This document shows positions 1-64,000 of a stretch of DNA of 64,000 bases, piece by piece. The stretch is from positions 13,550-77,549 of the forward strand of contig DATFMP010000022.1 in the NCBI GenBank assembly GCA_035266845.1, given 5' to 3'. The notes under the pieces are model-generated. The model did not search any database. It was not told the origin of the DNA and worked only from the letters and a program-made list of their open reading frames with translations. Source of the stretch: a bacterium (GTDB lineage Bacteria > SAR324 > JACQKK01). Within the stretch, counting starts at the first letter, position 1. Every line of letters starts with the position of its first letter. A program made the position numbers and the translations under genes.

Positions 1-395
1 TGGTCGTTCTCCATGGGCATGCGCCGGGGCGGCAGCAGCACGGCGCCGCACGCGCCGCACTTCTTGCGATCCAGCGCGGCAGGATCGTCCACCATGTTGC
101 GCTTTCGACACGACGGGCAAATGAGGATATATTGGGTGCGCACCACGGGCGGCTGGAAGCCCAGCGCCGGGTGCGGCGGCTCCAGTTGCCGGTCGTAATC
201 GCGCCGGGCCTCCGGATTGCCCAGCACGCTGAAGGCCTCGTTGATGGCCTGCGCGTCGGCCTCGGTGCCGCCCAGATCCGGGTGGTTGCGGGCCGTCTTG
301 AGCAGGGCGCGGTAAGCCCCCTGGATCACTGCCTGGGAGGCGTAGCGATCCACCTGGAGCACATCGTAATAGGTCTTCTGCCGGCCGTGGTTCAT
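1..395 (-). CDS. J-domain (DnaJ-like) protein with C-terminal CxxC...CxxC zinc-ribbon; partial, its 3' end lies beyond the window start
   Basis: Manual reverse translation from the ATG at complement 395..393 gives MNHGRQKTYYDVLQVDRYASQAVIQGAYRALLKTARNHPDLGG...CPSCRK...CGACG. It has the HPD tripeptide and a typical J-domain helix II/III pattern. It is not in the ORF track because it has no in-window stop. Confidence 0.75.
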   Translation of the reverse strand, partial: MNHGRQKTYYDVLQVDRYASQAVIQGAYRALLKTARNHPDLGGTEADAQAINEAFSVLGNPEARRDYDRQLEPPHPALGFQPPVVRTQYILICPSCRKRNMVDDPAALDRKKCGACGAVLLPPRRMPMEND

Positions 396-467
396 GGCGG
401 GACCCGCCCCCGGGGACTGCCTGCGGTGTACGGCGTGCAGTGTAAACCGAATCGCCCCGGATCGTCC

Positions 468-1172
468 ATGCTGCACAGAGACGAGCGCCCGGGCCGCACG
501 CCGGCACCGCGAAGGGCCCCGCTTTCGGCCTCGGACATCAATCCGTACACCCAGTGGGTGCACGAGCACCCGCTCGTGCTGCTGGCCGAGCCCACACCGG
601 CGGCCCTGCACGAGCGCCTGGCCGCGCGCAAGGGGCCGATCGTGGTGGATCTCGGCTGCGGCTCGGGCAACTTCCTGCTGGAGCGCGCGGGCCGCGAGCC
701 CGGCACGCGCTTCGTGGGCTTCGAGCTGCGCTACAAGCGGCTGGTGAAGGCGGCGCGCAAGGTGGAGCGGGTCGACCTGGACAACGTGTGGTTCCTGCGC
801 GAGACGGCGGAGCGCCTGGAGGCCTACTTCGCGCCGGGCAGCCTGCGGGCCTTGCACGTGAACTTCCCCGATCCCTGGCCGCGCCGCTCGGACTGGCGCC
901 ACCGCATGGTCAACGCGGCGCTGCTGCGCAGCCTGGAGCACCTGCTGGAGCCCGGGGGGCACTTCTTCCTGAAGACCGACCATTCGGGATATTTCTTGCA
1001 TGTCCTCTCGCTGGTGCAGGATGTGCCAGGATTGCGCCTGGCGGCATTCAGCAACGATCATCATCGCCACGCGGCCAGTCGTGGCGAGGCACGCACGGAG
1101 TTCGAGCAGCTCTTTCACGCGCAGCGCAAACCCGTGTACAGCCTCGCCCTGCAGCGGCCCGCCGCCGGGTAG
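468..1172 (+). CDS. trmB: tRNA (guanine46-N7)-methyltransferase
   Basis: Motifs VVDLGCGSGNFLLERA and FPDPWPKRS-like (FPDPWPRRSDW); ~234 aa counted from the internal ATG at 468. The upstream part of the ORF frame is antisense to the J-domain gene. Confidence 0.9.
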   Translation: MLHRDERPGRTPAPRRAPLSASDINPYTQWVHEHPLVLLAEPTPAALHERLAARKGPIVVDLGCGSGNFLLERAGREPGTRFVGFELRYKRLVKAARKVERVDLDNVWFLRETAERLEAYFAPGSLRALHVNFPDPWPRRSDWRHRMVNAALLRSLEHLLEPGGHFFLKTDHSGYFLHVLSLVQDVPGLRLAAFSNDHHRHAASRGEARTEFEQLFHAQRKPVYSLALQRPAAG

Positions 1173-1213
1173 ACCGCAGGCCCGACCTGGCCCGCACGAT
1201 TCGGACCCGCCCC

Positions 1214-3688
1214 GTGCCGATCGCTCCGTCACCGCTTCCCGCTTCGTCCTCCCGCCCATTCCGGACGCTGAGCCGGGCCGTGCTGCTGGTAGCCGCGGCG
1301 CTGCTGCTGGCGCCCGCGGCCGGGCTGGCGCAGAAGGTGCCGCCCTCGCTGCTGCGGCAGGAGGCAGCGCTGAAGCTGCCCCAGGCCGCGGGGGCCGTGG
1401 CCATCAGCGCGGATGAATCCATGCTGGCCGCAGCCTTGCCGGCGGGCCGGGGCCGCTGGCGCGTGCAACTGTACGACCGCCCCAGCCACGGCAGGCTGGG
1501 CCTGATCGAGGCCAAGGTGGGCGCCGACCCGCGCCTGCGCTTCTCCCCCGTGAGCGACCTGCTGCTGGTGGCGGGCAGCGATGCGCTGCAGTTGTGGGAG
1601 CTGCCCATCGGGCCCATGGAGCCCAATAAGCCGCTCGGCCCCGAACACCGCCGCTGGGAGGTGAAGCTCTCTGAGCCGGCCGGCCAGGTGCGCTTCGGCA
1701 CGCCGCCGGACATGGTGTACTGGAGCAAGGGCGCGGCGCTGTATCGCCGCAGCGTGCAGACGGGCGTGCCCTTCGACGGCAAGCCACTGTGGGAGCCATT
1801 GCACGACTCCCAACCGATCACGGACTTCGCCTTCGATCCCCAGAGCGCGCTGCTGGCACTGGTCTATCGCCAGAGCAAGGCCATCGGCCTGCTGGACCTG
1901 AACCACGCGCAACTGCTGCGCAGCCTGCAGGGGCACCGCTTCCCGGTGGTCGCGGCGCGCTTTTCCGATCAGCGGCCGCTGCTCTCCCTGGATGCCGGCA
2001 ACGACCTGATCCAGTGGCAGAACAATGCGCAGCCCGTGGCCACGATGTTCCTGGATCAGGTTCCGTCGGACTTTCACGCAGCCGGCTTCACGGCGCTGGG
2101 CGATCACCACCTGCTGCTGGAAGCGCGGGATGGCCGCGCGCTGGCCATCGAGGAGCGCACCGCGCGGCCTGTGGCGGAACTGCGGGCGGACGGCCCGCAG
2201 CGCATCGCGGTCAGCCCCACCGGGCGCTACGTGCTGGCGGCGGAAGGTCAGATGCTGCGCATCTATGGCTTCGCCCAGCCCAGCTCGCCGCTGGCCTACG
2301 TGCGGCACCTGCGGCGGCTGAAGGCCTATGACATGGCGCAGAGCTACGTGCGCCTGATGGATGACCGCGGCATCTCTCCGCAACTTCGTGCGGACCTGCT
2401 CAACGAGGCCAGCCGCGAGCCTCCGGGCCAGGAGCTGCAGGCGGCCCTGGCGCGCATGAAGGAGGCCGTGCAGGAGAGCGACGCAGACCGCATCCGCTAC
2501 TGGGCCGAGCAGGTGCTGAGCCTACAGCCGGGGCAGCCGGACGCCAGCGCCGCCCTGCGCGCCCTGCGCGAGCAGCAGGATGCGCGGACCCTGGACCAGG
2601 CCCGCGACGCCTACCAGGTGGGGCAGTACCGCGTGGCGATCTCGCTGCTCTCCAACCAGATCCAGGACGACAGCCGCTTCTATCCCGACGCGTTGGAGCT
2701 GATCCGGCAGGCCGAGGCCCGCCGCTCAGTGGAAACCGCGCTCATCCAGGCCCGCGAGAAGCTGAACCTGAGCGACTTCCCGGCCGCGGAGGCGCTGGTG
2801 CAGGAGGCGCTGCGCAAGGAGCCGGGAAACCGGGCCGCGCAGGCCCTGCAGGACGAGATCGACGACCGCTCCGGGGCCACCGAACGCCAAATCAAGGCGG
2901 CCTTGATCGGCCTCAGCATCGCCTCGCTGCTGGTGGGCTTCGTGGCTATGCGCTACCGGCGCCGGCTTGGCCCGCTGATGCGCAAACTGCGCCTGGACGA
3001 GCAGGATGAGCGATCGGGGCCGTTCGCCCGGGGCGCGGCACGGCCCCATGCCGAGCCGCACCGCGCGGCCGAGCCTCGCCAGCCCGAACCGGAGCGTCCA
3101 CCGCCCCGGCCCCATGCCGCCACGGCGGCGCGCCGCAAGGTGATCGAGGCGCTCATCAAGGAGACGGACGAGCGCATCCAGCGCCTGCGCATGGCGGACC
3201 ACTATGGGCAGCACACCGCGCGCCTGATGGAACTGGAAGCCGAGCTGAACGCCATCCAGCGCCGGCTGGTGGATCCCTCCGTCGAACTGGGGCCACTGCA
3301 CAACCGTCTTCGCGCCATCGACGCCCAAGTGCGGAGCCTGCGCATCGAGCCCCGCCGCGGCCCGCAGCAGGAGGAGCGGCAGCGGCACGCCGGACAAGCG
3401 GGCACCGGGCAGGCGGCCCTACCGGGGGGCCAGAACGGCGAGCCGACGCACTACGAAGTGCTGGAGCTCACGCCAGAGGCCTCCCTGGAGCAGATCAAGG
3501 CCGCCTATCACAAGCTGCTCAAGCAGTATCACCCGGACCTGCACAACGCTTCCCAGTTCGCGTGGGTGCGGGCCGAATCCGAGCGCATGAGCCGCCGCAT
3601 CGCCCTGGCCTACCAAGTGCTGAGCGACGACGCGGCCCGCGCGCGCTATGATCACGAACTGCGCAATCGCAAGGGACCTGGCCGATGA
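1214..3688 (+). CDS. large membrane-anchored J-domain protein: signal/anchor peptide, periplasmic beta-propeller-like and TPR-like region, one TM helix, coiled coil, C-terminal J-domain
   Basis: Signal-like segment RAVLLVAAALLLAPAAGLA-QK; repeated LxxWxL / hydrophobic-strand blocks; TM AALIGLSIASLLVGFVAMRYRRR; C-terminal HYEVLELTPEASLEQIKAAYHKLLKQYHPDL (HPD present). The start is uncertain: GTG at 1214 or 1280 is possible and there is no ATG in frame after the trmB stop. The stop overlaps the yicC start (ATGA). Confidence 0.7.
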   Translation: MPIAPSPLPASSSRPFRTLSRAVLLVAAALLLAPAAGLAQKVPPSLLRQEAALKLPQAAGAVAISADESMLAAALPAGRGRWRVQLYDRPSHGRLGLIEAKVGADPRLRFSPVSDLLLVAGSDALQLWELPIGPMEPNKPLGPEHRRWEVKLSEPAGQVRFGTPPDMVYWSKGAALYRRSVQTGVPFDGKPLWEPLHDSQPITDFAFDPQSALLALVYRQSKAIGLLDLNHAQLLRSLQGHRFPVVAARFSDQRPLLSLDAGNDLIQWQNNAQPVATMFLDQVPSDFHAAGFTALGDHHLLLEARDGRALAIEERTARPVAELRADGPQRIAVSPTGRYVLAAEGQMLRIYGFAQPSSPLAYVRHLRRLKAYDMAQSYVRLMDDRGISPQLRADLLNEASREPPGQELQAALARMKEAVQESDADRIRYWAEQVLSLQPGQPDASAALRALREQQDARTLDQARDAYQVGQYRVAISLLSNQIQDDSRFYPDALELIRQAEARRSVETALIQAREKLNLSDFPAAEALVQEALRKEPGNRAAQALQDEIDDRSGATERQIKAALIGLSIASLLVGFVAMRYRRRLGPLMRKLRLDEQDERSGPFARGAARPHAEPHRAAEPRQPEPERPPPRPHAATAARRKVIEALIKETDERIQRLRMADHYGQHTARLMELEAELNAIQRRLVDPSVELGPLHNRLRAIDAQVRSLRIEPRRGPQQEERQRHAGQAGTGQAALPGGQNGEPTHYEVLELTPEASLEQIKAAYHKLLKQYHPDLHNASQFAWVRAESERMSRRIALAYQVLSDDAARARYDHELRNRKGPGR

Positions 3689-4563
3689 TTCGTTCCATGA
3701 CTGGCTTTGGCCAGGCAGAAACCTCCTCCGGCGGCTGGCGCTGCACGGCGGAACTGCGCTCGGTGAACGGGCGCTATCTCGATGTCCGCCTGCGGCTGCC
3801 GTCCGGGCTCACGCAACTGGAAGAGCCCCTGCGCAAGCAGATCAAGGCGGTCTGCGAGCGAGGCAAGATCGACGGCACCATCAACCTTTCGGCCGAGGAG
3901 GGCGGCCGGCCCACGTTGGCCATCAACCGGCCGCTGCTGGAAGGCTATCGCGCCGTGTTGGACGAGATTGCGGAGGTGCTGGGCCAGCCCGTGCGCGTGA
4001 CTCTGAGCGACCTGCTGGCCAACCGGGAACTGATCCAGCAGCAGTCCTGGGAGCAGCAGGCCGAACAGGTGCAGGCCCTCGTGCACGAGACCTTGCAGGC
4101 CGCCCTGGCCGGCCTGCTGACCATGCGCGAGACGGAGGGCAACGCGCTCAAGGCCACGCTGCTGGAGCATGCGGCCAACCTGGAGCGCATGGTGGACGAG
4201 GCCAAGCCGCTCACCGCCGATGTGCCCGCACAGTACGCGCGGCGCCTGCGGGAGAACCTGGCGCGACTTTCCGACGGCCCCATGCCCGCGGAGGATCGCA
4301 TCCTGCAAGAGATTTCGCTGTTCGCCGACCGCTGCGACGTCACCGAGGAGTTCGCGCGGCTGTACACGCACCTGGAGCACCTGCGTCAACTGCTGGAGCA
4401 GGGCGGCCCGGTTGGGCGCAAGTTCGAGTTCCTGCTGCAGGAACTGAATCGCGAGACGAACACGCTGGGCACCAAGAGCAGCGAAGCGCAGGTGAGTGCG
4501 CTCATCGTGGAGATGAAGTCCGAGATCGAGAAGCTGCGCGAGCAGGTGCAGAACATCGAATAG
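3685..4563 (+). CDS. yicC: YicC-family stress-induced protein (RNase YicC)
   Basis: Protein begins MIRSMTGFGQAE and ends with a DUF1732-like C-terminus LQELNRETNTLGTKS; ~292 aa. Confidence 0.9.
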   Translation: MIRSMTGFGQAETSSGGWRCTAELRSVNGRYLDVRLRLPSGLTQLEEPLRKQIKAVCERGKIDGTINLSAEEGGRPTLAINRPLLEGYRAVLDEIAEVLGQPVRVTLSDLLANRELIQQQSWEQQAEQVQALVHETLQAALAGLLTMRETEGNALKATLLEHAANLERMVDEAKPLTADVPAQYARRLRENLARLSDGPMPAEDRILQEISLFADRCDVTEEFARLYTHLEHLRQLLEQGGPVGRKFEFLLQELNRETNTLGTKSSEAQVSALIVEMKSEIEKLREQVQNIE

Positions 4564-4661
4564 CGGCGCGCAAGCAGGGCGGGCCATGACCCGGGGGCAA
4601 CCGTTGCGCGCGGCGTTGATTTTGACGCAGGCGAAATGCAGGCAGGAGGCGTTCGACGTCC

Positions 4662-5474
4662 ATGGCCAATCGAGTTTTCATCGTGTCCGGTCCCTCGGGA
4701 GTGGGCAAGTCGTCCATCATCCGCGAGGTGCTGGCGCGGCGGCCGAGCGTGCACACGACCGTCTCCACCACCACGCGGCCCCCGCGGCCCGGGGAGCAGG
4801 ATGGCGTCGCCTACCATTTCGTGGACACGGCCACCTTTGAGCGCATGATAGCCGCGGGAGACTTCCTGGAGTGGGCGCGCAGCTACGACCACTACTACGG
4901 CACGGGGCTACACGAGATCGAACGCATCCACGTCGCAGGCTGCGATGCGCTGCTGGATATCGACACGCAGGGGGCCCTCACCATACAGGGCGCCTATACC
5001 GGAGCGGTGTACGTCTTCGTCAAGCCGCCCGACCTAGCCTCTCTGGAGGCCCGCCTGCGCGGCCGCGACACGGAAAGCGAGGCCGTGCTGCGCAAGCGCT
5101 TGGCGCGGGCGGAGCAGGAGATCAGTCACGCGGACCGCTACGACTATGTGGTGGTCAACCGTGTCGTGGACGACGCGGTGCGAGAGTTCCTCGCCATCAT
5201 TGACCGGGAAAAGGAGCGTCCCGTGCCATTCGCCAAGATCGGCAACACCCCAACCATCTCCACAGACGCCGTCACCGCGGCGGCGGACAAGGCCACCCGC
5301 TACGCCTTGGAGCGCATCGACCGCGAGGTGCTGGTGCAGTCTCTGGAGGCCGAAGTGAAGACGGCCTTGCGCGGCGAGCTGGAAGGCCTCATCCGCGAGC
5401 GCCTGGAGCGCGTGCTGCGCAACGACCTGCCCCGGATCGTCAAAGAGGCCTACCGGCAGGCCGCCGAGCGCTAG
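4662..5474 (+). CDS. gmk: guanylate kinase with ~75 aa C-terminal coiled-coil extension
   Basis: P-loop SGPSGVGKSS and GMP-binding TTRPPRPGEQDGVAYHFV; it extends well beyond the usual Gmk C-terminus. Confidence 0.9.
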   Translation: MANRVFIVSGPSGVGKSSIIREVLARRPSVHTTVSTTTRPPRPGEQDGVAYHFVDTATFERMIAAGDFLEWARSYDHYYGTGLHEIERIHVAGCDALLDIDTQGALTIQGAYTGAVYVFVKPPDLASLEARLRGRDTESEAVLRKRLARAEQEISHADRYDYVVVNRVVDDAVREFLAIIDREKERPVPFAKIGNTPTISTDAVTAAADKATRYALERIDREVLVQSLEAEVKTALRGELEGLIRERLERVLRNDLPRIVKEAYRQAAER

Positions 5475-5734
5475 CGCATCAGCCGCAGTAGCCCGGTCAC
5501 GCCATGCCAAGCGGGAATCCTCGGCCGCTCCGGCCCCGGGCGATACCCCTGCCTGGCGTCTTCACACCGGCCGATGCTGCCATCCGGCGTCTGCGGCGTG
5601 CATTGCCGCGTGGATTCGCGTAAAATCGGGGAGCAGGCGTTCGCTCGTGGGCCTTGGGGGCTCACACGGAGGGGGCGCGTGCGTCCGGACGGCTGGGGAG
5701 CGAGGCGCCGTCCGCACCTCTGCGACGATCGTCC

Positions 5735-7885
5735 ATGCTGCGCTTCGATGACCTGCAGGCCAAGGTGGCATCCTACATGCCGCCCGACGACGATCTGGAA
5801 GCGATCAGCCGCGCCTACGTCTACTCCGCCACGCTGCACCGCAACCGTTTCAACCACAACGGCGAGCTCGCCCTGCAGCACGCGCTGGAGGTGAGCAACA
5901 TCCTGGCCGAGCTGCGCTTGGACCTGCGCTGCATCGTGGCCGGACTGCTGCACGACGCGCTGGAGGACGAGCTGGCGGAGCCGGGCGCCCTGCGCGCCGC
6001 GGTAGGCGAGGAGTCGGCGCGGCTGGTGGAAGAGATGTCCCGCCTCAGCCGGGCCGCCTTCCACGGCACGGAGGCCGCGCGGGCCGAGCACATGCGCCAG
6101 ATGATCCTGGCCAGCACGCGCGACCTGCGCGTGATCCTGATCCTGCTGGCGGACCGCCTGCAACTGCTCCGCAATCCCGCGCAGATCCCGGACGAAGCGC
6201 AACACGCCCTGGCGCGAGAGACGCTGGCCATCTATGCGCCCATTGCGCACCGGCTGGGTATCCATACCTTCAAGGCGGAGCTGGAGGACCGCGCCTGGCG
6301 CATCCTGGAGCCCGCCGCCATGGCGGAGCTGCAGGCGCGCGTGGGTGCGCGTCTGGCCGAGCGCAGCGCGCGCATCGAGCAGATCAACGCCGAGCTGCGC
6401 GAGCTGCTGGAGGCCAACGGGATGAAGGGCGAGGTGCTGGGGCGCACCAAGCACTTGTACTCGATCCACCAGAAGATGCTGCGCGACCGCATCGACCTGG
6501 AGCGCGTCTACGACCTGCTGGCCTCGCGGATTATCGTGGATACGACCGAGGAGTGCTACCGGGTGCTGGGGCTGGTGCACGCCACCTACACGCCCATGCC
6601 CGGGCGCTTCAAGGATTACATCGCGCTTCCCAAGGACAACGGCTACCAGTCCCTGCACACGATCGTGTTCGGCAGCAGCGGGGACATCTTCGAGATCCAG
6701 ATCCGCACCCGTGAGATGCACAGCCAGGCCGAGATGGGCATCGCGGCACACTTCATCTACAAGGACGGCGCCGCGCCGGACGAGAACGAGTTGGCATCGG
6801 TGAGCTGGTTCCGGCGCCTGCTGGAGCACCTGGAGCAGGGCCTCGACCCCTACGAATCCATGGAGTTGCTCCAGCGCGATCTGGCGCCCGAACAGCTATT
6901 CGTGTTCACGCCGCGTGGGGAGGTGATCAAGCTGCCACCCAACGCCACGGCGATCGACTTCGCTTACGGAATCCACTCCGAGGTGGGGCACCGCTGCGTG
7001 GGGGCCCGTATGGACGGGCGCATGGTTTCCATCCGCACGCCGCTCAAGAACGGCAGCGTGGTGGAAATCGTGACCGCCAAGACCCAGGAGCCCAAGGAGG
7101 ACTGGCTCAAGTCCGCCGTCAGCTCCAAGGCTCTGGGGCATATCCGGCGCTACCTGAGCCGCAAGATGAAGGAGGAGGCCATCACCGCGGGGCAGGAGCA
7201 CGTGCAGCGCGAGGCCAAGCCCTACGTGCGCAAGACGGAGGAGTTGTTCCGGCTGGAGCCCTTCCGCCAGTGGATGCAGCGCCACGGCTACCACAACCCG
7301 GACGACGTCTACGCCGCCGAAGGCTTCGGGCGCATCACCATCCACGATGTGCTGGAGCGCGTGCTGCCTCGCGCGGAGCCCGCGGCCAAGGCCCCGGCCG
7401 CACCCGCCAGGAGCGCGCGCAAGGAGGTCGCCAAGCCCCGGCAGGTGGTGACCATCGCCGGACTGGACAACATGATGATTCGGTTCGCCAAGTGCTGCAC
7501 GCCGGTGCACGGGGACCCGGTGGTGGGCATCATCACACGCGGCCGCGGCGTTTCCATCCACCACCGAAACTGCCCCAACCTAGCGCGGCAGTTCATCCAC
7601 GAAGAGCGGATGGTGGAAGTGGACTGGGCGGAGGATACCGCGCGCGGGCGTCCGGTAACGCTCGCCATCAGCACGCGCAGCTCGATGAAGGACCTGCTGG
7701 AATCGATCAGCTTTCTCGAGGCCGAAGGCACCCCCATCACCTCAGGCCGCATCGCCTCCCGCCACGGGGTCTATACTCAACACCTGACCCTGATGGTGAG
7801 CGACTCCAAGCAGCTCAAGCGCATCCTTCAGCGGCTGAACGCCATCGCGGGCATTCGTGCCGAGCGCGTGCTGGAGTCGGCGTAG
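5735..7885 (+). CDS. relA: bifunctional (p)ppGpp synthetase/hydrolase RelA/SpoT (RSH)
   Basis: HD domain HDALED; synthetase region YSIHQKMLRDRIDLERVYDLLASRIIV...YQSLHTIVFG...FEIQIRTREMH; TGS/ACT C-terminal region; ATG at 5735. Confidence 0.9.
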   Translation: MLRFDDLQAKVASYMPPDDDLEAISRAYVYSATLHRNRFNHNGELALQHALEVSNILAELRLDLRCIVAGLLHDALEDELAEPGALRAAVGEESARLVEEMSRLSRAAFHGTEAARAEHMRQMILASTRDLRVILILLADRLQLLRNPAQIPDEAQHALARETLAIYAPIAHRLGIHTFKAELEDRAWRILEPAAMAELQARVGARLAERSARIEQINAELRELLEANGMKGEVLGRTKHLYSIHQKMLRDRIDLERVYDLLASRIIVDTTEECYRVLGLVHATYTPMPGRFKDYIALPKDNGYQSLHTIVFGSSGDIFEIQIRTREMHSQAEMGIAAHFIYKDGAAPDENELASVSWFRRLLEHLEQGLDPYESMELLQRDLAPEQLFVFTPRGEVIKLPPNATAIDFAYGIHSEVGHRCVGARMDGRMVSIRTPLKNGSVVEIVTAKTQEPKEDWLKSAVSSKALGHIRRYLSRKMKEEAITAGQEHVQREAKPYVRKTEELFRLEPFRQWMQRHGYHNPDDVYAAEGFGRITIHDVLERVLPRAEPAAKAPAAPARSARKEVAKPRQVVTIAGLDNMMIRFAKCCTPVHGDPVVGIITRGRGVSIHHRNCPNLARQFIHEERMVEVDWAEDTARGRPVTLAISTRSSMKDLLESISFLEAEGTPITSGRIASRHGVYTQHLTLMVSDSKQLKRILQRLNAIAGIRAERVLESA

Positions 7886-8088
7886 GCGATCCGCATCGCA
7901 TCGCCGTCGACGCTCTCCTGGTAGACTTCGCGCATCACCTCGACCACCACGATCTCCTCGATGGAGCGCGCCTTGTTCGACAGGATGTCGAAGGCCCGCG
8001 TCATCGGCACGTCGTGATCGATCAGTTGCTCCAACTGCTTCCCGATCCTGCGAACGGTTTGGCGGATCATAAGCATCTCCCTCATCAA
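7828..8088 (-). CDS. hypothetical small protein (~80 aa), convergent with and overlapping the relA 3' end
   Basis: Protein-like composition (MIRQTVRRIGKQLEQLIDHDVPMTRAFDILSNKARSIEEIVVVEVMREVYQ) and GC3-rich codons, unlike surrounding spurious frames. I do not recognise the family. Confidence 0.4.
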   Translation of the reverse strand: MMREMLMIRQTVRRIGKQLEQLIDHDVPMTRAFDILSNKARSIEEIVVVEVMREVYQESVDGDAMRIAYADSSTRSARMPAMAFSR

Positions 8089-8316
8089 CGCGACTCCTCT
8101 CGTCCATGATTATGAGCCTCGGCCAGCCGCAGCCGGCCGGATGATAGACGTTGACGCCACCCTTTCATGCAGGATCGGGGCCACACGCCACAAAGCGGTG
8201 GCAGAGCTGCCTGGGGAGGGGTGAGGGAAAGTGTTGGGGCTGCGGTGCGCGACCCAGAACAGGCCGCGCCACGGAGTGTCCGGCGGAGCGGCCGGGAAAG
8301 CCGCCCTGCTGGGGCA

Positions 8317-8691
8317 CTAGCTCTGCTTGAACTTGGAGAGGTCGACCACGAAGCGCTCGTGCGTGCCGTCGCCGATGGTGTCCTCGCCGTGGGTCACCTT
8401 GACCTCGAACAACAGCTTGCGGCGGTCGCGCTCCAGCAGCTTGCAGGCGATCTTCACGTCCTTGCCGATGGGCACGGCGGCGCGGTGCCAGATGTGCACC
8501 ATGGTGCCCACCGTGCTCTCGTTGTCGTCCAGGTGGGGCTGAACCGATTCCAGACAGGTTTGCTCCATCAGTCCGATCATGGACGGCGTGGAGAGGACGC
8601 CCGGGCCGGGGCCCAGGTGCGCCACGCCCATGGCCGGCGTGGTGGTCACGGTCTTCTCATGGGCGATGCCCGGGGCCAGCGAATCCTTCAT
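8317..8691 (-). CDS. hotdog-fold acyl-CoA thioesterase (fluoroacetyl-CoA thioesterase-like)
   Basis: GIAHEKTVTTTPAMGVAHLGPG...VLSTPSMIGLMEQTC, typical of the YbgC/FlK hotdog family; 124 aa. Confidence 0.8.
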   Translation of the reverse strand: MKDSLAPGIAHEKTVTTTPAMGVAHLGPGPGVLSTPSMIGLMEQTCLESVQPHLDDNESTVGTMVHIWHRAAVPIGKDVKIACKLLERDRRKLLFEVKVTHGEDTIGDGTHERFVVDLSKFKQS

Positions 8692-8945
8692 GGCGGGTGC
8701 GTGCTCCAGCGCTAGGGGTGGTTGCCCATGCCGAGTGCGGGGCAGGGGCCGAAGATCACGGTTTTTGCATTCCCCTTCAGCATCCGCAACGTGCCTCGGG
8801 GGGCCAGGGCCGGCGTGGCCGATCGTGCCAGCGCCACCACCCTACCCGATGTGACGCGGCCCGCGCCAGCGAAGGTGCGGGTGCAGGAGGGGGCTGCCTC
8901 CGGTGGCGGAGCCGGACGCCCCGGCACGTGGGAAAGGAGCCCACC

Positions 8946-9135
8946 CATGGAAGACAGAACCTTCGTCAATCGGCCGTTCCTGCGGGTGTACTTCGAGTGC
9001 TGCAGCGTGTACCAGCGCATCTATCGCGATCCGCACGGCCATGCCTACTCAGGCCGCTGCCCGCGCTGTCTGCGCCCGATCCGCTTCAAGGTGGGGCCCA
9101 ACGGGACGCCCGCACGCGACTTCACCGTACGCTAG
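8946..9135 (+). CDS. small zinc-ribbon protein (63 aa, CC...CxxC)
   Basis: MEDRTFVNRPFLRVYFECCSVYQRIYRDPHGHAYSGRCPRCLRPIRFKV. It has a coding-like composition and sits divergent from the thioesterase. Confidence 0.4.
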
Positions 9136-9205
9136 TGCGGTGTGCCGCAAGTAAGTTCAAGACTCGCCGGCATGTCTGGCACTGTCAGGGGCACCGCCCC
9201 TGACC

Positions 9206-9301
9206 ACCCCGCCAAGAGCCCTTGGAACCCGTTTTCGCGGCAGTGGCTGGATCGCCAGCCACTGCCGCCCAAACAGGGGGTTTGGGGGAACGTGTTCCCC
9301 C
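9206..9301. repeat. intergenic palindromic element, copy 1: 12-bp perfect palindrome GGCAGTGGCTGG-ATCG-CCAGCCACTGCC followed by conserved CAGGGGGTTTGGGGGAAC-GT-GTTCCCCC hairpin
   Basis: Shares a 28-nt core with the reverse strand of 23669-23700; both copies lie in convergent gene junctions. Confidence 0.5.
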
Positions 9302-9332
9302 GAATTCTTCCCCGCATCTTTGGAACGCCGCA

Positions 9333-10814
9333 CTAGACGGCGGTATTCCCGGCTGCGGCGGTGACCAGGGCCCGGAAGCGCTCGCCGCGCACCTTGTAGT
9401 TGGGGAACATATCGAAGCTGGCGCAGGCGGGGCTGAACAGCAGCACACCGCCCCCCGCCACGGCCTGGCGCGCCGCGGCGAACGCCGCCTCCAGGCTCTC
9501 GGCGCGCACCACTGGCGGTGTGGCCCGACCCAGGCGCGCGGCCGCCGCGGCCAGCTCCGCCGCAAGGCGCGGCGCCGTGGTGCCGATCAGCACCAGCCGG
9601 TGCAGCGTGGGATGCCGGCACAGCGCCTCGGCTAGCGGCGCGAAGTCCGCGTGCTTCTCCGAGCCCCCGGCGATGAGCGCCAGCGGCACGTCCTCGAAGG
9701 CCGAGAGCGCCCCCAGGGTGGCATCCGGCCGCGTGGCGTAGGAATCGTTGTAGCAGCGCACGCCATCCAGCTCCCCCACCGGCTCCAGGCGGTGCGGCAG
9801 ACCGCCGAAAGCCGCGATGGCTGCGGCCGCCGCGTCCAGCTCCGCGCCCAGCGCCTCCGCCGCCAGAAAGGCCGCCGCGGCGTTCTCCAGGTTGAAGGCG
9901 CCCGGCAGCGCCAAGTGCTCCAGCGGCTCCAGCCGCTCCGACCGGCCGCCCCGGTAGCGGTACACGCGTCCGTCCGCCACGCCGATGCCGTCCGTGACCG
10001 GACCACCGCGGCTGAAGGCCAGCGCGCCCGGCAGGCGCGCTCCCACTACCTCGCAACTCCCGGCGCTGTCCGCGCAGTAGATGACGCGCTGGGCGACCGC
10101 CCCGGCCTCGTCCAGCCCTGCCAGCAGGCCTCGTTTGGCGGCGCGGTACTCGGTCACGTCGCGGTGCCAGTCCAGGTGCTCGCTGGTGGTGCGCAACACG
10201 ACGGCCACTTCCGGCTTGCGTCCCTCCAGCCCCATAAGCTGGAAGCTGGACAGCTCCAGCACGGTCACCGTCTCGGGCGTCAGCTCGTCCAGCACGGCCA
10301 AGGGATTGAGCCCGATATTGCCCGCCGCGCGGCAGGGGACGCCGGCCCGCAGCAGCGCCGCCTCGATCAGGCTCACGGTGGTACCCTTGCCCAGCGTGCC
10401 GGTCACGCCCGCCACAGGGCCCGGGCAGGCCGCCAGGAACAGCGCCGTGGCGGAGGTGATCCGCGCTCCCGCAACCCGCGCGGCCGCCAGCGCGGGCTGA
10501 TCCGGCCGCACGCCCGGGCTGCGCACCACGGTGCCGCAGGCCGCCAGCGCCGTGCGCCAGTCGCCCTCTCCGTGTACGGGCAGGTCGGCCAGCGCCGGGT
10601 CTTCGTCCGCCGCAGCGGGGGTCAGGGCGCGGTCGAACACAGCCAGTTCTTCCACGCCATGGGCCCGCAGGAAGCGCAGCGACGCCCGGCCCTCCACGCC
10701 GTAGCCCACGATGCCCACCGGCCGCGGCAGCTCCGCGACCAGTTCCGCCGCCGGGCGCACCGCCTGGCCGGAAGCCCGACTAAGCCGCCGCTGTCCGGGC
10801 ATAGCCCTCCGCAT
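9333..10814 (-). CDS. murD: UDP-N-acetylmuramoylalanine--D-glutamate ligase (Mur ligase family)
   Basis: N-terminal Rossmann VGIVGYGVEG; P-loop VTGTLGKGTT; PHRLE; C-terminal SPACASFDMFPNYKVRGERF, characteristic of MurD. Confidence 0.85.
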   Translation of the reverse strand: MRRAMPGQRRLSRASGQAVRPAAELVAELPRPVGIVGYGVEGRASLRFLRAHGVEELAVFDRALTPAAADEDPALADLPVHGEGDWRTALAACGTVVRSPGVRPDQPALAAARVAGARITSATALFLAACPGPVAGVTGTLGKGTTVSLIEAALLRAGVPCRAAGNIGLNPLAVLDELTPETVTVLELSSFQLMGLEGRKPEVAVVLRTTSEHLDWHRDVTEYRAAKRGLLAGLDEAGAVAQRVIYCADSAGSCEVVGARLPGALAFSRGGPVTDGIGVADGRVYRYRGGRSERLEPLEHLALPGAFNLENAAAAFLAAEALGAELDAAAAAIAAFGGLPHRLEPVGELDGVRCYNDSYATRPDATLGALSAFEDVPLALIAGGSEKHADFAPLAEALCRHPTLHRLVLIGTTAPRLAAELAAAAARLGRATPPVVRAESLEAAFAAARQAVAGGGVLLFSPACASFDMFPNYKVRGERFRALVTAAAGNTAV

Positions 10815-11946
10815 CGGCTAGGCGCGCCACGGCAGGCCGCAACGCCTCCGGCACGAAGCCGGGCCTGGCGTGGATGTACTCGGGGTACAGGGTGAGGCGC
10901 TCGCGCAGGGTGTAGCCCACCTCCGCGCTGCGCCGGGCCAGCTCGGCGATCTGCGGCCAGGGCGCCTCGGGATTGATGTGGTCCGGCGTGACCGGCGAGA
11001 CGCCGCCCCAGTCGTTGATGCCCGCCAGCAGCAGCAGCGGGTAGCTCTCCGGCGACAGATTGGGCGGTGCCTGCAGGTTCATCTCGCCCCCCAGCAGCAG
11101 CCGCGCCACGGCGATGGTGCGCAGCAGGTCGGTCAGGGGCGGGTCGGGCCAGTCCGCCATGGGAATGCCCGCCTTGGCGCGGAAGTTCTGTACGATTACC
11201 TCCTGGATGTGCCCGTAGCGTGCGTGCAGGTCACGCACGGTGAGCAGCGTCTGCACACGCTCGGCGGGCGTCTCGCCGATGCCGATCAGCAGGCCGGTGG
11301 TGAAGGGGAAGCGCAGCTCGCCCGCGAAGCGCAGGTTGGCGATGCGGGCGCCGGGCGCCTTGTCCGGGGCGTGTGCGTGGGGCATGCCGGGAGCCCGCAA
11401 CCGGGGCGTGAGGTTCTCCAGCATGATGCCCATGCTGCCGCTGGTGCCGCGCAGCGCGGCCATCTCGCGGCGGCTCAGCGTGCCCGGGTTGGGGTGCGGC
11501 AGCAGTCCGGTCTCCGCCAGCACTGCGCGGCACATTTCCGCCAGGTAGCCGGTGGTGCTCTCGAAGCCCAGTCCGCGCAGCTCCGTCGCCACCTGCGCGA
11601 AGCGCACCTCAGGCTTGTCGCCCAGGCTGAACAGCGCCTCCTTGCAGCCCACCGCCGCCCCGGCCCGCGCGATGGCCAGTACCTCGTCGGGCGTCAGGTA
11701 GCGGGCGCCGGGCTGGCCGGGGTCGCGCTTGAAGGTGCAGTAGCCGCAGTCGTCGCGGCAGTAGGTGGTGAGCGGGATGAACACCTTGCGCGAGTAAGTC
11801 ACCACGCGCCCCTTGTGCGCCTCGCGCAGCTCGGCGGCGGCCTGCATCAACTCCAGCAGGGCCGCGCCCTGGGCCCCAAGCAGTGCCGTGGCCTCCTCGG
11901 CCGTGAGGCCGCCCTGCTGGGCTCGGGTCAGCAGCTCGGTGGGCAT
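10780..11946 (-). CDS. cofG: radical SAM 7,8-didemethyl-8-hydroxy-5-deazariboflavin (FO) synthase subunit CofG / FbiC N-terminal half homolog
   Basis: VTYSRKVFIPLTTYCRDDCGYCTF matches the CofG/FbiC CxxxCxxC region almost exactly; 388 aa; overlaps the murD start by 35 nt. Confidence 0.75.
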   Translation of the reverse strand: MPTELLTRAQQGGLTAEEATALLGAQGAALLELMQAAAELREAHKGRVVTYSRKVFIPLTTYCRDDCGYCTFKRDPGQPGARYLTPDEVLAIARAGAAVGCKEALFSLGDKPEVRFAQVATELRGLGFESTTGYLAEMCRAVLAETGLLPHPNPGTLSRREMAALRGTSGSMGIMLENLTPRLRAPGMPHAHAPDKAPGARIANLRFAGELRFPFTTGLLIGIGETPAERVQTLLTVRDLHARYGHIQEVIVQNFRAKAGIPMADWPDPPLTDLLRTIAVARLLLGGEMNLQAPPNLSPESYPLLLLAGINDWGGVSPVTPDHINPEAPWPQIAELARRSAEVGYTLRERLTLYPEYIHARPGFVPEALRPAVARLADAEGYARTAAA

Positions 11947-12082
11947 GGCGGTCCGTGGCGACGATCGGTGGCGGGCAGCATCCGCAGATCTCTCGGATCA
12001 CATCGATTCAGACGACCAGCAGACACCGCCGTCCGCCTGGATGCAAGCGGCGCTAACCCCGCAGCCGGCCGGCACACCCGCC

Positions 12083-13789
12083 TCAATCCTGCCGGATCGG
12101 GCGCCCGATGCGCCGCTCCACGATGCGCGTCACGGCCGAGGCATCGTCCTCGCCGTAGCCCGCCGCCAGGGCTTCCTCCAGCAGCCCACGCGCCGCGTCG
12201 TGGATGGGCGTGGGCACGCCCGTGCCCGCGAAGAAGGCCTTGGCGAGCTGGCTGTCCTTGTGCGCCAGCTTCAGCTTGAAGCGCGGCGAGAAGTCGCCCT
12301 TGATGATGGTGGGCACCTTGCGGTCGAAGTAGTTACCGAAGGCCATGCCCCCCCCGTTGCGCACCACCTCGTAGAAGGTCTGCAGGTTCACGCCGTTCTG
12401 TGCGCACAGCGCCAGGGCCTCGGCCACGGCGGCGTAGTTCACGGCACCCAGGGCGTTGTGCAGCAGCTTGACCTTGTTGGCCGTGGCGGCCGGGCCCACG
12501 TAGATGTACTTGCGGCCCGCCAGTTCCAGGTACGGCGTGATCCGATCCAGGTGCGCGCGCTGGCCGCCCAGCATGTAGAACACTTGCCCCGCCTCCGCCT
12601 GCGGCTTGGAGCCCAGCATGGGCCCCGTGAAGTGGTGGACGCCCTTGGCGCGCAGCTCGGCATCCAGCGCGTCCGTGAACTCCGGGCTGACCGTGGACAG
12701 GTCGCAGGTCACCGTGCCCGCGCGCAACACCGGCATCATGCCGGCCTCGCCCCGGAACACGGCATTCACCGCCGAGTCGTCGGGCAGGCAGGTCAGGATC
12801 ACCTGGCAGCGCTCGGCCAGGGCGCGCGGGGATTCCGCCACTTCCACGTTGGCCTGCTTCGCCGCCTCGCGCATGGCCGCGGGGTTCGCATCGTAGACCA
12901 GCACGGACTTGCCCGACTTCGCCAGGTTCAGCGCCTGGGGCAGGCCCATCGTGCCCAGCCCAATGAAGCCCACCCGTTCCTCTGCGACCGGGGGCTTGCG
13001 GGCCGCCATGCGCCCCGTGATGCCGCGCATGGGCAGGGCTCGCTTGGCAGGCGCCCGCTTGGGCGCGGCGGCCCGGACGCTTGCCTTGGGCGCCGCCTTG
13101 GCCCCTGCTGTGCGCTTGGGTGCGGCTTTGGCCGTGGGGCGCTTGGCCGTCGTTGCCCGCTTGGGGGCCGCTTTCGTCACAGTGGCTCGCTTGGGTGCAG
13201 CTTTGGCGGCAGTGGCACGCTTGGCCGGGGGTTTTGCGGCACCGCGCTTGGCCGCCGTGGCACGCGCGACGGGCTTCGCGGCAGCCTTGGCAGGGGTGCC
13301 GCGCTTGGGCGCAGCCTTGGCGGCCTTAACAGCAGGGCCTTTGGGCGCCGCCTTGGTGGCTGTGGCCCGCTTCGGTGCCGCTTTGGCGGCAGAGACCCGC
13401 TTGGCCGCGGGTTTTGCAGCCCCGCGCTTGGCGGTCGTCGCACGCGCGGCGGGCTTCACGGCACCCTTGGCAGGGGTGCCGCGCTTGGGTGTCGTCTTGG
13501 CCGTGGCGCGCTTGGGTGCGGCCTTCGCGGCCGTCCGCTGGGTCGCCGCCTTGGCGGTGGCTCGTTTGGGCACCGCCTTGGCGATGGCGGGCTTGCGTGC
13601 TGGCGCAGCCTTGCTCGCTGCCGTCCGTTTCGCCGCCGGCTTGCGGGCAGGAGCGGCCTTGCTCGCCGTGCGCTTGGCTGCAGGCTTCGCCGCGGACTTG
13701 CGGGCCGCAGGTTTTCGGGCAGCCGGTTTGGCTGCGGCAGGCCGCGTCTTGCGGTCCGCATTGGTGCGGGCTTTCGAGTTGGTAGCCAC
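12083..13789 (-). CDS. fusion protein: N-terminal ~250 aa K/A/P-rich histone-H1-like (AlgP/Hc1-like) repeat domain plus C-terminal NAD(P)-dependent beta-hydroxyacid dehydrogenase (HIBADH/6PGDH family)
   Basis: C-terminal FIGLGTMGLPQALNL, GTVTCDLSTVSP and LAHKDSQLA motifs. The N-terminus is AAKPAAKR/AAPKRAT repeats in frame with no stop. A GTG start at 13789 is preceded by a GAGGAG Shine-Dalgarno 7 nt upstream. Confidence 0.8.
   Translation of the reverse strand: MATNSKARTNADRKTRPAAAKPAARKPAARKSAAKPAAKRTASKAAPARKPAAKRTAASKAAPARKPAIAKAVPKRATAKAATQRTAAKAAPKRATAKTTPKRGTPAKGAVKPAARATTAKRGAAKPAAKRVSAAKAAPKRATATKAAPKGPAVKAAKAAPKRGTPAKAAAKPVARATAAKRGAAKPPAKRATAAKAAPKRATVTKAAPKRATTAKRPTAKAAPKRTAGAKAAPKASVRAAAPKRAPAKRALPMRGITGRMAARKPPVAEERVGFIGLGTMGLPQALNLAKSGKSVLVYDANPAAMREAAKQANVEVAESPRALAERCQVILTCLPDDSAVNAVFRGEAGMMPVLRAGTVTCDLSTVSPEFTDALDAELRAKGVHHFTGPMLGSKPQAEAGQVFYMLGGQRAHLDRITPYLELAGRKYIYVGPAATANKVKLLHNALGAVNYAAVAEALALCAQNGVNLQTFYEVVRNGGGMAFGNYFDRKVPTIIKGDFSPRFKLKLAHKDSQLAKAFFAGTGVPTPIHDAARGLLEEALAAGYGEDDASAVTRIVERRIGRPIRQD
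13200..13505 (-). repeat. ~180 bp tandem direct repeat (2 units, ~85% identical) encoding the repeated K/A/P-rich segment
   Basis: 13201-13325 aligns to 13381-13505 (ctttggcggcag...gccttggcaggggtgccgcgcttggg). Confidence 0.6.
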
Positions 13790-13850
13790 GTCCGCTTCTC
13801 CTCAAGGTACGCAGGGTCCACTGTCCCGGCACCACCACGGGCACGCAGGA

Positions 13851-14627
13851 CTAGCGGAACAGGTCCATCTCCGGGGCGCGGATGAGCGCCTGGCCGCCCG
13901 CGCCCGCGCTGGCCTGACCCTGAGGCCAGGGCCAGCCACGGATCACGGCCGCGGGCACGCGCCCGGTTTTGCCGCAGACGAGGTCCGCAGCGCAGGCCAG
14001 CTCGTCCGCCACGGCGATAATGGTCGCGTGCAGGGTGCGCCCATCCACGTCCGGCGATTCGCGATAGTCCACCAGCGGCGCCAGCCCGGCCACGCCCAGG
14101 GCCACCTGGGTGAGACCCACACGCCAGGGCCGCCCGAAGGTATCCGCCACGATCACGGCCACGTCCGCCCCCGTGCCCGCGCGCAGGGCCTCGCGCAGGG
14201 CACGCGCCGAACGGTCGGAGTCCTCCGGCAGCAGGATCGCCACCTCGCTGCCGTCGCCCGCGCCGGCGTTGGAGAGGTCCACACCAGCGTTGGCGCAGAT
14301 AAAGCCATGGTGCGTCTCGGTGATCAGCACGCCCCGTTCCATGCGCACCACGCGGCGGCTCTCCCGCAGCACCAGCTCGATCAGCCGCGGGTCCTTGCCC
14401 CAGCGCTGGGCCCAGGTGCGGGCGTGGGGCGAGGGCTCCACGCCGGCCAGGGCCACCCGCGAGCCTTCGGCTTTGGAAACAACCTTCTGCGCAATCACCA
14501 GCACGTCGCCATCGGCCAGGACGGGCCCCCGATCGCGCAGGACAGCCAGCAGGAGGCCTCCCAGGTCGTCCCCGGGGTGAATCTCCGGCAGGCCCTCCAC
14601 GGGATGGACGGTCACGGGTGCGGTCAT
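13851..14627 (-). CDS. cofE: coenzyme F420-0:L-glutamate ligase
   Basis: GDVLVIAQKVVSKAEGS and ITETHHGFICANAGVD motifs; 258 aa from the ATG at 14627. The rest of the 715 aa ORF is antisense to trxA/truA. Confidence 0.85.
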   Translation of the reverse strand: MTAPVTVHPVEGLPEIHPGDDLGGLLLAVLRDRGPVLADGDVLVIAQKVVSKAEGSRVALAGVEPSPHARTWAQRWGKDPRLIELVLRESRRVVRMERGVLITETHHGFICANAGVDLSNAGAGDGSEVAILLPEDSDRSARALREALRAGTGADVAVIVADTFGRPWRVGLTQVALGVAGLAPLVDYRESPDVDGRTLHATIIAVADELACAADLVCGKTGRVPAAVIRGWPWPQGQASAGAGGQALIRAPEMDLFR

Positions 14628-14849
14628 GAAGCTCCGGCTCTCGGCGGGGCGCGCTCCCGCCATCCTAAGCATCGCGGGCCGGCCCCGCAACGGGACCCTT
14701 GCCCGGCTCGGTTGCCTGCCTCCCGGTGCGCCAGTATACTGCTCTTTCGGAACCCTGCGCTGCGGCGCGTGGGGGCCGGCGCCCGGGATGGCGCCGCCTC
14801 GCGGCGTCCGCGGCTCCGTCAGTTGCATTCCTAATGGGGTGAACGACTT

Positions 14850-15170
14850 ATGGCAAGCGAAACGGTGGTCAACCTGACCGACGACACGTTCGATTCCGGC
14901 ATCAAGTCCGGCCTGACCCTGGTGGATTTCTGGGCGGAGTGGTGCGCGCCCTGCAAGGCGCTCTCGCCCGCCATCGAGCAGCTCGCGGACGAATTCGGCG
15001 AGAAGCTGCGCGTGGCCAAGGTGGATATCGACTCCAACCCGGGCATCCCTGGCCGCTTCGGCATCCGCGGCATTCCCACCGTGATCCTGTTCAAGGACGG
15101 CACCCAGGTGGACATGTTCGTGGGCAACAGCCCGCAGAAAATCCGCGAGATGGTCGAGCGCGCCGTCTAG
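14850..15170 (+). CDS. trxA: thioredoxin
   Basis: WAEWCAPCK active site; 106 aa. Confidence 0.95.
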   Translation: MASETVVNLTDDTFDSGIKSGLTLVDFWAEWCAPCKALSPAIEQLADEFGEKLRVAKVDIDSNPGIPGRFGIRGIPTVILFKDGTQVDMFVGNSPQKIREMVERAV

Positions 15171-15302
15171 GCCCCTGCCGGGTGGGGCGGCGCTGCCCGC
15201 CTCTCGCGGCATCCGCCGGGCTGGCGTCGACCGGCCCCGGCGCAGGCCTCCTTCTCGCCCCCAGGGCGCGCCCGGTCTTGCACGCGGAGGGCCGGTCCGC
15301 CT

Positions 15303-16193
15303 GTGTACGGCCCGCGACCCGCACCCACCATGCACTCCCCTGACCCCAGCGATAGCGCCCCCGACGCACACGCGGACCAACCGACGTCGCACGAGCCGGC
15401 CACACCGCTTCAGAACTACGCCCTGCTGCTGGCGTACAATGGCAGCGGCTACCAGGGCTGGCAGATCCAGCCCCACGGGCCCAGCGTGCAGGGGGCGCTG
15501 GAGGACGCGCTGCACACGATCACCCGGCGCACAGTGAAGGTCTATGGCTCCGGCCGCACGGACGCCGGGGTGCACGCGCTGAACCAGGTGGCCAACGTCC
15601 GCCTGCCGCCGGGGCAGGACTTGCACAAGCTGCGCGCGAGCCTCAACGGATTGCTGGGGCCGAGCGTCTCCGTCAAGGCCGTGGTGCCGGTGGCCGAGCG
15701 CTTCCACGCGCGGCACAGCGCCCGCGGCAAACACTATCGCTACCAGCTCTTCAACCGGCCTTTTCCGCCCGTATTCGGGCGCCACCGCGCCTGGTGGATC
15801 AAGCTGCCGCTGGACGTGCCGGCCATGCGGGCGGCTGCGGCGCACCTGATCGGGGAGCACGACTTTTCGGCATTCCGCGCCAAGCAGTGCGCGGCACGGC
15901 ATCCCGTGCGCACCCTGCATCGACTGGAACTGCTGGAGCGCGACTGGCCGGGCTGCACGCTCTCCATCGAGCTGGAGGCCAACGGCTTCCTGCAGCACAT
16001 GGCCCGAATCGTGACGGGCACACTGGTGGAAGTGGGGCTAGGCAAGCTGCCCCCGGAGGCCGTGGAGCGCATCCTGGCCGGCCGGCAACGGGAGCAGGCC
16101 CCTGCCACCGCCCCTCCCGGCGGGCTGCACCTGCTGCGCGTGTACTACGACCTGGCGGAATTCCCGGAGCTGCGCGCCTTCACGGAAGCCTGA
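15303..16193 (+). CDS. truA: tRNA pseudouridine(38-40) synthase
   Basis: YNGSGYQGWQIQ...GSGRTDAGVHAL catalytic Asp motif; the start could be the internal ATG near 15330. Confidence 0.9.
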   Translation: MYGPRPAPTMHSPDPSDSAPDAHADQPTSHEPATPLQNYALLLAYNGSGYQGWQIQPHGPSVQGALEDALHTITRRTVKVYGSGRTDAGVHALNQVANVRLPPGQDLHKLRASLNGLLGPSVSVKAVVPVAERFHARHSARGKHYRYQLFNRPFPPVFGRHRAWWIKLPLDVPAMRAAAAHLIGEHDFSAFRAKQCAARHPVRTLHRLELLERDWPGCTLSIELEANGFLQHMARIVTGTLVEVGLGKLPPEAVERILAGRQREQAPATAPPGGLHLLRVYYDLAEFPELRAFTEA

Positions 16194-16347
16194 GACGCAC
16201 GGCCTCGGCCCGCCTGCGGCTGCCTCCGACCGCCCCTGGGCCGACGGTTTACGTCGCCACCCGAGACGACTATGCTGGCCGTGGGGCGCATCCGCGCGGC
16301 TGCGGGCCCGGAGGTCCCGCGCCGGCGGCGCAAGGAGAGAGCATTCC

Positions 16348-17232
16348 ATGGGCGATCGATTGATCCGCGGACACTTCCCGCAGCACGGGATCCGCTTTGC
16401 GGTGTGCCAGGCAGCGGAGACCTGCACAGAGGCTGTGCAGCGGCATCAGGCGGACTGGCTGGCCGCCTGGCTGCTCAGCGAGGCGCTCACCTGCGCCAGC
16501 CTGCTCAGCGTGATGCTCAAGGCGACGGAGAAGTACACGCTGCGCTGGATGTACCCGGGGCCCGTGGGCACCATCCTCGCCGATACGGACGAGCATGGGG
16601 AGGTGCGGGGCTTCCCGCAGCGCCTGCGGCTGCTGGAGGAGGTAACCACGCTGGCCGAGGCGATGGGCGGCGAGGGCCGCATCACGGCCACCACCAGCCT
16701 GCCCAACCGCGTGCTGCACACCGGCATCACACCGGGCGTGTTCCGCGACGTTCCGCGGGATATGGCGCACCTGCTGTCGCTGTCCTTCCAGGTGGAAAGC
16801 GCCATGTGCGTGGGGCTGATCATGCCGCCCGCCGAGCCGGTGACCGTGCAGTCCGCCCTGGGCGTGCTGCTGCAGCCCCTGCCGGGAGCCGACCTCGAGC
16901 GCTTCGAGGCGGTGCGCGCGGCCGTGGAGCAGCCGGACTTCCGCGCGTGGCTGGAGGAGGCGCCGCGGGCTCCGGAGACCGTGCTGGAGCGCGTCGGCCC
17001 GGCCGGCGATACCCCCCAGGTGCTGCAGGAGAGCACACCGCGCTTCCGCTGCCACTGCTCACGGGAGAAGGTGGCGTCCGTGCTGCGCATGTTCGATCCC
17101 GCGGAACTGCAGGATATGCTGGAGAGCGAGGGCCAGGCGGACGTAAATTGCCACTTCTGCGCCGCCACCTACCACTTCAGCCGCTCGGACCTGGAGACGA
17201 TGCTCGGGCAGAGCCAGATCGGCCACGCCTGA
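16348..17232 (+). CDS. hslO: redox-regulated chaperone Hsp33
   Basis: C-terminal zinc centre CHCSREK...CHFCAATY; 294 aa. Confidence 0.9.
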   Translation: MGDRLIRGHFPQHGIRFAVCQAAETCTEAVQRHQADWLAAWLLSEALTCASLLSVMLKATEKYTLRWMYPGPVGTILADTDEHGEVRGFPQRLRLLEEVTTLAEAMGGEGRITATTSLPNRVLHTGITPGVFRDVPRDMAHLLSLSFQVESAMCVGLIMPPAEPVTVQSALGVLLQPLPGADLERFEAVRAAVEQPDFRAWLEEAPRAPETVLERVGPAGDTPQVLQESTPRFRCHCSREKVASVLRMFDPAELQDMLESEGQADVNCHFCAATYHFSRSDLETMLGQSQIGHA

Positions 17233-17249
17233 GCCGCGGCCGCCGGGGG

Positions 17250-19622
17250 ATGAGCCGACCGACCCGCTGGGCGCCCATCGCCCTCGCCTGGCTGCTGGTG
17301 CTGCTGGCAGCCGCCCTGACGGGGCAGGCCTTGTGGGCGGCGCAGTTGCAGATCGAGGCCCCGCGCTTCACCTTCGACCAAGCCACGCACACCTATACCT
17401 ACGAGGACGGCCGCCTGACCCTGGGCGACCTTTCGCTCTTCGCCAGCCACATGGTCCTGAACACGGCCACCGGGGCCGTGCACGCCACGGGCTTCATCCG
17501 CGTGCAGACGCCGCAACTCTCCGGCATAGCCGAGGCGCTGGACCTGGACGCCAACACGCGCGTGGGCACGCTGCACGGCGCCAGCCTGCACCTCACGCAG
17601 GGCGGGCTGTACCTGCGGGCGGAATCGGTGGTGGTACAGCCGGATGGCGGGCTGGTGCTGCAAAGCTGCACGCTCACATCGTGCCCACCCGGGGTGCCGG
17701 GCGCCTGGCACATCGCCGCCAGCTCCGTACACCTGCGCTCCGAGGGGCTCGGCGTGGCCTGGAACCCACGCCTGTCGCTGGGCCCGGTGCCCATCCTGTG
17801 GCTGCCGGGCATCGCCTGGCCCACGGTCAATGAGCGGCGCAGCGGGCTGCTGATCCCCCAGTTGTCCAACGATTCCTCCAGCCTCAAGCGCTTCAACCTG
17901 GGCTGGCGCCTAAGCCTGCCGGTGTTTCTCAACCTGGGCTACGACCACGACCTGACCCTCACGCCGGAGGTCATCCAGAACCGGGGCACGGCGCTGGGCC
18001 TGGAGTACAACTACGCCTTCTGGCCGGATGAGCGGGGGCGCCTCACCCTGTGGGGCCTGAAGGAGCGCGACCCCCGCGATGCGGCGCAGGAGAACGTGCC
18101 CAGCGGCATCACGGCCTTGTCCAGCCAGCTCACGCGCTACCGGGCGGACTGGCTGCACAACCAGGGGCTGGGGGACGCCACACGGCTGGTGCTGGGCTAC
18201 CACGACTCCAGCGACGGGCAGGTGCGGCGGGAGTACGACGCCGTGACGGAGTACCGCCCCTACCGGACTTATCAGGCCAGCCTGACCACCCAGTGGCCCT
18301 GGGCCGATGCGGCGCTGACCTTCGAGCAGAACGCGGACTTCACCGACGAATCGGTCTTCGCGAGAGGCGCCGCCGCCACGGACCTCCGGCAGCGGCCGCA
18401 GCTTCTGCCGCGACTGACAACGCACCTGGGCGGGCGACCCCTGGGCGGCTTGCCTCTCGCGCTGGGCCTGAACCTGGGAGCCACGCGCTTCGAAGCGCCG
18501 GACGCGGTGAGCGGCCGGCTGTACGAGGCCAGTCCCACGCTGGCGCTGCCGCTGGCGCTGGGCGGGGCCTTCGAGTTGCGGTCCAGTTTCACGCGCCACC
18601 TCGTCTCGTACGCCGGGCTCACCCAGGGCAGCGGCAGCGGGGGCGCCACCCCGCTCGATGCGCAGTCCTTCGGCCAGACGGAGGGCCGCGTGGAGCTGCG
18701 CACGGCACTAGCGCGGGTCTACACGCCGGAGAGCGGGGCCTACGCGGCACTCAAGCACCGCATCGTGCCGCGCCTGATCTTCACGGACGTGCAGGACGTA
18801 CCGCAGCCCTTCGCGGATCAGGTGTTGCGCGGCCGGGTGGCCGAGCGGCTGGTGACCCTGCGGCTGGACAACGACCTGCTGGGCCGCGGCCCCGATCCGG
18901 CCCTGCCCGCCGACGCGCCGCCGGGGACCCCGGCACCCCTCGCGCCGGTGACCGACCTGCTGCACGTGAACCTGATCCAGCGCTACAACCTGCTGCTGCG
19001 GCCGGACGCCCCCACGCTGCAGGGCCCGGCGCTCTCGCTGCGCCAGGAGACCGAGCCGGGGCAGCCGCTGCTGCCGCTGTTGCTGGAGGTTACGGCCCAG
19101 GGTTCGCAGTTCAGCGCCAACGCGTTGGTGAACTACCACCACCAGTTGCACCGCACCACCCAGATGGCGCTGGGCCTGCAGGGCATCACGGCGCCCGGCA
19201 CCACGCTGGGCGTGGGCTACAGCTCCAACGAGTTCGCCTTCGTCACGCCGGACAACAAGGAGGTGGCCGCCGGCAACGCCTTCACCTTCAACGGGGCCAT
19301 GGCCTGGACGGACAATTGGGGCATGGGCTTCTCGGGCCGCATCAACCTGGTGGACGGCACCCCGCCGCTGAACCGCCGCCTGGACCAGGGCGAGTTGTTT
19401 GTCGAATACCACCCGGTCTGCTACCGCGTGAGGGCGAGCTATACCGAGCAGGTAGCGACAACCCTGGAGGCCGGAGTGGCCACGTACTACCTGGACCGCC
19501 GCTTCAAGCTGTCATTCGACCTCACAGGATTGGTGGGCGGCGCCGCACCGCCGCCAAGCACCTCCACACCCTCCACCACGGCCGATGCCGATGCCTCCCC
19601 GCAGGCGCACTGCCGCAGCTAG
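17250..19622 (+). CDS. lptD: LPS-assembly outer-membrane protein LptD (OstA family)
   Basis: Signal peptide MSRPTRWAPIALAWLLVLLAAA; OstA N-domain; large beta-barrel region; ~790 aa from the ATG at 17250. Upstream ORF frame portion 16272-17249 is spurious (out-of-frame overlap with hslO). Confidence 0.85.
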   Translation: MSRPTRWAPIALAWLLVLLAAALTGQALWAAQLQIEAPRFTFDQATHTYTYEDGRLTLGDLSLFASHMVLNTATGAVHATGFIRVQTPQLSGIAEALDLDANTRVGTLHGASLHLTQGGLYLRAESVVVQPDGGLVLQSCTLTSCPPGVPGAWHIAASSVHLRSEGLGVAWNPRLSLGPVPILWLPGIAWPTVNERRSGLLIPQLSNDSSSLKRFNLGWRLSLPVFLNLGYDHDLTLTPEVIQNRGTALGLEYNYAFWPDERGRLTLWGLKERDPRDAAQENVPSGITALSSQLTRYRADWLHNQGLGDATRLVLGYHDSSDGQVRREYDAVTEYRPYRTYQASLTTQWPWADAALTFEQNADFTDESVFARGAAATDLRQRPQLLPRLTTHLGGRPLGGLPLALGLNLGATRFEAPDAVSGRLYEASPTLALPLALGGAFELRSSFTRHLVSYAGLTQGSGSGGATPLDAQSFGQTEGRVELRTALARVYTPESGAYAALKHRIVPRLIFTDVQDVPQPFADQVLRGRVAERLVTLRLDNDLLGRGPDPALPADAPPGTPAPLAPVTDLLHVNLIQRYNLLLRPDAPTLQGPALSLRQETEPGQPLLPLLLEVTAQGSQFSANALVNYHHQLHRTTQMALGLQGITAPGTTLGVGYSSNEFAFVTPDNKEVAAGNAFTFNGAMAWTDNWGMGFSGRINLVDGTPPLNRRLDQGELFVEYHPVCYRVRASYTEQVATTLEAGVATYYLDRRFKLSFDLTGLVGGAAPPPSTSTPSTTADADASPQAHCRS

Positions 19623-20328
19623 CGCACTGGGCGTGCTGCTGGCCGCACTGGTGATGGCGGCCGGTGCGCGACCCGTCCGGGCGCAGTCCACCGCGCAGCC
19701 GGGCGTTGAGCAGCCAGCGGTGCCGGCGGCCGCACCGGTGGCCCCGGCGCCCGTGCCCCTACCCGCTGATCTGGGCCCGGAGGTGCCCGTGCCCACGCCC
19801 ACGCCACTGCTGCCGGGGCAGCCCGACCCGCGGCGCGGGCTGCAGTTCGGACTCGGCCTGCCGGTGGTGGATCTGCACTCGGAGAAGCTGGGCGTGCACC
19901 TGCGGGGCGGCAAGCCCTCGCAGACGGGCGTGATGCTGCAGGTGGACGCGGTGCGCGATCCGTTCCGGCTGGGCTACGTGCGGCAGCTCTACCGCACGGA
20001 CCTGCCCGCAGGCACCACGCTGGACGGGCAGGCCGTGGACGCGCTCAGCGTGGACAGCGACCAGCTCTGGGCCTTCCACGGCTTCCGCCTCTGGCACAGC
20101 CTGTACCTGGCCTATGGGCTGGGCTGGCAGCGGCGGCAGATCCGCCTGCTGGAGGCGGGCGTGGCGGTGCGCGGCCTCAGCGAATCGGGCTTTGTGGGCG
20201 GCTTGCAGGCGGACTGGGCCGTGGCGCTGCCCTTCTCGCTGCAACTGCGGCTGTTCGGGGATCTGCGGCCGGGGTTGGTGGAGTTGCGGGTGGCCACGCT
20301 GCAACTCGCCTTCATCGCGGCATTCTGA
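19585..20328 (+). CDS. secreted/outer-membrane beta-barrel-like hypothetical protein
   Basis: Signal peptide ASALGVLLAALVMAAGARPVRAQS; alternating amphipathic strands; C-terminal ...LQLAFIAAF ends in an aromatic residue (OMP signature). Confidence 0.55.
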   Translation: MPMPPRRRTAAASALGVLLAALVMAAGARPVRAQSTAQPGVEQPAVPAAAPVAPAPVPLPADLGPEVPVPTPTPLLPGQPDPRRGLQFGLGLPVVDLHSEKLGVHLRGGKPSQTGVMLQVDAVRDPFRLGYVRQLYRTDLPAGTTLDGQAVDALSVDSDQLWAFHGFRLWHSLYLAYGLGWQRRQIRLLEAGVAVRGLSESGFVGGLQADWAVALPFSLQLRLFGDLRPGLVELRVATLQLAFIAAF

Positions 20329-20339
20329 GCGGCAGGGAG

Positions 20340-20780
20340 TCAGCCGCCGTTGGAGCGTGGGCTGTCTTCCCGCGTCAACTCCAGGTCGTCCATCTGCTTC
20401 ATCATGACGAGGAATTGCATGCCCACCGTCTCGTCCGCGAAGCGGCAGTGCACCTCGTACTTGGTCTCGAGCAGGTCCTCGTCGGCCAGCACCAGCGGGC
20501 ATTCCACCACGGTGGCCTCCACAGAGAAGGCCTTGCCCAGCGTAATGCTGACCGTCTCGCCGATCTTGAAGGGAAAGTCCGAGTGTACCGAGATGCCCGA
20601 GACGGAGACGTCCACCACCTCGAAGCGCGGCTCCACTTTGATGAACACGTACTGGGATTTCAGGCGGAAACGCGGCCGGTCGCGGCGCTCCTCCCCCTGG
20701 GGCAGAGGCTGCACCTCGCCACGCGTCGTGCCCTCGCGGAGCAACGCCTCGTAGTCCTGCTTCCATTGCCAGCCGGCCAT
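20340..20780 (-). CDS. PilZ-domain (c-di-GMP binding) protein
   Basis: RRDRPRFRL (RxxxR) and DVSVSGISV (DxSxxG) motifs; 146 aa from the ATG at 20780. The upstream ORF extension is R/G-rich junk. Confidence 0.75.
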   Translation of the reverse strand: MAGWQWKQDYEALLREGTTRGEVQPLPQGEERRDRPRFRLKSQYVFIKVEPRFEVVDVSVSGISVHSDFPFKIGETVSITLGKAFSVEATVVECPLVLADEDLLETKYEVHCRFADETVGMQFLVMMKQMDDLELTREDSPRSNGG

Positions 20781-20995
20781 GGCCCCCTCTCCGTAGGCGC
20801 GGTTGAACTGAACCGGGCGGAGGCCAGTGCGGACGCTCAGGCCTTTCCCGCGCCGGGCGGATGGTGCAAGCTGACGGACGCTTGACGAATACCCTGTCGC
20901 GCTTTGACAGATTATGCAATCGGGGGCCCACTCCGGCGCCAACTGCCGCGCCCCGAGGACCCCGCTCCGACCGCAACCCGCACCCTGCCCCACGC

Positions 20996-23650
20996 ATGAA
21001 CCTGCTGATCCGTACCTGCAAATGCCACTGGGAGGCCGGCGAGAATCTGCACTGGGGCCGCGCCGCCGGGCGCCGGCCCTTCGCCCCGCCCGGCACCGCG
21101 CCGCAGTTCGCCCCGGACGTGCCTGTTGCGGCACAGCACCTGCGGCTGGAGCTGCACCTGGACTTCGACGCGCAGCGCGCCTGGGGCACCACCACGCACA
21201 CGCTGGAGGTGCTCGCGCCCGAGGTGGTGCGGGTGGCCTTCGATGCGATCAGCCTGGAGGTGAGCCGGGTGCAGGTGAACGGCCGCAACGCCCCCTTCGT
21301 CAACGACGGCCGCAAGGTGACCGTGGAGTTGCCCCGCAAGCTCAAGCGCGGCCAGACCTGCGAGGTGCGCCTGCAGCACGCCGTGACGCGGCCCGTGGCG
21401 GGGTTGTACTTCACCGCGCCGGATGCGGCCTATCCCCAGCGCTTCCACACCGCCTGGAGCCAGGGGCAGGACGAGGACTCGCGCTACTACTTCCCCTGCC
21501 TCGACGCCCCACGCTTCAAGCAGACCTCCGAGGCGCTGCTGTACGTGCCGCAGGGGATGTTCGCGCTGTCCAACGGGGAGCGCATGGCGCACAAGGCGCG
21601 CGCAGGCGATGGTGAATCGCTGTGGCACTACCGCCTGGACATCCCATACTCCACCTACCTGTTCTCCATCGTGGCGGGGGACTTTGCCGAGCACCGCGAG
21701 CGCGGCCGGGGCGCCCACGCGCCGGAGGTGCGCTGGTACGTGCAGCGCGGCCGCGAGGCCGAGGGCCGCAATGCCTTCGGAAACACCGCGGAGATCGTGC
21801 GCTTCCTGGCGGACTTTACAGGCGTGCCCTACCCGGCAAAGGCATACACGCAGATCGCCGTGCCGGACTTCATCTTCGGGGGGATGGAGAACTTCACCGC
21901 CACCACCCAGACGGACCTGACCCTACACGACGAGCGCGCCCACCTGGATTTCTCGTCGGACGACCTGGTGGCCCACGAGGCCGCCCACACCTGGTTCGGC
22001 AACCTGGTGACGGCGCGGGAATGGGCCCATGCCTGGCTGCACGAGTCCTTCGCGACCTACCTGGAGTCGCTCTACACGCGGGACGCCAAGGGCGTGGACG
22101 AGTTCGACTACCAGGTGCTGCGCGACGCGGAGGCGTACTTCCACGAGGACGGGCAGTACCGGCGCCCGATCGTCACCCAGCGCTACGAGGCGCCCATCGA
22201 CCTGTTCGATGCGCACCTGTATCCCGGCGGGGCCGTGCGCTTGCGCAACCTGCACGCGCTGCTGAGCGAGGATACCTTCCGTGCCACGCTGAAGCGCTAC
22301 CTGGAGGCCCACCGCTACGGTGTGGCAGAGACGAACGATCTGGCCCGCGCCGTGGAGGCGGAGGCCGGCGCCAATTGGGATTGGTGGTTCGAGCAGTGGA
22401 TTCACGCTGCGGGCTATCCCAGCCTGGAGATCACCTACGCCTGGGATGCCGACGAGCACTTGGCGCAGGTGACGATCCGCCAGACCGAGCCCCTCACCGA
22501 TCCCCTGGGCGACCCCAAGGCCAAGCGCTGGTTCCGCCTGCCCAGCACGCTCGCGTTCCAGGTAGGCCGGCGCACAGAGCGCTTCCCGGTCACACTGGAC
22601 GCGGAGTCGCATCGCTTCGTGTTCCGCTTGTCCGGTCGGCCCAGCATGGTGCTGTTCGATCCGGACTTCGAGTGCCCGGTCAAGCGCGTCAAGTTCGAGA
22701 AGCCGGAGGACCTGCTGCTGCACCAGTTGGAGCACGCCCCGCGCCCCATCGCCCGCATCGAGGCTGCCGTCGCACTGGCGGACAAGCCTTCCGCCAAGGC
22801 GGTGGCCGCGCTGGGGCGGCGCCTGCGCCGCGAGCCGTTCTGGGGCGTGCAGCAGCGCATCACCCGCACCCTGGGCAAGATCGGCGGCAGCGCAGCCCGC
22901 GATGCCCTGTTGGCCGCGCTGAACCTGCCGCACCCCAAGGCACGGCGAGAGGTGGTGGCCACCCTTGGGCACTTCAAGGACGACGAGGCCGTGACCACCG
23001 CCCTGCTGCGCAAGGCGCGCCGCGGCGATGCCTCGTACTACGTGGAGGCCGAGCTGGCGCGCGCGCTGGGGCGCTGCCGCGCGCCGGGGGCGAGCGGCGT
23101 GCTGACCGACTGGCTGGGCCGCGACTCCCACGTGGAGGTGATCCGCACCGGCGCGCTGGATGGGCTGGCGGAGCTGGGCGAGGCGGAGAGCTGGCCCACC
23201 GTGCTGGCGTACCTGCACTACGGCGCCCCCGCGCTGAGCCGCGCCGCCGCCATCCGCGCGACCGCGGAGCTGGCACTGCGGCATCCGCACCTGCGCAAGC
23301 CCGCGCTGGATGCGCTGGGGCAGGTGGCAGAGCACCGGGACAACCCGGCCGCCGCGTTCCGAGGCAAGATGGCTGCCCTGCGCGCCCTGGTGCGGCTGGG
23401 CGATCCGGACGGGCTGCCCATCCTGCAGCGCGTCGCCGCGAACGAAGTGGACGGCCGCCTCGTGCGCCACGCCCGGCTCTGCGCCCGCGACCTGCGCGAA
23501 GGCCTCTCCAAGCCCCAGGAGATGGAGACTCTGCGCACCGACCTGGATCAGATCGTCAAGGAAAACAAAGGCCTCCGTGATCGCGTGGGCGTACTCGAGC
23601 AGAAGGCCAAGGCCCCCGCGGCCAAGCGCACCCACCGCAAGCGGGGCTGA
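20996..23650 (+). CDS. pepN: M1-family aminopeptidase N with C-terminal HEAT/ARM-like repeats
   Basis: GGMENF exopeptidase motif; HEAAHTWFGNLVT...E zinc site; ~884 aa from the ATG at 20996. Confidence 0.9.
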   Translation: MNLLIRTCKCHWEAGENLHWGRAAGRRPFAPPGTAPQFAPDVPVAAQHLRLELHLDFDAQRAWGTTTHTLEVLAPEVVRVAFDAISLEVSRVQVNGRNAPFVNDGRKVTVELPRKLKRGQTCEVRLQHAVTRPVAGLYFTAPDAAYPQRFHTAWSQGQDEDSRYYFPCLDAPRFKQTSEALLYVPQGMFALSNGERMAHKARAGDGESLWHYRLDIPYSTYLFSIVAGDFAEHRERGRGAHAPEVRWYVQRGREAEGRNAFGNTAEIVRFLADFTGVPYPAKAYTQIAVPDFIFGGMENFTATTQTDLTLHDERAHLDFSSDDLVAHEAAHTWFGNLVTAREWAHAWLHESFATYLESLYTRDAKGVDEFDYQVLRDAEAYFHEDGQYRRPIVTQRYEAPIDLFDAHLYPGGAVRLRNLHALLSEDTFRATLKRYLEAHRYGVAETNDLARAVEAEAGANWDWWFEQWIHAAGYPSLEITYAWDADEHLAQVTIRQTEPLTDPLGDPKAKRWFRLPSTLAFQVGRRTERFPVTLDAESHRFVFRLSGRPSMVLFDPDFECPVKRVKFEKPEDLLLHQLEHAPRPIARIEAAVALADKPSAKAVAALGRRLRREPFWGVQQRITRTLGKIGGSAARDALLAALNLPHPKARREVVATLGHFKDDEAVTTALLRKARRGDASYYVEAELARALGRCRAPGASGVLTDWLGRDSHVEVIRTGALDGLAELGEAESWPTVLAYLHYGAPALSRAAAIRATAELALRHPHLRKPALDALGQVAEHRDNPAAAFRGKMAALRALVRLGDPDGLPILQRVAANEVDGRLVRHARLCARDLREGLSKPQEMETLRTDLDQIVKENKGLRDRVGVLEQKAKAPAAKRTHRKRG

Positions 23651-23654
23651 GCGG

Positions 23655-23760
23655 ATTCCACAACGGGTTTCGTTGGGGGAACAAGTTCCCCCAAACCCCC
23701 TGGGCACAGGTTCCGTCAACGGCCGTGATACCGGTCACGGCAATCGCTGCCGTCCAGCTT
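23655..23760. repeat. intergenic palindromic element, copy 2 (reverse orientation): GGGGGAAC-AA-GTTCCCCC hairpin plus GCCGTGATACCGGTCACGGC palindrome
   Basis: The reverse complement reads CAGGGGGTTTGGGGGAACTTGTTCCCCC. Confidence 0.5.
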
Positions 23761-23856
23761 CCGGTGCAAGGGGTGCAGGGAGCAAGGGTCCCTGCTGGGG
23801 GTTTCAGGAGGCAATGCCCGCTGATTGCAGTCATGCAGCCTTGGCCCAGCCTTCCG

Positions 23857-24702
23857 TTACTCCAGGCGCAGGGGCTCGATGCGGAAGTCGGGGCCGTCCA
23901 GCACGATGCGGTGGAACGCTGAGGGATCGTCGGGCCGGGGCCGTTGGGTGCTGCTGGCGCTGTTGACGACGGTGAGCGGCCCGTGGCGGCCGTTCATGGT
24001 GAGCACCCAGTTCTGGTGGATGTGCCCGTGCAGGTACAGCCGCACGGGGTGGGCCAACAGCCATTCGCGCACGGCGTCCTGGTTGGTCAGGTCGTGGCTG
24101 GCCCGATAGTGGTGCGGCGGCGGAAAGAACACCGGGTAGTGGTTGGCGATGATCACACGCGCACCCGTGGGCAGCCCGGCCAGCCACGCCTCGGTGGCCG
24201 CCAGGGTCTCCGGCGGCACTCGCCCGGCCGCGGAGCGCCAGGGGGCAGGCACCGCGCTGTCCCAGGTAACCAGCCACCAGTGCTCGGTGAGTTGCCGCGT
24301 GTGCAGCCTGCCCCGGCCCGTGAATTCCCCGAAGCGCGCCTCGAAGGCGCCCTGGCCCGGCGGCTCGGCCACGTACCGGTCATGGTTGCCGGGAATGATG
24401 GTGACCTGATCGGGGCCTCGGGCCAGCAAGGGCGCCAGCGCCTCGCGGGCCAGCGCGAACTCTTCCGGCGTGCCCAGTTGCGTCAGGTCGCCTGTGATCA
24501 GCAGGTGCTGCCACGGTTCGCGCTGCAGGCGCTCCACCAGCCGCCGCGCGCGCTCCGGTGGAAATTGCCGCCGGCGCCGCAGCACCAAGTTCAGCGCACC
24601 CAGCGCGCGCTTGGACAGGTACTGCCCCGGCCGCCTGGGCAGCCGATGGAAGTGCGGGTCCGAGATGTGCATCAAAACAAAGGGCATCTGAGAAGCGGAC
24701 AC
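23857..24702 (-). CDS. calcineurin-like metallophosphoesterase
   Basis: HISDPHF, ITGDLT, GNHD and HGHIHQ metal-ligand motifs. Confidence 0.8.
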   Translation of the reverse strand: MSASQMPFVLMHISDPHFHRLPRRPGQYLSKRALGALNLVLRRRRQFPPERARRLVERLQREPWQHLLITGDLTQLGTPEEFALAREALAPLLARGPDQVTIIPGNHDRYVAEPPGQGAFEARFGEFTGRGRLHTRQLTEHWWLVTWDSAVPAPWRSAAGRVPPETLAATEAWLAGLPTGARVIIANHYPVFFPPPHHYRASHDLTNQDAVREWLLAHPVRLYLHGHIHQNWVLTMNGRHGPLTVVNSASSTQRPRPDDPSAFHRIVLDGPDFRIEPLRLE

Positions 24703-24830
24703 AGGGCGGTCGATGGCTCGTCAGGGAAGGCCGGAATCTGCTATGCCGTGGATAACGGTAGCACCCACACGCCGGCCGTGACGAGGGGCAGGCCCTTCCC
24801 CGCTACCCACGCCTGGAGTCGTGAGCACCG

Positions 24831-26312
24831 ATGGAAACCGCGCTGCAGATCAGCTTCTACGTGGTCGGCGGGGTGTTCCTGCTGGGCGTGCTGATGGTGC
24901 TGGTGCTCATCAAGGACGTCTTCTTCCACGGCCGCTTCAGCACCATCCTGCCCACCGTTCATCGTGTACCCACCACGGCGCTGGATGCCGCGCGCGCCAC
25001 GCTGAAGGAGCTGCACGAGGCCCTGCGAGGCGCCCAGGGCGAGCGCGAGGACACCATCGCCTACGAGATCCGGCACCTGGAGCACCGCATCGAGGCGCTG
25101 GAGGACAAGACCTACACCGACCAGTCGGACTACTACGATACCGCCAAGGCCCGCGAGCGGGTCTGGCGCGAGTGGCGGGCCCTGCACGAGCAGGTCCGCC
25201 GCGCTGGCTTCCGCGAGCGCCGCCACCTGCGCGACCGCGTAGAGGAATTGCGCGAGCAGTACCGCAGGCTGGACCGCGAGGTGGGCGAGGAATACCATCG
25301 CGCCGTGGCCCGTGACACCCTCACGCTGGAGGAGTTGCGTACCGGCGGCGTGCTTGATCCCGAGGTGCTGCGGCCAGAGCCACCGCCCGGCACCGCCCAG
25401 GCCACTCCGGGAGCGACCGGTGCCACCGGGACGGAGGCCGGCGAAGGCGCCGAGGGCGCTCAGCCGGCTACGACGCGGCATCCCACGGGTCGCTCCGGCA
25501 AGTGGATGTCACCCCTGCCGCCGTACCCCCCCGCGGAGGGCGGCCTGCTGGGACAGGCCGACTTGGCGCGGCCGGAGGTGCAGAAGTCCGAACGCACCTA
25601 CGTGGACCCCACGCTCAGCACAGCGGTGCTGCCCGGCGCCATGCTCTCCGGCGCGGACCTCAGCCGCAGCTCGTTTGCGGAGGTGGAATTCGTCGGTGTG
25701 CAGCGCTTCGTCAACTGCGGCTTCGTGGCCACGGACCTGCGCCGCATAGAGCTGCGGCAGGCCGAAGCGCCGCACCTGTTCCAGGACTGCGACCTGCGCG
25801 GCGCCTCCCTGGCCCAGGCACAGCTGGCCGGTGTGGTGTTCCGGCGCTGCAACCTCACCAGCACCCATTGGCGCAGCGCCCGGCTGGATCGCGTGAAGTT
25901 CGAGAGCTGCCGGATGGAGAACGTGCGTTGGGAGGGCGTGGACCTCAGCCGCACCGTGATGTCTGAGGACATGCTGGCGCACGCGGACTTCGCCTTCGTC
26001 TCCAAGCCACCCCTCAACATGCGTCCCGCGATGGAGTCCCCGCCGGAGCTGGAAGAGGCGCGCGTGGCGACCCCCGCGCCGCCCACCCAAGCGCAGGCGC
26101 AGCCCGGGATGCCCGCCGACACGGCCGCCACGCAGGCGTCCGCTGAAGCGCCAACCCCAGCCCCGCCAGCAGCCGAGGGCGAAGCGAACGGCACGTCTGC
26201 CGCCCAACGTGCCCCGCAGCCGGAGGCCGCCGGGGCCGAGCCGGCCCCCGATGCGGAGCCGACCCCGCGGGACGGTCCCCCGCCCGCTGCCGGGAATCGC
26301 GGCGAGGAGTAG
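24831..26312 (+). CDS. membrane protein with N-terminal TM, coiled coil and pentapeptide-repeat domain
   Basis: TM YVVGGVFLLGVLMVLVLI; A(D/N)LxR pentapeptide runs ADLSRSSFAEVEF...ATDLRRIELRQAEA...CDLRGASLAQAQLAG; P/A/E-rich tail. Confidence 0.7.
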   Translation: METALQISFYVVGGVFLLGVLMVLVLIKDVFFHGRFSTILPTVHRVPTTALDAARATLKELHEALRGAQGEREDTIAYEIRHLEHRIEALEDKTYTDQSDYYDTAKARERVWREWRALHEQVRRAGFRERRHLRDRVEELREQYRRLDREVGEEYHRAVARDTLTLEELRTGGVLDPEVLRPEPPPGTAQATPGATGATGTEAGEGAEGAQPATTRHPTGRSGKWMSPLPPYPPAEGGLLGQADLARPEVQKSERTYVDPTLSTAVLPGAMLSGADLSRSSFAEVEFVGVQRFVNCGFVATDLRRIELRQAEAPHLFQDCDLRGASLAQAQLAGVVFRRCNLTSTHWRSARLDRVKFESCRMENVRWEGVDLSRTVMSEDMLAHADFAFVSKPPLNMRPAMESPPELEEARVATPAPPTQAQAQPGMPADTAATQASAEAPTPAPPAAEGEANGTSAAQRAPQPEAAGAEPAPDAEPTPRDGPPPAAGNRGEE

Positions 26313-26419
26313 CCTCCAAGCAGCCGTCGTGCGGCGCGGCGGTTGGCATTTGCAGCCCTGCCCGGTATTCTGGGAGCAATCGACCCTCGCCCATTCGAGT
26401 CCTCAGCCCCGATCCTCCG

Positions 26420-27025
26420 TTGCGACTCCCGATCCGATTGTTGTGTATGGTCGCGCTGATGGCGGCAGTGGCGCCGGCGCAGGTCTGGGCTCAGGCGGAG
26501 GGCAACGCGCCGATCTTCCGGCGCTTCAGCACGCCGCCCTCGCGCACGGAAACACGCCTGCTCATGTTCGAGGTGCCCGTGGCGCTGCGGCCGCAGACGG
26601 ACCCCCAGGCCGAGGTGACCCAGAACCAGGGCATCGGCTTCCGCATCGCGGCCCTGCCCTTCAACCGGGTCTTCGGCACGGTGGGGATGGACTTCGCGCG
26701 GGTGCGCTGGACGCCCAGCGATCCAGGCGTGAGCAGCACGGAGGTGCGGACGCTGGACGCCAACCAGGAGGTCAACTTCTGGGTGGGGCACCACGTCATC
26801 GTCGGGTTCGGCATTGGCCTGGGCATCCTGGATTCGCTGGTGCAGAAGACAAACGGGCGCTTCGAGCACAACCTGGTACCGTACATCCCTGTGCGGCTGG
26901 GGGTGGATCTGTCGCTGTGGGACAAAGTCTTCGTGGGTCTGCGGGCTGTCGCGACGCCCTTCTTCGCAACGGGGGTGGAGGCGGGCCATTCGCGGCTGCT
27001 GCTGGAGGTGGGTTGGGCCTACTGA
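26420..27025 (+). CDS. secreted outer-membrane beta-barrel-like hypothetical protein
   Basis: Signal peptide MRLPIRLLCMVALMAAVAPAQVWAQA; C-terminal LLLEVGWAY ends in an aromatic residue. Confidence 0.55.
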   Translation: MRLPIRLLCMVALMAAVAPAQVWAQAEGNAPIFRRFSTPPSRTETRLLMFEVPVALRPQTDPQAEVTQNQGIGFRIAALPFNRVFGTVGMDFARVRWTPSDPGVSSTEVRTLDANQEVNFWVGHHVIVGFGIGLGILDSLVQKTNGRFEHNLVPYIPVRLGVDLSLWDKVFVGLRAVATPFFATGVEAGHSRLLLEVGWAY

Positions 27026-27059
27026 CGCGCCGGCACGAACGCGCACCACACGGACGATC

Positions 27060-28832
27060 ATGCTGATTCCCTTTCTGCCCTATCTGCTGGCCGTGGCGGG
27101 GCTGAGTGCCCTGCTGGCGCTGCCCCCGATGGTGGTGGACACGCCGGGCTGGGCTCTCGCCGCGCTCTTTGTGGCCCTGCCGCTGGTGGGCGCCATAGTC
27201 GGTGAGTTGCCCACACGCTGGCTGGGCGGCCGCTATGGCAGCAATCTGCGGCGGCGCATGCTGTTTCTGTCGGGTTGGCTGGCGCTGCTGGCGTTGGTGC
27301 CCATGGCCCCCGTGCTGCAGGCGCACCTGGGCTGGACAGGTGATGGCGAATCGGCGGCGCTGATGGTGCTGCTGCTCAACTATTGGGTGGGCGATGCGCT
27401 GGCGGTGAGCCCGCTCAATCCGCTGGACCATGCGGACCGCCCCGAGCAGTTGCGGCGCTTCGGGCATGCGCTGCGCATGCCGCTGCCGATCCTGCTGCTG
27501 ATGCTGGCGGGGCTGGCGCTGCCCGTGCTCTCGGACGACCTGCTGATCGCACCGGCCGGCCAGTCCTGGATGTTGACGTGGCTGCGAGTGCTGGGCGGGT
27601 TGGGCACCCTGTTGCTGTTGGCCGCGGTGGCGGTGCCGGTGCTGATTCGCTTCTGCTGGGGGCTGCGCACCCTTCCGGAGGGCCCGGCCGCGCAGGCGAT
27701 GCGCCAGGAGCTGGCCGCCAACGGCGTGTCCGTGGGCGCGGTGCTGGCTTGGCCGGACGAGCTGATGGGCCACGCCACGGCTGGGGTGATCGGGCTGCTG
27801 CCGCGCTTCCGCTACCTCATGATCAGCCCCTCCCTGATCGCCGCGCTGGACCCCACGGAGCTGCGGGCCGTCACGGCTCACGAGGCCGGCCACATCAAGC
27901 ACCGCCACCTGTGGTACTTCCTGGTGGCCATCGCCGCCTTCATTCTGGTGATGCAGGTGCTGGCAACAGGGCTCTTCTGGGCGGGCCTGTTCACGGGCGG
28001 GCAGCCCCCCATGTGGCTGATCATCGCGCTGGAAGTGATGGCGCTGCTGGTGTTCTTCCGCTTCGGCGTGGGCTATGTGAGCCGCCACTTCGAGCGCCAG
28101 GCGGACAGCAACGCGCTGCGTCGGCTGGGGCCCCAGCCCTTCGAGCACGCCATCGCCAAGGTGGCCCTAATCAACGGCATTCCGCCGGAGCTGGACAACT
28201 GGCACCACTACGGCATCGGCCGACGCATCCGCTTCGCGCAAAGCGCCCATGCCGAGCCGAAGCGGCTGGTGCGGCACGACCGCAAGGTGACCCGTATCAA
28301 ACTGGGGCTGATCGTGCTGCTGGTGGCCGGGCTGGGTGCCCAGGCCGCGGCTTCGAGCCCCGGCGCGATGAGCTGGCTCGGCGAGCGCTATCTGGCGCAC
28401 CGCCTGAATGGCGACGCCGTGCCGACGCGCGCGGAGCTGCTGCCCTTGCAGTTCCTGGCCAGCCGGGCCGTGCAGCACGACGACACCGCCTCGGCCGAGC
28501 ACTACTTCCGCCTCATCCTGCGCGTCACGCCCAAGGACCCGCAGGCGCTCAACAACCTGGCATGGGTGCTGGTGACCCGACCTCAGGCGCGCCCGCAGGA
28601 TCTGCGCGAGGGACTGCGGCTGGCCGAGCAGGCCTCGGAGACAGGCGATCAGGCCTACATCTGGGATACGCTGGCGGAATCCTACTATCGCCTGGGCCGC
28701 TACAACTCAGCCGTCGCCGCCGCCAGCAAGGCATTGCTGCTGGCCAAGGAGGGCACCGGGCGCGGGGACGTGCCGATCAGCTACTACCAGGAGCGGCTGG
28801 CCGCCTTCGCGCGGCACGGGCAGGGGGCGTAG
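27060..28832 (+). CDS. M48-family zinc metalloprotease (HtpX/Ste24-like) with polytopic membrane N-terminal half and C-terminal TPR repeats
   Basis: HEAGHIKHRH zinc motif; multiple TM helices; C-terminal TPR-like ALNNLAWVLV...AYIWDTLAESYYRLGRYNSAV; ATG at 27060. Confidence 0.8.
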   Translation: MLIPFLPYLLAVAGLSALLALPPMVVDTPGWALAALFVALPLVGAIVGELPTRWLGGRYGSNLRRRMLFLSGWLALLALVPMAPVLQAHLGWTGDGESAALMVLLLNYWVGDALAVSPLNPLDHADRPEQLRRFGHALRMPLPILLLMLAGLALPVLSDDLLIAPAGQSWMLTWLRVLGGLGTLLLLAAVAVPVLIRFCWGLRTLPEGPAAQAMRQELAANGVSVGAVLAWPDELMGHATAGVIGLLPRFRYLMISPSLIAALDPTELRAVTAHEAGHIKHRHLWYFLVAIAAFILVMQVLATGLFWAGLFTGGQPPMWLIIALEVMALLVFFRFGVGYVSRHFERQADSNALRRLGPQPFEHAIAKVALINGIPPELDNWHHYGIGRRIRFAQSAHAEPKRLVRHDRKVTRIKLGLIVLLVAGLGAQAAASSPGAMSWLGERYLAHRLNGDAVPTRAELLPLQFLASRAVQHDDTASAEHYFRLILRVTPKDPQALNNLAWVLVTRPQARPQDLREGLRLAEQASETGDQAYIWDTLAESYYRLGRYNSAVAAASKALLLAKEGTGRGDVPISYYQERLAAFARHGQGA

Positions 28833-28884
28833 CAACGGGGGGCCGCGCCGGCCGCACGGGCGCGGGACAGGGGAGAGCCTGGCC

Positions 28885-29271
28885 ATGCTGGCCTTCAATC
28901 TGAGCGTGTTCTTCCGCAACCTGCGGGGCGAGGAGGTGGCCTTCTCCGCCCGGACGGGGCAGACGGAGCTGCACTTCGTTGGCGGCGTCGTGGCCCTGCA
29001 GGAACACACCGACCTTACGCAGCACCTCGCCGTCACGCTGGGCTCAGGCGACCTGCTACTGCGCATCGCCTTCGAGGAGCCCGAGGACGAGGAGGACGAC
29101 CCGGAAGGCGCCAACGTGGTCGTGCGCCTGTTGCGCGAGAGCGGCGAGCGCGAGCTGCTGCTCGTGCAGACCACCTTCCGCTTCGGCGATGTCTCCCTCA
29201 AGCCCGCCAGCGACCTCGCCGCGCACCCGGGCGAGGAGCCGCCGCCGGACGACGGCGACCAGCCGGCGTAG
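28885..29271 (+). CDS. hypothetical acidic protein
   Basis: Protein-like composition; no recognised family. Confidence 0.4.
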   Translation: MLAFNLSVFFRNLRGEEVAFSARTGQTELHFVGGVVALQEHTDLTQHLAVTLGSGDLLLRIAFEEPEDEEDDPEGANVVVRLLRESGERELLLVQTTFRFGDVSLKPASDLAAHPGEEPPPDDGDQPA

Positions 29272-29377
29272 CGGCCGGTCTTATGCCAGTTGGACTGAAT
29301 CCAGACACAACGGCCGTGCGCCCTTCGAGACGCGCTTCGCGCTCCTCAGGAACGCGGTGGAGAGCCCACCTGCCCGG

Positions 29378-29764
29378 CTACCAAGCCTTGCGGGCGAGGT
29401 AGTGCAGCGCCAGCGAGCCCGCCAGCACGTAGGTGAGCCAGTGGTGCAGGTGCCGCGCGAAGGCCCAGGCCTGCACGCCGTAGGCGATCAGCACCAGTCC
29501 CGTCAGGATCAGCAGCGCCGCCGAGATGGCCTGCCCCTCCCCGGAGAGCGGCAACAACCGCAGCCGTCGCAGCCAACGCCGGTTGGCGCGGATGTGATCC
29601 CACGCGTAGAGCGGGAACATCACCAGGAACAGCAGGCCCAGCCAGTAGTGCACCAGCGACACACCGCGCGCGAGATCCTTCGTGAGGCCCAGCGGGCCCC
29701 CGAAGCCCACCAGCAAACCCGTGACGGTGAGGGCGGCAATCAGGCTGACGACGATCTTTCGCAC
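29378..29764 (-). CDS. hypothetical 4-TM membrane protein
   Basis: Four hydrophobic helices (IVVSLIAALTVTGLLVGF, LGLLFLVMFPLYAW, AALLILTGLVLIAYGV, LTYVLAGSLALHYLA). Confidence 0.5.
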   Translation of the reverse strand: MRKIVVSLIAALTVTGLLVGFGGPLGLTKDLARGVSLVHYWLGLLFLVMFPLYAWDHIRANRRWLRRLRLLPLSGEGQAISAALLILTGLVLIAYGVQAWAFARHLHHWLTYVLAGSLALHYLARKAW

Positions 29765-29831
29765 GGGCGCAGTCTTTCCGAAGGGGTGGGCGGATGCGGG
29801 AACGTGTGGAATCGCTCGACGACCGTGGCGC

Positions 29832-30467
29832 TCAGGCCACCTTGTCGGGCCACTCGCACTCAGCCGCGATGACGCAGTGAGCGCAGTCCGGCTTGCGCGC
29901 CTTGCACACGTAGCGGCCGTGCAGGATCAGGTAGTGGTGCGCGTGGTGCAGGTGGCGCTTGGGCACGATGCGCAGCAGGCCCTCCTCCACCTCACGCACG
30001 GTCTTGCCCGGCGCCAAGCCCGTGCGATTGCCCAGCCGAAACACGTGGGTGTCCACGGCGATAGTAGGGTGCCCGAAGGCCACGTTGAGGATCACATTGG
30101 CCGTCTTGCGGCCCACCCCCGGCAGCGCCTCCAGCGCCTCGCGGTGCGGCGGGACCTCGCCACCGTGGCGCTCCAGCAACAGGCGGCAGGTGGCGATGAT
30201 GTTGCGGGCCTTGGTGGGCGCCAGGCCGATGGTGCGGATGTGGGAGAGCAGGCCCGCCTCGCCCAGCTTCAGCAGGGCGTCCGGCGTGCCATAGCGCGGA
30301 AACAGGTTAGCCGTGGCGGCATTGACCGACTTGTCCGTGGCCTGCGCACTGAGGATCACGGCCACCAGCAGCTCGAAGGGGGAGCGGTAGACCAACTCCG
30401 AGCGCGGCTCGGGTCCCGTGGCCGCCAGCTTGTCGAAGAGGCGCGCGGCCTTGGCCCGGGTCACTTG
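29832..30467 (-). CDS. nth: endonuclease III (DNA glycosylase/AP lyase)
   Basis: HhH-GPD LPGVGRKTANVILN; 4Fe-4S cluster CxxxxxxCxxCxxxxxC (CKARKPDCAHCVIAAEC); probable GTG start near 30467. Confidence 0.85.
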   Translation of the reverse strand, partial: QVTRAKAARLFDKLAATGPEPRSELVYRSPFELLVAVILSAQATDKSVNAATANLFPRYGTPDALLKLGEAGLLSHIRTIGLAPTKARNIIATCRLLLERHGGEVPPHREALEALPGVGRKTANVILNVAFGHPTIAVDTHVFRLGNRTGLAPGKTVREVEEGLLRIVPKRHLHHAHHYLILHGRYVCKARKPDCAHCVIAAECEWPDKVA

Positions 30468-31874
30468 GCGCTCTGCGGCTCTTCCAGGAAGGCGTGGTGG
30501 ATAGCCTTGAGGCCCACCTCCGCGTCCTCCTCCTTGATGACGCAGGAGATGTTGATCTCCGAGGCGCCCTGCGAAATCATCTCGATGTTCACGCCCGCCT
30601 CGCCGAGGCTGGTAAACATGCGCCCAGCGGTGCCCTGAGCGTACTTCATGCCCTCGCCCACCATGGCCAGGATGGCCCGGCCGGGGGTGATGTCCACCTG
30701 ACCCAGCTCCTGCAGCGAGGCCATGGCCTTCTCCAACTCCTCGCGGCGATCCACCGTGAAGGACAGGCTCACCTCGGAGGTGGCGATGAGATCCACCACG
30801 ACCCCGTTCTCCGCCAGCACCTCGAACACCCGCGCCATGAAGCCGTAGGCGTTGTACATGCGGTTGGAGGTGATGGTGAAGATGGTGATGCCCTTCTTCG
30901 CCGTCACCGCGGTGACCCGCTGGGGCAGCGCCCCGGCCTTGTTGCGGGGCAGGATCACGGTGCCCGGGGCCTCCGGGCGGAACGTGTTCTTGATGCGGAT
31001 GGGCACCTCCGCCGCCACCACGCGCTCCATCGTGAACGGGTGCAGCACCTCCGAGCCGAAGTAGGTCAGCTCGCTGGCCTCCGTGGGCGAGATGCTTGGC
31101 AGCACGCGCGCCGTGGGCACGCGGCGGGGATCGGCCGTGAACACGCCGTCCACCTCCTTCCACACTTGCATCTCCTCCACCTTCTTGCGGCCCAGGCCCG
31201 CGGAGATCAACGCCGCGGTGAAGTCCGTGTAGCCCCGCCCCACCGCCCGCAGCAGGCCGCCCGGCACCATGCCGAAGAAGCCGGTCACCACGGGCACCTC
31301 GTGGTCCTTGGGCGCGCACTGCATGGCCAGCCGCTCCTGCAGGCGCCGGAAGAAGCCCGGGGTCACCTCCGCCTCCTCCTCCGGCACTACATGCGTGAGG
31401 TCCACGAACACCGTGGGCACCGCGCGGTCGCGCAGCACGGACGAGAGCAGGAACGCGCTGAAGCGCTCGCCTGTGGCCATCAGGATGTCCTGGGAGCGAG
31501 GGGAAAGCTCGCGGATCACCTGGATCGCATCCAGGAAGCTGTGCAGCCAGATCAGCTCCGTCTCGATCCAGCGCTCCACCTCCTCGCGCAGTTCCAGCGA
31601 GGCGATGGCCTCGCTCACGGCCCGGCGATGGTTGGCCTCCAGCTTCTCCAGCGGCACCTCAAAGGGCACGCCCTGCACGGCCAACTCACCCGCCTCCAGC
31701 AGCAGGTTGGTGGTGCCCTCGGACTTCACCGTGCTGCTCATGGCCGAGACGACCGCGATCACCTCGTGTTCCTTGCGCGCGTGCTGGATGATCTCCGCCA
31801 CGTTGCGCATGCGCTCACCGGTGCCCACGCTGGTGCCACCAAACTTCTGTACGATCATGCCCATGGATGGTCCT
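30461..31874 (-). CDS. lysC: aspartate kinase (with two C-terminal ACT domains)
   Basis: MGMIVQKFGGTSVG N-terminus; AVVSAM...T; ACT regions; ~470 aa. The rest of the 824 aa ORF is spurious. Confidence 0.9.
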
Positions 31875-32065
31875 TGCTCTCTCGGCCCCACCAGTCCCCT
31901 AAACTGCAATTCTTGACCGATTTTCAGCCTCTTGTACACCTTTTGGCCCCACTTTGGGGCCAATACCGCGTCGCTCTGCACTACTTGACTCATTGAACTA
32001 TCTTGGTACATTGGTACCAATACTGACGATTCGCATCGGTACGACCCCTTTGGTGGAGCGGAAAT

Positions 32066-32794
32066 ATGGCTCAGGCAGCGATGCAAACCCCGGCGCAAGC
32101 GCCGGACGGGCCCGTGGTGGAGCGGGTGCAGACGGGCGTTCGGCTGGAGAAGCGCATGCTCAAGGTGCTGAAAGGCCTCGCCGAGTACCTGGACATCACG
32201 CTGGGCGACCTGCTGGAGGGCGTGGTGCTGCACGCCTTTGCCGGACGCGCACCGTTCAGCGAGGGCACGCGGGCCCGCATCCGGGAGCTGCAGGGGGTCT
32301 ACGGGATGGACTACGGCGTAAAGGCTGCCCACCGCATGCGCGAGGCCGCGGGTGAGCCGCCGGACCCCGCCGAATCGCCCGCGCTGGGCTGGGACGACCT
32401 CAGCGACGCCGGGGTGGCCCACGCCTTCGCCAGCGGGGCGCTGGTCGGGGCGGAGTTCCACCATGCCCACCATGTGCGCGTGGCCTGGGTGCTGCTGCGG
32501 GAGCACGGCCCGGCCGAGGCCTTGCCGCTGATGCGGGCGGGCATCCACCGCATCGCGCAGGCGCATGGCCACCCGGGGCTGTACCACGAGACCATCACCG
32601 CGGCGTACCTGCACCTGATTCACGCAAGTGCGCAGGCGGAGCCGGGTCTGGGCTGGGAACTCTTCCGCGAGCGCCACCCTGCGCTGTTCCAGTGGCCCTC
32701 GGCCCTGCTCGCCGAGCACTACAGTCCGGAGCGGCTGAACGACCCCGACGCCCGCGCCAACTTTCTGCTCCCCGACCGCGCCCCGCTGCCGTAG
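32066..32794 (+). CDS. hypothetical protein with putative N-terminal ribbon-helix-helix-like DNA-binding segment
   Basis: VRLEKRMLKVLKGLAEYLDITLGDLLEGVVLHAF; His-rich C-terminal half; preceded by palindromes in the promoter region. Confidence 0.55.
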   Translation: MAQAAMQTPAQAPDGPVVERVQTGVRLEKRMLKVLKGLAEYLDITLGDLLEGVVLHAFAGRAPFSEGTRARIRELQGVYGMDYGVKAAHRMREAAGEPPDPAESPALGWDDLSDAGVAHAFASGALVGAEFHHAHHVRVAWVLLREHGPAEALPLMRAGIHRIAQAHGHPGLYHETITAAYLHLIHASAQAEPGLGWELFRERHPALFQWPSALLAEHYSPERLNDPDARANFLLPDRAPLP

Positions 32795-32833
32795 AGGCGA
32801 ACGCGGGACGAGGTCATCCGGGGCTCCCAAACA

Positions 32834-32873
32834 GCCAAAAAAGTCCGTTGTGGGGGCCAAAGGCCCCCACAAC
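32834..32873 (-). terminator. intrinsic terminator for the trmH-family transcript (perfect 12-bp stem GTTGTGGGGGCC/GGCCCCCACAAC, followed on the minus strand by TTTTTTGG)
   Basis: Hairpin 32847-32873 plus the A-run 32834-32842 on the plus strand (a T-run on the minus strand). Confidence 0.5.
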
Positions 32874-33017
32874 CCCAGCACATGGGGTCCAGGCTGGTAG
32901 CGCTCCCTTGGGGCCAACTGCCCTTCCAAGTCCAAGCTGTGTCTAAACAGACGTCGCTATAGGCTTCCGCGCGCTTCGAGACGCGGCGGTCGTTCTGCGA
33001 GGTTCTTCAGACACAGC

Positions 33018-33716
33018 CTAATCGGACGGCCTGTCGCCGGCCGGATCGGGCTCGCCCAGAATGCGCTCGGGGTGCTTGATGCTCTGGCGCAGCCACTTGG
33101 CGTAGAGGGCCTGCTGGCGCTCCGGACTGAGGGCAAAGCGCTCGGGCCGGGGGTCGTCGGCCGCAAGGCGCGTGATGGCTTGGCGCGCCTGATAGGCGCT
33201 GATGGCAACGGCCACGGACAGGTTGAGACTTTCCACGAATCCCAGCATGTCGATGCGGAAGGCGCCGTCGGCAAGCGCCAGCACCTCGTCCGAGACCCCC
33301 AGGTGCTCGTTGCCGAAGACCAGCGCCGAGCGGCGGCTCCAGTCCAGCGCGGGCAGGGATGTGGCTCCGCCGGCGCTCAGGTGGCTGGCGTAGACGGTAT
33401 AGCCCGCGGCCTTAAGGCTCTGCAGGCAGTCCGCGGTGGTGGGCGCCTCCTGCAGCGAGAGCCAGCGGTCTGCGCTGATGCTGATGCCGCGCGAGAGCTG
33501 CAGGCGCTCGCCGGGCTGCACCAGGTGCGCATCCTGGAACGAGAAGGCATCCAGCGAGCGCAGGGCGGCGCTGAGGTTGTGGGGGTCGATCATGCGTTCG
33601 AATACGAACGCCACGTGATCGCTGCGGCCGGCCAGCACCGTGCGCATGCGCCGGCGCCGGGCGTCGGTGAGCAGCGGCTCCAGGCGGGCGATCACTTCCG
33701 CGTCGGACAGGGGCAT
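33018..33716 (-). CDS. SpoU/TrmH-family tRNA/rRNA 2'-O-methyltransferase
   Basis: SPOUT motifs VFGNEHLGVSDEVL and ESLNLSVAVAISAYQ. Confidence 0.8.
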   Translation of the reverse strand: MPLSDAEVIARLEPLLTDARRRRMRTVLAGRSDHVAFVFERMIDPHNLSAALRSLDAFSFQDAHLVQPGERLQLSRGISISADRWLSLQEAPTTADCLQSLKAAGYTVYASHLSAGGATSLPALDWSRRSALVFGNEHLGVSDEVLALADGAFRIDMLGFVESLNLSVAVAISAYQARQAITRLAADDPRPERFALSPERQQALYAKWLRQSIKHPERILGEPDPAGDRPSD

Positions 33717-33801
33717 GGGCGGGCCTCGACGGAAACGCTCAGGCGCGCGTCCAGCCGGTGCGAGGGTGGTGGGACGGAACGACGGCCGGGGGCACCCGCG
33801 G

Positions 33802-34766
33802 TCAACTCGCCAGGGCCAGGAACTCCGGCCCTTCGGCCAGGGCGTGCAGCCGCGCGATGAGGGTCGGCTCGTCGTTCACCTCCAGCAACGTGCGGCGGAC
33901 CTGCTTGGCGAGCTGGAAGCCCCGCAGGTAGCCCGCCAAGTGCCTGCGAATCTCGATGAGTGCCTGGCGCTCGGGCTTGCTTTCGCGCATGAGGTGGTAG
34001 TGGCGGATCATCACCTGCACACGCTCGGCCACGGTCGGGTGGCGCTGGCCCGCATCGGCCAGGAAGACCCACGGGTTGCCGATGGCGGCGCGGCCGATCA
34101 TGAAGCCGTCCAGGTCGCCCAGGCGGCGCAGGCCATCCGCATGGTCCTGCACGTCCCCATTGCCCAGTACGGGCACCGAGAGGTGCCGCTTCAGCTCGTG
34201 GATGGGCGCCCAGTCCGCCTCTCCGCGGAACGCCTGGTTGTACGTGCGGCCATGAATGGTGATCAGCGAGGCGCCGGCATCCACCAGCGATGAGGCGAAC
34301 GGGACAAGCTGCTCCGCGTTGCTCCAGCCCAGCCGGGTCTTCACCGAGACCTCGATGCGGCAGGCGTTGGCGATGGCCTCCACCACGCGGCAGGCTTGAT
34401 TGACATCGCGCATCAAGCCGCTACCATGTTGAGAATGAACGATTTTCCTGGCCGGACAGCCCATGTTGATGTCCACTCCGGCCACCCCCTGCTGCTCCAG
34501 AATCAGGGCCGCCTCTCGAAAGGCTTCGGGGCTGTTGCCGAACAACTGCACGAAATAGGGATGTTCCTCCGGCACAAAGGCCAGCCGCTGACGCAGGCGC
34601 TCGCTGCGCAAGAAGCCGTCCGCGCTGGTAAACTCGCTGAACAACACCACGTCCGGCGCGAAGCTGCGCACGAGGCGCCGATAAGCGCTGTCCGTAACGC
34701 CGTCCATGGGCGCCAGGCACACAATGGGTCGGGGCATTTCCGCCCAGGGGCGCGGGGCTTGGGTCA
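33802..34766 (-). CDS. dus: tRNA-dihydrouridine synthase
   Basis: LAPMDGVTDSAYR, VDINMGCPARK and TIHGRT motifs; ATG at 34766. The upstream 340 aa of the ORF is spurious. Confidence 0.85.
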
Positions 34767-34818
34767 TGACCGTCTTGGGTTGCGGGGCCGGAGCACGCGC
34801 TAAGGGGCGCGTGAGTCT

Positions 34819-36216
34819 ATGAACATCCTCATCATCGACGAAAACGAGATCGTCCGGCGCCATTTGTTCTGGGCGCTGCGCAAGGGGCATGCCCTGCACG
34901 AGGCGGTGAGCCGGGAGGAAGCGCAGAACATCCTCCAGCGGCTGGCCCCGGACGTCATCCTGATGGAACTGCTCGAGGAGCGCGACGCGGACGAATCCGC
35001 GGCCGTGGCCATGGTGGAGCGCTTGCTGGCCGAGCCCGCGCCTCCCTCCATCATTATCATCACGCGCTCCGATCGCAAAGAGGTGGCTGCCCATCTGCTG
35101 GAGATGGGCGTGGCGGACGTCTTCACCAAGCCCTTCGATCCCGAGGAGCTGCAGGTCGTGCTCAAGCGCGTGGAGCGCCTGCGCGAGCTGCGGCCGCTGC
35201 TGGGCCGGCACGAAGCCGGCAGCGACGGCGCCCGCCCGCGGCCCCCGCCGCTGGATCACGCGCAGCGGGTGGAGCTGGGCATCGTGGGGGTAGACCGGCG
35301 CATCAAGCAGATTCTGGAGCAGATTCGGCGCATCGCGCCCACGCCGGTCTCGGTGCTCATCATGGGCGAGACGGGCACCGGCAAGGAGATCTTTGCCCAG
35401 GCCGTGCACACCCTGAGCGACCGTCGCCAGCAGCGCATGGTGCCCCTCAACTGCGCTGTGCTCAGTGACACGCTGGTGGAAGACGAGCTGTTCGGGCACG
35501 AGAAGGGCGCCTTCACCGGGGCCGTTGAGCGGCGCAAGGGCAAGTTCGAATACGCCAACAAGGGCTCGCTGTTCCTGGACGAGATCGGGGAGATGAGCCC
35601 ACGCCTGCAGGCCAAGTTCCTGCGGGTGGTGCAGGAGCGCACCTTCGAGCGCCTGGGGGGCAACACGCCCATCGAGACGGACTTCCGCCTGATCTCCGCC
35701 ACCCATCGCGACCTGCCGGAGATGGTGCAGGAAGGCACGTTCCGCGAGGACCTCATGTTCCGCGTGAACGTCGTCTCGTTCCACATCCCACCCCTGCGGG
35801 ACCGGCGCGGGGACGTGAAGCTGCTAGGCGAGCACTTCCTGACCGAATTCGCCAAGGTCTTCGGCCGCACGGAGCCCATGCGCTTCTCGCGCGAGGTGAT
35901 CCACTTCATGTACGACTATCCGTGGCCAGGCAACGTGCGCGAGCTGCGCCACTTCGTGGAGCGGGCGGTGGCACTGGCGGACGGCCGCACGATCGGCACG
36001 GAGGCCCTGCCGGAGAGCTTCACGCCCACGGTCACCGGCGAACCTCTGGCCTCGGACAAGGGGCACTACGACAAGCTGGTCAAGAAGTACAAGCGCCAGC
36101 TCGTCATGGAAGCCCTGCAGAGCACTGGCAACAACAAGGTGCAGACCGCCCAGCTGCTGGGCATCAGCAAGTCCTACCTCTTCAAGCTCATCAAGCAGCT
36201 CTCCGTCCCGGCGTAG
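34819..36216 (+). CDS. sigma-54-dependent Fis-family response regulator (NtrC-like)
   Basis: Receiver domain; AAA+ GETGTGKE, GAFTGA-like (GAFTGAVERR) and ESELFGHEKG-like motifs; C-terminal Fis HTH QTAQLLGISKSYLFKLIK. The phospho-acceptor region is atypical (ELLEE). Confidence 0.85.
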   Translation: MNILIIDENEIVRRHLFWALRKGHALHEAVSREEAQNILQRLAPDVILMELLEERDADESAAVAMVERLLAEPAPPSIIIITRSDRKEVAAHLLEMGVADVFTKPFDPEELQVVLKRVERLRELRPLLGRHEAGSDGARPRPPPLDHAQRVELGIVGVDRRIKQILEQIRRIAPTPVSVLIMGETGTGKEIFAQAVHTLSDRRQQRMVPLNCAVLSDTLVEDELFGHEKGAFTGAVERRKGKFEYANKGSLFLDEIGEMSPRLQAKFLRVVQERTFERLGGNTPIETDFRLISATHRDLPEMVQEGTFREDLMFRVNVVSFHIPPLRDRRGDVKLLGEHFLTEFAKVFGRTEPMRFSREVIHFMYDYPWPGNVRELRHFVERAVALADGRTIGTEALPESFTPTVTGEPLASDKGHYDKLVKKYKRQLVMEALQSTGNNKVQTAQLLGISKSYLFKLIKQLSVPA

Positions 36217-36659
36217 ATGCTGTCTGGGAAATAGGTCTGCAAGTGGCCGGGCTGCCTGCAGCCCACAAGAAATCCAGTGCGGGGGCCGAGGGCCTTCGCT
36301 CTCCCAATCCGGCCCTGACCAGAGCCGACGCGGTGCCACGCGCAAACAGAGTCCACGGAACCTCACTCCCTGGTGGAGCGTGGGGCGCAGCCCTGCACAC
36401 CCGCAGCCTATTCGCACAGGCCCTGGTAGAGCGTCAGCCCTAAACTTCAGGATGGACACCTCCAAGGGGGCTCCACCCCCTTGGAACCCCCGCAAGGGAG
36501 CAAGCCCCCTTGACCTCATTTGGGGGGGTGCAGGGGCCTTCGGCCCCTGCCGGAACGTGGAGGGGCGGACGCGGCCGAGCGCTCGCGCGAAACCGCCGGC
36601 AGCACCGGAGGCAGCGCCTTCCTCCTCCGCAAACCCCAATATTAAGCCTTGGCGCACCA

Positions 36660-37115
36660 CTAGGGCAGGAAGCGCCGCGCGTGCTCCGGAGGCAGAGTGC
36701 CGCGCCATTCCAGCGGGCCCAGGCCGAGGTGCTCGCGGTGCGTGGCGACCCAGTTGTACACTGCGTCGCGCAGGGGCCGGGGTACCGCCCGCAGGGCGAC
36801 CAGCGCATGCCAGGGCCAGGGCAGCCTCGCCCACACGCGCAGGATCGCCTCCGAGCGCAGGGCCAGCCCACATGCGTCCAGCAGCACCGCCGTCACCGGC
36901 TGCGCCGTCAGGGCCGGCGGCAGCACGCGGCGCGCCGTCTCCCCCTGCAGCGGCGCGAAGCGCAGCGCGCCCACGCCGCGCGGAGCATCCAGCAGTGCCA
37001 CCCGGTGCACGACCCGGCGACACAAACCTCAGTGGTCATCGAAGAACAGCACGGGGCCGGCGGCGAGCAGCCCGGCGCGGGCCGCCTCGGCGGCGTCGGC
37101 CGGGGGCGGTGTCAT
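36660..37115 (-). CDS. DUF393/DCC-family thiol-disulfide oxidoreductase homolog with an in-frame TGA at the first Cys of the CxxC motif (selenoprotein candidate UxxC, or pseudogene)
   Basis: Manual translation: MTPPPADAAEAARAGLLAAGPVLFFDDH-TGA-GLCRRVVHRVALLDAPRGVGALRFAPLQGETARRVL...AVPRPLRDAVYNWVATHRE. This aligns with YuxK-like LFDGVCNFCN...FASLQS...PIRDAVYDFIA. The TGA codon is at complement 37031..37029; ATG at 37115. The ORF track shows only the TTG-initiated 3' part. Confidence 0.6.
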
Positions 37116-37142
37116 GGCGGATCGGGCGGTGTGCCGCCGCCG

Positions 37143-37571
37143 CTAGTCGCGCTCTGCGGGAATGGAGCCCTGGAGGAAGTCGATGATCTGCTGCATGGGC
37201 GTACCGGGACCGAACAGCTCGCTCACGCCCTGCTCCTTCAGCGTGCGGGCGTCCTCCTTGGGAATGATCCCGCCGCCGAAGAGCAACACGTCGTCCAGCC
37301 CGTGCTCGCGCATCTGGGCCAGCACTTGGGTGAACGCCGTCATGTGCGCGCCAGAGAGGGAGCTGAGCCCGATGGCGTCCACATCCTCCTGGATGGCCGC
37401 CTGCACGATGGCCGCCGGGGTCTGACGCAGGCCGGTGTAGATCACCTCCATGCCCGCATCGCGCAGGGCGGAGGCGATCACGTGAATGCCGCGGTCGTGG
37501 CCGTCCAGGCCGGGCTTGGCCAGCAGGACGCGCAGCTTGCGGTGGGGTATGGTCGGTTGCGTCGCGCTCAT
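37143..37571 (-). CDS. cobalamin (B12)-binding domain protein (methylmalonyl-CoA mutase small-subunit-like)
   Basis: [24 protein letters not shown] and GGIIPKED are the B12-binding Rossmann motifs. ~142 aa from the ATG at 37571. Confidence 0.8.
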
Positions 37572-38248
37572 CGTTTTCGATCGCTCTCGGACACGGGCCG
37601 CGGGTTGGTGCGCTGCGGCCCTGCGCCCATCCTTCCATAAGGCGCCGGCGTTGTCACCGCCTCCCGGGCCTGACGGCGGTCGCGGTGGCTCTCCGGGCTG
37701 TGTCGCGCGTCCGCCGGCACGCCCGGGCCCGCGCCGGTGCGCGCCAGGTGCCGGCGTCCAATGCGCTTCTCCATCAGCAACGAGCTGTGGTAGTGGCCCC
37801 ATTTCAACGCATACTCGCTGAAGAAGCCCGCCCGCACGAAGCCGAAGCGCAGGTGCAGCGCCACCGACGCCCGGTTGGGCGGCACGATGGCAGCGTAGGC
37901 CCGGTGCAGCCGCTCACCGGCCAGGGCCTCGAAGAGCGCCCGGTACAGCCGGGTGCCCAGACCGCGCCGCGTGTGCCCGGGCGCCAGAAAGATCGTCGTC
38001 TCCACCGTCTCGCGATAGGCCGATAAGGGGAGAAACGGGACGCTGCTGGCGTAGCCGAACAGGCGCCCATCCTCCTCCGCCACGAACAACCGGTACGGCC
38101 CGCGCTCGGCGAACTGCGCGAACCAGGGGCGGCGCGCCTCCTCGGTGAGTGACTGCTCGGCGAAGACCGCCGCGGTGTGCAGCACGTAGTGGTTGTAGAT
38201 GGCTGTGAGCGCGGATAGGTCGCCCGGCTCTGCGCTGCGGATGCGCAT
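37568..38248 (-). CDS. GNAT-family N-acetyltransferase (phosphinothricin-acetyltransferase-like) with low-complexity C-terminal tail
   Basis: [22 protein letters not shown]...[14 protein letters not shown] acetyl-CoA binding motif. Confidence 0.75.
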
Positions 38249-38600
38249 GGAATGTCTCGGGGATGGATGCACGCCAGGAACCGACGCACAGCATAGGTCC
38301 ACGCTCATTCTAGCTCACCCCACAGTGCGCGCCTATATGCACCGCGCCGAGGCATCGCGATGGCTGAGCGAATGAGCAATGGCACGGGCGTCCTCGCCCT
38401 CGTGCCTGGGCTTCGGCGGGCGGGCCAGAGGCCCGCCCACCGGGCATTGGCGGGGTGACGCGGGGTGCGGTGCGCGCCCCTTTGCATGGCGGGAGCGCCC
38501 GGCGTATCCTCGTGCGGGGAGGGCGCACCGTCGCGTCCCCACCCGCTGCGCACCGCGCCGACCGGCGCCCTTGACCAGCCTTCCGGGCCCGCCGCACGCC

Positions 38601-39923
38601 ATGTTCGACCGACGCCTGCTCGCCAACTTCGACTGGACGCTGCTGCTGCTGGCGCTGACGATCTCGCTGATCGGCGTGGCCGGCATCTACTCGGCGTCCA
38701 AGGGCTACCCGGGGCATCCCCACTTCTGGCTGCGCCAGCTCTACTGGATCGGGCTGGGTCTGGTGCTGGGATTCCTGGTGCTGCTGGTGGACTTCCGCAC
38801 GATCGGCCAGTGGTCGTATCTCTTCCACGGCGGGGTGTGCCTGACGCTGATCGTGCTGCTGGTGGTGGGGGCGGGCGATGGCCAGGTGGACCGCTGGTTC
38901 AACATCGGTCCCATTACCATCCAGCCCTCCGAGTTCGCCAAGTTCACCACGATTCTCGCTATCGCGTACTACCTGCGGGATGGCCGGCACGTGGGCAACG
39001 TGGGCTGGCGCGGGCTGGTGGTGCCGTTGGGGCTGGTCGCGGTGCCCTTCCTGCTGATCGTCAATCAGCCCGACCTGGGCACGGCGCTGATGCTGCCGGC
39101 GATCTTCCTGCCGATCATCGTGCTGGCCGGCCTGCGCCTGCGGCTGTTGATGTACCTGGGCATCGTGGCCCTGCTGGCAATCTTCGGGCTGGTGGCCTCG
39201 TTCAAGCTGGGCTACTACCGCGTGGACGACGCCCTGGTGCACAGTCTGAAGCGCCAGGGCTACGCAGCGCCGCAGATGGAGGCGCTGGCGCAGTTCAAGG
39301 GCCAGCAGTTCTACCTGCCCAGCACCCTGCGTGCGCGGCTCAATTCCAACCCGTTCCTGTTCGGCGAAACGGAACTGCAGGACGCCGTGGTGGAGCGGGG
39401 CTTCCGCCCGTTCATCTCCTACGTGCTGCGCTCCTACCAGCAGAAGCGCCTGCTCACGTTCATCAACCCGGAGAAGGACCCGCTGGGAGCGGGCTACCAC
39501 GTCATTCAATCGCGCGTCGCCATCGGCAGCGGGGGCTTCCTCGGCAAGGGCTTCGGCCACAGCACGCAGGGCTCCCTGAACTTCCTGCCTGCCCGGCACA
39601 CGGACTTCATCTTCTCCATCTTTGCGGAGGAGTGGGGCTTCCTGGGCGCGGTGGCGCTGCTGGCGCTCTACACGATGCTGATCCTGCGCGCGATCTCCGT
39701 GGTGTTCCAGACCCACGACCGCTTCAGCGCCTTCGTGACCATGGGCGTGACCACCATGATCGGCATGCAGGTGCTGATCAACATCGGCATGGCCGCCGGG
39801 CTGCTGCCCGTGGTGGGCGTGCCGCTGCCGTTCTTCAGCTACGGCGGCTCCTCCATGATCACGATGATGGTCGGCATCTCCATCCTGCTCAACATCCGCA
39901 TGCGCCGCTTCCTGTGGAGCTAG
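38601..39923 (+). CDS. SEDS-family peptidoglycan glycosyltransferase (RodA/FtsW-like) with a ~70 aa insertion
   Basis: 10 TM segments; GAGYHVIQSRVAIGSGGFLGKG, FIFSIFAEEWGF and PFFSYGGSS motifs; ATG at 38601. No neighbouring PBP2/PBP3 gene. Confidence 0.8.
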   Translation: MFDRRLLANFDWTLLLLALTISLIGVAGIYSASKGYPGHPHFWLRQLYWIGLGLVLGFLVLLVDFRTIGQWSYLFHGGVCLTLIVLLVVGAGDGQVDRWFNIGPITIQPSEFAKFTTILAIAYYLRDGRHVGNVGWRGLVVPLGLVAVPFLLIVNQPDLGTALMLPAIFLPIIVLAGLRLRLLMYLGIVALLAIFGLVASFKLGYYRVDDALVHSLKRQGYAAPQMEALAQFKGQQFYLPSTLRARLNSNPFLFGETELQDAVVERGFRPFISYVLRSYQQKRLLTFINPEKDPLGAGYHVIQSRVAIGSGGFLGKGFGHSTQGSLNFLPARHTDFIFSIFAEEWGFLGAVALLALYTMLILRAISVVFQTHDRFSAFVTMGVTTMIGMQVLINIGMAAGLLPVVGVPLPFFSYGGSSMITMMVGISILLNIRMRRFLWS

Positions 39924-39930
39924 CGGCTCC

Positions 39931-42381
39931 TCACAGCAGGCTGTAGGGGTCCACGTCCACCGCTACGCGCTCCTTGGCGCCCACCTTGAAGGCGGGGTCG
40001 TCCAGCACCGCCCGCAGCACGCGGTGGATGGGCGCCACGGACGCCGCGCGCAGCAGGATCATCCAGCGCCAGCGCCCGGCCAGGCGCTGGATCGGTGCTT
40101 CGGCCGCGCCCAGCACCCGCACATCCCCCCGACCCTGCGCAGCGTGACGCAACCCGCGCGCAAGCTGCCCAGCCAAACGCTCGGCCGCACCCTGCTGCGG
40201 CGAGCTGGCCCACACCAGCGCCTGGCTGGAATAGGGCGGGCTGCCGCTGGCCTCGCGGATAGTGGCCTCCTCCGCGGCAAAGGCGCGCGTATCGTGCGAC
40301 TGCACGTGCACCAGACTGTAGTGCTCCGGACTGTAGGTCTGGATCAGCACGCGACCCGGCCGCTCCCCGCGCCCGGCGCGCCCGGCCATCTGGGTGAGGA
40401 TCTGGAACGTGCGCTCCGGCGCCCGGAAGTCCGCGATGTTGAGCGAGACGTCCGCCAGCACGGCCCCCACCAGCGTGATGAAGGGGAAGTCGTGCCCCTT
40501 GCTGAGCACCTGGGTGCCGATGATGATGTCGTAACGGCGTTCGCGGATGGCGTCCATCATCCGCTCCAGTTCGCCGCGCCGGCGTAGCGTGTCGCTGTCC
40601 ATGCGCAGCACGCGGGCGCTGGGGAACATCACGCCCACGTCCTGCTCGATGCGCTCCGTGCCCATGCCCACCACCGCGAGCGCCTCGGCATCGCAGGCCG
40701 GGCAGCGCTCCGGCATGGGCCGGCTGTAGTCGCAGCGGTGGCACAGCAGCCGGTTGTCGGATCGGTGGTAGGTCAGCGAGATACTGCACTGCTCGCACAG
40801 CACCACCTCGCCGCAGGCACCGCAGCGCGCCAGACTGGCAAAGCCTCGCCGGTTGAGGAAGAGGATCGCCTGCTCCCCGCGCGCCAGGGTCTCGCGCAGC
40901 GCCTCCACCAGCGGCACGGTGAAGAAGGCGCAGCCGGCCTGCCGCGGCATGGTGCGCAAGTCCAGCATCTGCACCGGCGGCAGCGGACGCGCCTCCACGC
41001 GGCTGGCCAGGTGCAGGCGCGTGAGCTTGCCCAGCGCCACGTTGCGCAGGGACTCCATGGAAGGCGTGGCGCTGCCCAGCACCACCACGGCCCCGCTGCG
41101 CGAGGCGCGCAGCATGGCGGCGTCGCGGCCATGGTAGCGGGGGCTCTCGTCCTGTTTGTACGAGCCGTCGTGCTCCTCGTCCACCACCACCAGCCCCAGG
41201 TCTTCCAGGGGCGCGAACACGGCGCTGCGGGCCCCGATCACGATGCGCGCGCGGCCCTCGCGCACGCGGCTCCACTCGTCGAAGCGCTCGCCCTCGCCCA
41301 TGCCGCTGTGCAGCACGGCCACGTCGTCCCCGAAGCGCGAGCGGAAGCGGTTCACCATGGTGGCGGTGAGCGCGATCTCCGGCACCAGCAGCAGGCAGCT
41401 CTTGCCCAGCGCCCGGGCCTCGCGCACGGCGTGCAAATAGACCTCGGTCTTGCCGCTGCCGGTCACGCCCTCCAGCAGGAAGCCCTGGTAGCCGCCGCCC
41501 CCGGCTGCGTCGTGGAGCGCCTCACGCAGGGCCGCGAAGGCCGCCGCCTGCTCCCCGTTGAGCGCCAGGAAGGGCTCCGCCGGGGGCGTCGCCGCGCCGG
41601 GCCGGCGTCGCAGCGTGCGATCCTCCACAGCCACCAGTCCCGCCTCGGCCAGTTGGCGCACCACCGCCCCCGGCTCGCTCATCAGCGCGCGCAGGTGGGC
41701 CATGGGCTGCGGGCCCTCCTCGCGCAACAGCCGCAGGATGCGCTCGCGGCGCGTCTCGCGCTTCACGTTGCGGCGGCCGAGGGGCTCCGGCACCGGCTCG
41801 CCGCTCAGGCGTACCCAGCGCTCGGTGCGCGGCTTGGCCTTGGTGCCGGCATACTCGTAGCTCAGCTCCAGCAGGCCACCGGGCCGCACCTGCCGCCACA
41901 GCCAGCGCTCGTCCGCCGGGCCCTGGGCCAGGCGCGCCCACTGCCCGGCATCCCACGCCTCCAGCTCCAGCAGCGCCGCCCCCGCCTGCGCGGAGAGCCC
42001 GGCCAGCACCTCGGGCGGGGGTGGGCCCTCGCGCCAGCGGAAGTGCGTGCGGAAGCGCACGTTCATGCCCGACGGCAGCGCGGCCTCCAGCACCTCGCCC
42101 CAGCCGCAGAAGTAGTAGTCCGCCACCCAGCGAGTGAACTCCAGCAGCTCCGGCGAGAACAGCGCAGCGGCGCCCGTGCCCCGCTGGACGTCCTTCAGGC
42201 GAGCCTCCGGCAGTTCCGAATGCGCCTTGAGCCCCACCACCACCCCGGCGCGCACGCGGCTGCCGAAGGGCACGATGACGCGGCTGCCCGGCAGCACGCG
42301 CTCGGCCTCCGCCGGCGGCAGGCGGTAGTCGAACGTGCGCCGCAGGGGCACGTTGAGCGCCACCTCCGCGATCATGGGCAT
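39931..42381 (-). CDS. priA: primosomal protein N' (replication restart helicase)
   Basis: Walker A GVTGSGKTEVY; DEEHD box; C-terminal Zn fingers CGACGEVVLCEQC...CHRCDY...CPAC. Confidence 0.9.
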   Translation of the reverse strand: MPMIAEVALNVPLRRTFDYRLPPAEAERVLPGSRVIVPFGSRVRAGVVVGLKAHSELPEARLKDVQRGTGAAALFSPELLEFTRWVADYYFCGWGEVLEAALPSGMNVRFRTHFRWREGPPPPEVLAGLSAQAGAALLELEAWDAGQWARLAQGPADERWLWRQVRPGGLLELSYEYAGTKAKPRTERWVRLSGEPVPEPLGRRNVKRETRRERILRLLREEGPQPMAHLRALMSEPGAVVRQLAEAGLVAVEDRTLRRRPGAATPPAEPFLALNGEQAAAFAALREALHDAAGGGGYQGFLLEGVTGSGKTEVYLHAVREARALGKSCLLLVPEIALTATMVNRFRSRFGDDVAVLHSGMGEGERFDEWSRVREGRARIVIGARSAVFAPLEDLGLVVVDEEHDGSYKQDESPRYHGRDAAMLRASRSGAVVVLGSATPSMESLRNVALGKLTRLHLASRVEARPLPPVQMLDLRTMPRQAGCAFFTVPLVEALRETLARGEQAILFLNRRGFASLARCGACGEVVLCEQCSISLTYHRSDNRLLCHRCDYSRPMPERCPACDAEALAVVGMGTERIEQDVGVMFPSARVLRMDSDTLRRRGELERMMDAIRERRYDIIIGTQVLSKGHDFPFITLVGAVLADVSLNIADFRAPERTFQILTQMAGRAGRGERPGRVLIQTYSPEHYSLVHVQSHDTRAFAAEEATIREASGSPPYSSQALVWASSPQQGAAERLAGQLARGLRHAAQGRGDVRVLGAAEAPIQRLAGRWRWMILLRAASVAPIHRVLRAVLDDPAFKVGAKERVAVDVDPYSLL

Positions 42382-42574
42382 CTACCTGCGCGCAGGTGGG
42401 CAGACTGCCGGCAACAGGTGCTGGGCATGTAACCTTTTCGGCCCGACAGCAGTTTAAGATAGGTGTACCGTTGCTGTGTAGCGGCCCGTGCAGCCGGCTG
42501 CAAAGCGCAGGCGCCGAGCTTGCTCCCTTGGCGCCTGGTACCCCCAACGGCCCTGCACTTCCCCCCAGGGAGAC

Positions 42575-43729
42575 ATGACCGAGAAGTCCGAGAAAAAGAC
42601 CGAATACCCCGCCCTGTTCGCCTCCAGCGAGGCCGGCACGCTGGCCTTTGAGCGAGGCTCGCTGGATGGGGAGATCGCCGCCGCTCTGGAGATCGTGCGA
42701 CAGATCCGCGGCGACTACAAGCAGCATGCGGCCATCGTCGAGGGCCTGCGCGGCATCGAGGACAAGCTGGTGGAGCTGCGCGTCTCCAAGCTGGACGAGA
42801 CCCAGGCGCGCGCGCAACTGGACGAGCTGATGCGCGTGCCCTTGGGCGAGCAGCACCTGCGTCTGGAGGCCTTCCGCAAGTCCAACACCCAGGCCAAGGT
42901 ACGCTCCGAAGAGGAATACCTGGCCGCGGTGCGCAAGATGGTGCGCAACACGCTTAGCAACGCGGCGCTGCTGCTGCTGCACCACCCGGAAAATCCGGTG
43001 CTGACCAAGCTCATCGACGACCTGAAGGGGCTGGACCTTGAGGACTACAGGGCCCTGCGCGGGCACATGGCCGCCCTGGCCAAGAGCCACCAGCTCTGGC
43101 AGTACAACGAGAAGAAGAAGGCCTTCCTGGTGGAATGGCTCAAGCCCTTCCAGGGCCAGCTCGGCAAGCCCATCGAGGAGATGACCGAGGAGGAGTTCCA
43201 GGCCGCCCTGCACCAGGTGGAGCAACTCCGCACCACGCGCCTGGAAGAGATGACCCACCTGATGGTGGACTCCGACCGCGCCCCCTTCCGCGTTTACAAC
43301 CGCACCATGAACCCGCTCGTCAACGGACGCGACGAGAGCTTCTGGGGCGGGGCGGAGCCGCGGGACGAGTTCATCGCGCTGCTCAACAGGCTTATCACGC
43401 GCTTCTGCTTCAACCTGGAAGACCGCTACCTGGTGTTCCGCAGCAAGGATGGCGGCTTCTGCTACCTCGTCGGCTTCTCGGACGAGGCCTTCGAGCAGGC
43501 CACCACCACCCAGGACGGCCGCTTGGCGCTCTATCCGCACCTCAAGGTGTTCGTGAAGAACAACGACGACCAGTACGCCGAGCTGACCATGGAGTTCTAC
43601 AACCGCAACCCGCGGCTGTACTACAATGCCCTCAAGACCTCCGTCGTGCCCTTCCTGCGTGCCGCCGCGATCATGGTGGAGACCGAGCTGAGCCCTTCCA
43701 TCAAGGGCGCCTTCGACATGTGGACGTAG
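42575..43729 (+). CDS. conserved hypothetical cytoplasmic protein (~385 aa), no recognised domain
   Basis: Clean protein-like composition (K/E-rich, FYNRNPRLYYNALK), no TM. Divergent from priA. The ATG at 42575 follows the motif GGGAGACATG. Confidence 0.6.
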   Translation: MTEKSEKKTEYPALFASSEAGTLAFERGSLDGEIAAALEIVRQIRGDYKQHAAIVEGLRGIEDKLVELRVSKLDETQARAQLDELMRVPLGEQHLRLEAFRKSNTQAKVRSEEEYLAAVRKMVRNTLSNAALLLLHHPENPVLTKLIDDLKGLDLEDYRALRGHMAALAKSHQLWQYNEKKKAFLVEWLKPFQGQLGKPIEEMTEEEFQAALHQVEQLRTTRLEEMTHLMVDSDRAPFRVYNRTMNPLVNGRDESFWGGAEPRDEFIALLNRLITRFCFNLEDRYLVFRSKDGGFCYLVGFSDEAFEQATTTQDGRLALYPHLKVFVKNNDDQYAELTMEFYNRNPRLYYNALKTSVVPFLRAAAIMVETELSPSIKGAFDMWT

Positions 43730-43910
43730 GCGGGCCGCGGAACAGCGAACTACAGGCGGGGGACAGGGTTCCCCGCACCCCCTCTATACGGAAACGACGC
43801 CGGCTTGCCATCGGCCCCGCCGCCGTGCGAAGCAGGTCTAGCCCGCGCTGCCCGGTGCGGGGCCGGCGCGGCGTCGGCCCCGGTGCGGGCTTGCCCTTCC
43901 GGCCTTCGCC

Positions 43911-44330
43911 ATGCCCCGTCGCACCGCCGATCCCGCCGCCGAGATGGAGCGCTTCCGGGCGCGGGTGTACCGGCTGGTAGCGCTGATTCCGTCCGGGCGC
44001 GTGGCGACCTATGGGCAAATTTCCATCCTCGCGGGTCATCCCCGCCGGGCGCGGCACGTGGGCAATGCGCTCCGCCACGGCGCGCACCCGGAGCTGCCCT
44101 GGCACCGCGTCATCAACGCCCAGGGCCGCGTCTCGGCGCGGGCGGGCGAAAGCCGGCCCCGCGGCGACGAGCCGGTGGAGCGGCTACAGGAGCGCCTGCT
44201 CAAGGCCGAGGGCGTGGAGTTCCGTGGCGGCCGCGTGGACCTGGCCCGCTACGGCTGGCGGCCCGAGCAGGACGGCGCCCCGTTACGCCGCAAACCGCGG
44301 AAAAAACAGGAGCTGACCGGACCGTTGTGA
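43911..44330 (+). CDS. alkyltransferase-like (ATL) protein: MGMT/Ogt DNA-binding domain with Trp replacing the acceptor Cys
   Basis: RVYRLVALIPSGRVATYGQIS...ELPWHRVINAQG. The PCHRV motif is replaced by PWHRV, as in Atl1/YbaZ. Confidence 0.7.
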   Translation: MPRRTADPAAEMERFRARVYRLVALIPSGRVATYGQISILAGHPRRARHVGNALRHGAHPELPWHRVINAQGRVSARAGESRPRGDEPVERLQERLLKAEGVEFRGGRVDLARYGWRPEQDGAPLRRKPRKKQELTGPL

Positions 44331-44424
44331 TCGTCCGAACCGGCAAGACTGACCGACCCATTCCGTGCAACGGGGGTGCGGGAGAGCGCTGCTCCCCCGC
44401 ACCTCAACGAGAGCTGTTCCGCCC

Positions 44425-45531
44425 ATGATTCGCTTTGCCGTGGAGGCCACGGACGGACCAGCGCGCGCCGGGCGGCTGGAGACGCCACGCGGGGTGGTGG
44501 AGACGCCGATCTTCATGCCGGTGGGCACGCTGGGCACCGTGAAGGCCATGACACCCGAGGAACTGGAGGCGGTGGGCGCGCAGATCGTGCTGGCGAACAC
44601 CTACCACCTGCACCTGCGGCCGGGGGAGGAGGTGGTGCGACGACTGGGTGGGCTGCACCGCTTCATGCACTGGGAGCGCCCCATCCTCACGGACAGCGGT
44701 GGCTTCCAGGTGTTCTCCCTGGCCAAGCTGAGCCGCGTGAGCGAGGAGGGTGTGCGCTTCCAGAGTCACCTGGACGGCACGCCGCTGAGCCTCACGCCCG
44801 AGGGCGCCGTGGCCATCCAGGAGGCCCTGGGCTCGGACATCATGATGTGCCTGGATCACCTCACGGCCCTGCCGGCGGACGAGGCCACGCTGCGCGAGGC
44901 CTGCGCGCTCACGACCCGCTGGGCGGCGCGCTGCAAGGCCGCGCGGCGCTCGGAGCACGCGCTGTTCGGCATCGTGCAGGGGGGCGTGCTGCCGGCCTTG
45001 CGGCGCGAGAGCGCCGAGGGGCTGCGGACCATCGGCTTCGACGGCTACGCCATCGGGGGGCTCAGCGTGGGCGAGCCCCGCGCGGCCATGCACGAGACGG
45101 TCGCCGTGACGGCGCCGCTGCTGCCCGCGGACCAGCCGCGGTACCTGATGGGCGCGGGGGAGCCGGCGGACCTACTGTACGCCATCGGCCAGGGCGTGGA
45201 CATGTTCGATTGCGTGCTGCCCACCCGCAACGCGCGCAACGGCACGCTCTACACCCGCCGCGGCAAGGTGAACATCAAGCAGGCGCGTTACCGGGAAGAC
45301 CCGACGCCGCTGGAGGAGGGCTGCCCCTGCCCGGCCTGCCGCCACTACTCGCGCGGCTACCTCTCGCACCTGTACCGGTCCGGCGAGATCCTCTCCATGC
45401 GGCTCAACACCTGGCATAACCTGCGATTCTACCTGACCCTCGTGCGCGAGGCCCGGGCCGCCATCGGGGCTGGGCGCTATACCGCCTGGGGGCGGGACTT
45501 CCTGGCCGCGTTCGAGTCCGGGCCGGAGTGA
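44425..45531 (+). CDS. tgt: queuine tRNA-ribosyltransferase
   Basis: FMPVGT, LTDSGGFQ, GLSVGE motifs; zinc site CxCxxC...H (CPCPACRHY); ATG at 44425. Confidence 0.9.
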   Translation: MIRFAVEATDGPARAGRLETPRGVVETPIFMPVGTLGTVKAMTPEELEAVGAQIVLANTYHLHLRPGEEVVRRLGGLHRFMHWERPILTDSGGFQVFSLAKLSRVSEEGVRFQSHLDGTPLSLTPEGAVAIQEALGSDIMMCLDHLTALPADEATLREACALTTRWAARCKAARRSEHALFGIVQGGVLPALRRESAEGLRTIGFDGYAIGGLSVGEPRAAMHETVAVTAPLLPADQPRYLMGAGEPADLLYAIGQGVDMFDCVLPTRNARNGTLYTRRGKVNIKQARYREDPTPLEEGCPCPACRHYSRGYLSHLYRSGEILSMRLNTWHNLRFYLTLVREARAAIGAGRYTAWGRDFLAAFESGPE

Positions 45532-45539
45532 GCAGCGCG

Positions 45540-45952
45540 GCCGGCGTTTGAATCGGTGGCGCGGGCGTCTCCGGCCGCGTGCCTGGAATGGGACGGTGCG
45601 GAGCGGGCCGGTAGGGCACTCCGACTGCGGGCCGCCAGCCCCCGCACACTTTGGGCTTGACGGGCCCTGGAGCCTCGGGTAGCGTTCGTGATTATTGTAG
45701 CAGTGGGAATCCACGCGGTGGCGATACCCCGCGCAGGATCACGATTGCAGGTCTACAGGAGCCGGTATGCGGCCGTTCGGGCAGCCCTTCTATTATTGGT
45801 GGTGCTTCGCTTTTGAGCGCCTGCCCGGTTAGGTAGACCCCAAACCAGGGCAGGACTCAATTGAGGGTCTGCCCTGTCGCTCCGACCGACGGGGAATCAA
45901 AACCGAGCCCCCCGGCCGGACGCGAGAGAGAAAGACTGGATCGAGCGAAAAA
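45540..45952 (+). ncRNA. candidate structured noncoding RNA or long 5' leader (lower GC, no credible ORF), ending in an intrinsic terminator
   Basis: ~420 nt between tgt and the DAHP synthase, with noticeably lower GC than the flanks and no protein-like ORF on either strand. I did not recognise a tmRNA, SRP, RNase P or 6S signature. Confidence 0.25.
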
Positions 45953-45990
45953 GGCTGTGGGGCTCTCTGCGAACCCCACAGCCTTTTTTT
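45953..45990 (+). terminator. canonical rho-independent terminator (GGCTGTGGGG-loop-CCCCACAGCC plus TTTTTTT), possibly bidirectional (A-run upstream)
   Basis: 10-bp perfect stem 45953-45962/45973-45982 followed by a T7 run; an A5 run precedes it. Confidence 0.7.
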
Positions 45991-46042
45991 ATGGGCACGG
46001 CCGGAGCCAAACCCCCTCACCCTGGGCACGAGGACGGGATCC

Positions 46043-47104
46043 ATGATTATCCCAAAGGAGCGGCACTTGACTCCGGAACAGGAAGCAGAGCTGTCAGCGG
46101 TCACGGGCGAATTCGGCATCACGCTGCAGAAGATCGCGGGCGAGACCCGCTCGGTCTACGCCATGGTGGGCGACGAGCGCGACGAGCTGCTCGTCAAGCG
46201 CGTAGAGGGCCTGGACTACATCGACCGGGTGGACACGATCCAGAAGCCCTACAAGCTGATGGCCAAGGACTCCGAGCTGGGCCGGCATTCGGTGCGGCTC
46301 AACGGCCTCACCATCGGCAACGGGCACTTCACCGTGGTCGCGGGCCACTGCACGATCGACCCCAAGAACCCGGACTACTTCTACGAGACCGCGGCGGCCG
46401 TGAAGGAAGCCGGCGGGGACATCCTGCGCGGCGGCGTGTGGAAGCCCCGTACCAGCCCGCACTCGTTCCAGGGCGACCACCGCTCCATGGACATCCTGAT
46501 CGAAGCCAAGGCCCGCACGGGCCTGCCTGTGGATACCGAGGTGATGGACTCCGAGCAGCTTGACCTGGCGCTGGAGGCCGGCGTGGATATGCTGCAGGTG
46601 GGCGCGCGCAACGCGCTCAACTACGGCCTGCTCAAGGAGATCGGCCGCAAGATCGCCGGGCGCCCCACCATCGTGCTGCTCAAGCGCGGCATGCACATGG
46701 GCAAGGTGGATGAGTTCATCCTGGCCGCGGAGTACGTGGTATCCGGCGGCAATCCCAACATCGTGCTCACGCCGCGCGGCACCGTGCCCACCATGGACGG
46801 CTTCCGCAACCATCCGGACGAGTCCATCACGGTGCTGCTCAAGGAGAAGACCTGGGCGCCCGTGCTGGTGGATCCGTCGCACTCCGTGGGCCGCTCCGCC
46901 TATGTGCCCTTCGCCGCCTGCGCCGCAGCAGCCTATGGGGCGGACGGGCTGATTGTGGAATCCCACGTGGCGCCCGTGAAGGGCATCGGCGACGACCCCA
47001 AGCAGGCGGTCACGCCCGAGGTGCTCTACAAGCTGATCCGCGACGCCCGCGCGATCCATGCCATGCAGAAGGAGCACGTGGCGCACATCATCGCCAACGC
47101 CTGA
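46043..47104 (+). CDS. aroG: 3-deoxy-7-phosphoheptulonate (DAHP) synthase, class I-beta with N-terminal regulatory ferredoxin-like domain
   Basis: C-terminal KDO8PS/DAHPS I-beta barrel (GHCTIDP, LLKRGMHMGKVDE, VDPSHSVG) and a ~90 aa N-terminal extension. Confidence 0.85.
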   Translation: MIIPKERHLTPEQEAELSAVTGEFGITLQKIAGETRSVYAMVGDERDELLVKRVEGLDYIDRVDTIQKPYKLMAKDSELGRHSVRLNGLTIGNGHFTVVAGHCTIDPKNPDYFYETAAAVKEAGGDILRGGVWKPRTSPHSFQGDHRSMDILIEAKARTGLPVDTEVMDSEQLDLALEAGVDMLQVGARNALNYGLLKEIGRKIAGRPTIVLLKRGMHMGKVDEFILAAEYVVSGGNPNIVLTPRGTVPTMDGFRNHPDESITVLLKEKTWAPVLVDPSHSVGRSAYVPFAACAAAAYGADGLIVESHVAPVKGIGDDPKQAVTPEVLYKLIRDARAIHAMQKEHVAHIIANA

Positions 47105-47231
47105 CCGCCCCCGTCGGCGCACGCGGGGTCCAGCGCCGCCCGCTTCGCCCCGGGCACGGCCCCACTGTGCGCACAGCCGTGGACTGAGGGGGCACGGTAT
47201 GCCCAGACCGCGCCCCTGTTCCGCGGGACGG

Positions 47232-47690
47232 CTACTGCTCCCAATTAGGCGTCGTTTGTCGCGTGCAGACATTGATGCGGGTGAACATATTCATGGCGCA
47301 AATGAACAGCACAAGCGCCGCACGCGAAGACTCGTCGTAGTACTGCTCCACCTCCCGCCAAAGCGAATCCGGCACGGAGTCGTATCGTGCCTTCAGTTCC
47401 GTCACAGCCTCGCATAAGAAGAGCGCCGATCGCTCGGCGGCAGTGAAGCGGTCCGATTCACGCCACGCTACAACCGCCAGGAGCCGCTCACGCATGTCGA
47501 CGTCCTGATCTGCCGCGTTCATGGCTTGTCCGATGCAGAGCTCGCAATTGTTCATCTGGCCGACGCGCAGGCCGACAATATCGAGCGTGGTCTTGGCAAT
47601 TCCGCTCTGAAAGATGGGGGCCATCATTGCCTGGATTCCAGCGTTCACCCCTTGAAGCACGAGTGCCGGGTTCTTCATTCTTGCTTGCAT
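47232..47690 (-). CDS. carboxymuconolactone decarboxylase (AhpD-like) family protein
   Basis: CMD core with a NNCELCIG Cys motif; lower GC than the surroundings. Confidence 0.75.
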   Translation of the reverse strand: MQARMKNPALVLQGVNAGIQAMMAPIFQSGIAKTTLDIVGLRVGQMNNCELCIGQAMNAADQDVDMRERLLAVVAWRESDRFTAAERSALFLCEAVTELKARYDSVPDSLWREVEQYYDESSRAALVLFICAMNMFTRINVCTRQTTPNWEQ

Positions 47691-47849
47691 GCGTCGATTT
47701 CCTTCGAATGGATTTCAGGTGATCCTGCTGTGGCGGGACGCAAATCGTGGCCGTCTTGGGGGTGGCGTGCTGCCGCCAACCCGATCTGTCACATCGGCCC
47801 GCTGTGGGACGTCATTGCTTTGACGATCCGGAAACGCGGAGTGTGACCG

Positions 47850-48716
47850 ATGGACGAAACAGACTTGTTGCTTCAACACTTCGAGGCCCATCGAGCGCAT
47901 CTGCGAGCCGTTGCGTGTCGGATGCTTGACGATCGAGCTGACGCCGACGATGCCGTTCAGGAAACCTGGCTACGTCTAAGTCGAACCGATATCCGTGGCG
48001 TGGAGAATCTGCGCGGCTGGCTGACCAAAGTCGTCGCTCGCGTGTGTCTCGACATGCTGCGTTCGCGCAAGTCGCGGCGCTGGGAACCCTTGGATGAGCG
48101 CGCTCCGGCAGAGCCGGCGCGCAAGGGCACTCCCGAGGACGATGTCCTGATGGCCGATTCCATCGGCGCGGCACTGCTTGTCGTGTTGCAGAGGCTCCCA
48201 CCGGCTGAGCGGGTCGCTTTCGTGCTGCACGACTTGTTCGACCTGCCATTCGAAGACATCGCTCCCATCGTCGGACGGACCCCGCCCGCCGCAAGACAGC
48301 TCGCCAGTCGGGCGAGACGCCGCGTGCGCGGGGTGACCCCGATTGGGGGTGCCGACCGCATCCGGCAGCGCGAGATCGTCGATGCCTTTTTGGCTGCCTC
48401 GCGCAGCGGCGACCTGGAAGGCCTCCTTGCCTTGCTCGCTCCGGATGTCGTGTTGCGAGCCGACCCCGCAGCACAACGCATGGGCGCGCCTTCGGAAGTC
48501 CGAGGCGCCCGGGTCACAGCGGCTTTCTTCAAAGGCCGCGCACTGGGTGCCGAGCCCGCCGTCGTCGCGGATGGTATCGGACTCATCGTAGCCCCAGGGG
48601 GGCGGCTGCGCATCGTCGTTCGACTGACCATCGCGGAAGGAAAAATCGCCAGGATCGATGCAATCGCCGAGGCCAAACATCTGGACCGGATCAAGCTGGC
48701 TGTCCTGGACGATTGA
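47850..48716 (+). CDS. ECF sigma factor with C-terminal SnoaL-like extension (SigJ/ECF56-like)
   Basis: Sigma2 DAVQETWLRL; sigma4 VLHDLFDLPFEDIAPIVGRTPPAARQLASRARRRV; the C-terminal AFLAASRSGDLEGLLALLAPDVVLRAD...AEGKIARIDAI resembles the Mtb SigJ extension. Confidence 0.85.
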   Translation: MDETDLLLQHFEAHRAHLRAVACRMLDDRADADDAVQETWLRLSRTDIRGVENLRGWLTKVVARVCLDMLRSRKSRRWEPLDERAPAEPARKGTPEDDVLMADSIGAALLVVLQRLPPAERVAFVLHDLFDLPFEDIAPIVGRTPPAARQLASRARRRVRGVTPIGGADRIRQREIVDAFLAASRSGDLEGLLALLAPDVVLRADPAAQRMGAPSEVRGARVTAAFFKGRALGAEPAVVADGIGLIVAPGGRLRIVVRLTIAEGKIARIDAIAEAKHLDRIKLAVLDD

Positions 48717-48866
48717 CTCCTCACCGGATTGATGCTCCCCCCTTGGCGGGATGGATCCATTGCCGCTTTGCCGTTGCGACCTTGGCAGCTTGGTGTCTTT
48801 GCCAGAGCCGAAGTTGCAGGGGCCCCGCCTCTTCCGCGCCCCCGGAATTGCTGCCATCATGATGAA

Positions 48867-49637
48867 ATGGACGATTTCGCGCGGGCCGCCATCGCGGTGG
48901 AGCACCTGACCAAGCGCTACGGGGACGTGGCCGCGGTGGACGACCTGACATTCTACGTCCAGCACGGCACCACCACCGGGCTGCTGGGCGGCAACGGCGC
49001 GGGCAAGACCACCACGCTCTCCATGCTGGTGGGGCTGCTGCTGCCCGACTCCGGCCGCATCCAGGTGCTGGGCGTGGACATGCTGCGCCACCGCTACCGC
49101 GCGCTGGGGCGCATGAACTACTCCTCGCCCTACGTGGACCTGCCCTTCCGCCTGACCGTTTGGGACAACCTGCGCGTCTATGCGGGGCTCTACGGCTTGG
49201 CCCGGCCCCGTGAGCGCATCTACGCGCTGGCGGAGGAGCTGACACTGGTGCCATTCCTCAAGCGGGCCTACGGGTCGCTTTCCGCCGGACAGAAGACGCG
49301 CGTGGCGCTGGCCAAGGCGCTGCTCAACGAGCCGGAGGTGTTGCTGATGGACGAGCCCACCGCCTCGCTCGATCCCGACATGGCGGACTACGTGCGCACC
49401 TACCTGAAGCGCTACCAGGCGCGCACGGGTGCGACCATGCTGCTGGCCTCCCACAACATGACGGAGGTGGAGCGCATCTGCGACGACGTGATCATCCTGC
49501 GCGAGGGCAAGAAGGTGGACCAGGGCGCGCCCCACGCGCTGATCGTGAAGCACGGCCGGCGGACGCTGGAGGACGTGTTCATCGACATCGCCCGCCGCCG
49601 CAGCCCGGAGGACGACGTGCCGGAGGCCGCCTCATGA
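48867..49637 (+). CDS. ABC transporter ATP-binding protein (ABC-2 exporter type)
   Basis: Walker A GGNGAGKTT; signature LSAGQKTRV; Walker B LLMDEPT; ATG at 48867. Confidence 0.85.
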   Translation: MDDFARAAIAVEHLTKRYGDVAAVDDLTFYVQHGTTTGLLGGNGAGKTTTLSMLVGLLLPDSGRIQVLGVDMLRHRYRALGRMNYSSPYVDLPFRLTVWDNLRVYAGLYGLARPRERIYALAEELTLVPFLKRAYGSLSAGQKTRVALAKALLNEPEVLLMDEPTASLDPDMADYVRTYLKRYQARTGATMLLASHNMTEVERICDDVIILREGKKVDQGAPHALIVKHGRRTLEDVFIDIARRRSPEDDVPEAAS

Positions 49638-50461
49638 GCGCCGCCGTGCCCGCCGCCTCGCCCGTGGTGCTGTCCGTGCGCCGCATCGGGGCCATGGTGA
49701 TGCGCTACCTGTTCCTGCTGCGCAACTCCTGGCCGCGCGTGCTGGAGATGGTGTACTGGCCCACGGTGCAGCTCATCCTGTGGGGCTTCATCACGCGCTT
49801 CTTCGTGACGCACGACTCCTGGCTGGCCCAGGCCGCCGGCGTGCTGATCACCGCCGTGCTGCTGTGGGATGTGCTGTACCGCGGGCAGCTCGGCGTGTCG
49901 CTGATGTTCTTCGAGGAGATGTATGCGCGCAACCTGGGGCACCTGTTCGTGAGCCCCCTGCGGCCGTACGAGCTGGTGCTGTCCCTGCTCACGATGAGCC
50001 TGATCCGCACGCTGATCAGCTTCGGTGGGGCCTCCCTGCTGGCGATCCCGCTGTACCAGTTCTCCATCTACTCCCTGGGCTTTCCACTGCTGCTGTTCTT
50101 CTTCAACCTATTGGTGATGGGTTGGGCGCTGGGCCTGCTCATCGTGAGCCTGGTGATGCGCTACGGGCTGGGGGCCGAGAGCCTGGCCTGGGTCGCGATC
50201 TTCGCCATCGCGCCCTTCAGCGGCGTGTACTATCCCATCGCCACGCTGCCCGTGTGGCTGCAGCCGCTGGCCTGGTCGCTGCCCTCCAGCTACATCTTCG
50301 AGGGCATGCGCGCCATCGAGATCCATCACGTCGTGGAGTGGCACCTGCTGGGGGCCGCGGCGGGCCTCAACGCGGTGTACCTGGCGATCGCCGTGGGCGT
50401 GTTCCTGGTGGCATTCGGCTATGCGCGCCGCCACGGGTTGCTGCTCAACGTCGGCGAGTAG
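49634..50461 (+). CDS. ABC-2 family transporter permease
   Basis: 6 TM helices; overlaps the ATPase stop (ATGA). Confidence 0.75.
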   Translation: MSAAVPAASPVVLSVRRIGAMVMRYLFLLRNSWPRVLEMVYWPTVQLILWGFITRFFVTHDSWLAQAAGVLITAVLLWDVLYRGQLGVSLMFFEEMYARNLGHLFVSPLRPYELVLSLLTMSLIRTLISFGGASLLAIPLYQFSIYSLGFPLLLFFFNLLVMGWALGLLIVSLVMRYGLGAESLAWVAIFAIAPFSGVYYPIATLPVWLQPLAWSLPSSYIFEGMRAIEIHHVVEWHLLGAAAGLNAVYLAIAVGVFLVAFGYARRHGLLLNVGE

Positions 50462-50651
50462 GCACACCGCCACCATCCCCCGACCCACGGTCATTGCGGC
50501 TGCGCATATCGCTTGTCGGGCTTGGCTTGGCGGGTATAAAATAGAATCTGTGTTCGGATTACAGCGTTAATCGTGCCAGGTCGCACGACCCTCGCCCCGC
50601 CGTGCTGGCCGGCGGCAGCCCGCCCCCCTTCCCCGGGTATGAAGGCGCACC

Positions 50652-51926
50652 ATGGAACAGAGTCATTCCGCGCCGGAAATCAAGGAACTCCTCGGCATCG
50701 ATCAAGTGACCCGCCGCCACCAGCGCCTGAAGCGCTGGATAGGCGGCGGCGGTGTGCTGTTGCTGGCCGTCGCCGCCGTGCTGGCATGGCGCCTGACCTC
50801 GCGCAGCGACGCGCCCCAGTATAAGACCGAGGCGGCCACCAAGGCGGACCTCGTCGTGCAGGTAACGGCCACGGGTAGCCTGGAGCCCATCACCCAGGTA
50901 GACGTGGGCTCGGAGCTGTCGGGCATCATCCGTACGCTCAGCGTGGACTACAACGACCGCGTCAAGGCCGGGCAGGTAATGGCAAGGCTGGATTCGGCCA
51001 AGCAGGAGGCGCAGGTGCAGCAGTCGATGGCGGCCCTGGAAGCCGCCCAGGCGCAGGTGCTGAATGCCAAGGCCACCGTGGAGCAGACCCACCTGCAACT
51101 GCAGCGGCTGCGGGAGCTGGCGCCCACCCAGTCCGTCTCCGCCCACGATCTGCAGGCGGCCGAGGCGGACTACAAGCGCGCCCTGGCCGTGCTGGCCGTG
51201 AACCAGGCGGACGTGGACAAGGCCAAGGCCAATCTCAACGCGGACCAGATCACGCTTTCCAAGATGGCGATCCGCGCCCCCATTGACGGCATCGTGCTGC
51301 GCCGCAACGTGGAGGTGGGCCAGACCGTCGCGGCCTCGCTGCAGGCGCCCGTGTTGTTCACGTTGGCGGACAACCTGCGCAAGATGCAGATCAGCGTGGC
51401 CGTGGACGAGGCGGACGTGGGCAAGGTGCAGAAGGGACAGTCGGCCGTCTTCACCGTGGATGCCTACCCGGACCGCTCCTTCTCCGCCACGGTAACCGAG
51501 GTGCGCTACGCGCCGCAGACCGTGGCCGGGGTGGTCACCTACGAGGCCCTGCTGGGCGTGGACAACAGCGACCTCCTGCTGCGCCCCGGCATGACGGCCA
51601 CGGCCAACATCACCGTGTCCCGGCACGACGACGCGTTGTTGGTGCCCAACGCCGCGCTGCGTTTCACGCCGCCGCAGTCTGCCCAGAACAATGGCGGTTC
51701 GAGCTGGCTGCGCTCGCTGATGGGCCGGCGCCAGCACAGCTCGCCCCAGCCGGCCGCGGCGGAGGCCAAGGGCGCGCAGCGGGTCGTGTGGACCCTGCGC
51801 GACAACCGGCCCGTGGCCATCCCGGTCACCGTGGGCCAGACGGACGGCCGCGTGACCCAGGTGGTGCAGGGCGAGCTGAAGCCCGGCACACGGCTGCTGG
51901 TGGACCTGCTCCAGGCCAAGCCATGA
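50652..51926 (+). CDS. HlyD/MacA-family periplasmic adaptor subunit
   Basis: N-terminal TM, long coiled-coil hairpin, beta-barrel and MP domains. Confidence 0.85.
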   Translation: MEQSHSAPEIKELLGIDQVTRRHQRLKRWIGGGGVLLLAVAAVLAWRLTSRSDAPQYKTEAATKADLVVQVTATGSLEPITQVDVGSELSGIIRTLSVDYNDRVKAGQVMARLDSAKQEAQVQQSMAALEAAQAQVLNAKATVEQTHLQLQRLRELAPTQSVSAHDLQAAEADYKRALAVLAVNQADVDKAKANLNADQITLSKMAIRAPIDGIVLRRNVEVGQTVAASLQAPVLFTLADNLRKMQISVAVDEADVGKVQKGQSAVFTVDAYPDRSFSATVTEVRYAPQTVAGVVTYEALLGVDNSDLLLRPGMTATANITVSRHDDALLVPNAALRFTPPQSAQNNGGSSWLRSLMGRRQHSSPQPAAAEAKGAQRVVWTLRDNRPVAIPVTVGQTDGRVTQVVQGELKPGTRLLVDLLQAKP

Positions 51927-52669
51927 CGCCCGCCACGAGCGAAGCCGAGGCCGTCCCTACCGGTGTGCCGGGGGCGCCACTGCTGGAGCTGCGGGGTGTG
52001 ACCAAGATCTATGGCACGGGGCAGGCCGAGGTGCAGGCACTGCGCGGGATCGACCTGTCCATCCGCGACGGGGAGTTCGTGGCCGTGATGGGCCCCAGCG
52101 GCTCGGGAAAGTCCACCGCCATGAACCTGCTGGGCTGCCTGGATGTGCCCACAGGGGGCGCCTACCTGTTCCGCGGGGTAGACGCGGGGCAGCTCAGCCA
52201 GGACCAGCGCGCGCTGCTGCGCCGCTACTTCCTGGGCTTCGTGTTCCAGGGCTACAACCTGCTCAACCGCACCTCCGCGCTGGAGAATGTGGAGCTGCCG
52301 CTGATCTACCGCGGCACGCCCCACGCCGAGCGCCGCGAGCGCGCCCATGCGGCGATGGCGGCCGTGGGCCTCACGGGCTGGGAGCATCACACGCCCGGCG
52401 AGCTTTCCGGCGGCCAGCAGCAGAGGGTCGCCATCGCCCGCGCCATCGTGACCGAGCCCAGCCTGCTGCTGGCGGACGAGCCCACGGGGAACCTGGATAC
52501 CGCGCGCAGCCGGGAGATCATGGATCTGCTCAAGAGCTTCAACCGCGAGCGGCACCTCACCATCGTGATGGTTACCCACGAGGCGGACATCGCGGCATAC
52601 GCCGAGCGCACCGTGCACTTCGTGGACGGCCGCATCGATTCCGATACGCTCAAGGAGCGCGTGGCCTGA
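51923..52669 (+). CDS. MacB/LolD-type ABC ATP-binding protein
   Basis: GPSGSGKST, LSGGQQQRVAIARA and LLLADEPTGNLD motifs; ATG at 51923 overlaps the adaptor stop. Confidence 0.9.
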   Translation: MTPATSEAEAVPTGVPGAPLLELRGVTKIYGTGQAEVQALRGIDLSIRDGEFVAVMGPSGSGKSTAMNLLGCLDVPTGGAYLFRGVDAGQLSQDQRALLRRYFLGFVFQGYNLLNRTSALENVELPLIYRGTPHAERRERAHAAMAAVGLTGWEHHTPGELSGGQQQRVAIARAIVTEPSLLLADEPTGNLDTARSREIMDLLKSFNRERHLTIVMVTHEADIAAYAERTVHFVDGRIDSDTLKERVA

Positions 52670-53883
52670 TGTTCCTGGAAACGCTGCTGCTGGCGGCGCG
52701 CGAGATCCGCCGCAACGTGCTGCGCTCGTCCCTCACCATCCTGGGGGTGGTGATCGGGGTAGCCGCCGTTATCACTATGGTCACGGTGGGCAACGGCGCC
52801 ACGGCCCGCGTCACGTCCGACATTTCCTCCCTGGGTAGCAACCTGCTGATCGTGCGGCCGGGGCAGCACCGGCACGGGCCCGGCGGCACCAGTTCCGGCG
52901 CGGACCCCCTGCGCCAGCAGGACCTGGACGCCATCACCACCCAGGTTTCCGGGCTGGCCGCCGTGGCCCCGCTGGTCTCGCGAGGCGTGCAGGCCGTCTA
53001 TGCGGACCAAAACTGGTCCACCAGCGTTTCCGGCACCACCGACGGCTTCTTCCAGGCCCGCAACTGGGGCCTGACGGAGGGCCGCCAATTTACCGAGGGT
53101 GAACTGCGCGGCGGCGCAGCCGTGTGCATCCTGGGCCAGACGGTGCGCAGCAAGCTCTTCGGCGCGCAGAATCCGCTGGGCGCCATGATCCGCCTGGAGA
53201 AGCTCTCCTGCCACGTGATCGGGCTGTTGGAATCGAAGGGCCAGTCGAGCTTCGGCACGGACATGGACGACCTGGTGCTGGTGCCCCTGCGCACCTTCCA
53301 GCGCCGCATCGCGGGCAATGTGGAAAACATCGGCACGCTCCTGGTCTCCGCGGAGAACTCCGTCTCCACCGAGAAGGTGCAGCGGGACATCGAGGCTCTG
53401 CTGCGTCAGCGCCGCCACATCGCGCCGGGCATGGATGACGACTTCTGGGTGATGGACATGAAGGAGATCGCCGCCACCGTCTCGGGCGCCACGCGCGTGC
53501 TCACGGGCCTGCTGGGCGCCGTGGCGGCGGTGAGCCTGCTGGTCGGTGGCATCGGCATCATGAACATCATGCTGGTCTCCGTGACGGAGCGCACGCGGGA
53601 GATCGGCACGCGCCTCGCCATCGGCGCGCTGGCGCGCGACGTGCTGCTGCAGTTCCTGGTGGAGGCCGTGGTGCTCTCCTCGCTGGGCGGTGTCGTGGGC
53701 ATCCTGCTGGGGCTGGGTGGCGCAGCCCTGGGTGCGCATCTGCTCAAGGTGCCATTCGTGTTCAATCCCGGCATCGTCGCCATCGCCTTCGTCTTCTCTG
53801 CGGCGGTGGGTGTGGTCTTTGGCTACTTCCCGGCGCGCCAGGCCGCCCGCCTCAATCCTATCGAGGCCCTGCGCCACGAATAG
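52669..53883 (+). CDS. FtsX-like (MacB-type) ABC permease with periplasmic MacB_PCD domain
   Basis: N-terminal TM, large periplasmic domain, C-terminal 3-TM FtsX fold (GIGIMNIMLVSVTERTREIGTRLAIGA). Confidence 0.85.
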   Translation: MFLETLLLAAREIRRNVLRSSLTILGVVIGVAAVITMVTVGNGATARVTSDISSLGSNLLIVRPGQHRHGPGGTSSGADPLRQQDLDAITTQVSGLAAVAPLVSRGVQAVYADQNWSTSVSGTTDGFFQARNWGLTEGRQFTEGELRGGAAVCILGQTVRSKLFGAQNPLGAMIRLEKLSCHVIGLLESKGQSSFGTDMDDLVLVPLRTFQRRIAGNVENIGTLLVSAENSVSTEKVQRDIEALLRQRRHIAPGMDDDFWVMDMKEIAATVSGATRVLTGLLGAVAAVSLLVGGIGIMNIMLVSVTERTREIGTRLAIGALARDVLLQFLVEAVVLSSLGGVVGILLGLGGAALGAHLLKVPFVFNPGIVAIAFVFSAAVGVVFGYFPARQAARLNPIEALRHE

Positions 53884-53985
53884 CGGCGCGCCGGCTTTGG
53901 TCGGAGTCTGCATTGGGAGCGCGGGGGCCCGTGGTCCCCGCACTGGAATGCTTGTGGTTTCAAGCGGCCCCCCTGGAGATGCCGC

Positions 53986-54444
53986 ATGGTATCGCGCCCA
54001 CAGGACCACCCCGACGTTTCGCTGACCATCCGCCGCACGTTTCCCGCGGCGCGCGAGCGCGTGTTCCGGGCGTGGACGGACCCCGCCTTGCTGCGGCAGT
54101 GGTGCTGCCCGGTCGGCTTCACGGTGGCCGCGGCCGAAGTGGACCTGCGCACGGGGGGCCACTACCGCATTGCCATGCAGCCGCCGGACGCGGGCGAGCC
54201 CAGCATCGCCCATGGCACGTACCGGGAGGTCATGCCGCCCGAGCGCCTCGTCTGCACGTGGCAATGGGAAGGCGAAGAAACGGGCGAGACCCTGGTGACG
54301 GTGGAGTTTCACGGCTTGGGGGGCGAGACGGAGATCGTGCTGCTGCACGAACAGTTCCCTGCGCCGGATACCCGCGACCGGCACAACGAGGGCTGGATCT
54401 CGTGCCTGGAGCACCTTGCGCAGGCGCTGCCCAACCTGGCCTGA
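53986..54444 (+). CDS. SRPBCC-superfamily protein (AHSA1/START-like)
   Basis: Typical Aha1-domain pattern (FPAARERVFRAWTDPALLRQW...W.WE). Confidence 0.75.
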   Translation: MVSRPQDHPDVSLTIRRTFPAARERVFRAWTDPALLRQWCCPVGFTVAAAEVDLRTGGHYRIAMQPPDAGEPSIAHGTYREVMPPERLVCTWQWEGEETGETLVTVEFHGLGGETEIVLLHEQFPAPDTRDRHNEGWISCLEHLAQALPNLA

Positions 54445-54739
54445 GCCGGCCACGGCCCGTATCGGCTTCGCACAGCACCCGCATCCGCTCCTGCGCCATG
54501 GCGGCTCGCCCATCCGGGCGGGCTCGTCGGGCACGGGCGCACCGCATCGGCTACCCCGCCTCCTCCCCCTCGTTGTTGGCCGCAAAGTTGCAATCCATTG
54601 CACCGGGATCCGTGCATGCGGGCGTCGTGCGGCTGACGCCATCGTGCGGCGAATCCCGCGGCCTCCGGGTCAAGGCCCATCAACCACACGGTCAAGCGTC
54701 TGCATGCAGGCGCAATGCACACCAAGCGGACGAGGCGAG

Positions 54740-55663
54740 ATGGTGGAGCAGGCACACGACAAGGCGGTCGCCTTCTGGGGCGAGACGATGGCCGACGAGG
54801 AGCCATTGCGCGAAACGCGCTTCCCGCTGGTGGAGGTGCAGACCGCCATCGCCTGGCGGGTGATCGAGCCGTGCCTGCAGGGCACATTGCGCGTGCTCGA
54901 TGCCGGGGCCGGGACGGGGCGCTACTCGCTGCCCATCGCCGCACAGGGGCACCACGTAACGCACCTGGATGTCTCGCCGGCGATGCTGCAACGGGCCATG
55001 GCCTCGGCGGCGCACGAGGGACTGGCCGAGATCGAGTTCCGCCAGGGGGACGTGTGCAACCTGTCCGCCTTCGCGGATCGCGCCTTCGACCTGACGCTGT
55101 GCCTGGACGCGCCCGTGTCCTACGCCTGGCCGCACCACGCGCGGGCGCTGGGGGAGGTCTGCCGCGTGACGGGCGAGCGCTTGGTGCTGATGGTCTCCAG
55201 TCGCAGCGGAGCGCTGCCGTTCATGATCGACTTCGACATGGCCGGGAGCTTCGTGCCGCCAGGGCAGGGCGAAGGGCACGATCCGTTCTTCCTGACGGAG
55301 AGCATCCTGCGCCACGGCGTGGAGCGCTTCCCGCCTGAGTTCGAGCCCTGGCTGCGCCGCGAGGGCAAGCTAACCCCGCCGGACTACGCCTTCACCGCGC
55401 CGGAGCTGACGGACCTGCTGGAGGCCGAGGGCTTCGCCGTGCAGCTCATCGGCGGACCGGGGGCCCTGGCGCGCAGCATCCGCCCGGAGAGCCTGGAGCG
55501 CATCCGCAGCGACCCGGCGCTCTTCGAGCGCTTTATCGGCTACAGCGTCGCCTTCGACTTCGACCCCTACAACGTCGGCCTCGGCGCCGTGAACCTGATG
55601 GTGGTGGCCCACCGCGTCGGCGAACCCGCCAGGCGCCGGCACGGCAAGCGTCGCCAGGCATAG
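54740..55663 (+). CDS. class I SAM-dependent methyltransferase
   Basis: Motif I VLDAGAGTGRYSLPIA; ATG at 54740. The upstream ORF portion is spurious. Confidence 0.7.
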   Translation: MVEQAHDKAVAFWGETMADEEPLRETRFPLVEVQTAIAWRVIEPCLQGTLRVLDAGAGTGRYSLPIAAQGHHVTHLDVSPAMLQRAMASAAHEGLAEIEFRQGDVCNLSAFADRAFDLTLCLDAPVSYAWPHHARALGEVCRVTGERLVLMVSSRSGALPFMIDFDMAGSFVPPGQGEGHDPFFLTESILRHGVERFPPEFEPWLRREGKLTPPDYAFTAPELTDLLEAEGFAVQLIGGPGALARSIRPESLERIRSDPALFERFIGYSVAFDFDPYNVGLGAVNLMVVAHRVGEPARRRHGKRRQA

Positions 55664-55779
55664 TCCGATAAGCGGATTCGGGGATATACGTCTCCCTGTG
55701 CCCGCCGAGGGGCGGGCCCGGCGATGCGGGCTGGGTGTGTGGCCGGCGGGCCCTGATCGGCGCCGCGGCCTGCGCCGGG

Positions 55780-56214
55780 TTACTTGATGCCGATCAGACG
55801 CACTTCGAAGATCAGCGTCTTGCCGGCGAGCGGATGATTGCCGTCCAGCACGCCCTCTTCCGGCGTGACCTCGGCGACGTACCACACCTGCCCGCCCTGC
55901 TGGCCGTCCGACAGCGCGTCGCCCACCTTGGCATCCTGCGGGATGCGCTCGCGGGGGATGCGGATCACCAGTTCCTCGTTGCGCGGGCCATAGGCCTGAT
56001 CGGGCGGAATCTCGACCGTTTTCTCCTGCCCCACCTCCATGCCCATCACGGCATCGCTCATGCCCGGGATGATGCGGTTGCTTCCCGCCTCGAACTCGAA
56101 CGTGCCGCGTCCATCCGTGCTGTCAAAGACCGTTCCGTCCTCCAGTTTGCCGACGTATTCGATCTCGACTTGATCGCCCTGCTTTACGGCTTGTTCAATC
56201 GTCTGCTCAGTCAT
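55780..56214 (-). CDS. slyD: FKBP-type peptidyl-prolyl cis-trans isomerase (SlyD-like)
   Basis: FKBP fold with IF insertion; VEIEYVGKLEDGTVFDST...LAGKTLIFEVRLIGI. Confidence 0.85.
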   Translation of the reverse strand: MTEQTIEQAVKQGDQVEIEYVGKLEDGTVFDSTDGRGTFEFEAGSNRIIPGMSDAVMGMEVGQEKTVEIPPDQAYGPRNEELVIRIPRERIPQDAKVGDALSDGQQGGQVWYVAEVTPEEGVLDGNHPLAGKTLIFEVRLIGIK

Positions 56215-56469
56215 CGTGCCTCTGCTCAGTGTCCGGTACCGTGCCCGTCCGCATGCGTCCGGGACCGTTCGGGCCTCTACCCGTCGGTCCAGCGTCGCGT
56301 GTCTGAGCCTGGATTGATACCCCGTGAGCGCCAGAAATTCGATAATAGACTGAACTCACAGCATAAAATGATATTCCGTTGCGACACTGGGACGCGCCCG
56401 GCAACCTTCCGGGCCCATTCCCAGCAGGGGCCTGCCGGGCCGACCGTCGTTGCGAATTCATGTAATTAG

Positions 56470-56515
56470 CGAAAATTCGCTTGACACGTATTTTCGCTGT
56501 TGATTACACTCGCCG
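56470..56515 (+). promoter_or_regulatory. putative sigma-70 promoter (TTGACA-N17/18-TACACT) with overlapping GCGAAAATTCGC palindrome upstream of aceBA
   Basis: AT-richer stretch, unusual for this genome: tagcgaaaattcgcTTGACAcgtattttcgctgttgatTACACT, ~60 nt upstream of the aceB ATG. Confidence 0.3.
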
Positions 56516-56574
56516 CGAGTGGCCCTTCCGGCTGGAGCGGGCCGACCCTACGCACCGCAACTGGAGACCCGGTC

Positions 56575-58266
56575 ATGAACGCCACGGCCCGTACCCGCGA
56601 CCGCGACCCGGCGCCCCAACCCATCGCCCCTGTCCCCGGCATGGAGCTGCCGGCGGCCGCCTGGACGTCCGACGCCCAGATCGTGCTGACACCCAAGGCC
56701 GCGGAGCTGCTGGTGGCGTTGCACCGGCACTTCGAGCCGGAGCGGCGCGCGCTGCTGGCGGCCCGACGGGAGCGGCAGGCCGCCTGGGACGGCGGCGAGC
56801 TGCCGGACTTTCCTCCCCGCGATACGGAGGCCGTGCGGGGCGGCTGGCGCGTGGCGCCGATCCCGGAGGATCTGCTCCGCCGCCGCGTGGAGATCACGGG
56901 ACCCTGCAACTCGCCCAAGATGGTGATCAACATGCTCGGCCGCGCCGCGGATGGCATCCGCGCGGATACGGCCATGCTGGACTTCGAGGACGCGCTGATG
57001 CCCGCCTGGGGCAACCTGATGGCGGGGCAGCGCAACGTTCGCGCCGTGGCCGAGGGCCAGTTGGAGCACGAGGAGCCCGCCGGCGGCGGCAAGCCCCGGC
57101 GCGTGTACCGCCTGGACCCGGCGGACATGGCCCTGCCCATCGTGCGGCCGCGCGGCCTGCACCTGCTGGAGAGCAACTGCCGCGTGGATAGCGCGCCGGT
57201 CTCCGGGGCCCTGTTCGATCTGGCGCTGAGCTGTTTCCACAGCGCGGGGCGACTGCTGGAGCGGGGGCACACCCCGGCCTACTACCTGCCCAAATGCGAG
57301 GATGCCGCCGAGGCCCGCTGGTGGGATGCCGTGCTGGCGGCGCTGGAGGACGCGCTGGGCTTGGGCCGCGGGGCGCTCAAGGCCACGTTCCTCATCGAAA
57401 CGCTGCCCGCCGCGCTGCAGATGGAGGAGATCCTCTTCGCCAGCCGCGATCACGCCGTGGGCCTGAACGTGGGCCGCTGGGACAAGATCTTCAGCGACAT
57501 CAAAACGTTGCGCTTCCACGCGGACCGCATTCTGGCGGATCGGGCCAGCATCACCATGCAGCGACCGTGGATGGAGGCCTACGCCCGGCGCTGCGTGCAG
57601 ATCAGCCACCAGCGCGGCGCGCTGGGCCTAGGCGGCATGGCCGCCTTCACACCGGGACGCACGCCGGCCGTGCGCGCCGCCCAGACGGAGAAGGTGCGCG
57701 CCGACAAGCGCACCGAGCACGACCTGGGCCACGACGGCTGCTGGGTGTCGCACCCCTACTTCATCGGGCCGGCACTGGAGCAGTTCCCCGAGCGCAACCA
57801 GCTGGGCGTGCTGCACCGCGAGGCGGAGCGCTATCCCGACCTGCTGCCCCAGGGCGGCGGACCCTACACACTGGCCGGGCTGCGCACCAACGTGCGCGTG
57901 GGCATCGGCTACCTGGAGGGCTGGCAGCGCGGCATCGGCTGCGTGGCCTGGGAAGACCTGATGGAGGACTTGGCCACGCTGGAGATCTCCCGCGCGCAGA
58001 CCTGGCAGTGGTTGCACCACGGCGTGCGCCTGCAGGATGGCGACCGTGCCGGCCCGGCGGTCACCGAGGCGTTGGTGCGCCGTACCTTCGCCGAGGAGCT
58101 GGAGCGCATCGTGGGCCCCGAGTGCGCGGACCTGGCCGCGGCGCGGGGCGAATCGCCCGCGGCGGTGGCGGCCAGCTTCGAGCGCGCGGCGCGCGAGGCC
58201 GAGGCCATCTTCACGCGCAGCGAGCTGACGGACTTTCTCTACGAGGCTTCGCCGCCCGTGGCATGA
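56575..58266 (+). CDS. aceB: malate synthase A
   Basis: LFDLALSCFHSA and GLNVGRWDKIFS family regions; catalytic Asp in HDLGHDGCWVSHP; ATG at 56575. Confidence 0.9.
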   Translation: MNATARTRDRDPAPQPIAPVPGMELPAAAWTSDAQIVLTPKAAELLVALHRHFEPERRALLAARRERQAAWDGGELPDFPPRDTEAVRGGWRVAPIPEDLLRRRVEITGPCNSPKMVINMLGRAADGIRADTAMLDFEDALMPAWGNLMAGQRNVRAVAEGQLEHEEPAGGGKPRRVYRLDPADMALPIVRPRGLHLLESNCRVDSAPVSGALFDLALSCFHSAGRLLERGHTPAYYLPKCEDAAEARWWDAVLAALEDALGLGRGALKATFLIETLPAALQMEEILFASRDHAVGLNVGRWDKIFSDIKTLRFHADRILADRASITMQRPWMEAYARRCVQISHQRGALGLGGMAAFTPGRTPAVRAAQTEKVRADKRTEHDLGHDGCWVSHPYFIGPALEQFPERNQLGVLHREAERYPDLLPQGGGPYTLAGLRTNVRVGIGYLEGWQRGIGCVAWEDLMEDLATLEISRAQTWQWLHHGVRLQDGDRAGPAVTEALVRRTFAEELERIVGPECADLAAARGESPAAVAASFERAAREAEAIFTRSELTDFLYEASPPVA

Positions 58267-58330
58267 GCGGCGCCCGCCCGAACCGGGGCGCGGCTTTCCG
58301 GCGACGCCCCCACGACCATCCGGAGATCCC

Positions 58331-59596
58331 ATGGAACCACAGACCGACCCCCGGCCCAGCCGGCCCTCGCCCCTGGAGCCACCGCGCCGTCCCGAGCAGC
58401 CGCCCGAAAGCACGCCCACCCCCACGGCCAACGGCCGCGCGCACTGGGAGGCCCTCCGCGCGGAGCGCGCCCGGCCCGCGGAGACGCCCGAGGCACGCTT
58501 CCAGGAGTTTCGCTTCCCCACGGAGCACCCCAGCACCCTGCTGCGGCGGCTGCTGCGCGACGAGCCCTACGTGTTCGCGCCGGGGCTTTACAACGCGGGC
58601 GGCGTGAAGCTGGCAGCACACGCGGGCTTCAAGGCCGCCTACCTGAGCGGCTACTCCTATGCCGTGGAGGAACACGGCGTGACGGACGTGGGCGCCTTCA
58701 GCCGAAACGAGCTGGCCGAACAGGCCGCGCGCATGGTGCGCGCCTCCGCCTATTGGCAGCGCGAGCGCTACGTGACGGACGGTGAGCTGCGCGAGCCCCT
58801 GCCTCTGGTGATGGACATGGAAGACGGCCACGGCGGCTTCGGGCAGGTGCAGATGCTGATGCAGCAGATTGTGCCCACCGGTGTGGCTGCGGGTCACCTG
58901 GAGGATCAGGCGGAGCGCCGCTGCGGCCACCTGCCGGGCAAGATGCTGGTGCCGGTGGAAAAGCAGATCGAACGCCTGCTGGCCGCCCGCAGCGAGGCGG
59001 ATCAGCTCGGCTGCGACGACTTCGTGCTCATCGCCCGCACGGACGCTGCCACCGCGCGCTACACGCCGGAGGGCCGGCCGGGGGGCATCGACCTGGCCAT
59101 CGAGCGCACGCTGGCCTACGCCCGCGCGGAGATTCACAACCGTCGCGCCATCGACTTGGCTTGGTGCGAGTTCAAGGACCAGGACTGGGAGGCGATCTGC
59201 CACTGGGCCCGCGCCGTGCGCGCCGAGCACCCGGACCTGGAGTTGGCCATCAACCTGTCCTCGTCCTTCGACTGGACCAACCCGCGCTTCCTGCCCGTGT
59301 TCAGCATGGAGCAACTGGCCGAGGAGGGCTTCCGCTACCTGTTTATGACCCTGGCGGACAACCACGCCGGGCGCAACGGGAGCTGGGAGTTCTTCCGCGA
59401 CATCCAGGCCCGGGGCACCGCCGCCTTCCCAGACCTGCAGGAACGCGAGGCGCGCTCCGGCACCCCCTCCAGGAGCCACAACGTGCTGGCCGGCACGCCC
59501 ACCTACTTCACCGGCGGCACGGTGTTCGGCTCGCGCAGCTTCTCCTCGGGCGACGTGCGCGCCAGCGACGCCGCCCTGTCCGAGGTGGCGCCGTAA
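58331..59596 (+). CDS. aceA: isocitrate lyase family protein with P-rich N-terminal extension
   Basis: K(K/R)CGH signature as ERRCGHLPGK; PEP-mutase/ICL barrel; follows aceB. Confidence 0.85.
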   Translation: MEPQTDPRPSRPSPLEPPRRPEQPPESTPTPTANGRAHWEALRAERARPAETPEARFQEFRFPTEHPSTLLRRLLRDEPYVFAPGLYNAGGVKLAAHAGFKAAYLSGYSYAVEEHGVTDVGAFSRNELAEQAARMVRASAYWQRERYVTDGELREPLPLVMDMEDGHGGFGQVQMLMQQIVPTGVAAGHLEDQAERRCGHLPGKMLVPVEKQIERLLAARSEADQLGCDDFVLIARTDAATARYTPEGRPGGIDLAIERTLAYARAEIHNRRAIDLAWCEFKDQDWEAICHWARAVRAEHPDLELAINLSSSFDWTNPRFLPVFSMEQLAEEGFRYLFMTLADNHAGRNGSWEFFRDIQARGTAAFPDLQEREARSGTPSRSHNVLAGTPTYFTGGTVFGSRSFSSGDVRASDAALSEVAP

Positions 59597-59689
59597 CGGC
59601 GAACACCACCGCACCAGCAGTGCGGGGGAGCGCGGCTCCCCCGCACCCCCAAGACACCTCCTCAGAAATCGGCTTGGCGAAGGAAGCCC

Positions 59690-59775
59690 GACTCTTCGAG
59701 ACGGGCTCCTCCGGAACCCTCCTCAGGGAATCGTGCTTCCCGCCGCGTTCCTGAGGAGTGAGCGCGGCGAACGTC
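59690..59775. repeat. nested inverted-repeat element (CTTCGAGACG...CGTCTCGAAG enclosing CCTCAGGGA...TTCCTGAGG); related copies at 29310-29360 and 32936-33015
   Basis: Shared cores cttcgagacgcg / cctcagg / aacgcgg at three intergenic sites. Confidence 0.45.
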
Positions 59776-60021
59776 TCGAAGGGCGCGGCGGCCTGACCGT
59801 TCTTTCAGCTACGCCAACAGCAGTGCGCACGCATGGTCAACACTACAGCGATGTGTCATTTCGAGCGCAGCGAGCAATCTGCTTGCGGCCGACACAGCAC
59901 TGGGTGCCCTTGAACCATTCGGCTTGTCCCCACGCTCCAAGGGTGCTGAGATACCGGCGGCCCAACGCGGGACGCCCGCGTCCTTGTTCACCCGCCGGCG
60001 CCGGCTGCGCCGCCACGATTC

Positions 60022-60867
60022 GTGCGAGCGCAGATGGTCGCCATATCCGGACTGCAAGCCATTGTGCTGGGCCTCGTGCAGGGGCTCACCGAGTACATCC
60101 CCGTCAGCAGCACCGCGCACCTGCGCATCGTGCCGGCTCTGCTGGGCTGGGGCGACCCCGGTGCGGCGTTCTCCGCCGTGATCCAGCTCGGCACGCTGGT
60201 GGCCGTGCTGCTCTACTTCGCGCGCGATATCGGGCGCTTCACCGTGGCCGCGCTGGCCAGCTTGGTGAGCGCCGAGGCGCGCCGCTCGCCCGACGCGCGC
60301 ATGGCCTGGGCCATCGCCGCGGGCAACCTGCCCATCGTGGTGCTGGGGCTGGGCTTCCGGCACGTCATCGAGACCGAGCTGCGCTCGCTGTACATCATCG
60401 GCACCATGCTGATCGTGATCGCGCTGGGCCTGTGGTGGGCGGAGCGCCGCGGCACCGGCGAGGCGCCCATGGAGGGCCTCACCTTCCGGCGCGTGATGGC
60501 AATCGGCGCCTTCCAGGCGCTGGCGCTGATCCCGGGCTCCTCGCGCTCCGGCTCCACCATTCTGGGGGGCCTGCTGCTGGGGCTGAAGCGGGCCGATGCG
60601 GCGCGCTTCTCGTTCCTGCTGGGGATTCCGGCGATCCTGGGAGCGGCGCTGCTGGAACTGCCGCACGTGCTGGCGGGGGTGCGCGCGGGCGAGCTGACCG
60701 GCACCTCGCTGGTGCTGGGCCTGCTCACGGCCTGCGTGGTGGGCTATGCCTCCATCGCCTTCCTGCTGCGCTACCTGGAGCGCCGCACCACGCTGCTGTT
60801 CATCGTGTACCGGCTGGGGCTGGCCGGGGTGGTGTTGGGCTTGGCGGCGTCCGGGGTGATCCGCTAG
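60022..60867 (+). CDS. uppP: undecaprenyl-diphosphate phosphatase
   Basis: BacA motifs LTEYIPVSSTAHL and PGSSRSGSTI. Confidence 0.9.
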   Translation: MRAQMVAISGLQAIVLGLVQGLTEYIPVSSTAHLRIVPALLGWGDPGAAFSAVIQLGTLVAVLLYFARDIGRFTVAALASLVSAEARRSPDARMAWAIAAGNLPIVVLGLGFRHVIETELRSLYIIGTMLIVIALGLWWAERRGTGEAPMEGLTFRRVMAIGAFQALALIPGSSRSGSTILGGLLLGLKRADAARFSFLLGIPAILGAALLELPHVLAGVRAGELTGTSLVLGLLTACVVGYASIAFLLRYLERRTTLLFIVYRLGLAGVVLGLAASGVIR

Positions 60868-60876
60868 ACTGTACGC

Positions 60877-61080
60877 ATGAGCCTGGAACGCACCTGCTTC
60901 CTGTGCGGCAAGCCGGTCAGCATCCGCCGCCGCATGTCCGTCTTCTGCAGCGACCGCTGCGAGCTGCGCCACCGCGCCCTGGTGGGCGAGGCCCCGGCAG
61001 AGATGGTCTCGCGCAAAAACGCCAAGGCGCCAAGGGCGCAAGGACCGATGAGTTCCGGGAACCCCACGCCCTGGCGCTGA
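60877..61080 (+). CDS. small zinc-ribbon protein (YacG-like CxxC...CxxRC)
   Basis: CFLCGKPVSIRRRMSVFCSDRCEL. Confidence 0.4.
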   Translation: MSLERTCFLCGKPVSIRRRMSVFCSDRCELRHRALVGEAPAEMVSRKNAKAPRAQGPMSSGNPTPWR

Positions 61081-61348
61081 CCCGCAAAACAGCCGCATAC
61101 CCCAGCGGACCCGCCGAGAGGCCGTGCGCATCCACCGCTTCGTCGGCCGGGGATCGCGGGGGCTCCAGTTCCTTGTATTTCTCGGCTCGCATCCACGAGG
61201 CTCCGGCGGTTCCTGTTATTGGAAGTGCGCCGGGGTGGGCTCGCGAGCAATTCGGGGAAGGTCGCCAGATGCCGTCGCGGGGAGGGCCCCTGGCGGGCAG
61301 GAATCAGGGGAAAACCGTTCCCGCAGCGCCGACCAGCCCAGGCCCGAA

Positions 61349-62107
61349 TCACGGCTTGATCGCAGCTTTCTCTCGAATGGGGAAATCGAGACTTGCCAGG
61401 CTATGGTACTTGCGCTGCTTCAGAAGGCCGAGCCTGCGCATTCCAAGGAACGTCAAGACCCTTGCGATGAGTTTGACTTGCCGCCACCGGTTCACTGTCG
61501 CGATGGTCGGCTGCACACTCCGGTCCGGCGCGTAATACACGACTTTCACTGCGCCAACCCCGTCGCATTCCTCGACCAGCGGAGTGCCCGCTCGTCCCGG
61601 CATTCCACCGGAGGTGCGGTTGAATTCGTCCGTGAGCAGCATATACTCCGCGATCGGCACCTTGTTCTTCATCAAGCGGTGGGCCGTGATCACAGACACG
61701 CCGGAAAGCTCCTCGAACTTCCGGACTTTGCGTAGCGTGACTTCACCACAATGCAGGACCGTCTTGATCGTCAAATCCCCAATCTGCGAACATCCTCCGC
61801 ATTCACAAACCGCGTCCTTGACCATCTCCTGCTTGCGTTGCGCAAACGCCTGGAAGAATCCATTGACCTGATTGAGGGCGCTCTTGGCCACGGCGGGCAG
61901 GGTATGTTCCGTTGCCGGAGCATAGAACAAGGCAGCGTCACCCTCCAGCTTGTTCAAGATCAGAGGGTGTGCGGAGGCGTCAATGACGGAACTGAGCAGT
62001 TCCGACATGGCGGCTTCCGCATGGGCGAGACTCTGCTTCTGCCGATTCATGAATCGCGTATAGCCGCCAATGTCGGCCAGCACGATAACCGCTTGCTTTG
62101 TTGCCAT
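61349..62107 (-). CDS. hypothetical protein with N-terminal class-III nucleotidyl-cyclase-like motifs, located in a low-GC islet
   Basis: VIVLADIGGYTRFM (compare VLFADIVGFT) and KLEGDAALFY (compare KTIGDAYM), plus a CECGGC cluster. GC is clearly lower than in the flanks. Confidence 0.55.
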   Translation of the reverse strand: MATKQAVIVLADIGGYTRFMNRQKQSLAHAEAAMSELLSSVIDASAHPLILNKLEGDAALFYAPATEHTLPAVAKSALNQVNGFFQAFAQRKQEMVKDAVCECGGCSQIGDLTIKTVLHCGEVTLRKVRKFEELSGVSVITAHRLMKNKVPIAEYMLLTDEFNRTSGGMPGRAGTPLVEECDGVGAVKVVYYAPDRSVQPTIATVNRWRQVKLIARVLTFLGMRRLGLLKQRKYHSLASLDFPIREKAAIKP

Positions 62108-62235
62108 CTCCGCCCTTTCTGGATGCCCACCAAGTGATGGCGCCGCCGCGTGCCTTATCCGAGTTTGCAGGGATCAGATATTCCTGGTCAGGTCTTTCCG
62201 GCTTTGCGCGAGACGGAGCCAGGCGCGACCATCCG

Positions 62236-63363
62236 CTAATCAAAGCGAATCACCTGGCGGGCGACGCGGTTGCCGGCGAAGACGTTCTCCACGCAGGTGT
62301 TGATGTCCTCGAGTCGGTACTCCTTGGTGACGATGCCGTCCAGGTCGATGCGGCCTTCCTCGAACAGGCGCACGTACTTGGGGATGTCCCACTGGAACTG
62401 CGCATCGCCGAAGAGCACGCCCTGCACCTTCTTGCGCCACATGGCCAGGGTGTAGGGATCGAACGGCACTTCCTCGAACGCGGAGGCGCCCACGCCCACC
62501 AGGCACATGGTGCCGCCTTTGCGCAGGGCGCGGAAGGCAATGGCGAGGGTTTCCATGGCCTGATCGAAGCCCACGAACTCGAACGTGAAGTCCGTGCCCA
62601 TGCCCCAGGTGATGTCCATGATCTCGCGGATCACCTCATCCGGGTCGTGCTTGTTGAGCACGCCGTGGGTGGCGCCGAGCTTCTTGGCCATCTCCAGCTT
62701 TTCCGGATGCACGTCCACTGCGATGATCTTGCCCGCACCGCTCATGCGCGCGCCCTGGACGGCCGATAGCCCCAGTCCCCCGCAGCCCACGATGGTGACG
62801 GTCTCCCCCGGGCGGATGTGCACGGCGTTGGTGGCCGCGCCGAAGCCGGTGGTGAACCCGCAGCCCAGCAGGCACACCCGCTCCAGCCGGATGTAGTCCG
62901 GCACTTTGACCAGGGAGGCCTCGGGCACCACGGAGTACTCGCCCCAGGTGCTGACGAACAGGAAGCTGCTCACGTCCGTGCCGTCCAGACGGTGGTGGCG
63001 GGTGGTGCCGTCCAGCATGCGCCCTGTGCGCAGGTGCGCGCCCAGGTCGCACATGTTGGGCTGACCCGTGTGGCACCAACGGCACTTGCCGCAGGCCGGC
63101 AGGTACGTGAGGATCACGTGGTCGCCCTTGGCCACGGACGTCACGCCCTCGCCCACCTCCTCGATGATCCCCGCGCCCTCGTGCCCCAGCACCACCGGGA
63201 ACGGCCGCGCCAGATCGCCCGTGACCACGTGCAGGTCGCTGTGGCACACGCCCGTGGCCACCATGCGCACCAGCACCTCGCCCGCCTGGGGCGGATCCAG
63301 CTCCAGCTCCTCGATCTTGAACGGCTGCTTCGGCCCTTCCAGCACGGCCGCTTTCATGCGCAT
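62236..63363 (-). CDS. zinc-dependent alcohol dehydrogenase (class III ADH-like)
   Basis: GVCHSDLH, GHEGAG and CGKCRWC structural-zinc motifs; GCGGLGLS NAD site. Confidence 0.9.
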   Translation of the reverse strand: MRMKAAVLEGPKQPFKIEELELDPPQAGEVLVRMVATGVCHSDLHVVTGDLARPFPVVLGHEGAGIIEEVGEGVTSVAKGDHVILTYLPACGKCRWCHTGQPNMCDLGAHLRTGRMLDGTTRHHRLDGTDVSSFLFVSTWGEYSVVPEASLVKVPDYIRLERVCLLGCGFTTGFGAATNAVHIRPGETVTIVGCGGLGLSAVQGARMSGAGKIIAVDVHPEKLEMAKKLGATHGVLNKHDPDEVIREIMDITWGMGTDFTFEFVGFDQAMETLAIAFRALRKGGTMCLVGVGASAFEEVPFDPYTLAMWRKKVQGVLFGDAQFQWDIPKYVRLFEEGRIDLDGIVTKEYRLEDINTCVENVFAGNRVARQVIRFD

Positions 63364-63467
63364 GGGGTCACCTCTGCGGGTTGGAACATGGGGCTCGGGG
63401 CCGCAGCCCCTGCGATTCCGTCAGCCCGTCGCTGCGCGGCCCCAGGACGGCAGCGTGCGCGGGCGGT

Positions 63468-64000
63468 TCAGTCGAAGCGGATCACCTGCCGCGCCACGCG
63501 GTTTTCCGCCAGGATATTCTCGATGGCCGTATTGATGTCCTCCAGTCGCAGCTCCTTGGTGACCAGCCCGTCCAGGTCCAGCCGCCCTTCCTCGTACAGG
63601 CGCACGTAGCGGGGAATGTCCGTGCGGAACTGGGCATCGCCGAACAACACGCCCTGCATGGTGCGGCGATAGTGGGGGATGTCCCAGGGGCGGATCGGCA
63701 CCTCCTGGATGTCGCTGGCGCCCACGCCGCAGATGGTCACCGTGCCCCCCTTGCGCGCGGAGTGGTAGACGATGGGCCAGGTCGTCTCCACCTGATCCCA
63801 GCCCACGAACTCGAACGTGTAGTCCGTGCCCACGCCCCAGGTGATGTCCATCACCTGCCGCACCACGTCGTCCGGGTCGCCCGCGTTGATGATGCCGTGG
63901 GTAGCGCCGAACTTCTTGGCCATCTCCAGCTTCTCGGGGTGCTTGTCCACCGCGATAATCTTGCCCGCGCCGCTGATGCGCGCGCCCTGGATGGCCGATA
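63468..64000 (-). CDS. second zinc-dependent alcohol dehydrogenase paralog (partial, N-terminus beyond the window end)
   Basis: C-terminal half ~70% identical to the preceding ADH. Confidence 0.85.
   Translation of the reverse strand, partial: SAIQGARISGAGKIIAVDKHPEKLEMAKKFGATHGIINAGDPDDVVRQVMDITWGVGTDYTFEFVGWDQVETTWPIVYHSARKGGTVTICGVGASDIQEVPIRPWDIPHYRRTMQGVLFGDAQFRTDIPRYVRLYEEGRLDLDGLVTKELRLEDINTAIENILAENRVARQVIRFD

Follow-up and report, generated by a model that had tools for sequence, protein, structure and literature searches.

The plus-strand gene between trmB and yicC in the 64-kb window (the whole stretch of DNA that was analyzed) is a real, conserved and previously uncharacterized J-protein gene, whose product combines a large, probably periplasmic protein-interaction module with a C-terminal J-domain. 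In our best reading, to which we assign a probability of roughly 60%, the protein is a bitopic inner-membrane class C co-chaperone that recruits the housekeeping DnaK and is positioned by its periplasmic WD40-TPR module.

A single reading frame encodes a multidomain J-protein

The gene forms one unbroken frame of 824 codons from GTG at 1214 to TGA at 3686–3688, with a GC3 of 0.85–0.95 in each 300-nt block, and the start is supported by homologues that open with the same MP(I/S)AP residues. The encoded domains follow in the order signal peptide, propeller, TPR-like helices, transmembrane (TM) helix, disordered linker, three helices and C-terminal J-domain (Table 1), and the AF2 model of the protein has a mean pLDDT of 81.8. 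A preliminary description of the locus had called the protein giant, which overstates its size; its reading of a single gene with this domain order and topology is borne out by the uninterrupted frame, by the uniform GC3 and by full-length homologues, every examined one of which keeps the order. We give next to no credence to an artefact in which a sequencing or assembly error joined an exported propeller/TPR gene to a small membrane J-protein gene. Such a break might be read into one MAG locus (L007), where the tblastn match stops past query residue 598, together with a 227-aa C-terminal gene product (P0059) recorded separately on a contig of equal length, but the window contains no stop or frame change, and the same single ORF, 655–957 aa long, is found in dozens of assemblies that are independent of one another and differ in sample and source, a conservation that effectively refutes the fusion.

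Table 1. Features of the J-protein gene and its neighborhood (window positions)
Feature	Positions	Strand	Evidence
J-protein gene, predicted bitopic class C J-domain protein, 824 aa	1214..3688	+	GTG start, TGA stop
Signal peptide, residues 1–39	1214..1330	+	Hydropathy peak, residues 18–40
Predicted periplasmic seven-bladed WD40-like beta-propeller, residues ~45–355	1346..2278	+	AF2, Foldseek
Predicted periplasmic TPR-like helical repeat domain, residues ~356–558	2279..2887	+	AF2, weak Pfam/Foldseek
Single TM helix, residues ~560–582, IKAALIGLSIASLLVGFVAMRY then RRRLGPLMRKLRL	2891..2959	+	Kyte-Doolittle 2.15
Cytoplasmic linker, predicted disordered, Pro/Arg/Glu-rich	2960..3109	+	pLDDT, alignments
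Conserved cytoplasmic three-helix region, residues 633–708	3110..3337	+	AF2, alignment
C-terminal J-domain, residues 745–819	3446..3670	+	Pfam PF00226, PDB, Foldseek
trmB, tRNA m7G46 methyltransferase family	468..1172	+	PF02390, 1.4e-35
yicC	3685..4563	+	Pfam YicC-like_N and YicC-like_C, about 1e-41
gmk, guanylate kinase with C-terminal extension of about 85 aa	4662..5474	+	PF00625
relA/spoT-family gene	5735..7885	+	ORF, tblastn
Divergent second J-domain protein, 5′ part, runs off window edge	1..395	-	PF00226, 1.1e-11

The predicted periplasmic module is a WD40-like propeller stacked on TPR-like helices

The AF2 model places 28 strands in residues 47–353, mostly at pLDDT >90, and as modelled this region is a closed WD40 propeller of seven four-stranded blades. 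Foldseek matched it to WD40 propellers at E values of about 1e-14 and TMt up to 0.80, led by PkwA (5yzv; TMt 0.80, E = 4e-14) and also including WDR61, WDR5 and G-beta, and in the PDB the family profile found designed WD40 proteins at 3e-15, with designed and natural ones together spanning 3e-15 to 5e-8. All matches of Pfam WD40 and propeller models to the J-protein were below threshold (PF00400, 16.7–23.2 bits vs a 27-bit cutoff). PkwA of Thermomonospora curvata is the solved structure that best superposes on the propeller (TMt 0.76–0.80, rmsd 3.5–4.1, 18–19% identity; family profile 5.5e-8), but PkwA is a cytoplasmic Ser/Thr kinase that carries its propeller at the C terminus, whereas the propeller of the J-protein is predicted to be exported and has WD repeats too divergent for the Pfam thresholds.

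The beta-stranded region, previously put at ~500 aa, covers about 310 aa, and the rest of the ~520-aa periplasmic part is helical. AF2 predicts helices from residue 359 to 555 at pLDDT of about 90, forming a domain of about 200 aa whose final helix runs uninterrupted into the TM helix. As to the earlier assignment of these helices to the TPR type, relatives pass Pfam TPR_14 and TPR_19; the Pfam scores of the window protein itself stay below threshold (Fis1_TPR_C, 23.8 bits vs a 25.3-bit cutoff; TPR_16, a weak 16 bits). Foldseek matches were to P58IPK (2e-5), BamD (2e-3) and consensus TPR proteins, all with low TM-scores, and ‘TPR-like’ is the safe description of these repeats. A ‘protocoatomer-like’ likeness of propeller plus alpha-solenoid was also considered and found superficial, as the Foldseek matches to UTP and IFT proteins have very high rmsd and arise from the propeller alone. 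WD40 propellers and TPR domains are both classic protein-protein interaction scaffolds.

Two hydrophobic segments suggest an N-out/C-in topology

Hydropathy analysis revealed exactly two hydrophobic segments, at residues 18–40 and 560–582, in agreement with the signal/anchor and single TM helix noted earlier. The signal peptide comprises a basic n-region (R14, R17, R21), the hydrophobic core AVLLVAAALLLAPAA and GLA ahead of Q40, where an AxA-like cleavage site (GLA then Q) was assigned heuristically; it contains no Cys, so the protein is not a lipoprotein. Most relatives have equivalent N-terminal hydrophobic segments, and a TM helix occupies the equivalent position in all full-length ones. 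Counted on P0001, the window protein with a later start, seven K/R lie in the 15 residues after the TM helix and two before it, a bias that is weak in the most distant tier of relatives. From the two hydrophobic segments and the positive-inside charge bias we infer that the C terminus lies in the cytoplasm, the only compartment with Hsp70 and ATP; the N-out/C-in topology is a prediction from hydropathy, the charge rule and signal-peptide heuristics.

Conserved helices accompany a J-domain with an intact HPD motif

Beyond the TM helix, a linker with pLDDT <50 at residues 589–632 corresponds to a gap-rich block in the alignments and ranges from about 45 to >150 aa in relatives. It leads into three AF2 helices (residues 633–661, 668–685 and 692–708) with nearly invariant residues in the motif HTAxLMELEAEL...DP..(E/D)LG..H.RL. 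This segment had been described as a coiled coil; it consists instead of three conserved helices without a family match, as Pfam, NCBIfam and PDB sequence searches with the isolated region returned only sub-threshold coiled-coil noise such as tropomyosin. The three helices and the J-domain also recur jointly in proteins with other membrane anchors.

The J-domain matches PF00226 at residues 745–813 (E = 2.6e-16, 59.9 bits vs a 27.8-bit cutoff) and J-domains in the PDB at about 1e-16, and its AF2 sub-model aligns structurally with 6rzy (TMt 0.93, rmsd 1.5), among other J-domains. The HPD motif (residues 773–775, nt 3530–3538) is intact between helices II and III, and helix II is basic (K762, K767, K770). 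With this sequence signature and the four-helix fold, the protein is a JDP/Hsp40, and the C-terminal J-domain with HPD of the preliminary description stands. YHPD is invariant in 22 divergent relatives, and YHPDxH and W784 are invariant across all tiers. After HPD the family has an unusual, family-specific 6-residue insertion (HPDxHxxSxFxW), which appears as a 6-residue gap in a comparison with the E. coli DnaJ J-domain (35% identity), and which could shift Hsp70 specificity, for example to a paralogue absent from the window.

The architecture is conserved within one lineage

About 60–70 clusters at 50% identity have the J-protein architecture, and the taxon names recovered for them are only SAR324, Candidatus Lambdaproteobacteria or unclassified (Proteo)bacteria, suggesting that among the clusters recovered the family is confined to SAR324/Lambdaproteobacteria-like bacteria. 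The clusters carry generic names (‘DnaJ domain-containing protein [bacterium]’, ‘J domain-containing protein [Pseudomonadota bacterium]’). Relatives at identities between 70% and about 19% retain the order signal peptide–propeller–TPR–TM–helices–J, and the architecture is present in all full-length ones examined. Across tiers, the most conserved part is the cytoplasmic helices with the J-domain, not the periplasmic module. A literature search for JDPs whose periplasmic module is of the WD40/TPR kind, or for J-proteins of SAR324, outside which the survey of Barriot et al. 2020 fell, returned nothing relevant.

trmB is the most persistent neighbor

Upstream, trmB ends 41 nt before the J-protein start, and downstream the ATG of yicC overlaps the J-protein TGA as ATGA (3685–3688), just as the preliminary description had it. 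The proposed operon with yicC-gmk fared less uniformly, in that the 4-nt overlap is real and recurs in two relatives (L001/L002 and L006), but yicC is absent from L086, and L087 lacks trmB, yicC and gmk. Adjacent trmB was found at 11 of 12 loci, down to 23% identity and with differing outer flanks, while yicC, gmk and spoT adjoin the gene less consistently; the most persistent neighbor is thus trmB and not yicC-gmk. Downstream of the L087 gene are a PolyA_pol/CCA-adding enzyme and SmpB. The gmk product matches PF00625 at 1e-47 over residues 3–181 of 270, and the relA/spoT-family gene is 46–70% identical by tblastn to genes at relatives’ loci, which bear HD_4/RelA_SpoT/TGS Pfam matches where gene calls were recorded (L001, L003, L086). 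The second J-protein on the other side of trmB, also noticed earlier, combines its J-domain with a CxxC...CxxC zinc ribbon, and its orthologues extend into cytoplasmic TPR repeats, as in the 345-aa J, Zn ribbon and TPR protein of L001.

A motif scan of the 64-kb window found no Hsp70 gene, which excludes for the window a dedicated partner next door in the style of HscC-DjlB/C and is consistent with use of the housekeeping DnaK. No conserved regulator gene was found near the J-protein among the loci compared. PADLOC returned no match and thus no sign of a role in defense, neither Rfam nor tRNA scans found anything in the whole window, and terminator-like sites did not exceed shuffle expectation; sigma-70 consensus matching of promoters is of doubtful value at 70% GC.

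The J-protein belongs to class C but is not DjlA

Class A and B DnaJ proteins have an N-terminal J-domain, a G/F region and a DnaJ_C beta-sandwich, to which class A adds a zinc finger. In the J-protein the J-domain is C-terminal, Pfam gave no DnaJ_C or DnaJ_CXXCXGXG match, and NCBIfam class A/B models scored below their cutoffs (TIGR02349, 51.6 bits vs 377; CbpA, 37.9 vs 403). It falls into class C (type III) of the J-domain proteins, but outside the DjlA family. The DjlA-like topology suggested earlier holds loosely: DjlA of E. coli and Caulobacter is likewise a bacterial class C JDP with an inner-membrane anchor and a C-terminal cytoplasmic J-domain, and, acting there together with DnaK, it has ties to envelope processes. 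DjlA, however, is anchored by nothing more than a short N-terminal TM segment, exports no large domain and carries a TerB-type domain at its cytoplasmic center, whereas the J-protein has about 520 predicted periplasmic residues, contains no TerB domain detectable with Pfam, and scores only 23.4 bits against the DjlA model PRK09430 (NF006948; 162-bit cutoff), over residues 740–776 only. To our knowledge, none of the membrane J-proteins so far studied in bacteria (DjlA, DjlB/C) exposes an appreciable part outside the cytoplasm.

Class C JDPs are known as targeting factors with protein-interaction domains and transmembrane regions (PMC8215388; PMC10410713), ‘TerB-DnaJ’ being the architecture of DjlA and ‘DnaJ-TPR’ a recognized major class C architecture (PMC10410713). 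DNAJC3/P58(IPK) and other TPR-J proteins share with the J-protein TPR-type repeats followed by a C-terminal J-domain, and P58IPK is the best Foldseek match of the sub-model of residues 356–824 (E = 2e-5). As the TM-scores are only 0.13–0.15, this match points to common parts rather than a common overall fold; the TPR and J regions of P58IPK are contiguous in one compartment, whereas in the J-protein a WD40 propeller precedes the repeats, and a TM helix is predicted to part repeats and J-domain into periplasm and cytoplasm. For the working mode, the closest analogies may be Pam18/Tim14 of the mitochondrial import motor and DNAJB12/14 of the ER membrane. These proteins have an N-out/single TM/J-in arrangement in which the far-side domain docks and the J-domain stimulates Hsp70 on the ATP side, with far-side domains that are small and unrelated to WD40 or TPR. 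Beyond the J-domain, we found no sequence or fold relation between them and the J-protein.

Discussion

We propose that the N-terminal approximately 520 residues are exported by means of a Sec-type signal peptide. Once in the periplasm, they would form a seven-bladed WD40-like propeller that stacks on a domain of TPR-like helices, the last periplasmic helix passing straight into the single TM helix. The C-terminal approximately 240 residues, comprising the flexible linker, the three-helix region and the HPD J-domain, would lie in the cytoplasm, where we infer that the J-domain stimulates ATP hydrolysis by the housekeeping DnaK, whose gene presumably lies elsewhere. The periplasmic module, through what it binds, would then fix the sites on the inner membrane face at which DnaK is loaded onto clients, and the three-helix region could serve in client binding, oligomerization or J-domain regulation. 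The J-protein probably tethers DnaK to a putative envelope partner in this manner. Counting against the tether are the linkage to the RNA-metabolism neighbors trmB and yicC, which it does not explain, the post-HPD insertion and the weak K/R bias of the most distant tier.

The preliminary description had suggested periplasm-sensing recruitment of DnaK, and it is plausible that periplasmic sensing regulates this step, although a constitutive tether or dock fits the data equally well. A fully regulated trans-membrane sensor, in which a periplasmic ligand or stress acting on the WD40-TPR module gates DnaK recruitment upon envelope perturbation, seems to us a rather unlikely alternative. Its signal would travel along a rigid TPR-to-TM helix to alter how far the cytoplasmic helices and J-domain are exposed, or how they oligomerize, by analogy with the DjlA-DnaK input into the Rcs pathway; the predicted continuous helix through the membrane would suit such a route, the conserved helices beside the J-domain could gate it, and PMC11709261 presents DjlA as an earlier case of a membrane JDP with input into envelope-stress signaling. 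Nevertheless, no PAS, Cache, HAMP or kinase domain was detected, WD40 and TPR domains are scaffolds rather than small-molecule sensors, the long, variable and disordered linker argues against rigid coupling, and the loci compared share no regulator gene. We regard as improbable an envelope assembly or structural factor whose periplasmic module does the main job, for instance as a BamB/BamD- or TolB/CpoB-like scaffold of outer-membrane or cell-wall machinery, the J-domain being an accessory that supplies chaperone power for precursor delivery or for the partners of the J-protein itself at the translocon. Propeller plus TPR is the parts list of known periplasmic assembly factors, the best non-JDP Foldseek matches of the TPR-like domain are BamD (E of about 2e-3 to 1e-2), and NCBIfam gave a weak match to an Amuc_1098-family type IV pilus outer-membrane TPR protein (9e-4), but the BamD TMt of only 0.27–0.36 is typical of any TPR protein, the seven-bladed WD40-type propeller differs from the eight-bladed BamB and six-bladed TolB types, and the cytoplasmic helices and J-domain outrank the periplasmic module in conservation.

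A bolder conception, which we hold to be quite improbable, is a trans-envelope coupling device that would let the cytoplasmic ATP-driven DnaK cycle act on events in the ATP-free periplasm. The WD40-TPR module might catch an envelope or membrane protein that is misassembled or in transit, upon which the cytoplasmic J-domain would trigger DnaK to pull, extract or hold the client through or at the membrane and the three-helix region would contact the client or the translocon, by analogy with the Pam18/mtHsp70 import motor and with DNAJB12-Hsc70 retro-translocation at the ER membrane. Very unlikely, in our judgment, is a tie to RNA metabolism in which the trmB-J-yicC order reflects a shared process, such as chaperone action at the membrane on a complex of RNA processing or of the stringent response (YicC, SpoT). 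The persistence of trmB despite changing outer flanks, the yicC overlap in the window and in two relatives and the again RNA-related genes downstream at L087 speak for it, but both trmB and yicC can be missing, all relatives come from one lineage in which gene order may be simple inheritance, Pfam finds no RNA-binding domain in the J-protein, and it is hard to see what its periplasmic module would do in RNA metabolism.

The membrane-tethered DnaK co-chaperone is at present a well-defined, testable candidate and not a demonstrated mechanism. In this conserved family, a large and probably periplasmic module for protein interactions is combined with a domain predicted to recruit Hsp70 in the cytoplasm. 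The lineage concerned, SAR324/Lambdaproteobacteria, is environmentally abundant and without a genetic model. If the proposal is true, it would provide a direct physical link between the state of the envelope and the cytoplasmic chaperone network. The periplasmic partner, if identified, could show by what means DnaK is brought to particular envelope machines, and whether periplasmic or membrane clients are handled by an Hsp70-coupled route in bacteria.

Domain architecture and predicted topology of the J-protein

The observation of a large membrane-spanning J-protein in the preliminary description is confirmed. Its gene is a single uninterrupted frame, open on the forward strand up to the TGA at 3686-3688 and encoding 824 aa from a GTG at 1214, a start supported by the first residues (MPIAP or MPSAP) common to many homologues. 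GC3 is 0.85–0.95 in every 300-nt block of this frame against a GC2 of 0.39–0.59, the pattern of a real gene in a genome of ~70% GC. As described, the stop overlaps the yicC start, in the ATGA at 3685-3688.

Features of the J-protein (residues) and of the window (nt)
Feature	Coordinates	Strand	Basis and detail
Signal-type segment	residues 18-40		Kyte-Doolittle
Propeller	residues 47-353		AlphaFold2; 28 strands, seven four-stranded blades, pLDDT mostly >90
Helical repeats	residues 359-555		AlphaFold2
Last helix	residues 540-580		AlphaFold2; runs unbroken through membrane
Transmembrane segment	residues 560-582		Kyte-Doolittle
First disordered stretch	residues 589-632		AlphaFold2
Three cytoplasmic helices	residues 633-708		AlphaFold2
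Second disordered stretch	residues 714-741		AlphaFold2
J-domain	residues 745-819		AlphaFold2
J-domain	residues 745-813		Pfam; E=2.6e-16
HPD motif	nt 3530-3538	+	
Second J-protein	nt 1..395	-	J-domain 1.1e-11, then CPSC...CGAC
trmB	nt 468..1172	+	PF02390, 1.4e-35
J-protein gene	nt 1214..3688	+	824 aa
yicC	nt 3685..4563	+	
gmk	nt 4662..5474	+	270 aa
Large ORF	nt 16272..19622	+	1116 aa, ATG start; stop-to-stop 16194..19622

A Kyte-Doolittle scan found exactly two hydrophobic segments, matching the signal and membrane segments described earlier. The first is laid out like a Sec signal peptide: it has basic R14, R17 and R21, a core of 15 residues broken by a proline, and then GLA|QK, and inspection of its sequence revealed no Cys of a lipobox. 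Behind the second comes RRRLGPLMRKLRL; seven K/R in the 15 residues after this segment, compared with two before, predict a cytoplasmic C-terminus.

We modeled the protein with AlphaFold2 on a 20-sequence family alignment (mean pLDDT 81.8). In Foldseek searches of the PDB, the propeller matched WD40 proteins at E ~1e-14 (PkwA 5yzv, TMt 0.80; WDR61; WDR5; G-beta), and the family profile matched designed WD40 propellers at 3e-15; Pfam WD40 matches to the single sequence fell below threshold. Residues 356-824 were also modeled separately (pLDDT 81.1). For this model Foldseek ranked the TPR-plus-J protein P58IPK/DNAJC3 first (2e-5), with BamD and consensus TPR proteins next (1e-3 to 1e-2); TM-scores were low for all of these. 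J-domain structures matched with TMt up to 0.93. Based on these results, the exported part is predicted to consist of a ~310-aa WD40-like seven-bladed propeller and a ~200-aa TPR-like domain, so that the TPR-like helices described previously are retained, whereas the ~500 aa of beta repeats shrink to the propeller. The cytoplasmic three-helix region had no family match.

The C-terminal J-domain scored 59.9 bits against a Pfam cutoff of 27.8. It is 35% identical to the J-domain of E. coli DnaJ and carries a six-residue insertion right behind the HPD, and the signature YHPDxH..S.F.W, with this insertion, is invariant or nearly so throughout the family. Sequence, HPD motif and fold all place the protein in the J-domain superfamily. 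We rejected identity with class A or B DnaJ, and also with DjlA, whose model matched the J-domain alone, at 23.4 bits where the cutoff is 162; the TerB domain is absent. P58IPK and other TPR-J proteins share the parts list, but the two halves of the J-protein are predicted to lie in different compartments. Its topology would presumably resemble that of Pam18/Tim14 and ER-membrane DNAJB12/14.

Relatives and distribution

When the N-terminal 640 aa served as query, a word-indexed search returned 21 clusters of 789–957 aa, two of them named ‘SAR324 cluster bacterium’, and one 509-aa fragment (P0021), all containing PF00226. Profile searching, run exhaustively over 1.84 billion representatives, yielded 76 proteins at E<=1e-30, ~40 of which are full-length members (750–950 aa). 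These matches include a distant tier of low-GC, Lys-rich proteins of 655–745 aa, ~19–25% identical in the periplasmic part and 40–50% in the J-domain, which lacks the first ~100 residues of the helical domain and keeps the order signal peptide, WD40, TPR, TM, helices, J; the architecture is thus conserved in relatives. The 90% cluster of the window protein has the database entry HKI97348.1, ‘DnaJ domain-containing protein [bacterium]’. Full-length relatives are limited to five genomes within the GTDB species representatives (unclassified MAGs, a groundwater ‘Candidatus Lambdaproteobacteria’ and a ‘SAR324 cluster bacterium’).

Shorter proteins share only the cytoplasmic helices and the same J-domain subtype, including its extended post-HPD loop and conserved Trp, behind different anchors (several TM segments in P0101 and P0112, one TM at the N-terminus of P0088), so the cytoplasmic half looks like a mobile module. 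One further homologue, P0062 (679 aa), has six HPD motifs ~107–123 residues apart and six stretches matching the family profile, and apparently carries six tandem J-domains. In the MAG locus L007 (6001-8732), the best tblastn segment reaches only to residue 598 of the query, while a contig of the same length as that of L007 (34,384 bp) has a 227-aa C-terminal product (P0059) recorded as a separate entry; the L007 orthologue appears split, probably by a frameshift or assembly error.

Genomic neighborhood

trmB ends 41 nt upstream of the J-protein gene. In all seven of the closer loci that extend far enough (the window, L001 and L003-L007; 37–44% identity to the window protein), the order is a minus-strand J/Zn-ribbon/TPR gene, trmB, J-protein gene, yicC, gmk and spoT; L008 (39%) matches from trmB on and ends before the divergent J gene. 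L086 (29%) keeps this order without yicC, L084 and L085 (23–24%) keep only trmB, J-protein gene and yicC between unrelated flanks, and the marine contig L087 (26%) keeps no neighbor, with a PolyA_pol/CCA-type enzyme, smpB and dprA downstream. trmB is the most persistent neighbor: in 11 of 12 loci, including those whose J-proteins are only 23% identical, it stays directly upstream while outer flanks are reshuffled (window, L001, L003-L008, L084-L086). It encodes a tRNA m7G methyltransferase, with no evident functional tie to a membrane J-protein. The proposed yicC-gmk operon stands in part: L001/L002 and L006 show the 4-nt overlap with yicC as well, but yicC is missing from L086 and both genes from L087. 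This arrangement suggests that the J-protein gene may be co-transcribed with its neighbors; since the family is confined to a single lineage, inheritance of gene order would suffice to explain the conserved neighborhood.

The second J-domain/zinc-ribbon protein reported beyond trmB was recovered, divergent from trmB, as a class C protein with an N-terminal J-domain and a CxxC...CxxC ribbon, its gene extending past the left edge of the window. Its complete orthologue in L001 (2982-4019, minus strand, 345 aa) also has cytoplasmic TPR repeats, as does that of L086 by Pfam (320 aa); the L003 gene call is 149 aa only, with a DnaJ match alone. Every closer locus reaching that far, and L086, has this second protein beside the large one; in the most distant tier it is absent there. 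The Pfam Guanylate_kin match in gmk spans residues 3-181 only, leaving a charged, helical-looking C-terminal extension of ~85 aa, and related loci encode orthologues of similar length (259–273 aa). The large ORF has no Pfam match at 1e-3, a GC3 of 0.80, lower than its neighbors', and overlaps other candidate ORFs (e.g. 16042..17232); either it encodes a large protein of a new kind or it is no gene at all. We detected no Hsp70 gene within the 64-kb window, no defence-system signal in it, and no Rfam family at gathering threshold or tRNA gene in 1..64000; the remainder is ordinary chromosomal housekeeping (Mur ligase, PriA, malate synthase, aspartokinase, M1/M48 peptidases).

Proposed mechanism

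Taken by its parts, the protein is best read as a bitopic class C J-domain co-chaperone. Its exported protein-interaction module, WD40 and TPR-like, would sit in the periplasm, one TM helix would span the membrane, and a flexible tether, the conserved helical region and the J-domain would lie on the cytoplasmic side. J-domains stimulate ATP hydrolysis by Hsp70 in an HPD-dependent manner, and in class C proteins other domains direct Hsp70 to specific sites or clients (PMC8215388; PMC10410713). Together these make localization of DnaK activity the best-supported mechanism (probability roughly 0.6): a periplasmic partner would determine where on the inner membrane face DnaK acts.

The preliminary description was partly supported in its interpretation: it had cast the protein as a sensor that regulates DnaK recruitment, which we consider unlikely, as the long, length-variable disordered linker speaks against rigid allosteric coupling. 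Less likely still is a periplasmic module that is itself the main actor, as an envelope-assembly scaffold, the similarity to BamD being weak and generic. Hsp70-powered action across the membrane on periplasmic or membrane clients is improbable, and a role connected with RNA metabolism, as trmB and yicC might suggest, slightly more so. The apparently split copy in L007 could point to a gene-fusion artefact, which is effectively excluded by the single ORF conserved in relatives.

The evidence so far points to no unusual mechanism. Over 1,700 different domains are known to occur in combination with class C proteins (PMC10410713), so a new combination is unsurprising in itself; in the literature we searched, no bacterial J-protein is described whose periplasmic part is a large WD40/TPR module. 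The J-protein is a lineage-restricted, uncharacterised variant among the membrane-anchored J-domain co-chaperones of class C. As a well-defined and testable case, it could inform how cytoplasmic Hsp70 couples to the envelope.

Follow-up and report, generated by a model that had tools for sequence, protein, structure and literature searches.

A predicted disordered, cationic repeat tail joined to a beta-hydroxyacid-dehydrogenase-type enzyme in a SAR324-related bacterium

The 64,000-nt stretch of DNA analysed here (the window) contains one ORF in which a K/A/P-rich repeat region continues in frame, with no stop codon or frameshift at the junction, into a complete HIBADH-type enzyme, as the original prediction had claimed (Table 1). 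The N-terminal tail is very probably translated and, on comparison of sequences, it is a fast-evolving, lineage-specific add-on grown through in-frame repeat expansion. We lean towards the reading that the product is an active enzyme whose translated, disordered cationic tail acts as an electrostatic tether to DNA, RNA or polyphosphate. Bacterial cationic H1-like tails are otherwise found almost only on DNA, RNA or storage-granule proteins. In the present ORF, by clear contrast, the tail belongs to a small-molecule oxidoreductase, for which tail-less orthologs from the same operon slot serve as natural controls; this case could show the effects of a tail on an enzyme, such as localisation, condensate formation or solubility.

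Table 1. Coordinates of the tail-enzyme ORF, its parts and its neighbouring genes in the window
Feature	Position	Strand	Details
Tail-enzyme fusion ORF	12083..13789	minus	568 aa/codons, GTG start
Shine-Dalgarno (SD) GAGGAG	13798..13803	minus	8 nt 5' of GTG; read from sequence
GTG start of the 568-aa ORF	13787..13789	minus	61 nt past cofE stop
Stop codon of the 568-aa ORF	12083..12085	minus	
Internal ATG, codon 254	13028..13030	minus	NCBI start of HKI97357.1 (315 aa); upstream SD absent
Internal ATG, codon 261 (MAARKPPV)	13007..13009	minus	SD weak or absent
Polycationic low-complexity N-terminal tail, aa 1-262	13004..13789	minus	Composition; predicted disordered
Hypervariable N-proximal tail, ORF nt 83-345	13445..13707	minus	Comparison with strain contig L007
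180-bp (60-aa) tandem duplication within tail	13161..13489	minus	1.8 copies, Tandem Repeats Finder (TRF)
NAD(P)-binding Rossmann domain, NAD_binding_2 (PF03446), aa 272-432	12494..12976	minus	E 5.9e-37, full length
All-helical C-terminal domain, NAD_binding_11 (PF14833), aa 437-556	12122..12481	minus	E 9e-24, full length
cofE (F420-0:gamma-glutamyl ligase), upstream gene	13851..14627	minus	PF01996 E 1.9e-69; TIGR01916 263 vs 181 bits
cofG (FO synthase radical-SAM subunit), downstream gene	10780..11946	minus	TIGR03550 442 vs 213 bits
murD-like Mur-family ligase, overlaps cofG end	9333..10814	minus	TIGR01087 332 vs 212 bits; synteny conserved

Architecture of the ORF product

The AlphaFold2 model of the enzyme domain has pLDDT values of 91-98, and Foldseek matches it to solved beta-hydroxyacid dehydrogenases (1vpd, 3cky, 3pef and 9k2j) with TMt of 0.91-0.94, the top PDB sequence match having an E-value of 1.4e-48. 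Among 59 homologs, G274, F275, G277, L278, G279, M281 and G282 of the GFIGLGTMG motif are invariant, I276 nearly so, and T280 is variable. K441, N445, K511 and D512 are also invariant; K441 is aligned to the catalytic Lys of GarR, and the GxxGxGxxxKxxxN and KD(L) motifs are present. Since the catalytic residues K441 and N445 do not vary in these homologs, the domain looks catalytically competent.

With tartronate semialdehyde reductase GarR (1VPD, TMt 0.91) and other beta-hydroxyacid dehydrogenases the enzyme has in common the two-domain fold, GxGxMG, the catalytic Lys/Asn and KD, but the identity is just 33-38% and the substrate motifs differ. DAPVSGG is replaced by TGPMLGS, in which M-L-G-S never varies and the P before it is kept in at least 90% of the subfamily; Leu392 stands in place of the conserved Ser, with another Ser two residues on. 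GGLAGS is replaced by GGGMAFGN. None of the NCBIfam named equivalogs (GarR/GlxR, HIBADH, sulfolactaldehyde reductase, L-threonate dehydrogenase) reached its cut-off, the best score being 188 bits against 397 (NF008592). By these motif and profile matches, the enzyme is a member of the beta-hydroxyacid (HIBADH/6PGDH-type) dehydrogenase family, outside every named subfamily tested.

The tail is composed of 97 A (37%), 47 K (18%), 30 R (11%), 30 P (11%) and 26 T (10%), with only one D/E, resulting in a net charge of +76 and a pI of 12. AlphaFold2 gives it pLDDT values of 37-56 and no secondary structure. KPAA occurs 6 times, AAKP 5 times and KAAPK 8 times, and the dominant unit is AAPKRATxxK. TRF found 85% matches and no indels between the copies of the 180-bp repeat, as well as further periods of 15, 30 and 84 bp, all of them, like 180 bp, multiples of 3; the two 60-aa units have 43 of 60 residues in common. 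In the six frames of the window the tail is the sole K/A-rich basic segment, and some 1 Mb of retrieved loci showed no other besides the tail's own homologs.

The original prediction had called the repeat region a histone-H1-like domain. This holds for composition, while homology to known H1-like proteins was not detected. The tail scores 17.0 bits with Pfam HC2 (PF07382; cut-off 40) and 16.2 bits with NCBIfam Hc2 (NF038052; cut-off 135), and the Pfam model gives weak compositional matches also to the tails of the relatives P0003-P0006. A phmmer search with aa 1-262 against 1.84 billion representatives retrieved no homologs at E<=0.001, so a homology survey of tail partners was not feasible. 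For this tail, "H1-like" means compositional likeness only.

Variation, origin and possible role of the tail

A search with the full-length protein gave 13 significant matches among 8000 candidates (low-complexity words) and was rerun with the enzyme domain alone. As to whether the fusion is conserved, which the original prediction had left to a homolog search, we found the architecture again in six relatives and confined to one clade: the tail-bearing proteins form a single NJ clade with a bootstrap of 100. Scans of genome and metagenome contigs, in which the matches listed have at most 54% identity, revealed no tail-bearing loci beyond these known relatives. The tails of the six relatives have 109-344 residues and the same composition, with sequences that are barely alignable (32-43%). 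All tails contain 0-2 acidic residues, have a net charge of +32 to +87 and lie in the frame of the enzyme, and the TRF periods across their loci are nearly all multiples of 3.

The DNA of this locus is also found in a Logan contig, 100% identical over 3734 nt, and the same 568-aa protein is present in ENA and IMG. With identical DNA in independent assemblies and the architecture recurring in six relatives, an assembly artefact or chimera is ruled out. The repeat number had been expected to vary between strains, and it does: the near-identical contig L007 has one additional 30-nt unit, encoding AAPKRATVSK. This lone in-frame indel and 31 of the 44 mismatches between the two sequences, otherwise 99.9% identical, fall in the hypervariable N-proximal part of the tail. 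The differences there are spread over codon positions as 10:9:12, an evenness that reflects either weak sequence constraint on this part or assembly noise at a contig end.

Tail-less orthologs with the same synteny were found at 60-76% identity, plus P0015 at 81%. In these relatives the place of the tail is held by a spacer of 18-244 nt, AT-rich and stop-rich, or by an unrelated insertion, which rules out fusion with a former neighbouring H1-like gene. We suggest that the tail-less enzyme is ancestral in the SAR324-related lineage, where it occupied the slot between cofE and cofG, that the ORF of one high-GC sub-clade then gained a 5' extension reaching to a start codon right after cofE, and that this extension grew, and keeps changing, as short units coding for A/K/R/P/T were duplicated in tandem and in frame. 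The tail is a well-resolved example of a coding region of 100-350 residues arising and turning over fast through in-frame repeat expansion.

AlgP and PhaF of Pseudomonas have, like the tail, long, disordered, K/A/P-rich cationic tandem repeats, in a region that is a mutational hot spot and where KPAA and AAKP motifs occur. DNA is bound by the KPAA C-terminal domain of AlgP, which also localises to polyphosphate granules (PMC9239181), and the disordered KPAA region of PhaF binds RNA (PMC12818456). However, their repeats are C-terminal, not N-terminal, and consist of KPAA tetrads, whereas the tail has AAPKRAT-type 10-aa units with more R and T; the net charge of AlgP is +55, against +76 here; sequence homology is not detectable; and their partner is a helical or phasin domain instead of a metabolic oxidoreductase. 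Chlamydia Hc2 also has lysine/alanine-rich repeats with strain-variable copy number (PMC2848022), but it is a stand-alone nucleoid protein, while the tail here is fused to an enzyme. Lysine-repeat tails are carried by actinobacterial HupB/HupS, Ku, TopA and DdbA and by mycobacterial FtsK (PMC5676037, PMC3553676, PMC5714199, PMC3643593, PMC13277299), and in M. smegmatis Ku the DNA binding is modulated by PAKKA repeats (PMC3553676). As in our case, these are lineage-specific cationic low-complexity extensions of conserved globular proteins in high-GC bacteria. Nevertheless, their partners already act on DNA and their hosts are actinobacterial or mycobacterial, whereas the tail studied here is joined to a small-molecule dehydrogenase, in a host of a SAR324-related, proteobacterium-like lineage.

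In the tether reading, one polypeptide would unite the disordered cationic tail of about 262 residues with a catalytically competent NAD(P)-dependent enzyme of the beta-hydroxyacid dehydrogenase family. By analogy with AlgP/PhaF and HupB/Ku/TopA, the tail would bind nucleoid DNA, RNA or polyphosphate non-specifically by charge, concentrating the enzyme on polyanion scaffolds with its chemistry unaltered. The holoenzyme would carry 2-4 tails because the enzyme family forms dimers and tetramers. Any function of the tail would be dispensable, since the close relative L089 does well without it.

The tail could also be translated without a selected function, as the product of neutral runaway repeat expansion, in frame, in very GC-rich genomes. 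We regard this as doubtful, though of real weight. Its presence in the clade is patchy, with the 81%-identical P0015 devoid of it; its length goes from 0 to 344 aa while the composition drifts from K-rich to R/T/S-rich (K 8%, R 18% and T 20% in L088); P0005 and P0006 differ by 45 aa in tail length, and their tails are 43% identical against 98% for their enzymes. The even substitutions of the hypervariable part across codon positions are consistent with neutrality, and the tail-bearing loci are those of highest GC (0.70-0.735). On the other hand, acidic and bulky hydrophobic residues are nearly excluded from six independent tails over hundreds of residues, and AT-rich Lys codons, 48 of them in the tail of the present ORF, have been retained in DNA of 73% GC. 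Furthermore, the 180-bp copies differ at 21 sites, of which 13 fall on the third, 5 on the second and 3 on the first position of a codon, a third-position excess with binomial p=0.007. The residue exclusion, the persistence of Lys codons and the third-position bias suggest that charge and composition are under selection.

Translation of the tail

The original prediction placed the start of the ORF at the GTG, with a GAGGAG Shine-Dalgarno 7 nt upstream; the motif is there, at a spacing of 8 nt. Comparison with L001, L088 and L176 leaves this GTG as the best-supported start, since each of the four tail-bearing loci for which DNA was available has a start codon with a strong SD 21-61 nt past the cofE stop (GAGGAG-8-GTG in the window, AGGAG-6-ATG in L001, GAGGAGG-7-GTG in L088 and AAGGAGG-7-GTG in L176). 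The internal Met at MAARKPPV had been named as the start that would undo the fusion. The NCBI PGAP model HKI97357.1, which is tail-less, does use an internal Met, but the one at codon 254, and no protein beginning at codon 261 was found in the searched protein collection. The comparative evidence speaks against an internal start.

It is unlikely, in our view, that the repeat is untranslated, with a real product of about 315 aa starting at ATG254 or ATG261 and the upstream 760 nt being a leader or an intergenic repeat. Such a product would agree with the PGAP call, with the length of around 300 aa typical of the family, and with a GC3 that is lower in the tail (0.63-0.90) than in the enzyme part (0.90-0.97). 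Additional frames are open in the GC-rich tail repeats too (3-5 of 6), so frame openness by itself is no proof of coding and was discarded as evidence. However, GTG1 has its GAGGAG while ATG254 and ATG261 lack an SD, and the layout of SD plus start is common to four loci. In P0003 (L001), ATG, GTG and TTG are absent from codon 67 to the GFIGLG motif at codon 163, and hence the enzyme cannot be made without translating 96 or more residues of the tail; near the junction, Met is absent from P0004, P0005, P0006 and the L088 protein. The frame link between tail and enzyme is kept in spite of many indels, the 180-bp copies diverge mostly at third codon positions, and an untranslated repeat would leave an operon gap of about 850 nt where tail-less relatives have 18-244 nt. 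Alongside the full-length product, a shorter form starting at ATG254 or ATG261 is possible.

The loss of the tail in the PGAP model exposes an annotation problem. Another gene caller has an antisense ORF in place of the 344-aa tail, and contigs end within the tail repeat.

Gene neighbourhood and the eukaryotic parallel

The gene order trx / cofE-HIBADH-cofG-murD-like is conserved. cofE-HIBADH-cofG is present in the window and in L001, L004, L088, L089, L090, L091 and L176, and HIBADH-cofG in L007, L092, L094 and L095; the P0010 gene has a different genomic context. This conserved cluster is a starting point for studying F420 in an uncultivated phylum. Scans of the region for Rfam families, tRNAs and terminators gave no matches, and the one promoter-like match close to the cluster lies on the other strand.

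It is conceivable, though we rate it below even the untranslated repeat, that the tail is an adaptive localiser, holding an F420-linked step on a polyanionic scaffold such as the nucleoid, RNA or a polyphosphate granule, or gripping the F420 oligoglutamate, and that the operon is an undescribed variant of deazaflavin biosynthesis in SAR324-related bacteria. A strictly F420-specific role, in which the tail either serves as a scaffold for CofE and CofG or captures F420 or its intermediates by the polyanionic oligo-gamma-glutamyl tail, seems very improbable. It would account for the placement of the gene between cofE and cofG in every locus of the lineage, and F420 does bear a phosphate and an oligoglutamate tail (PMC8498797). 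Nevertheless, the same operon slot is held by tail-less orthologs, and synteny is just as well kept in the flanking housekeeping genes trx, truA and relA, which means that shared ancestry by itself may explain the gene order. Outside the lineage, no cofE or cofG was found near more distant homologs (31-53% identity) among 80 genome loci listed. A HIBADH-type step in the F420 pathway is absent from the F420 review (PMC8498797), and our literature search found no paper linking HIBADH-type enzymes to F420.

In eukaryotes, GLYR1/NDF/N-PAC also has a DNA/chromatin module (PWWP + AT-hook) N-terminal to a HIBADH fold, an independent invention, with a DNA-binding module in place of the pure low-complexity tail. 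The dehydrogenase domain of GLYR1 is considered non-catalytic; a loss of catalytic residues of the GLYR1/NDF type is not the case here, where Lys and Asn are kept and invariant. We give hardly any credence to a mainly nucleoid or chromatin-type factor with the dehydrogenase fold as oligomerisation module. In its favour, the dehydrogenase domain of human N-PAC/GLYR1 ranks second among the structural matches (2uyy, TMt 0.89) and NDF binds nucleosomes (PMC6004073). Against it stand the invariance of the cofactor motif and of the catalytic Lys and Asn, and an identity of 78-85% between the enzyme domain and its tail-less orthologs, which indicate normal enzymatic constraint.

Elsewhere in the window, TrmB (132-1172) seems to have an N-terminal extension too, but it looks like the result of an ORF drawn too long rather than a tail. 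The partial homolog P0036 bears a name that hints at Burkholderiaceae, an affiliation we discarded: the Tgt protein is closest to SAR324 (71%), followed by Lambdaproteobacteria (67%) and Geobacter (64%), and a SAR324 MAG carries a syntenic ortholog.

Translation start of the repeat-bearing ORF

The first 262 residues (the tail) of the 568-aa ORF are rich in A (37%), K (18%), R (11%), P (11%) and T (10%), with only one acidic residue, a net charge of +76 and a pI of 12. Tandem Repeats Finder detected in this region a 180-bp unit in 1.8 copies (85% matches, zero indels) and further periods of 15, 30 and 84 bp. The 60-aa units of the 180-bp repeat have 43 of 60 residues in common, confirming the duplication of the original prediction. 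As also predicted, the frame continues into a complete dehydrogenase, with PF03446 (E 5.9e-37) and PF14833 (E 9e-24) matched end to end from residue 272 onward. The GTG lies 61 nt beyond the stop of the preceding gene (cofE), and the expected Shine-Dalgarno (SD) is present, but the spacing is 8 nt instead of 7. No second tail-like segment was found in the six-frame translation of the 64-kb window, nor any beyond the tail's own homologs in ~1 Mb of other fetched loci. An assembly artefact is unlikely, since independently assembled sequences (ENA, IMG and Logan, the last 100% identical over 3734 nt) contain the same DNA and 568-aa protein.

Features of the window around the repeat-bearing ORF
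Feature	Coordinates	Strand	Remarks
TrmB ORF	132-1172	plus	346 aa
FlK-type thioesterase	8317-8691	minus	next in cluster after murD-like ligase
murD-like Mur ligase	9333-10814	minus	overlaps end of cofG; MurD equivalog 332 bits vs 212
cofG	10780-11946	minus	downstream of dehydrogenase
Tail + dehydrogenase ORF	12083..13789	minus	GTG start, 568 aa
180-bp tandem unit	13161-13489
Shine-Dalgarno GAGGAG	13798-13803	minus	8 nt upstream of GTG
cofE	13851-14627	minus	first in same-strand cluster, upstream of dehydrogenase
Aspartate-kinase-like ORF	30461-32935	minus	824 aa

Whether the tail is translated is the critical question, because NCBI PGAP places the start at the internal ATG codon 254 (13028-13030), giving a 315-aa 'NAD(P)-dependent oxidoreductase' (HKI97357.1) without it. 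Public starts conflict, as Logan, ENA, GEM and IMG have 568 aa (GTG at 13787-13789), the length also given by Prodigal-type callers. The open frame itself is uninformative: these GC-rich repeats leave 3-5 of the 6 frames open. We nevertheless consider it very likely that the long form is made, based on five lines of sequence evidence: start signals, missing internal starts, codon-position bias, composition and repeat/indel lengths. In all 4 tail-bearing loci with DNA, a strong SD and a start codon are found at the tail's first codon, 21-61 nt beyond the stop of cofE (GAGGAG-8-GTG in the window, AGGAG-6-ATG in L001, GAGGAGG-7-GTG in L088 and AAGGAGG-7-GTG in L176), and no comparable SD precedes ATG254 or ATG261 of the window. 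The L001 protein (P0003) has no ATG, GTG or TTG from codon 67 to the GFIGLG motif at codon 163, and a Met near the tail/enzyme junction is absent in the homologs P0004, P0005 and P0006 and in the L088 protein; with internal starts missing, none of these five could yield the enzyme without its tail. Of the 21 sites differing between the 180-bp copies, 13 are at codon position 3 in the ORF frame (binomial p=0.007). Six independent tails, 109-344 aa long and only 32-43% alignable, have 0-2 acidic residues each and net charges of +32 to +87. Both the repeat periods and the indel relative to the sister strain are multiples of three. A short isoform is possible in addition to the long one.

Two further ORFs have long N-terminal stretches ahead of their domains: AA_kinase begins at residue 360 in the aspartate-kinase-like ORF, and in TrmB the domain starts at residue 160. 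The TrmB ORF looks over-extended.

Distribution and turnover of the tail

Among 760 homologs of the enzyme domain (E<1e-40), nearly all have ~300 aa. The tail-bearing sequences (window/P0002, the L088 protein, P0003, P0004, P0005 and P0006) all group within a single clade of the NJ tree (bootstrap 100). In the same clade, P0015 from locus L089 (81% identity to the window enzyme) has no tail, with 18 nt from the cofE stop to the ATG, and P0018 (74%) probably has none. The tail is also absent in L090 (76%), L091/L092 (70%) and L094 (66%), all with AT-rich, stop-rich spacers, and in L004 (60%). The fusion is thus recurrent within one clade but not conserved in syntenic orthologs of 60-81% identity, and the tail is therefore derived, having been added in situ. 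Fusion with a neighboring gene is ruled out by the tail-less orthologs and by the AT-rich, stop-rich spacers in the same slot. In L091 this slot, between cofE and the dehydrogenase, contains an AAA_14/DUF4143 ATPase gene on the opposite strand (3004-4476, minus).

Change in the tail greatly outpaces that in the enzyme: between P0005 and P0006, enzyme identity is 98%, and the tails share 43% identity and differ by 45 aa in length. In L088, an 85%-identical relative, the tail (344 aa) has shifted to A/T/R/S, with 8% K. Over the tail of this ORF (1772-3694, plus) the caller placed a 397-aa antisense 'hypothetical' ORF (1621-2814, minus), cutting the dehydrogenase to 288 aa; protein databases may lose such tails systematically. 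The anticipated strain-level variation in repeat number was observed in the sister-strain contig L007, which has one extra 30-nt unit (AAPKRATVSK) that, together with 31 of the 44 mismatches to the window, lies within ORF nt 83-345. Position 1 of this contig corresponds to window ~13706, inside the repeat, and the adjacent 260 nt are ~88% identical, against 99.9% over the other 9.3 kb. This segment could be a real hypervariable stretch or contig-end noise, and some point differences close to the contig end could be assembly noise.

Enzyme part and possible role of the tail

By sequence and predicted structure, the enzyme part is a beta-hydroxyacid dehydrogenase-family protein. Residues 270-568 have pLDDT 91-98 (AlphaFold2), Foldseek gives TM 0.91-0.94 with GarR (1vpd), 2-hydroxymethylglutarate dehydrogenase (3cky), gamma-hydroxybutyrate dehydrogenase (3pef) and HIBADH (9k2j), and the top PDB sequence match has E 1.4e-48. 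An alignment of 59 homologs shows conservation of the GFIGLGTMG cofactor motif, catalytic K441, N445 and K511-D512. Subfamily-wide, PMLGS replaces the classical substrate motif DAPVSGG (Ser to Leu). No NCBIfam equivalog cut-off is reached (top score 188 bits vs 397). By what is generally known of Rossmann folds, an Asp after beta-2 (VYD) would point to NAD as the cofactor and not NADP.

The tail is predicted to be wholly disordered (pLDDT 37-56, zero secondary structure in AlphaFold2). No homologs of it were found in 1.84 billion representatives and it falls short of the Hc2 profile thresholds, so the histone-H1-like label holds for its physics and not for its ancestry. The nearest functional analogues are AlgP/PhaF and actinobacterial lysine-repeat tails. 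Tails of similar composition mediate DNA binding and polyphosphate-granule localization in AlgP (PMC9239181) and mRNA binding in PhaF (PMC12818456), and strengthen DNA binding in actinobacterial Ku, HupB and TopA (PMC3553676, PMC5676037, PMC5714199). In architecture the protein comes closest to eukaryotic GLYR1/NDF (PWWP + AT-hook + HIBADH fold); the dehydrogenase domain of GLYR1/NDF ranks second among the structural matches. The catalytic residues are kept here, unlike what a pseudo-enzyme reading would require. In the literature we found no HIBADH-type or comparable metabolic enzyme reported to carry such a tail.

Since the enzyme domain retains every catalytic residue and 78-85% identity to tail-less orthologs, we infer an active dehydrogenase. 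Its oligomer (dimer or tetramer in solved structures of the family) would display several polycationic arms, which by analogy may retain the enzyme on nucleoid DNA, RNA or polyP. The chief alternative regards the tail as an essentially neutral expansion that is tolerated. Acidic residues are excluded, however, Lys codons are kept in DNA of 73% GC and the repeat copies differ mostly at codon position 3, all of which argues for at least compositional selection. The patchy distribution speaks for any function being dispensable.

Gene neighborhood

Upstream of the cluster, thioredoxin and truA are divergently transcribed. No terminator-like sites separate the cluster genes, and no intrinsic-terminator-like sites were found in 8000-15400 (shuffled sequence averaged 2.8). 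Neither tRNA genes nor Rfam families at gathering threshold were detected across the 64-kb window. The cluster order is common to every inspected relative at least 60% identical (L001, L004, L007, L088-L092, L094/L095 and L176), among them the MAG GCA_022566195.1, which bears the name SAR324 cluster bacterium. For the window Tgt, identity is 71% with SAR324 proteins, 67% with those of Lambdaproteobacteria and 64% with those of Geobacter. Among the matches listed, homologs of 31-55% identity (Methylomirabilota, Paenibacillus and others) have no adjoining cof genes. A Pfam scan of the window ORFs at 17-52 kb revealed no cofH, cofC or cofD, so either the other F420 genes are located elsewhere or the pathway is unusual. 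A review of F420 (PMC8498797) describes no such dehydrogenase. The F420 link is a lead rather than a finding, because flanking housekeeping genes are equally syntenic. The conserved cofE-HIBADH-cofG-murD-like operon of SAR324-related bacteria is perhaps a weightier lead than the tail itself.

In the window and in relatives (L001 5426-6985, L091 6862-8352, L094 2354-3973), the Mur ligase gene travels with cofE-HIBADH-cofG and not with the dcw cluster; it may encode a cofactor-tail ligase rather than housekeeping MurD. Two unrelated contexts place a hot-dog-fold thioesterase close to this dehydrogenase subfamily: the window (FlK-type) and locus L002, where a 4HBT_2 gene (8936-9769) follows immediately downstream. 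The combination is reminiscent of the valine-catabolism hydrolase-dehydrogenase pair and may hint at the substrate.
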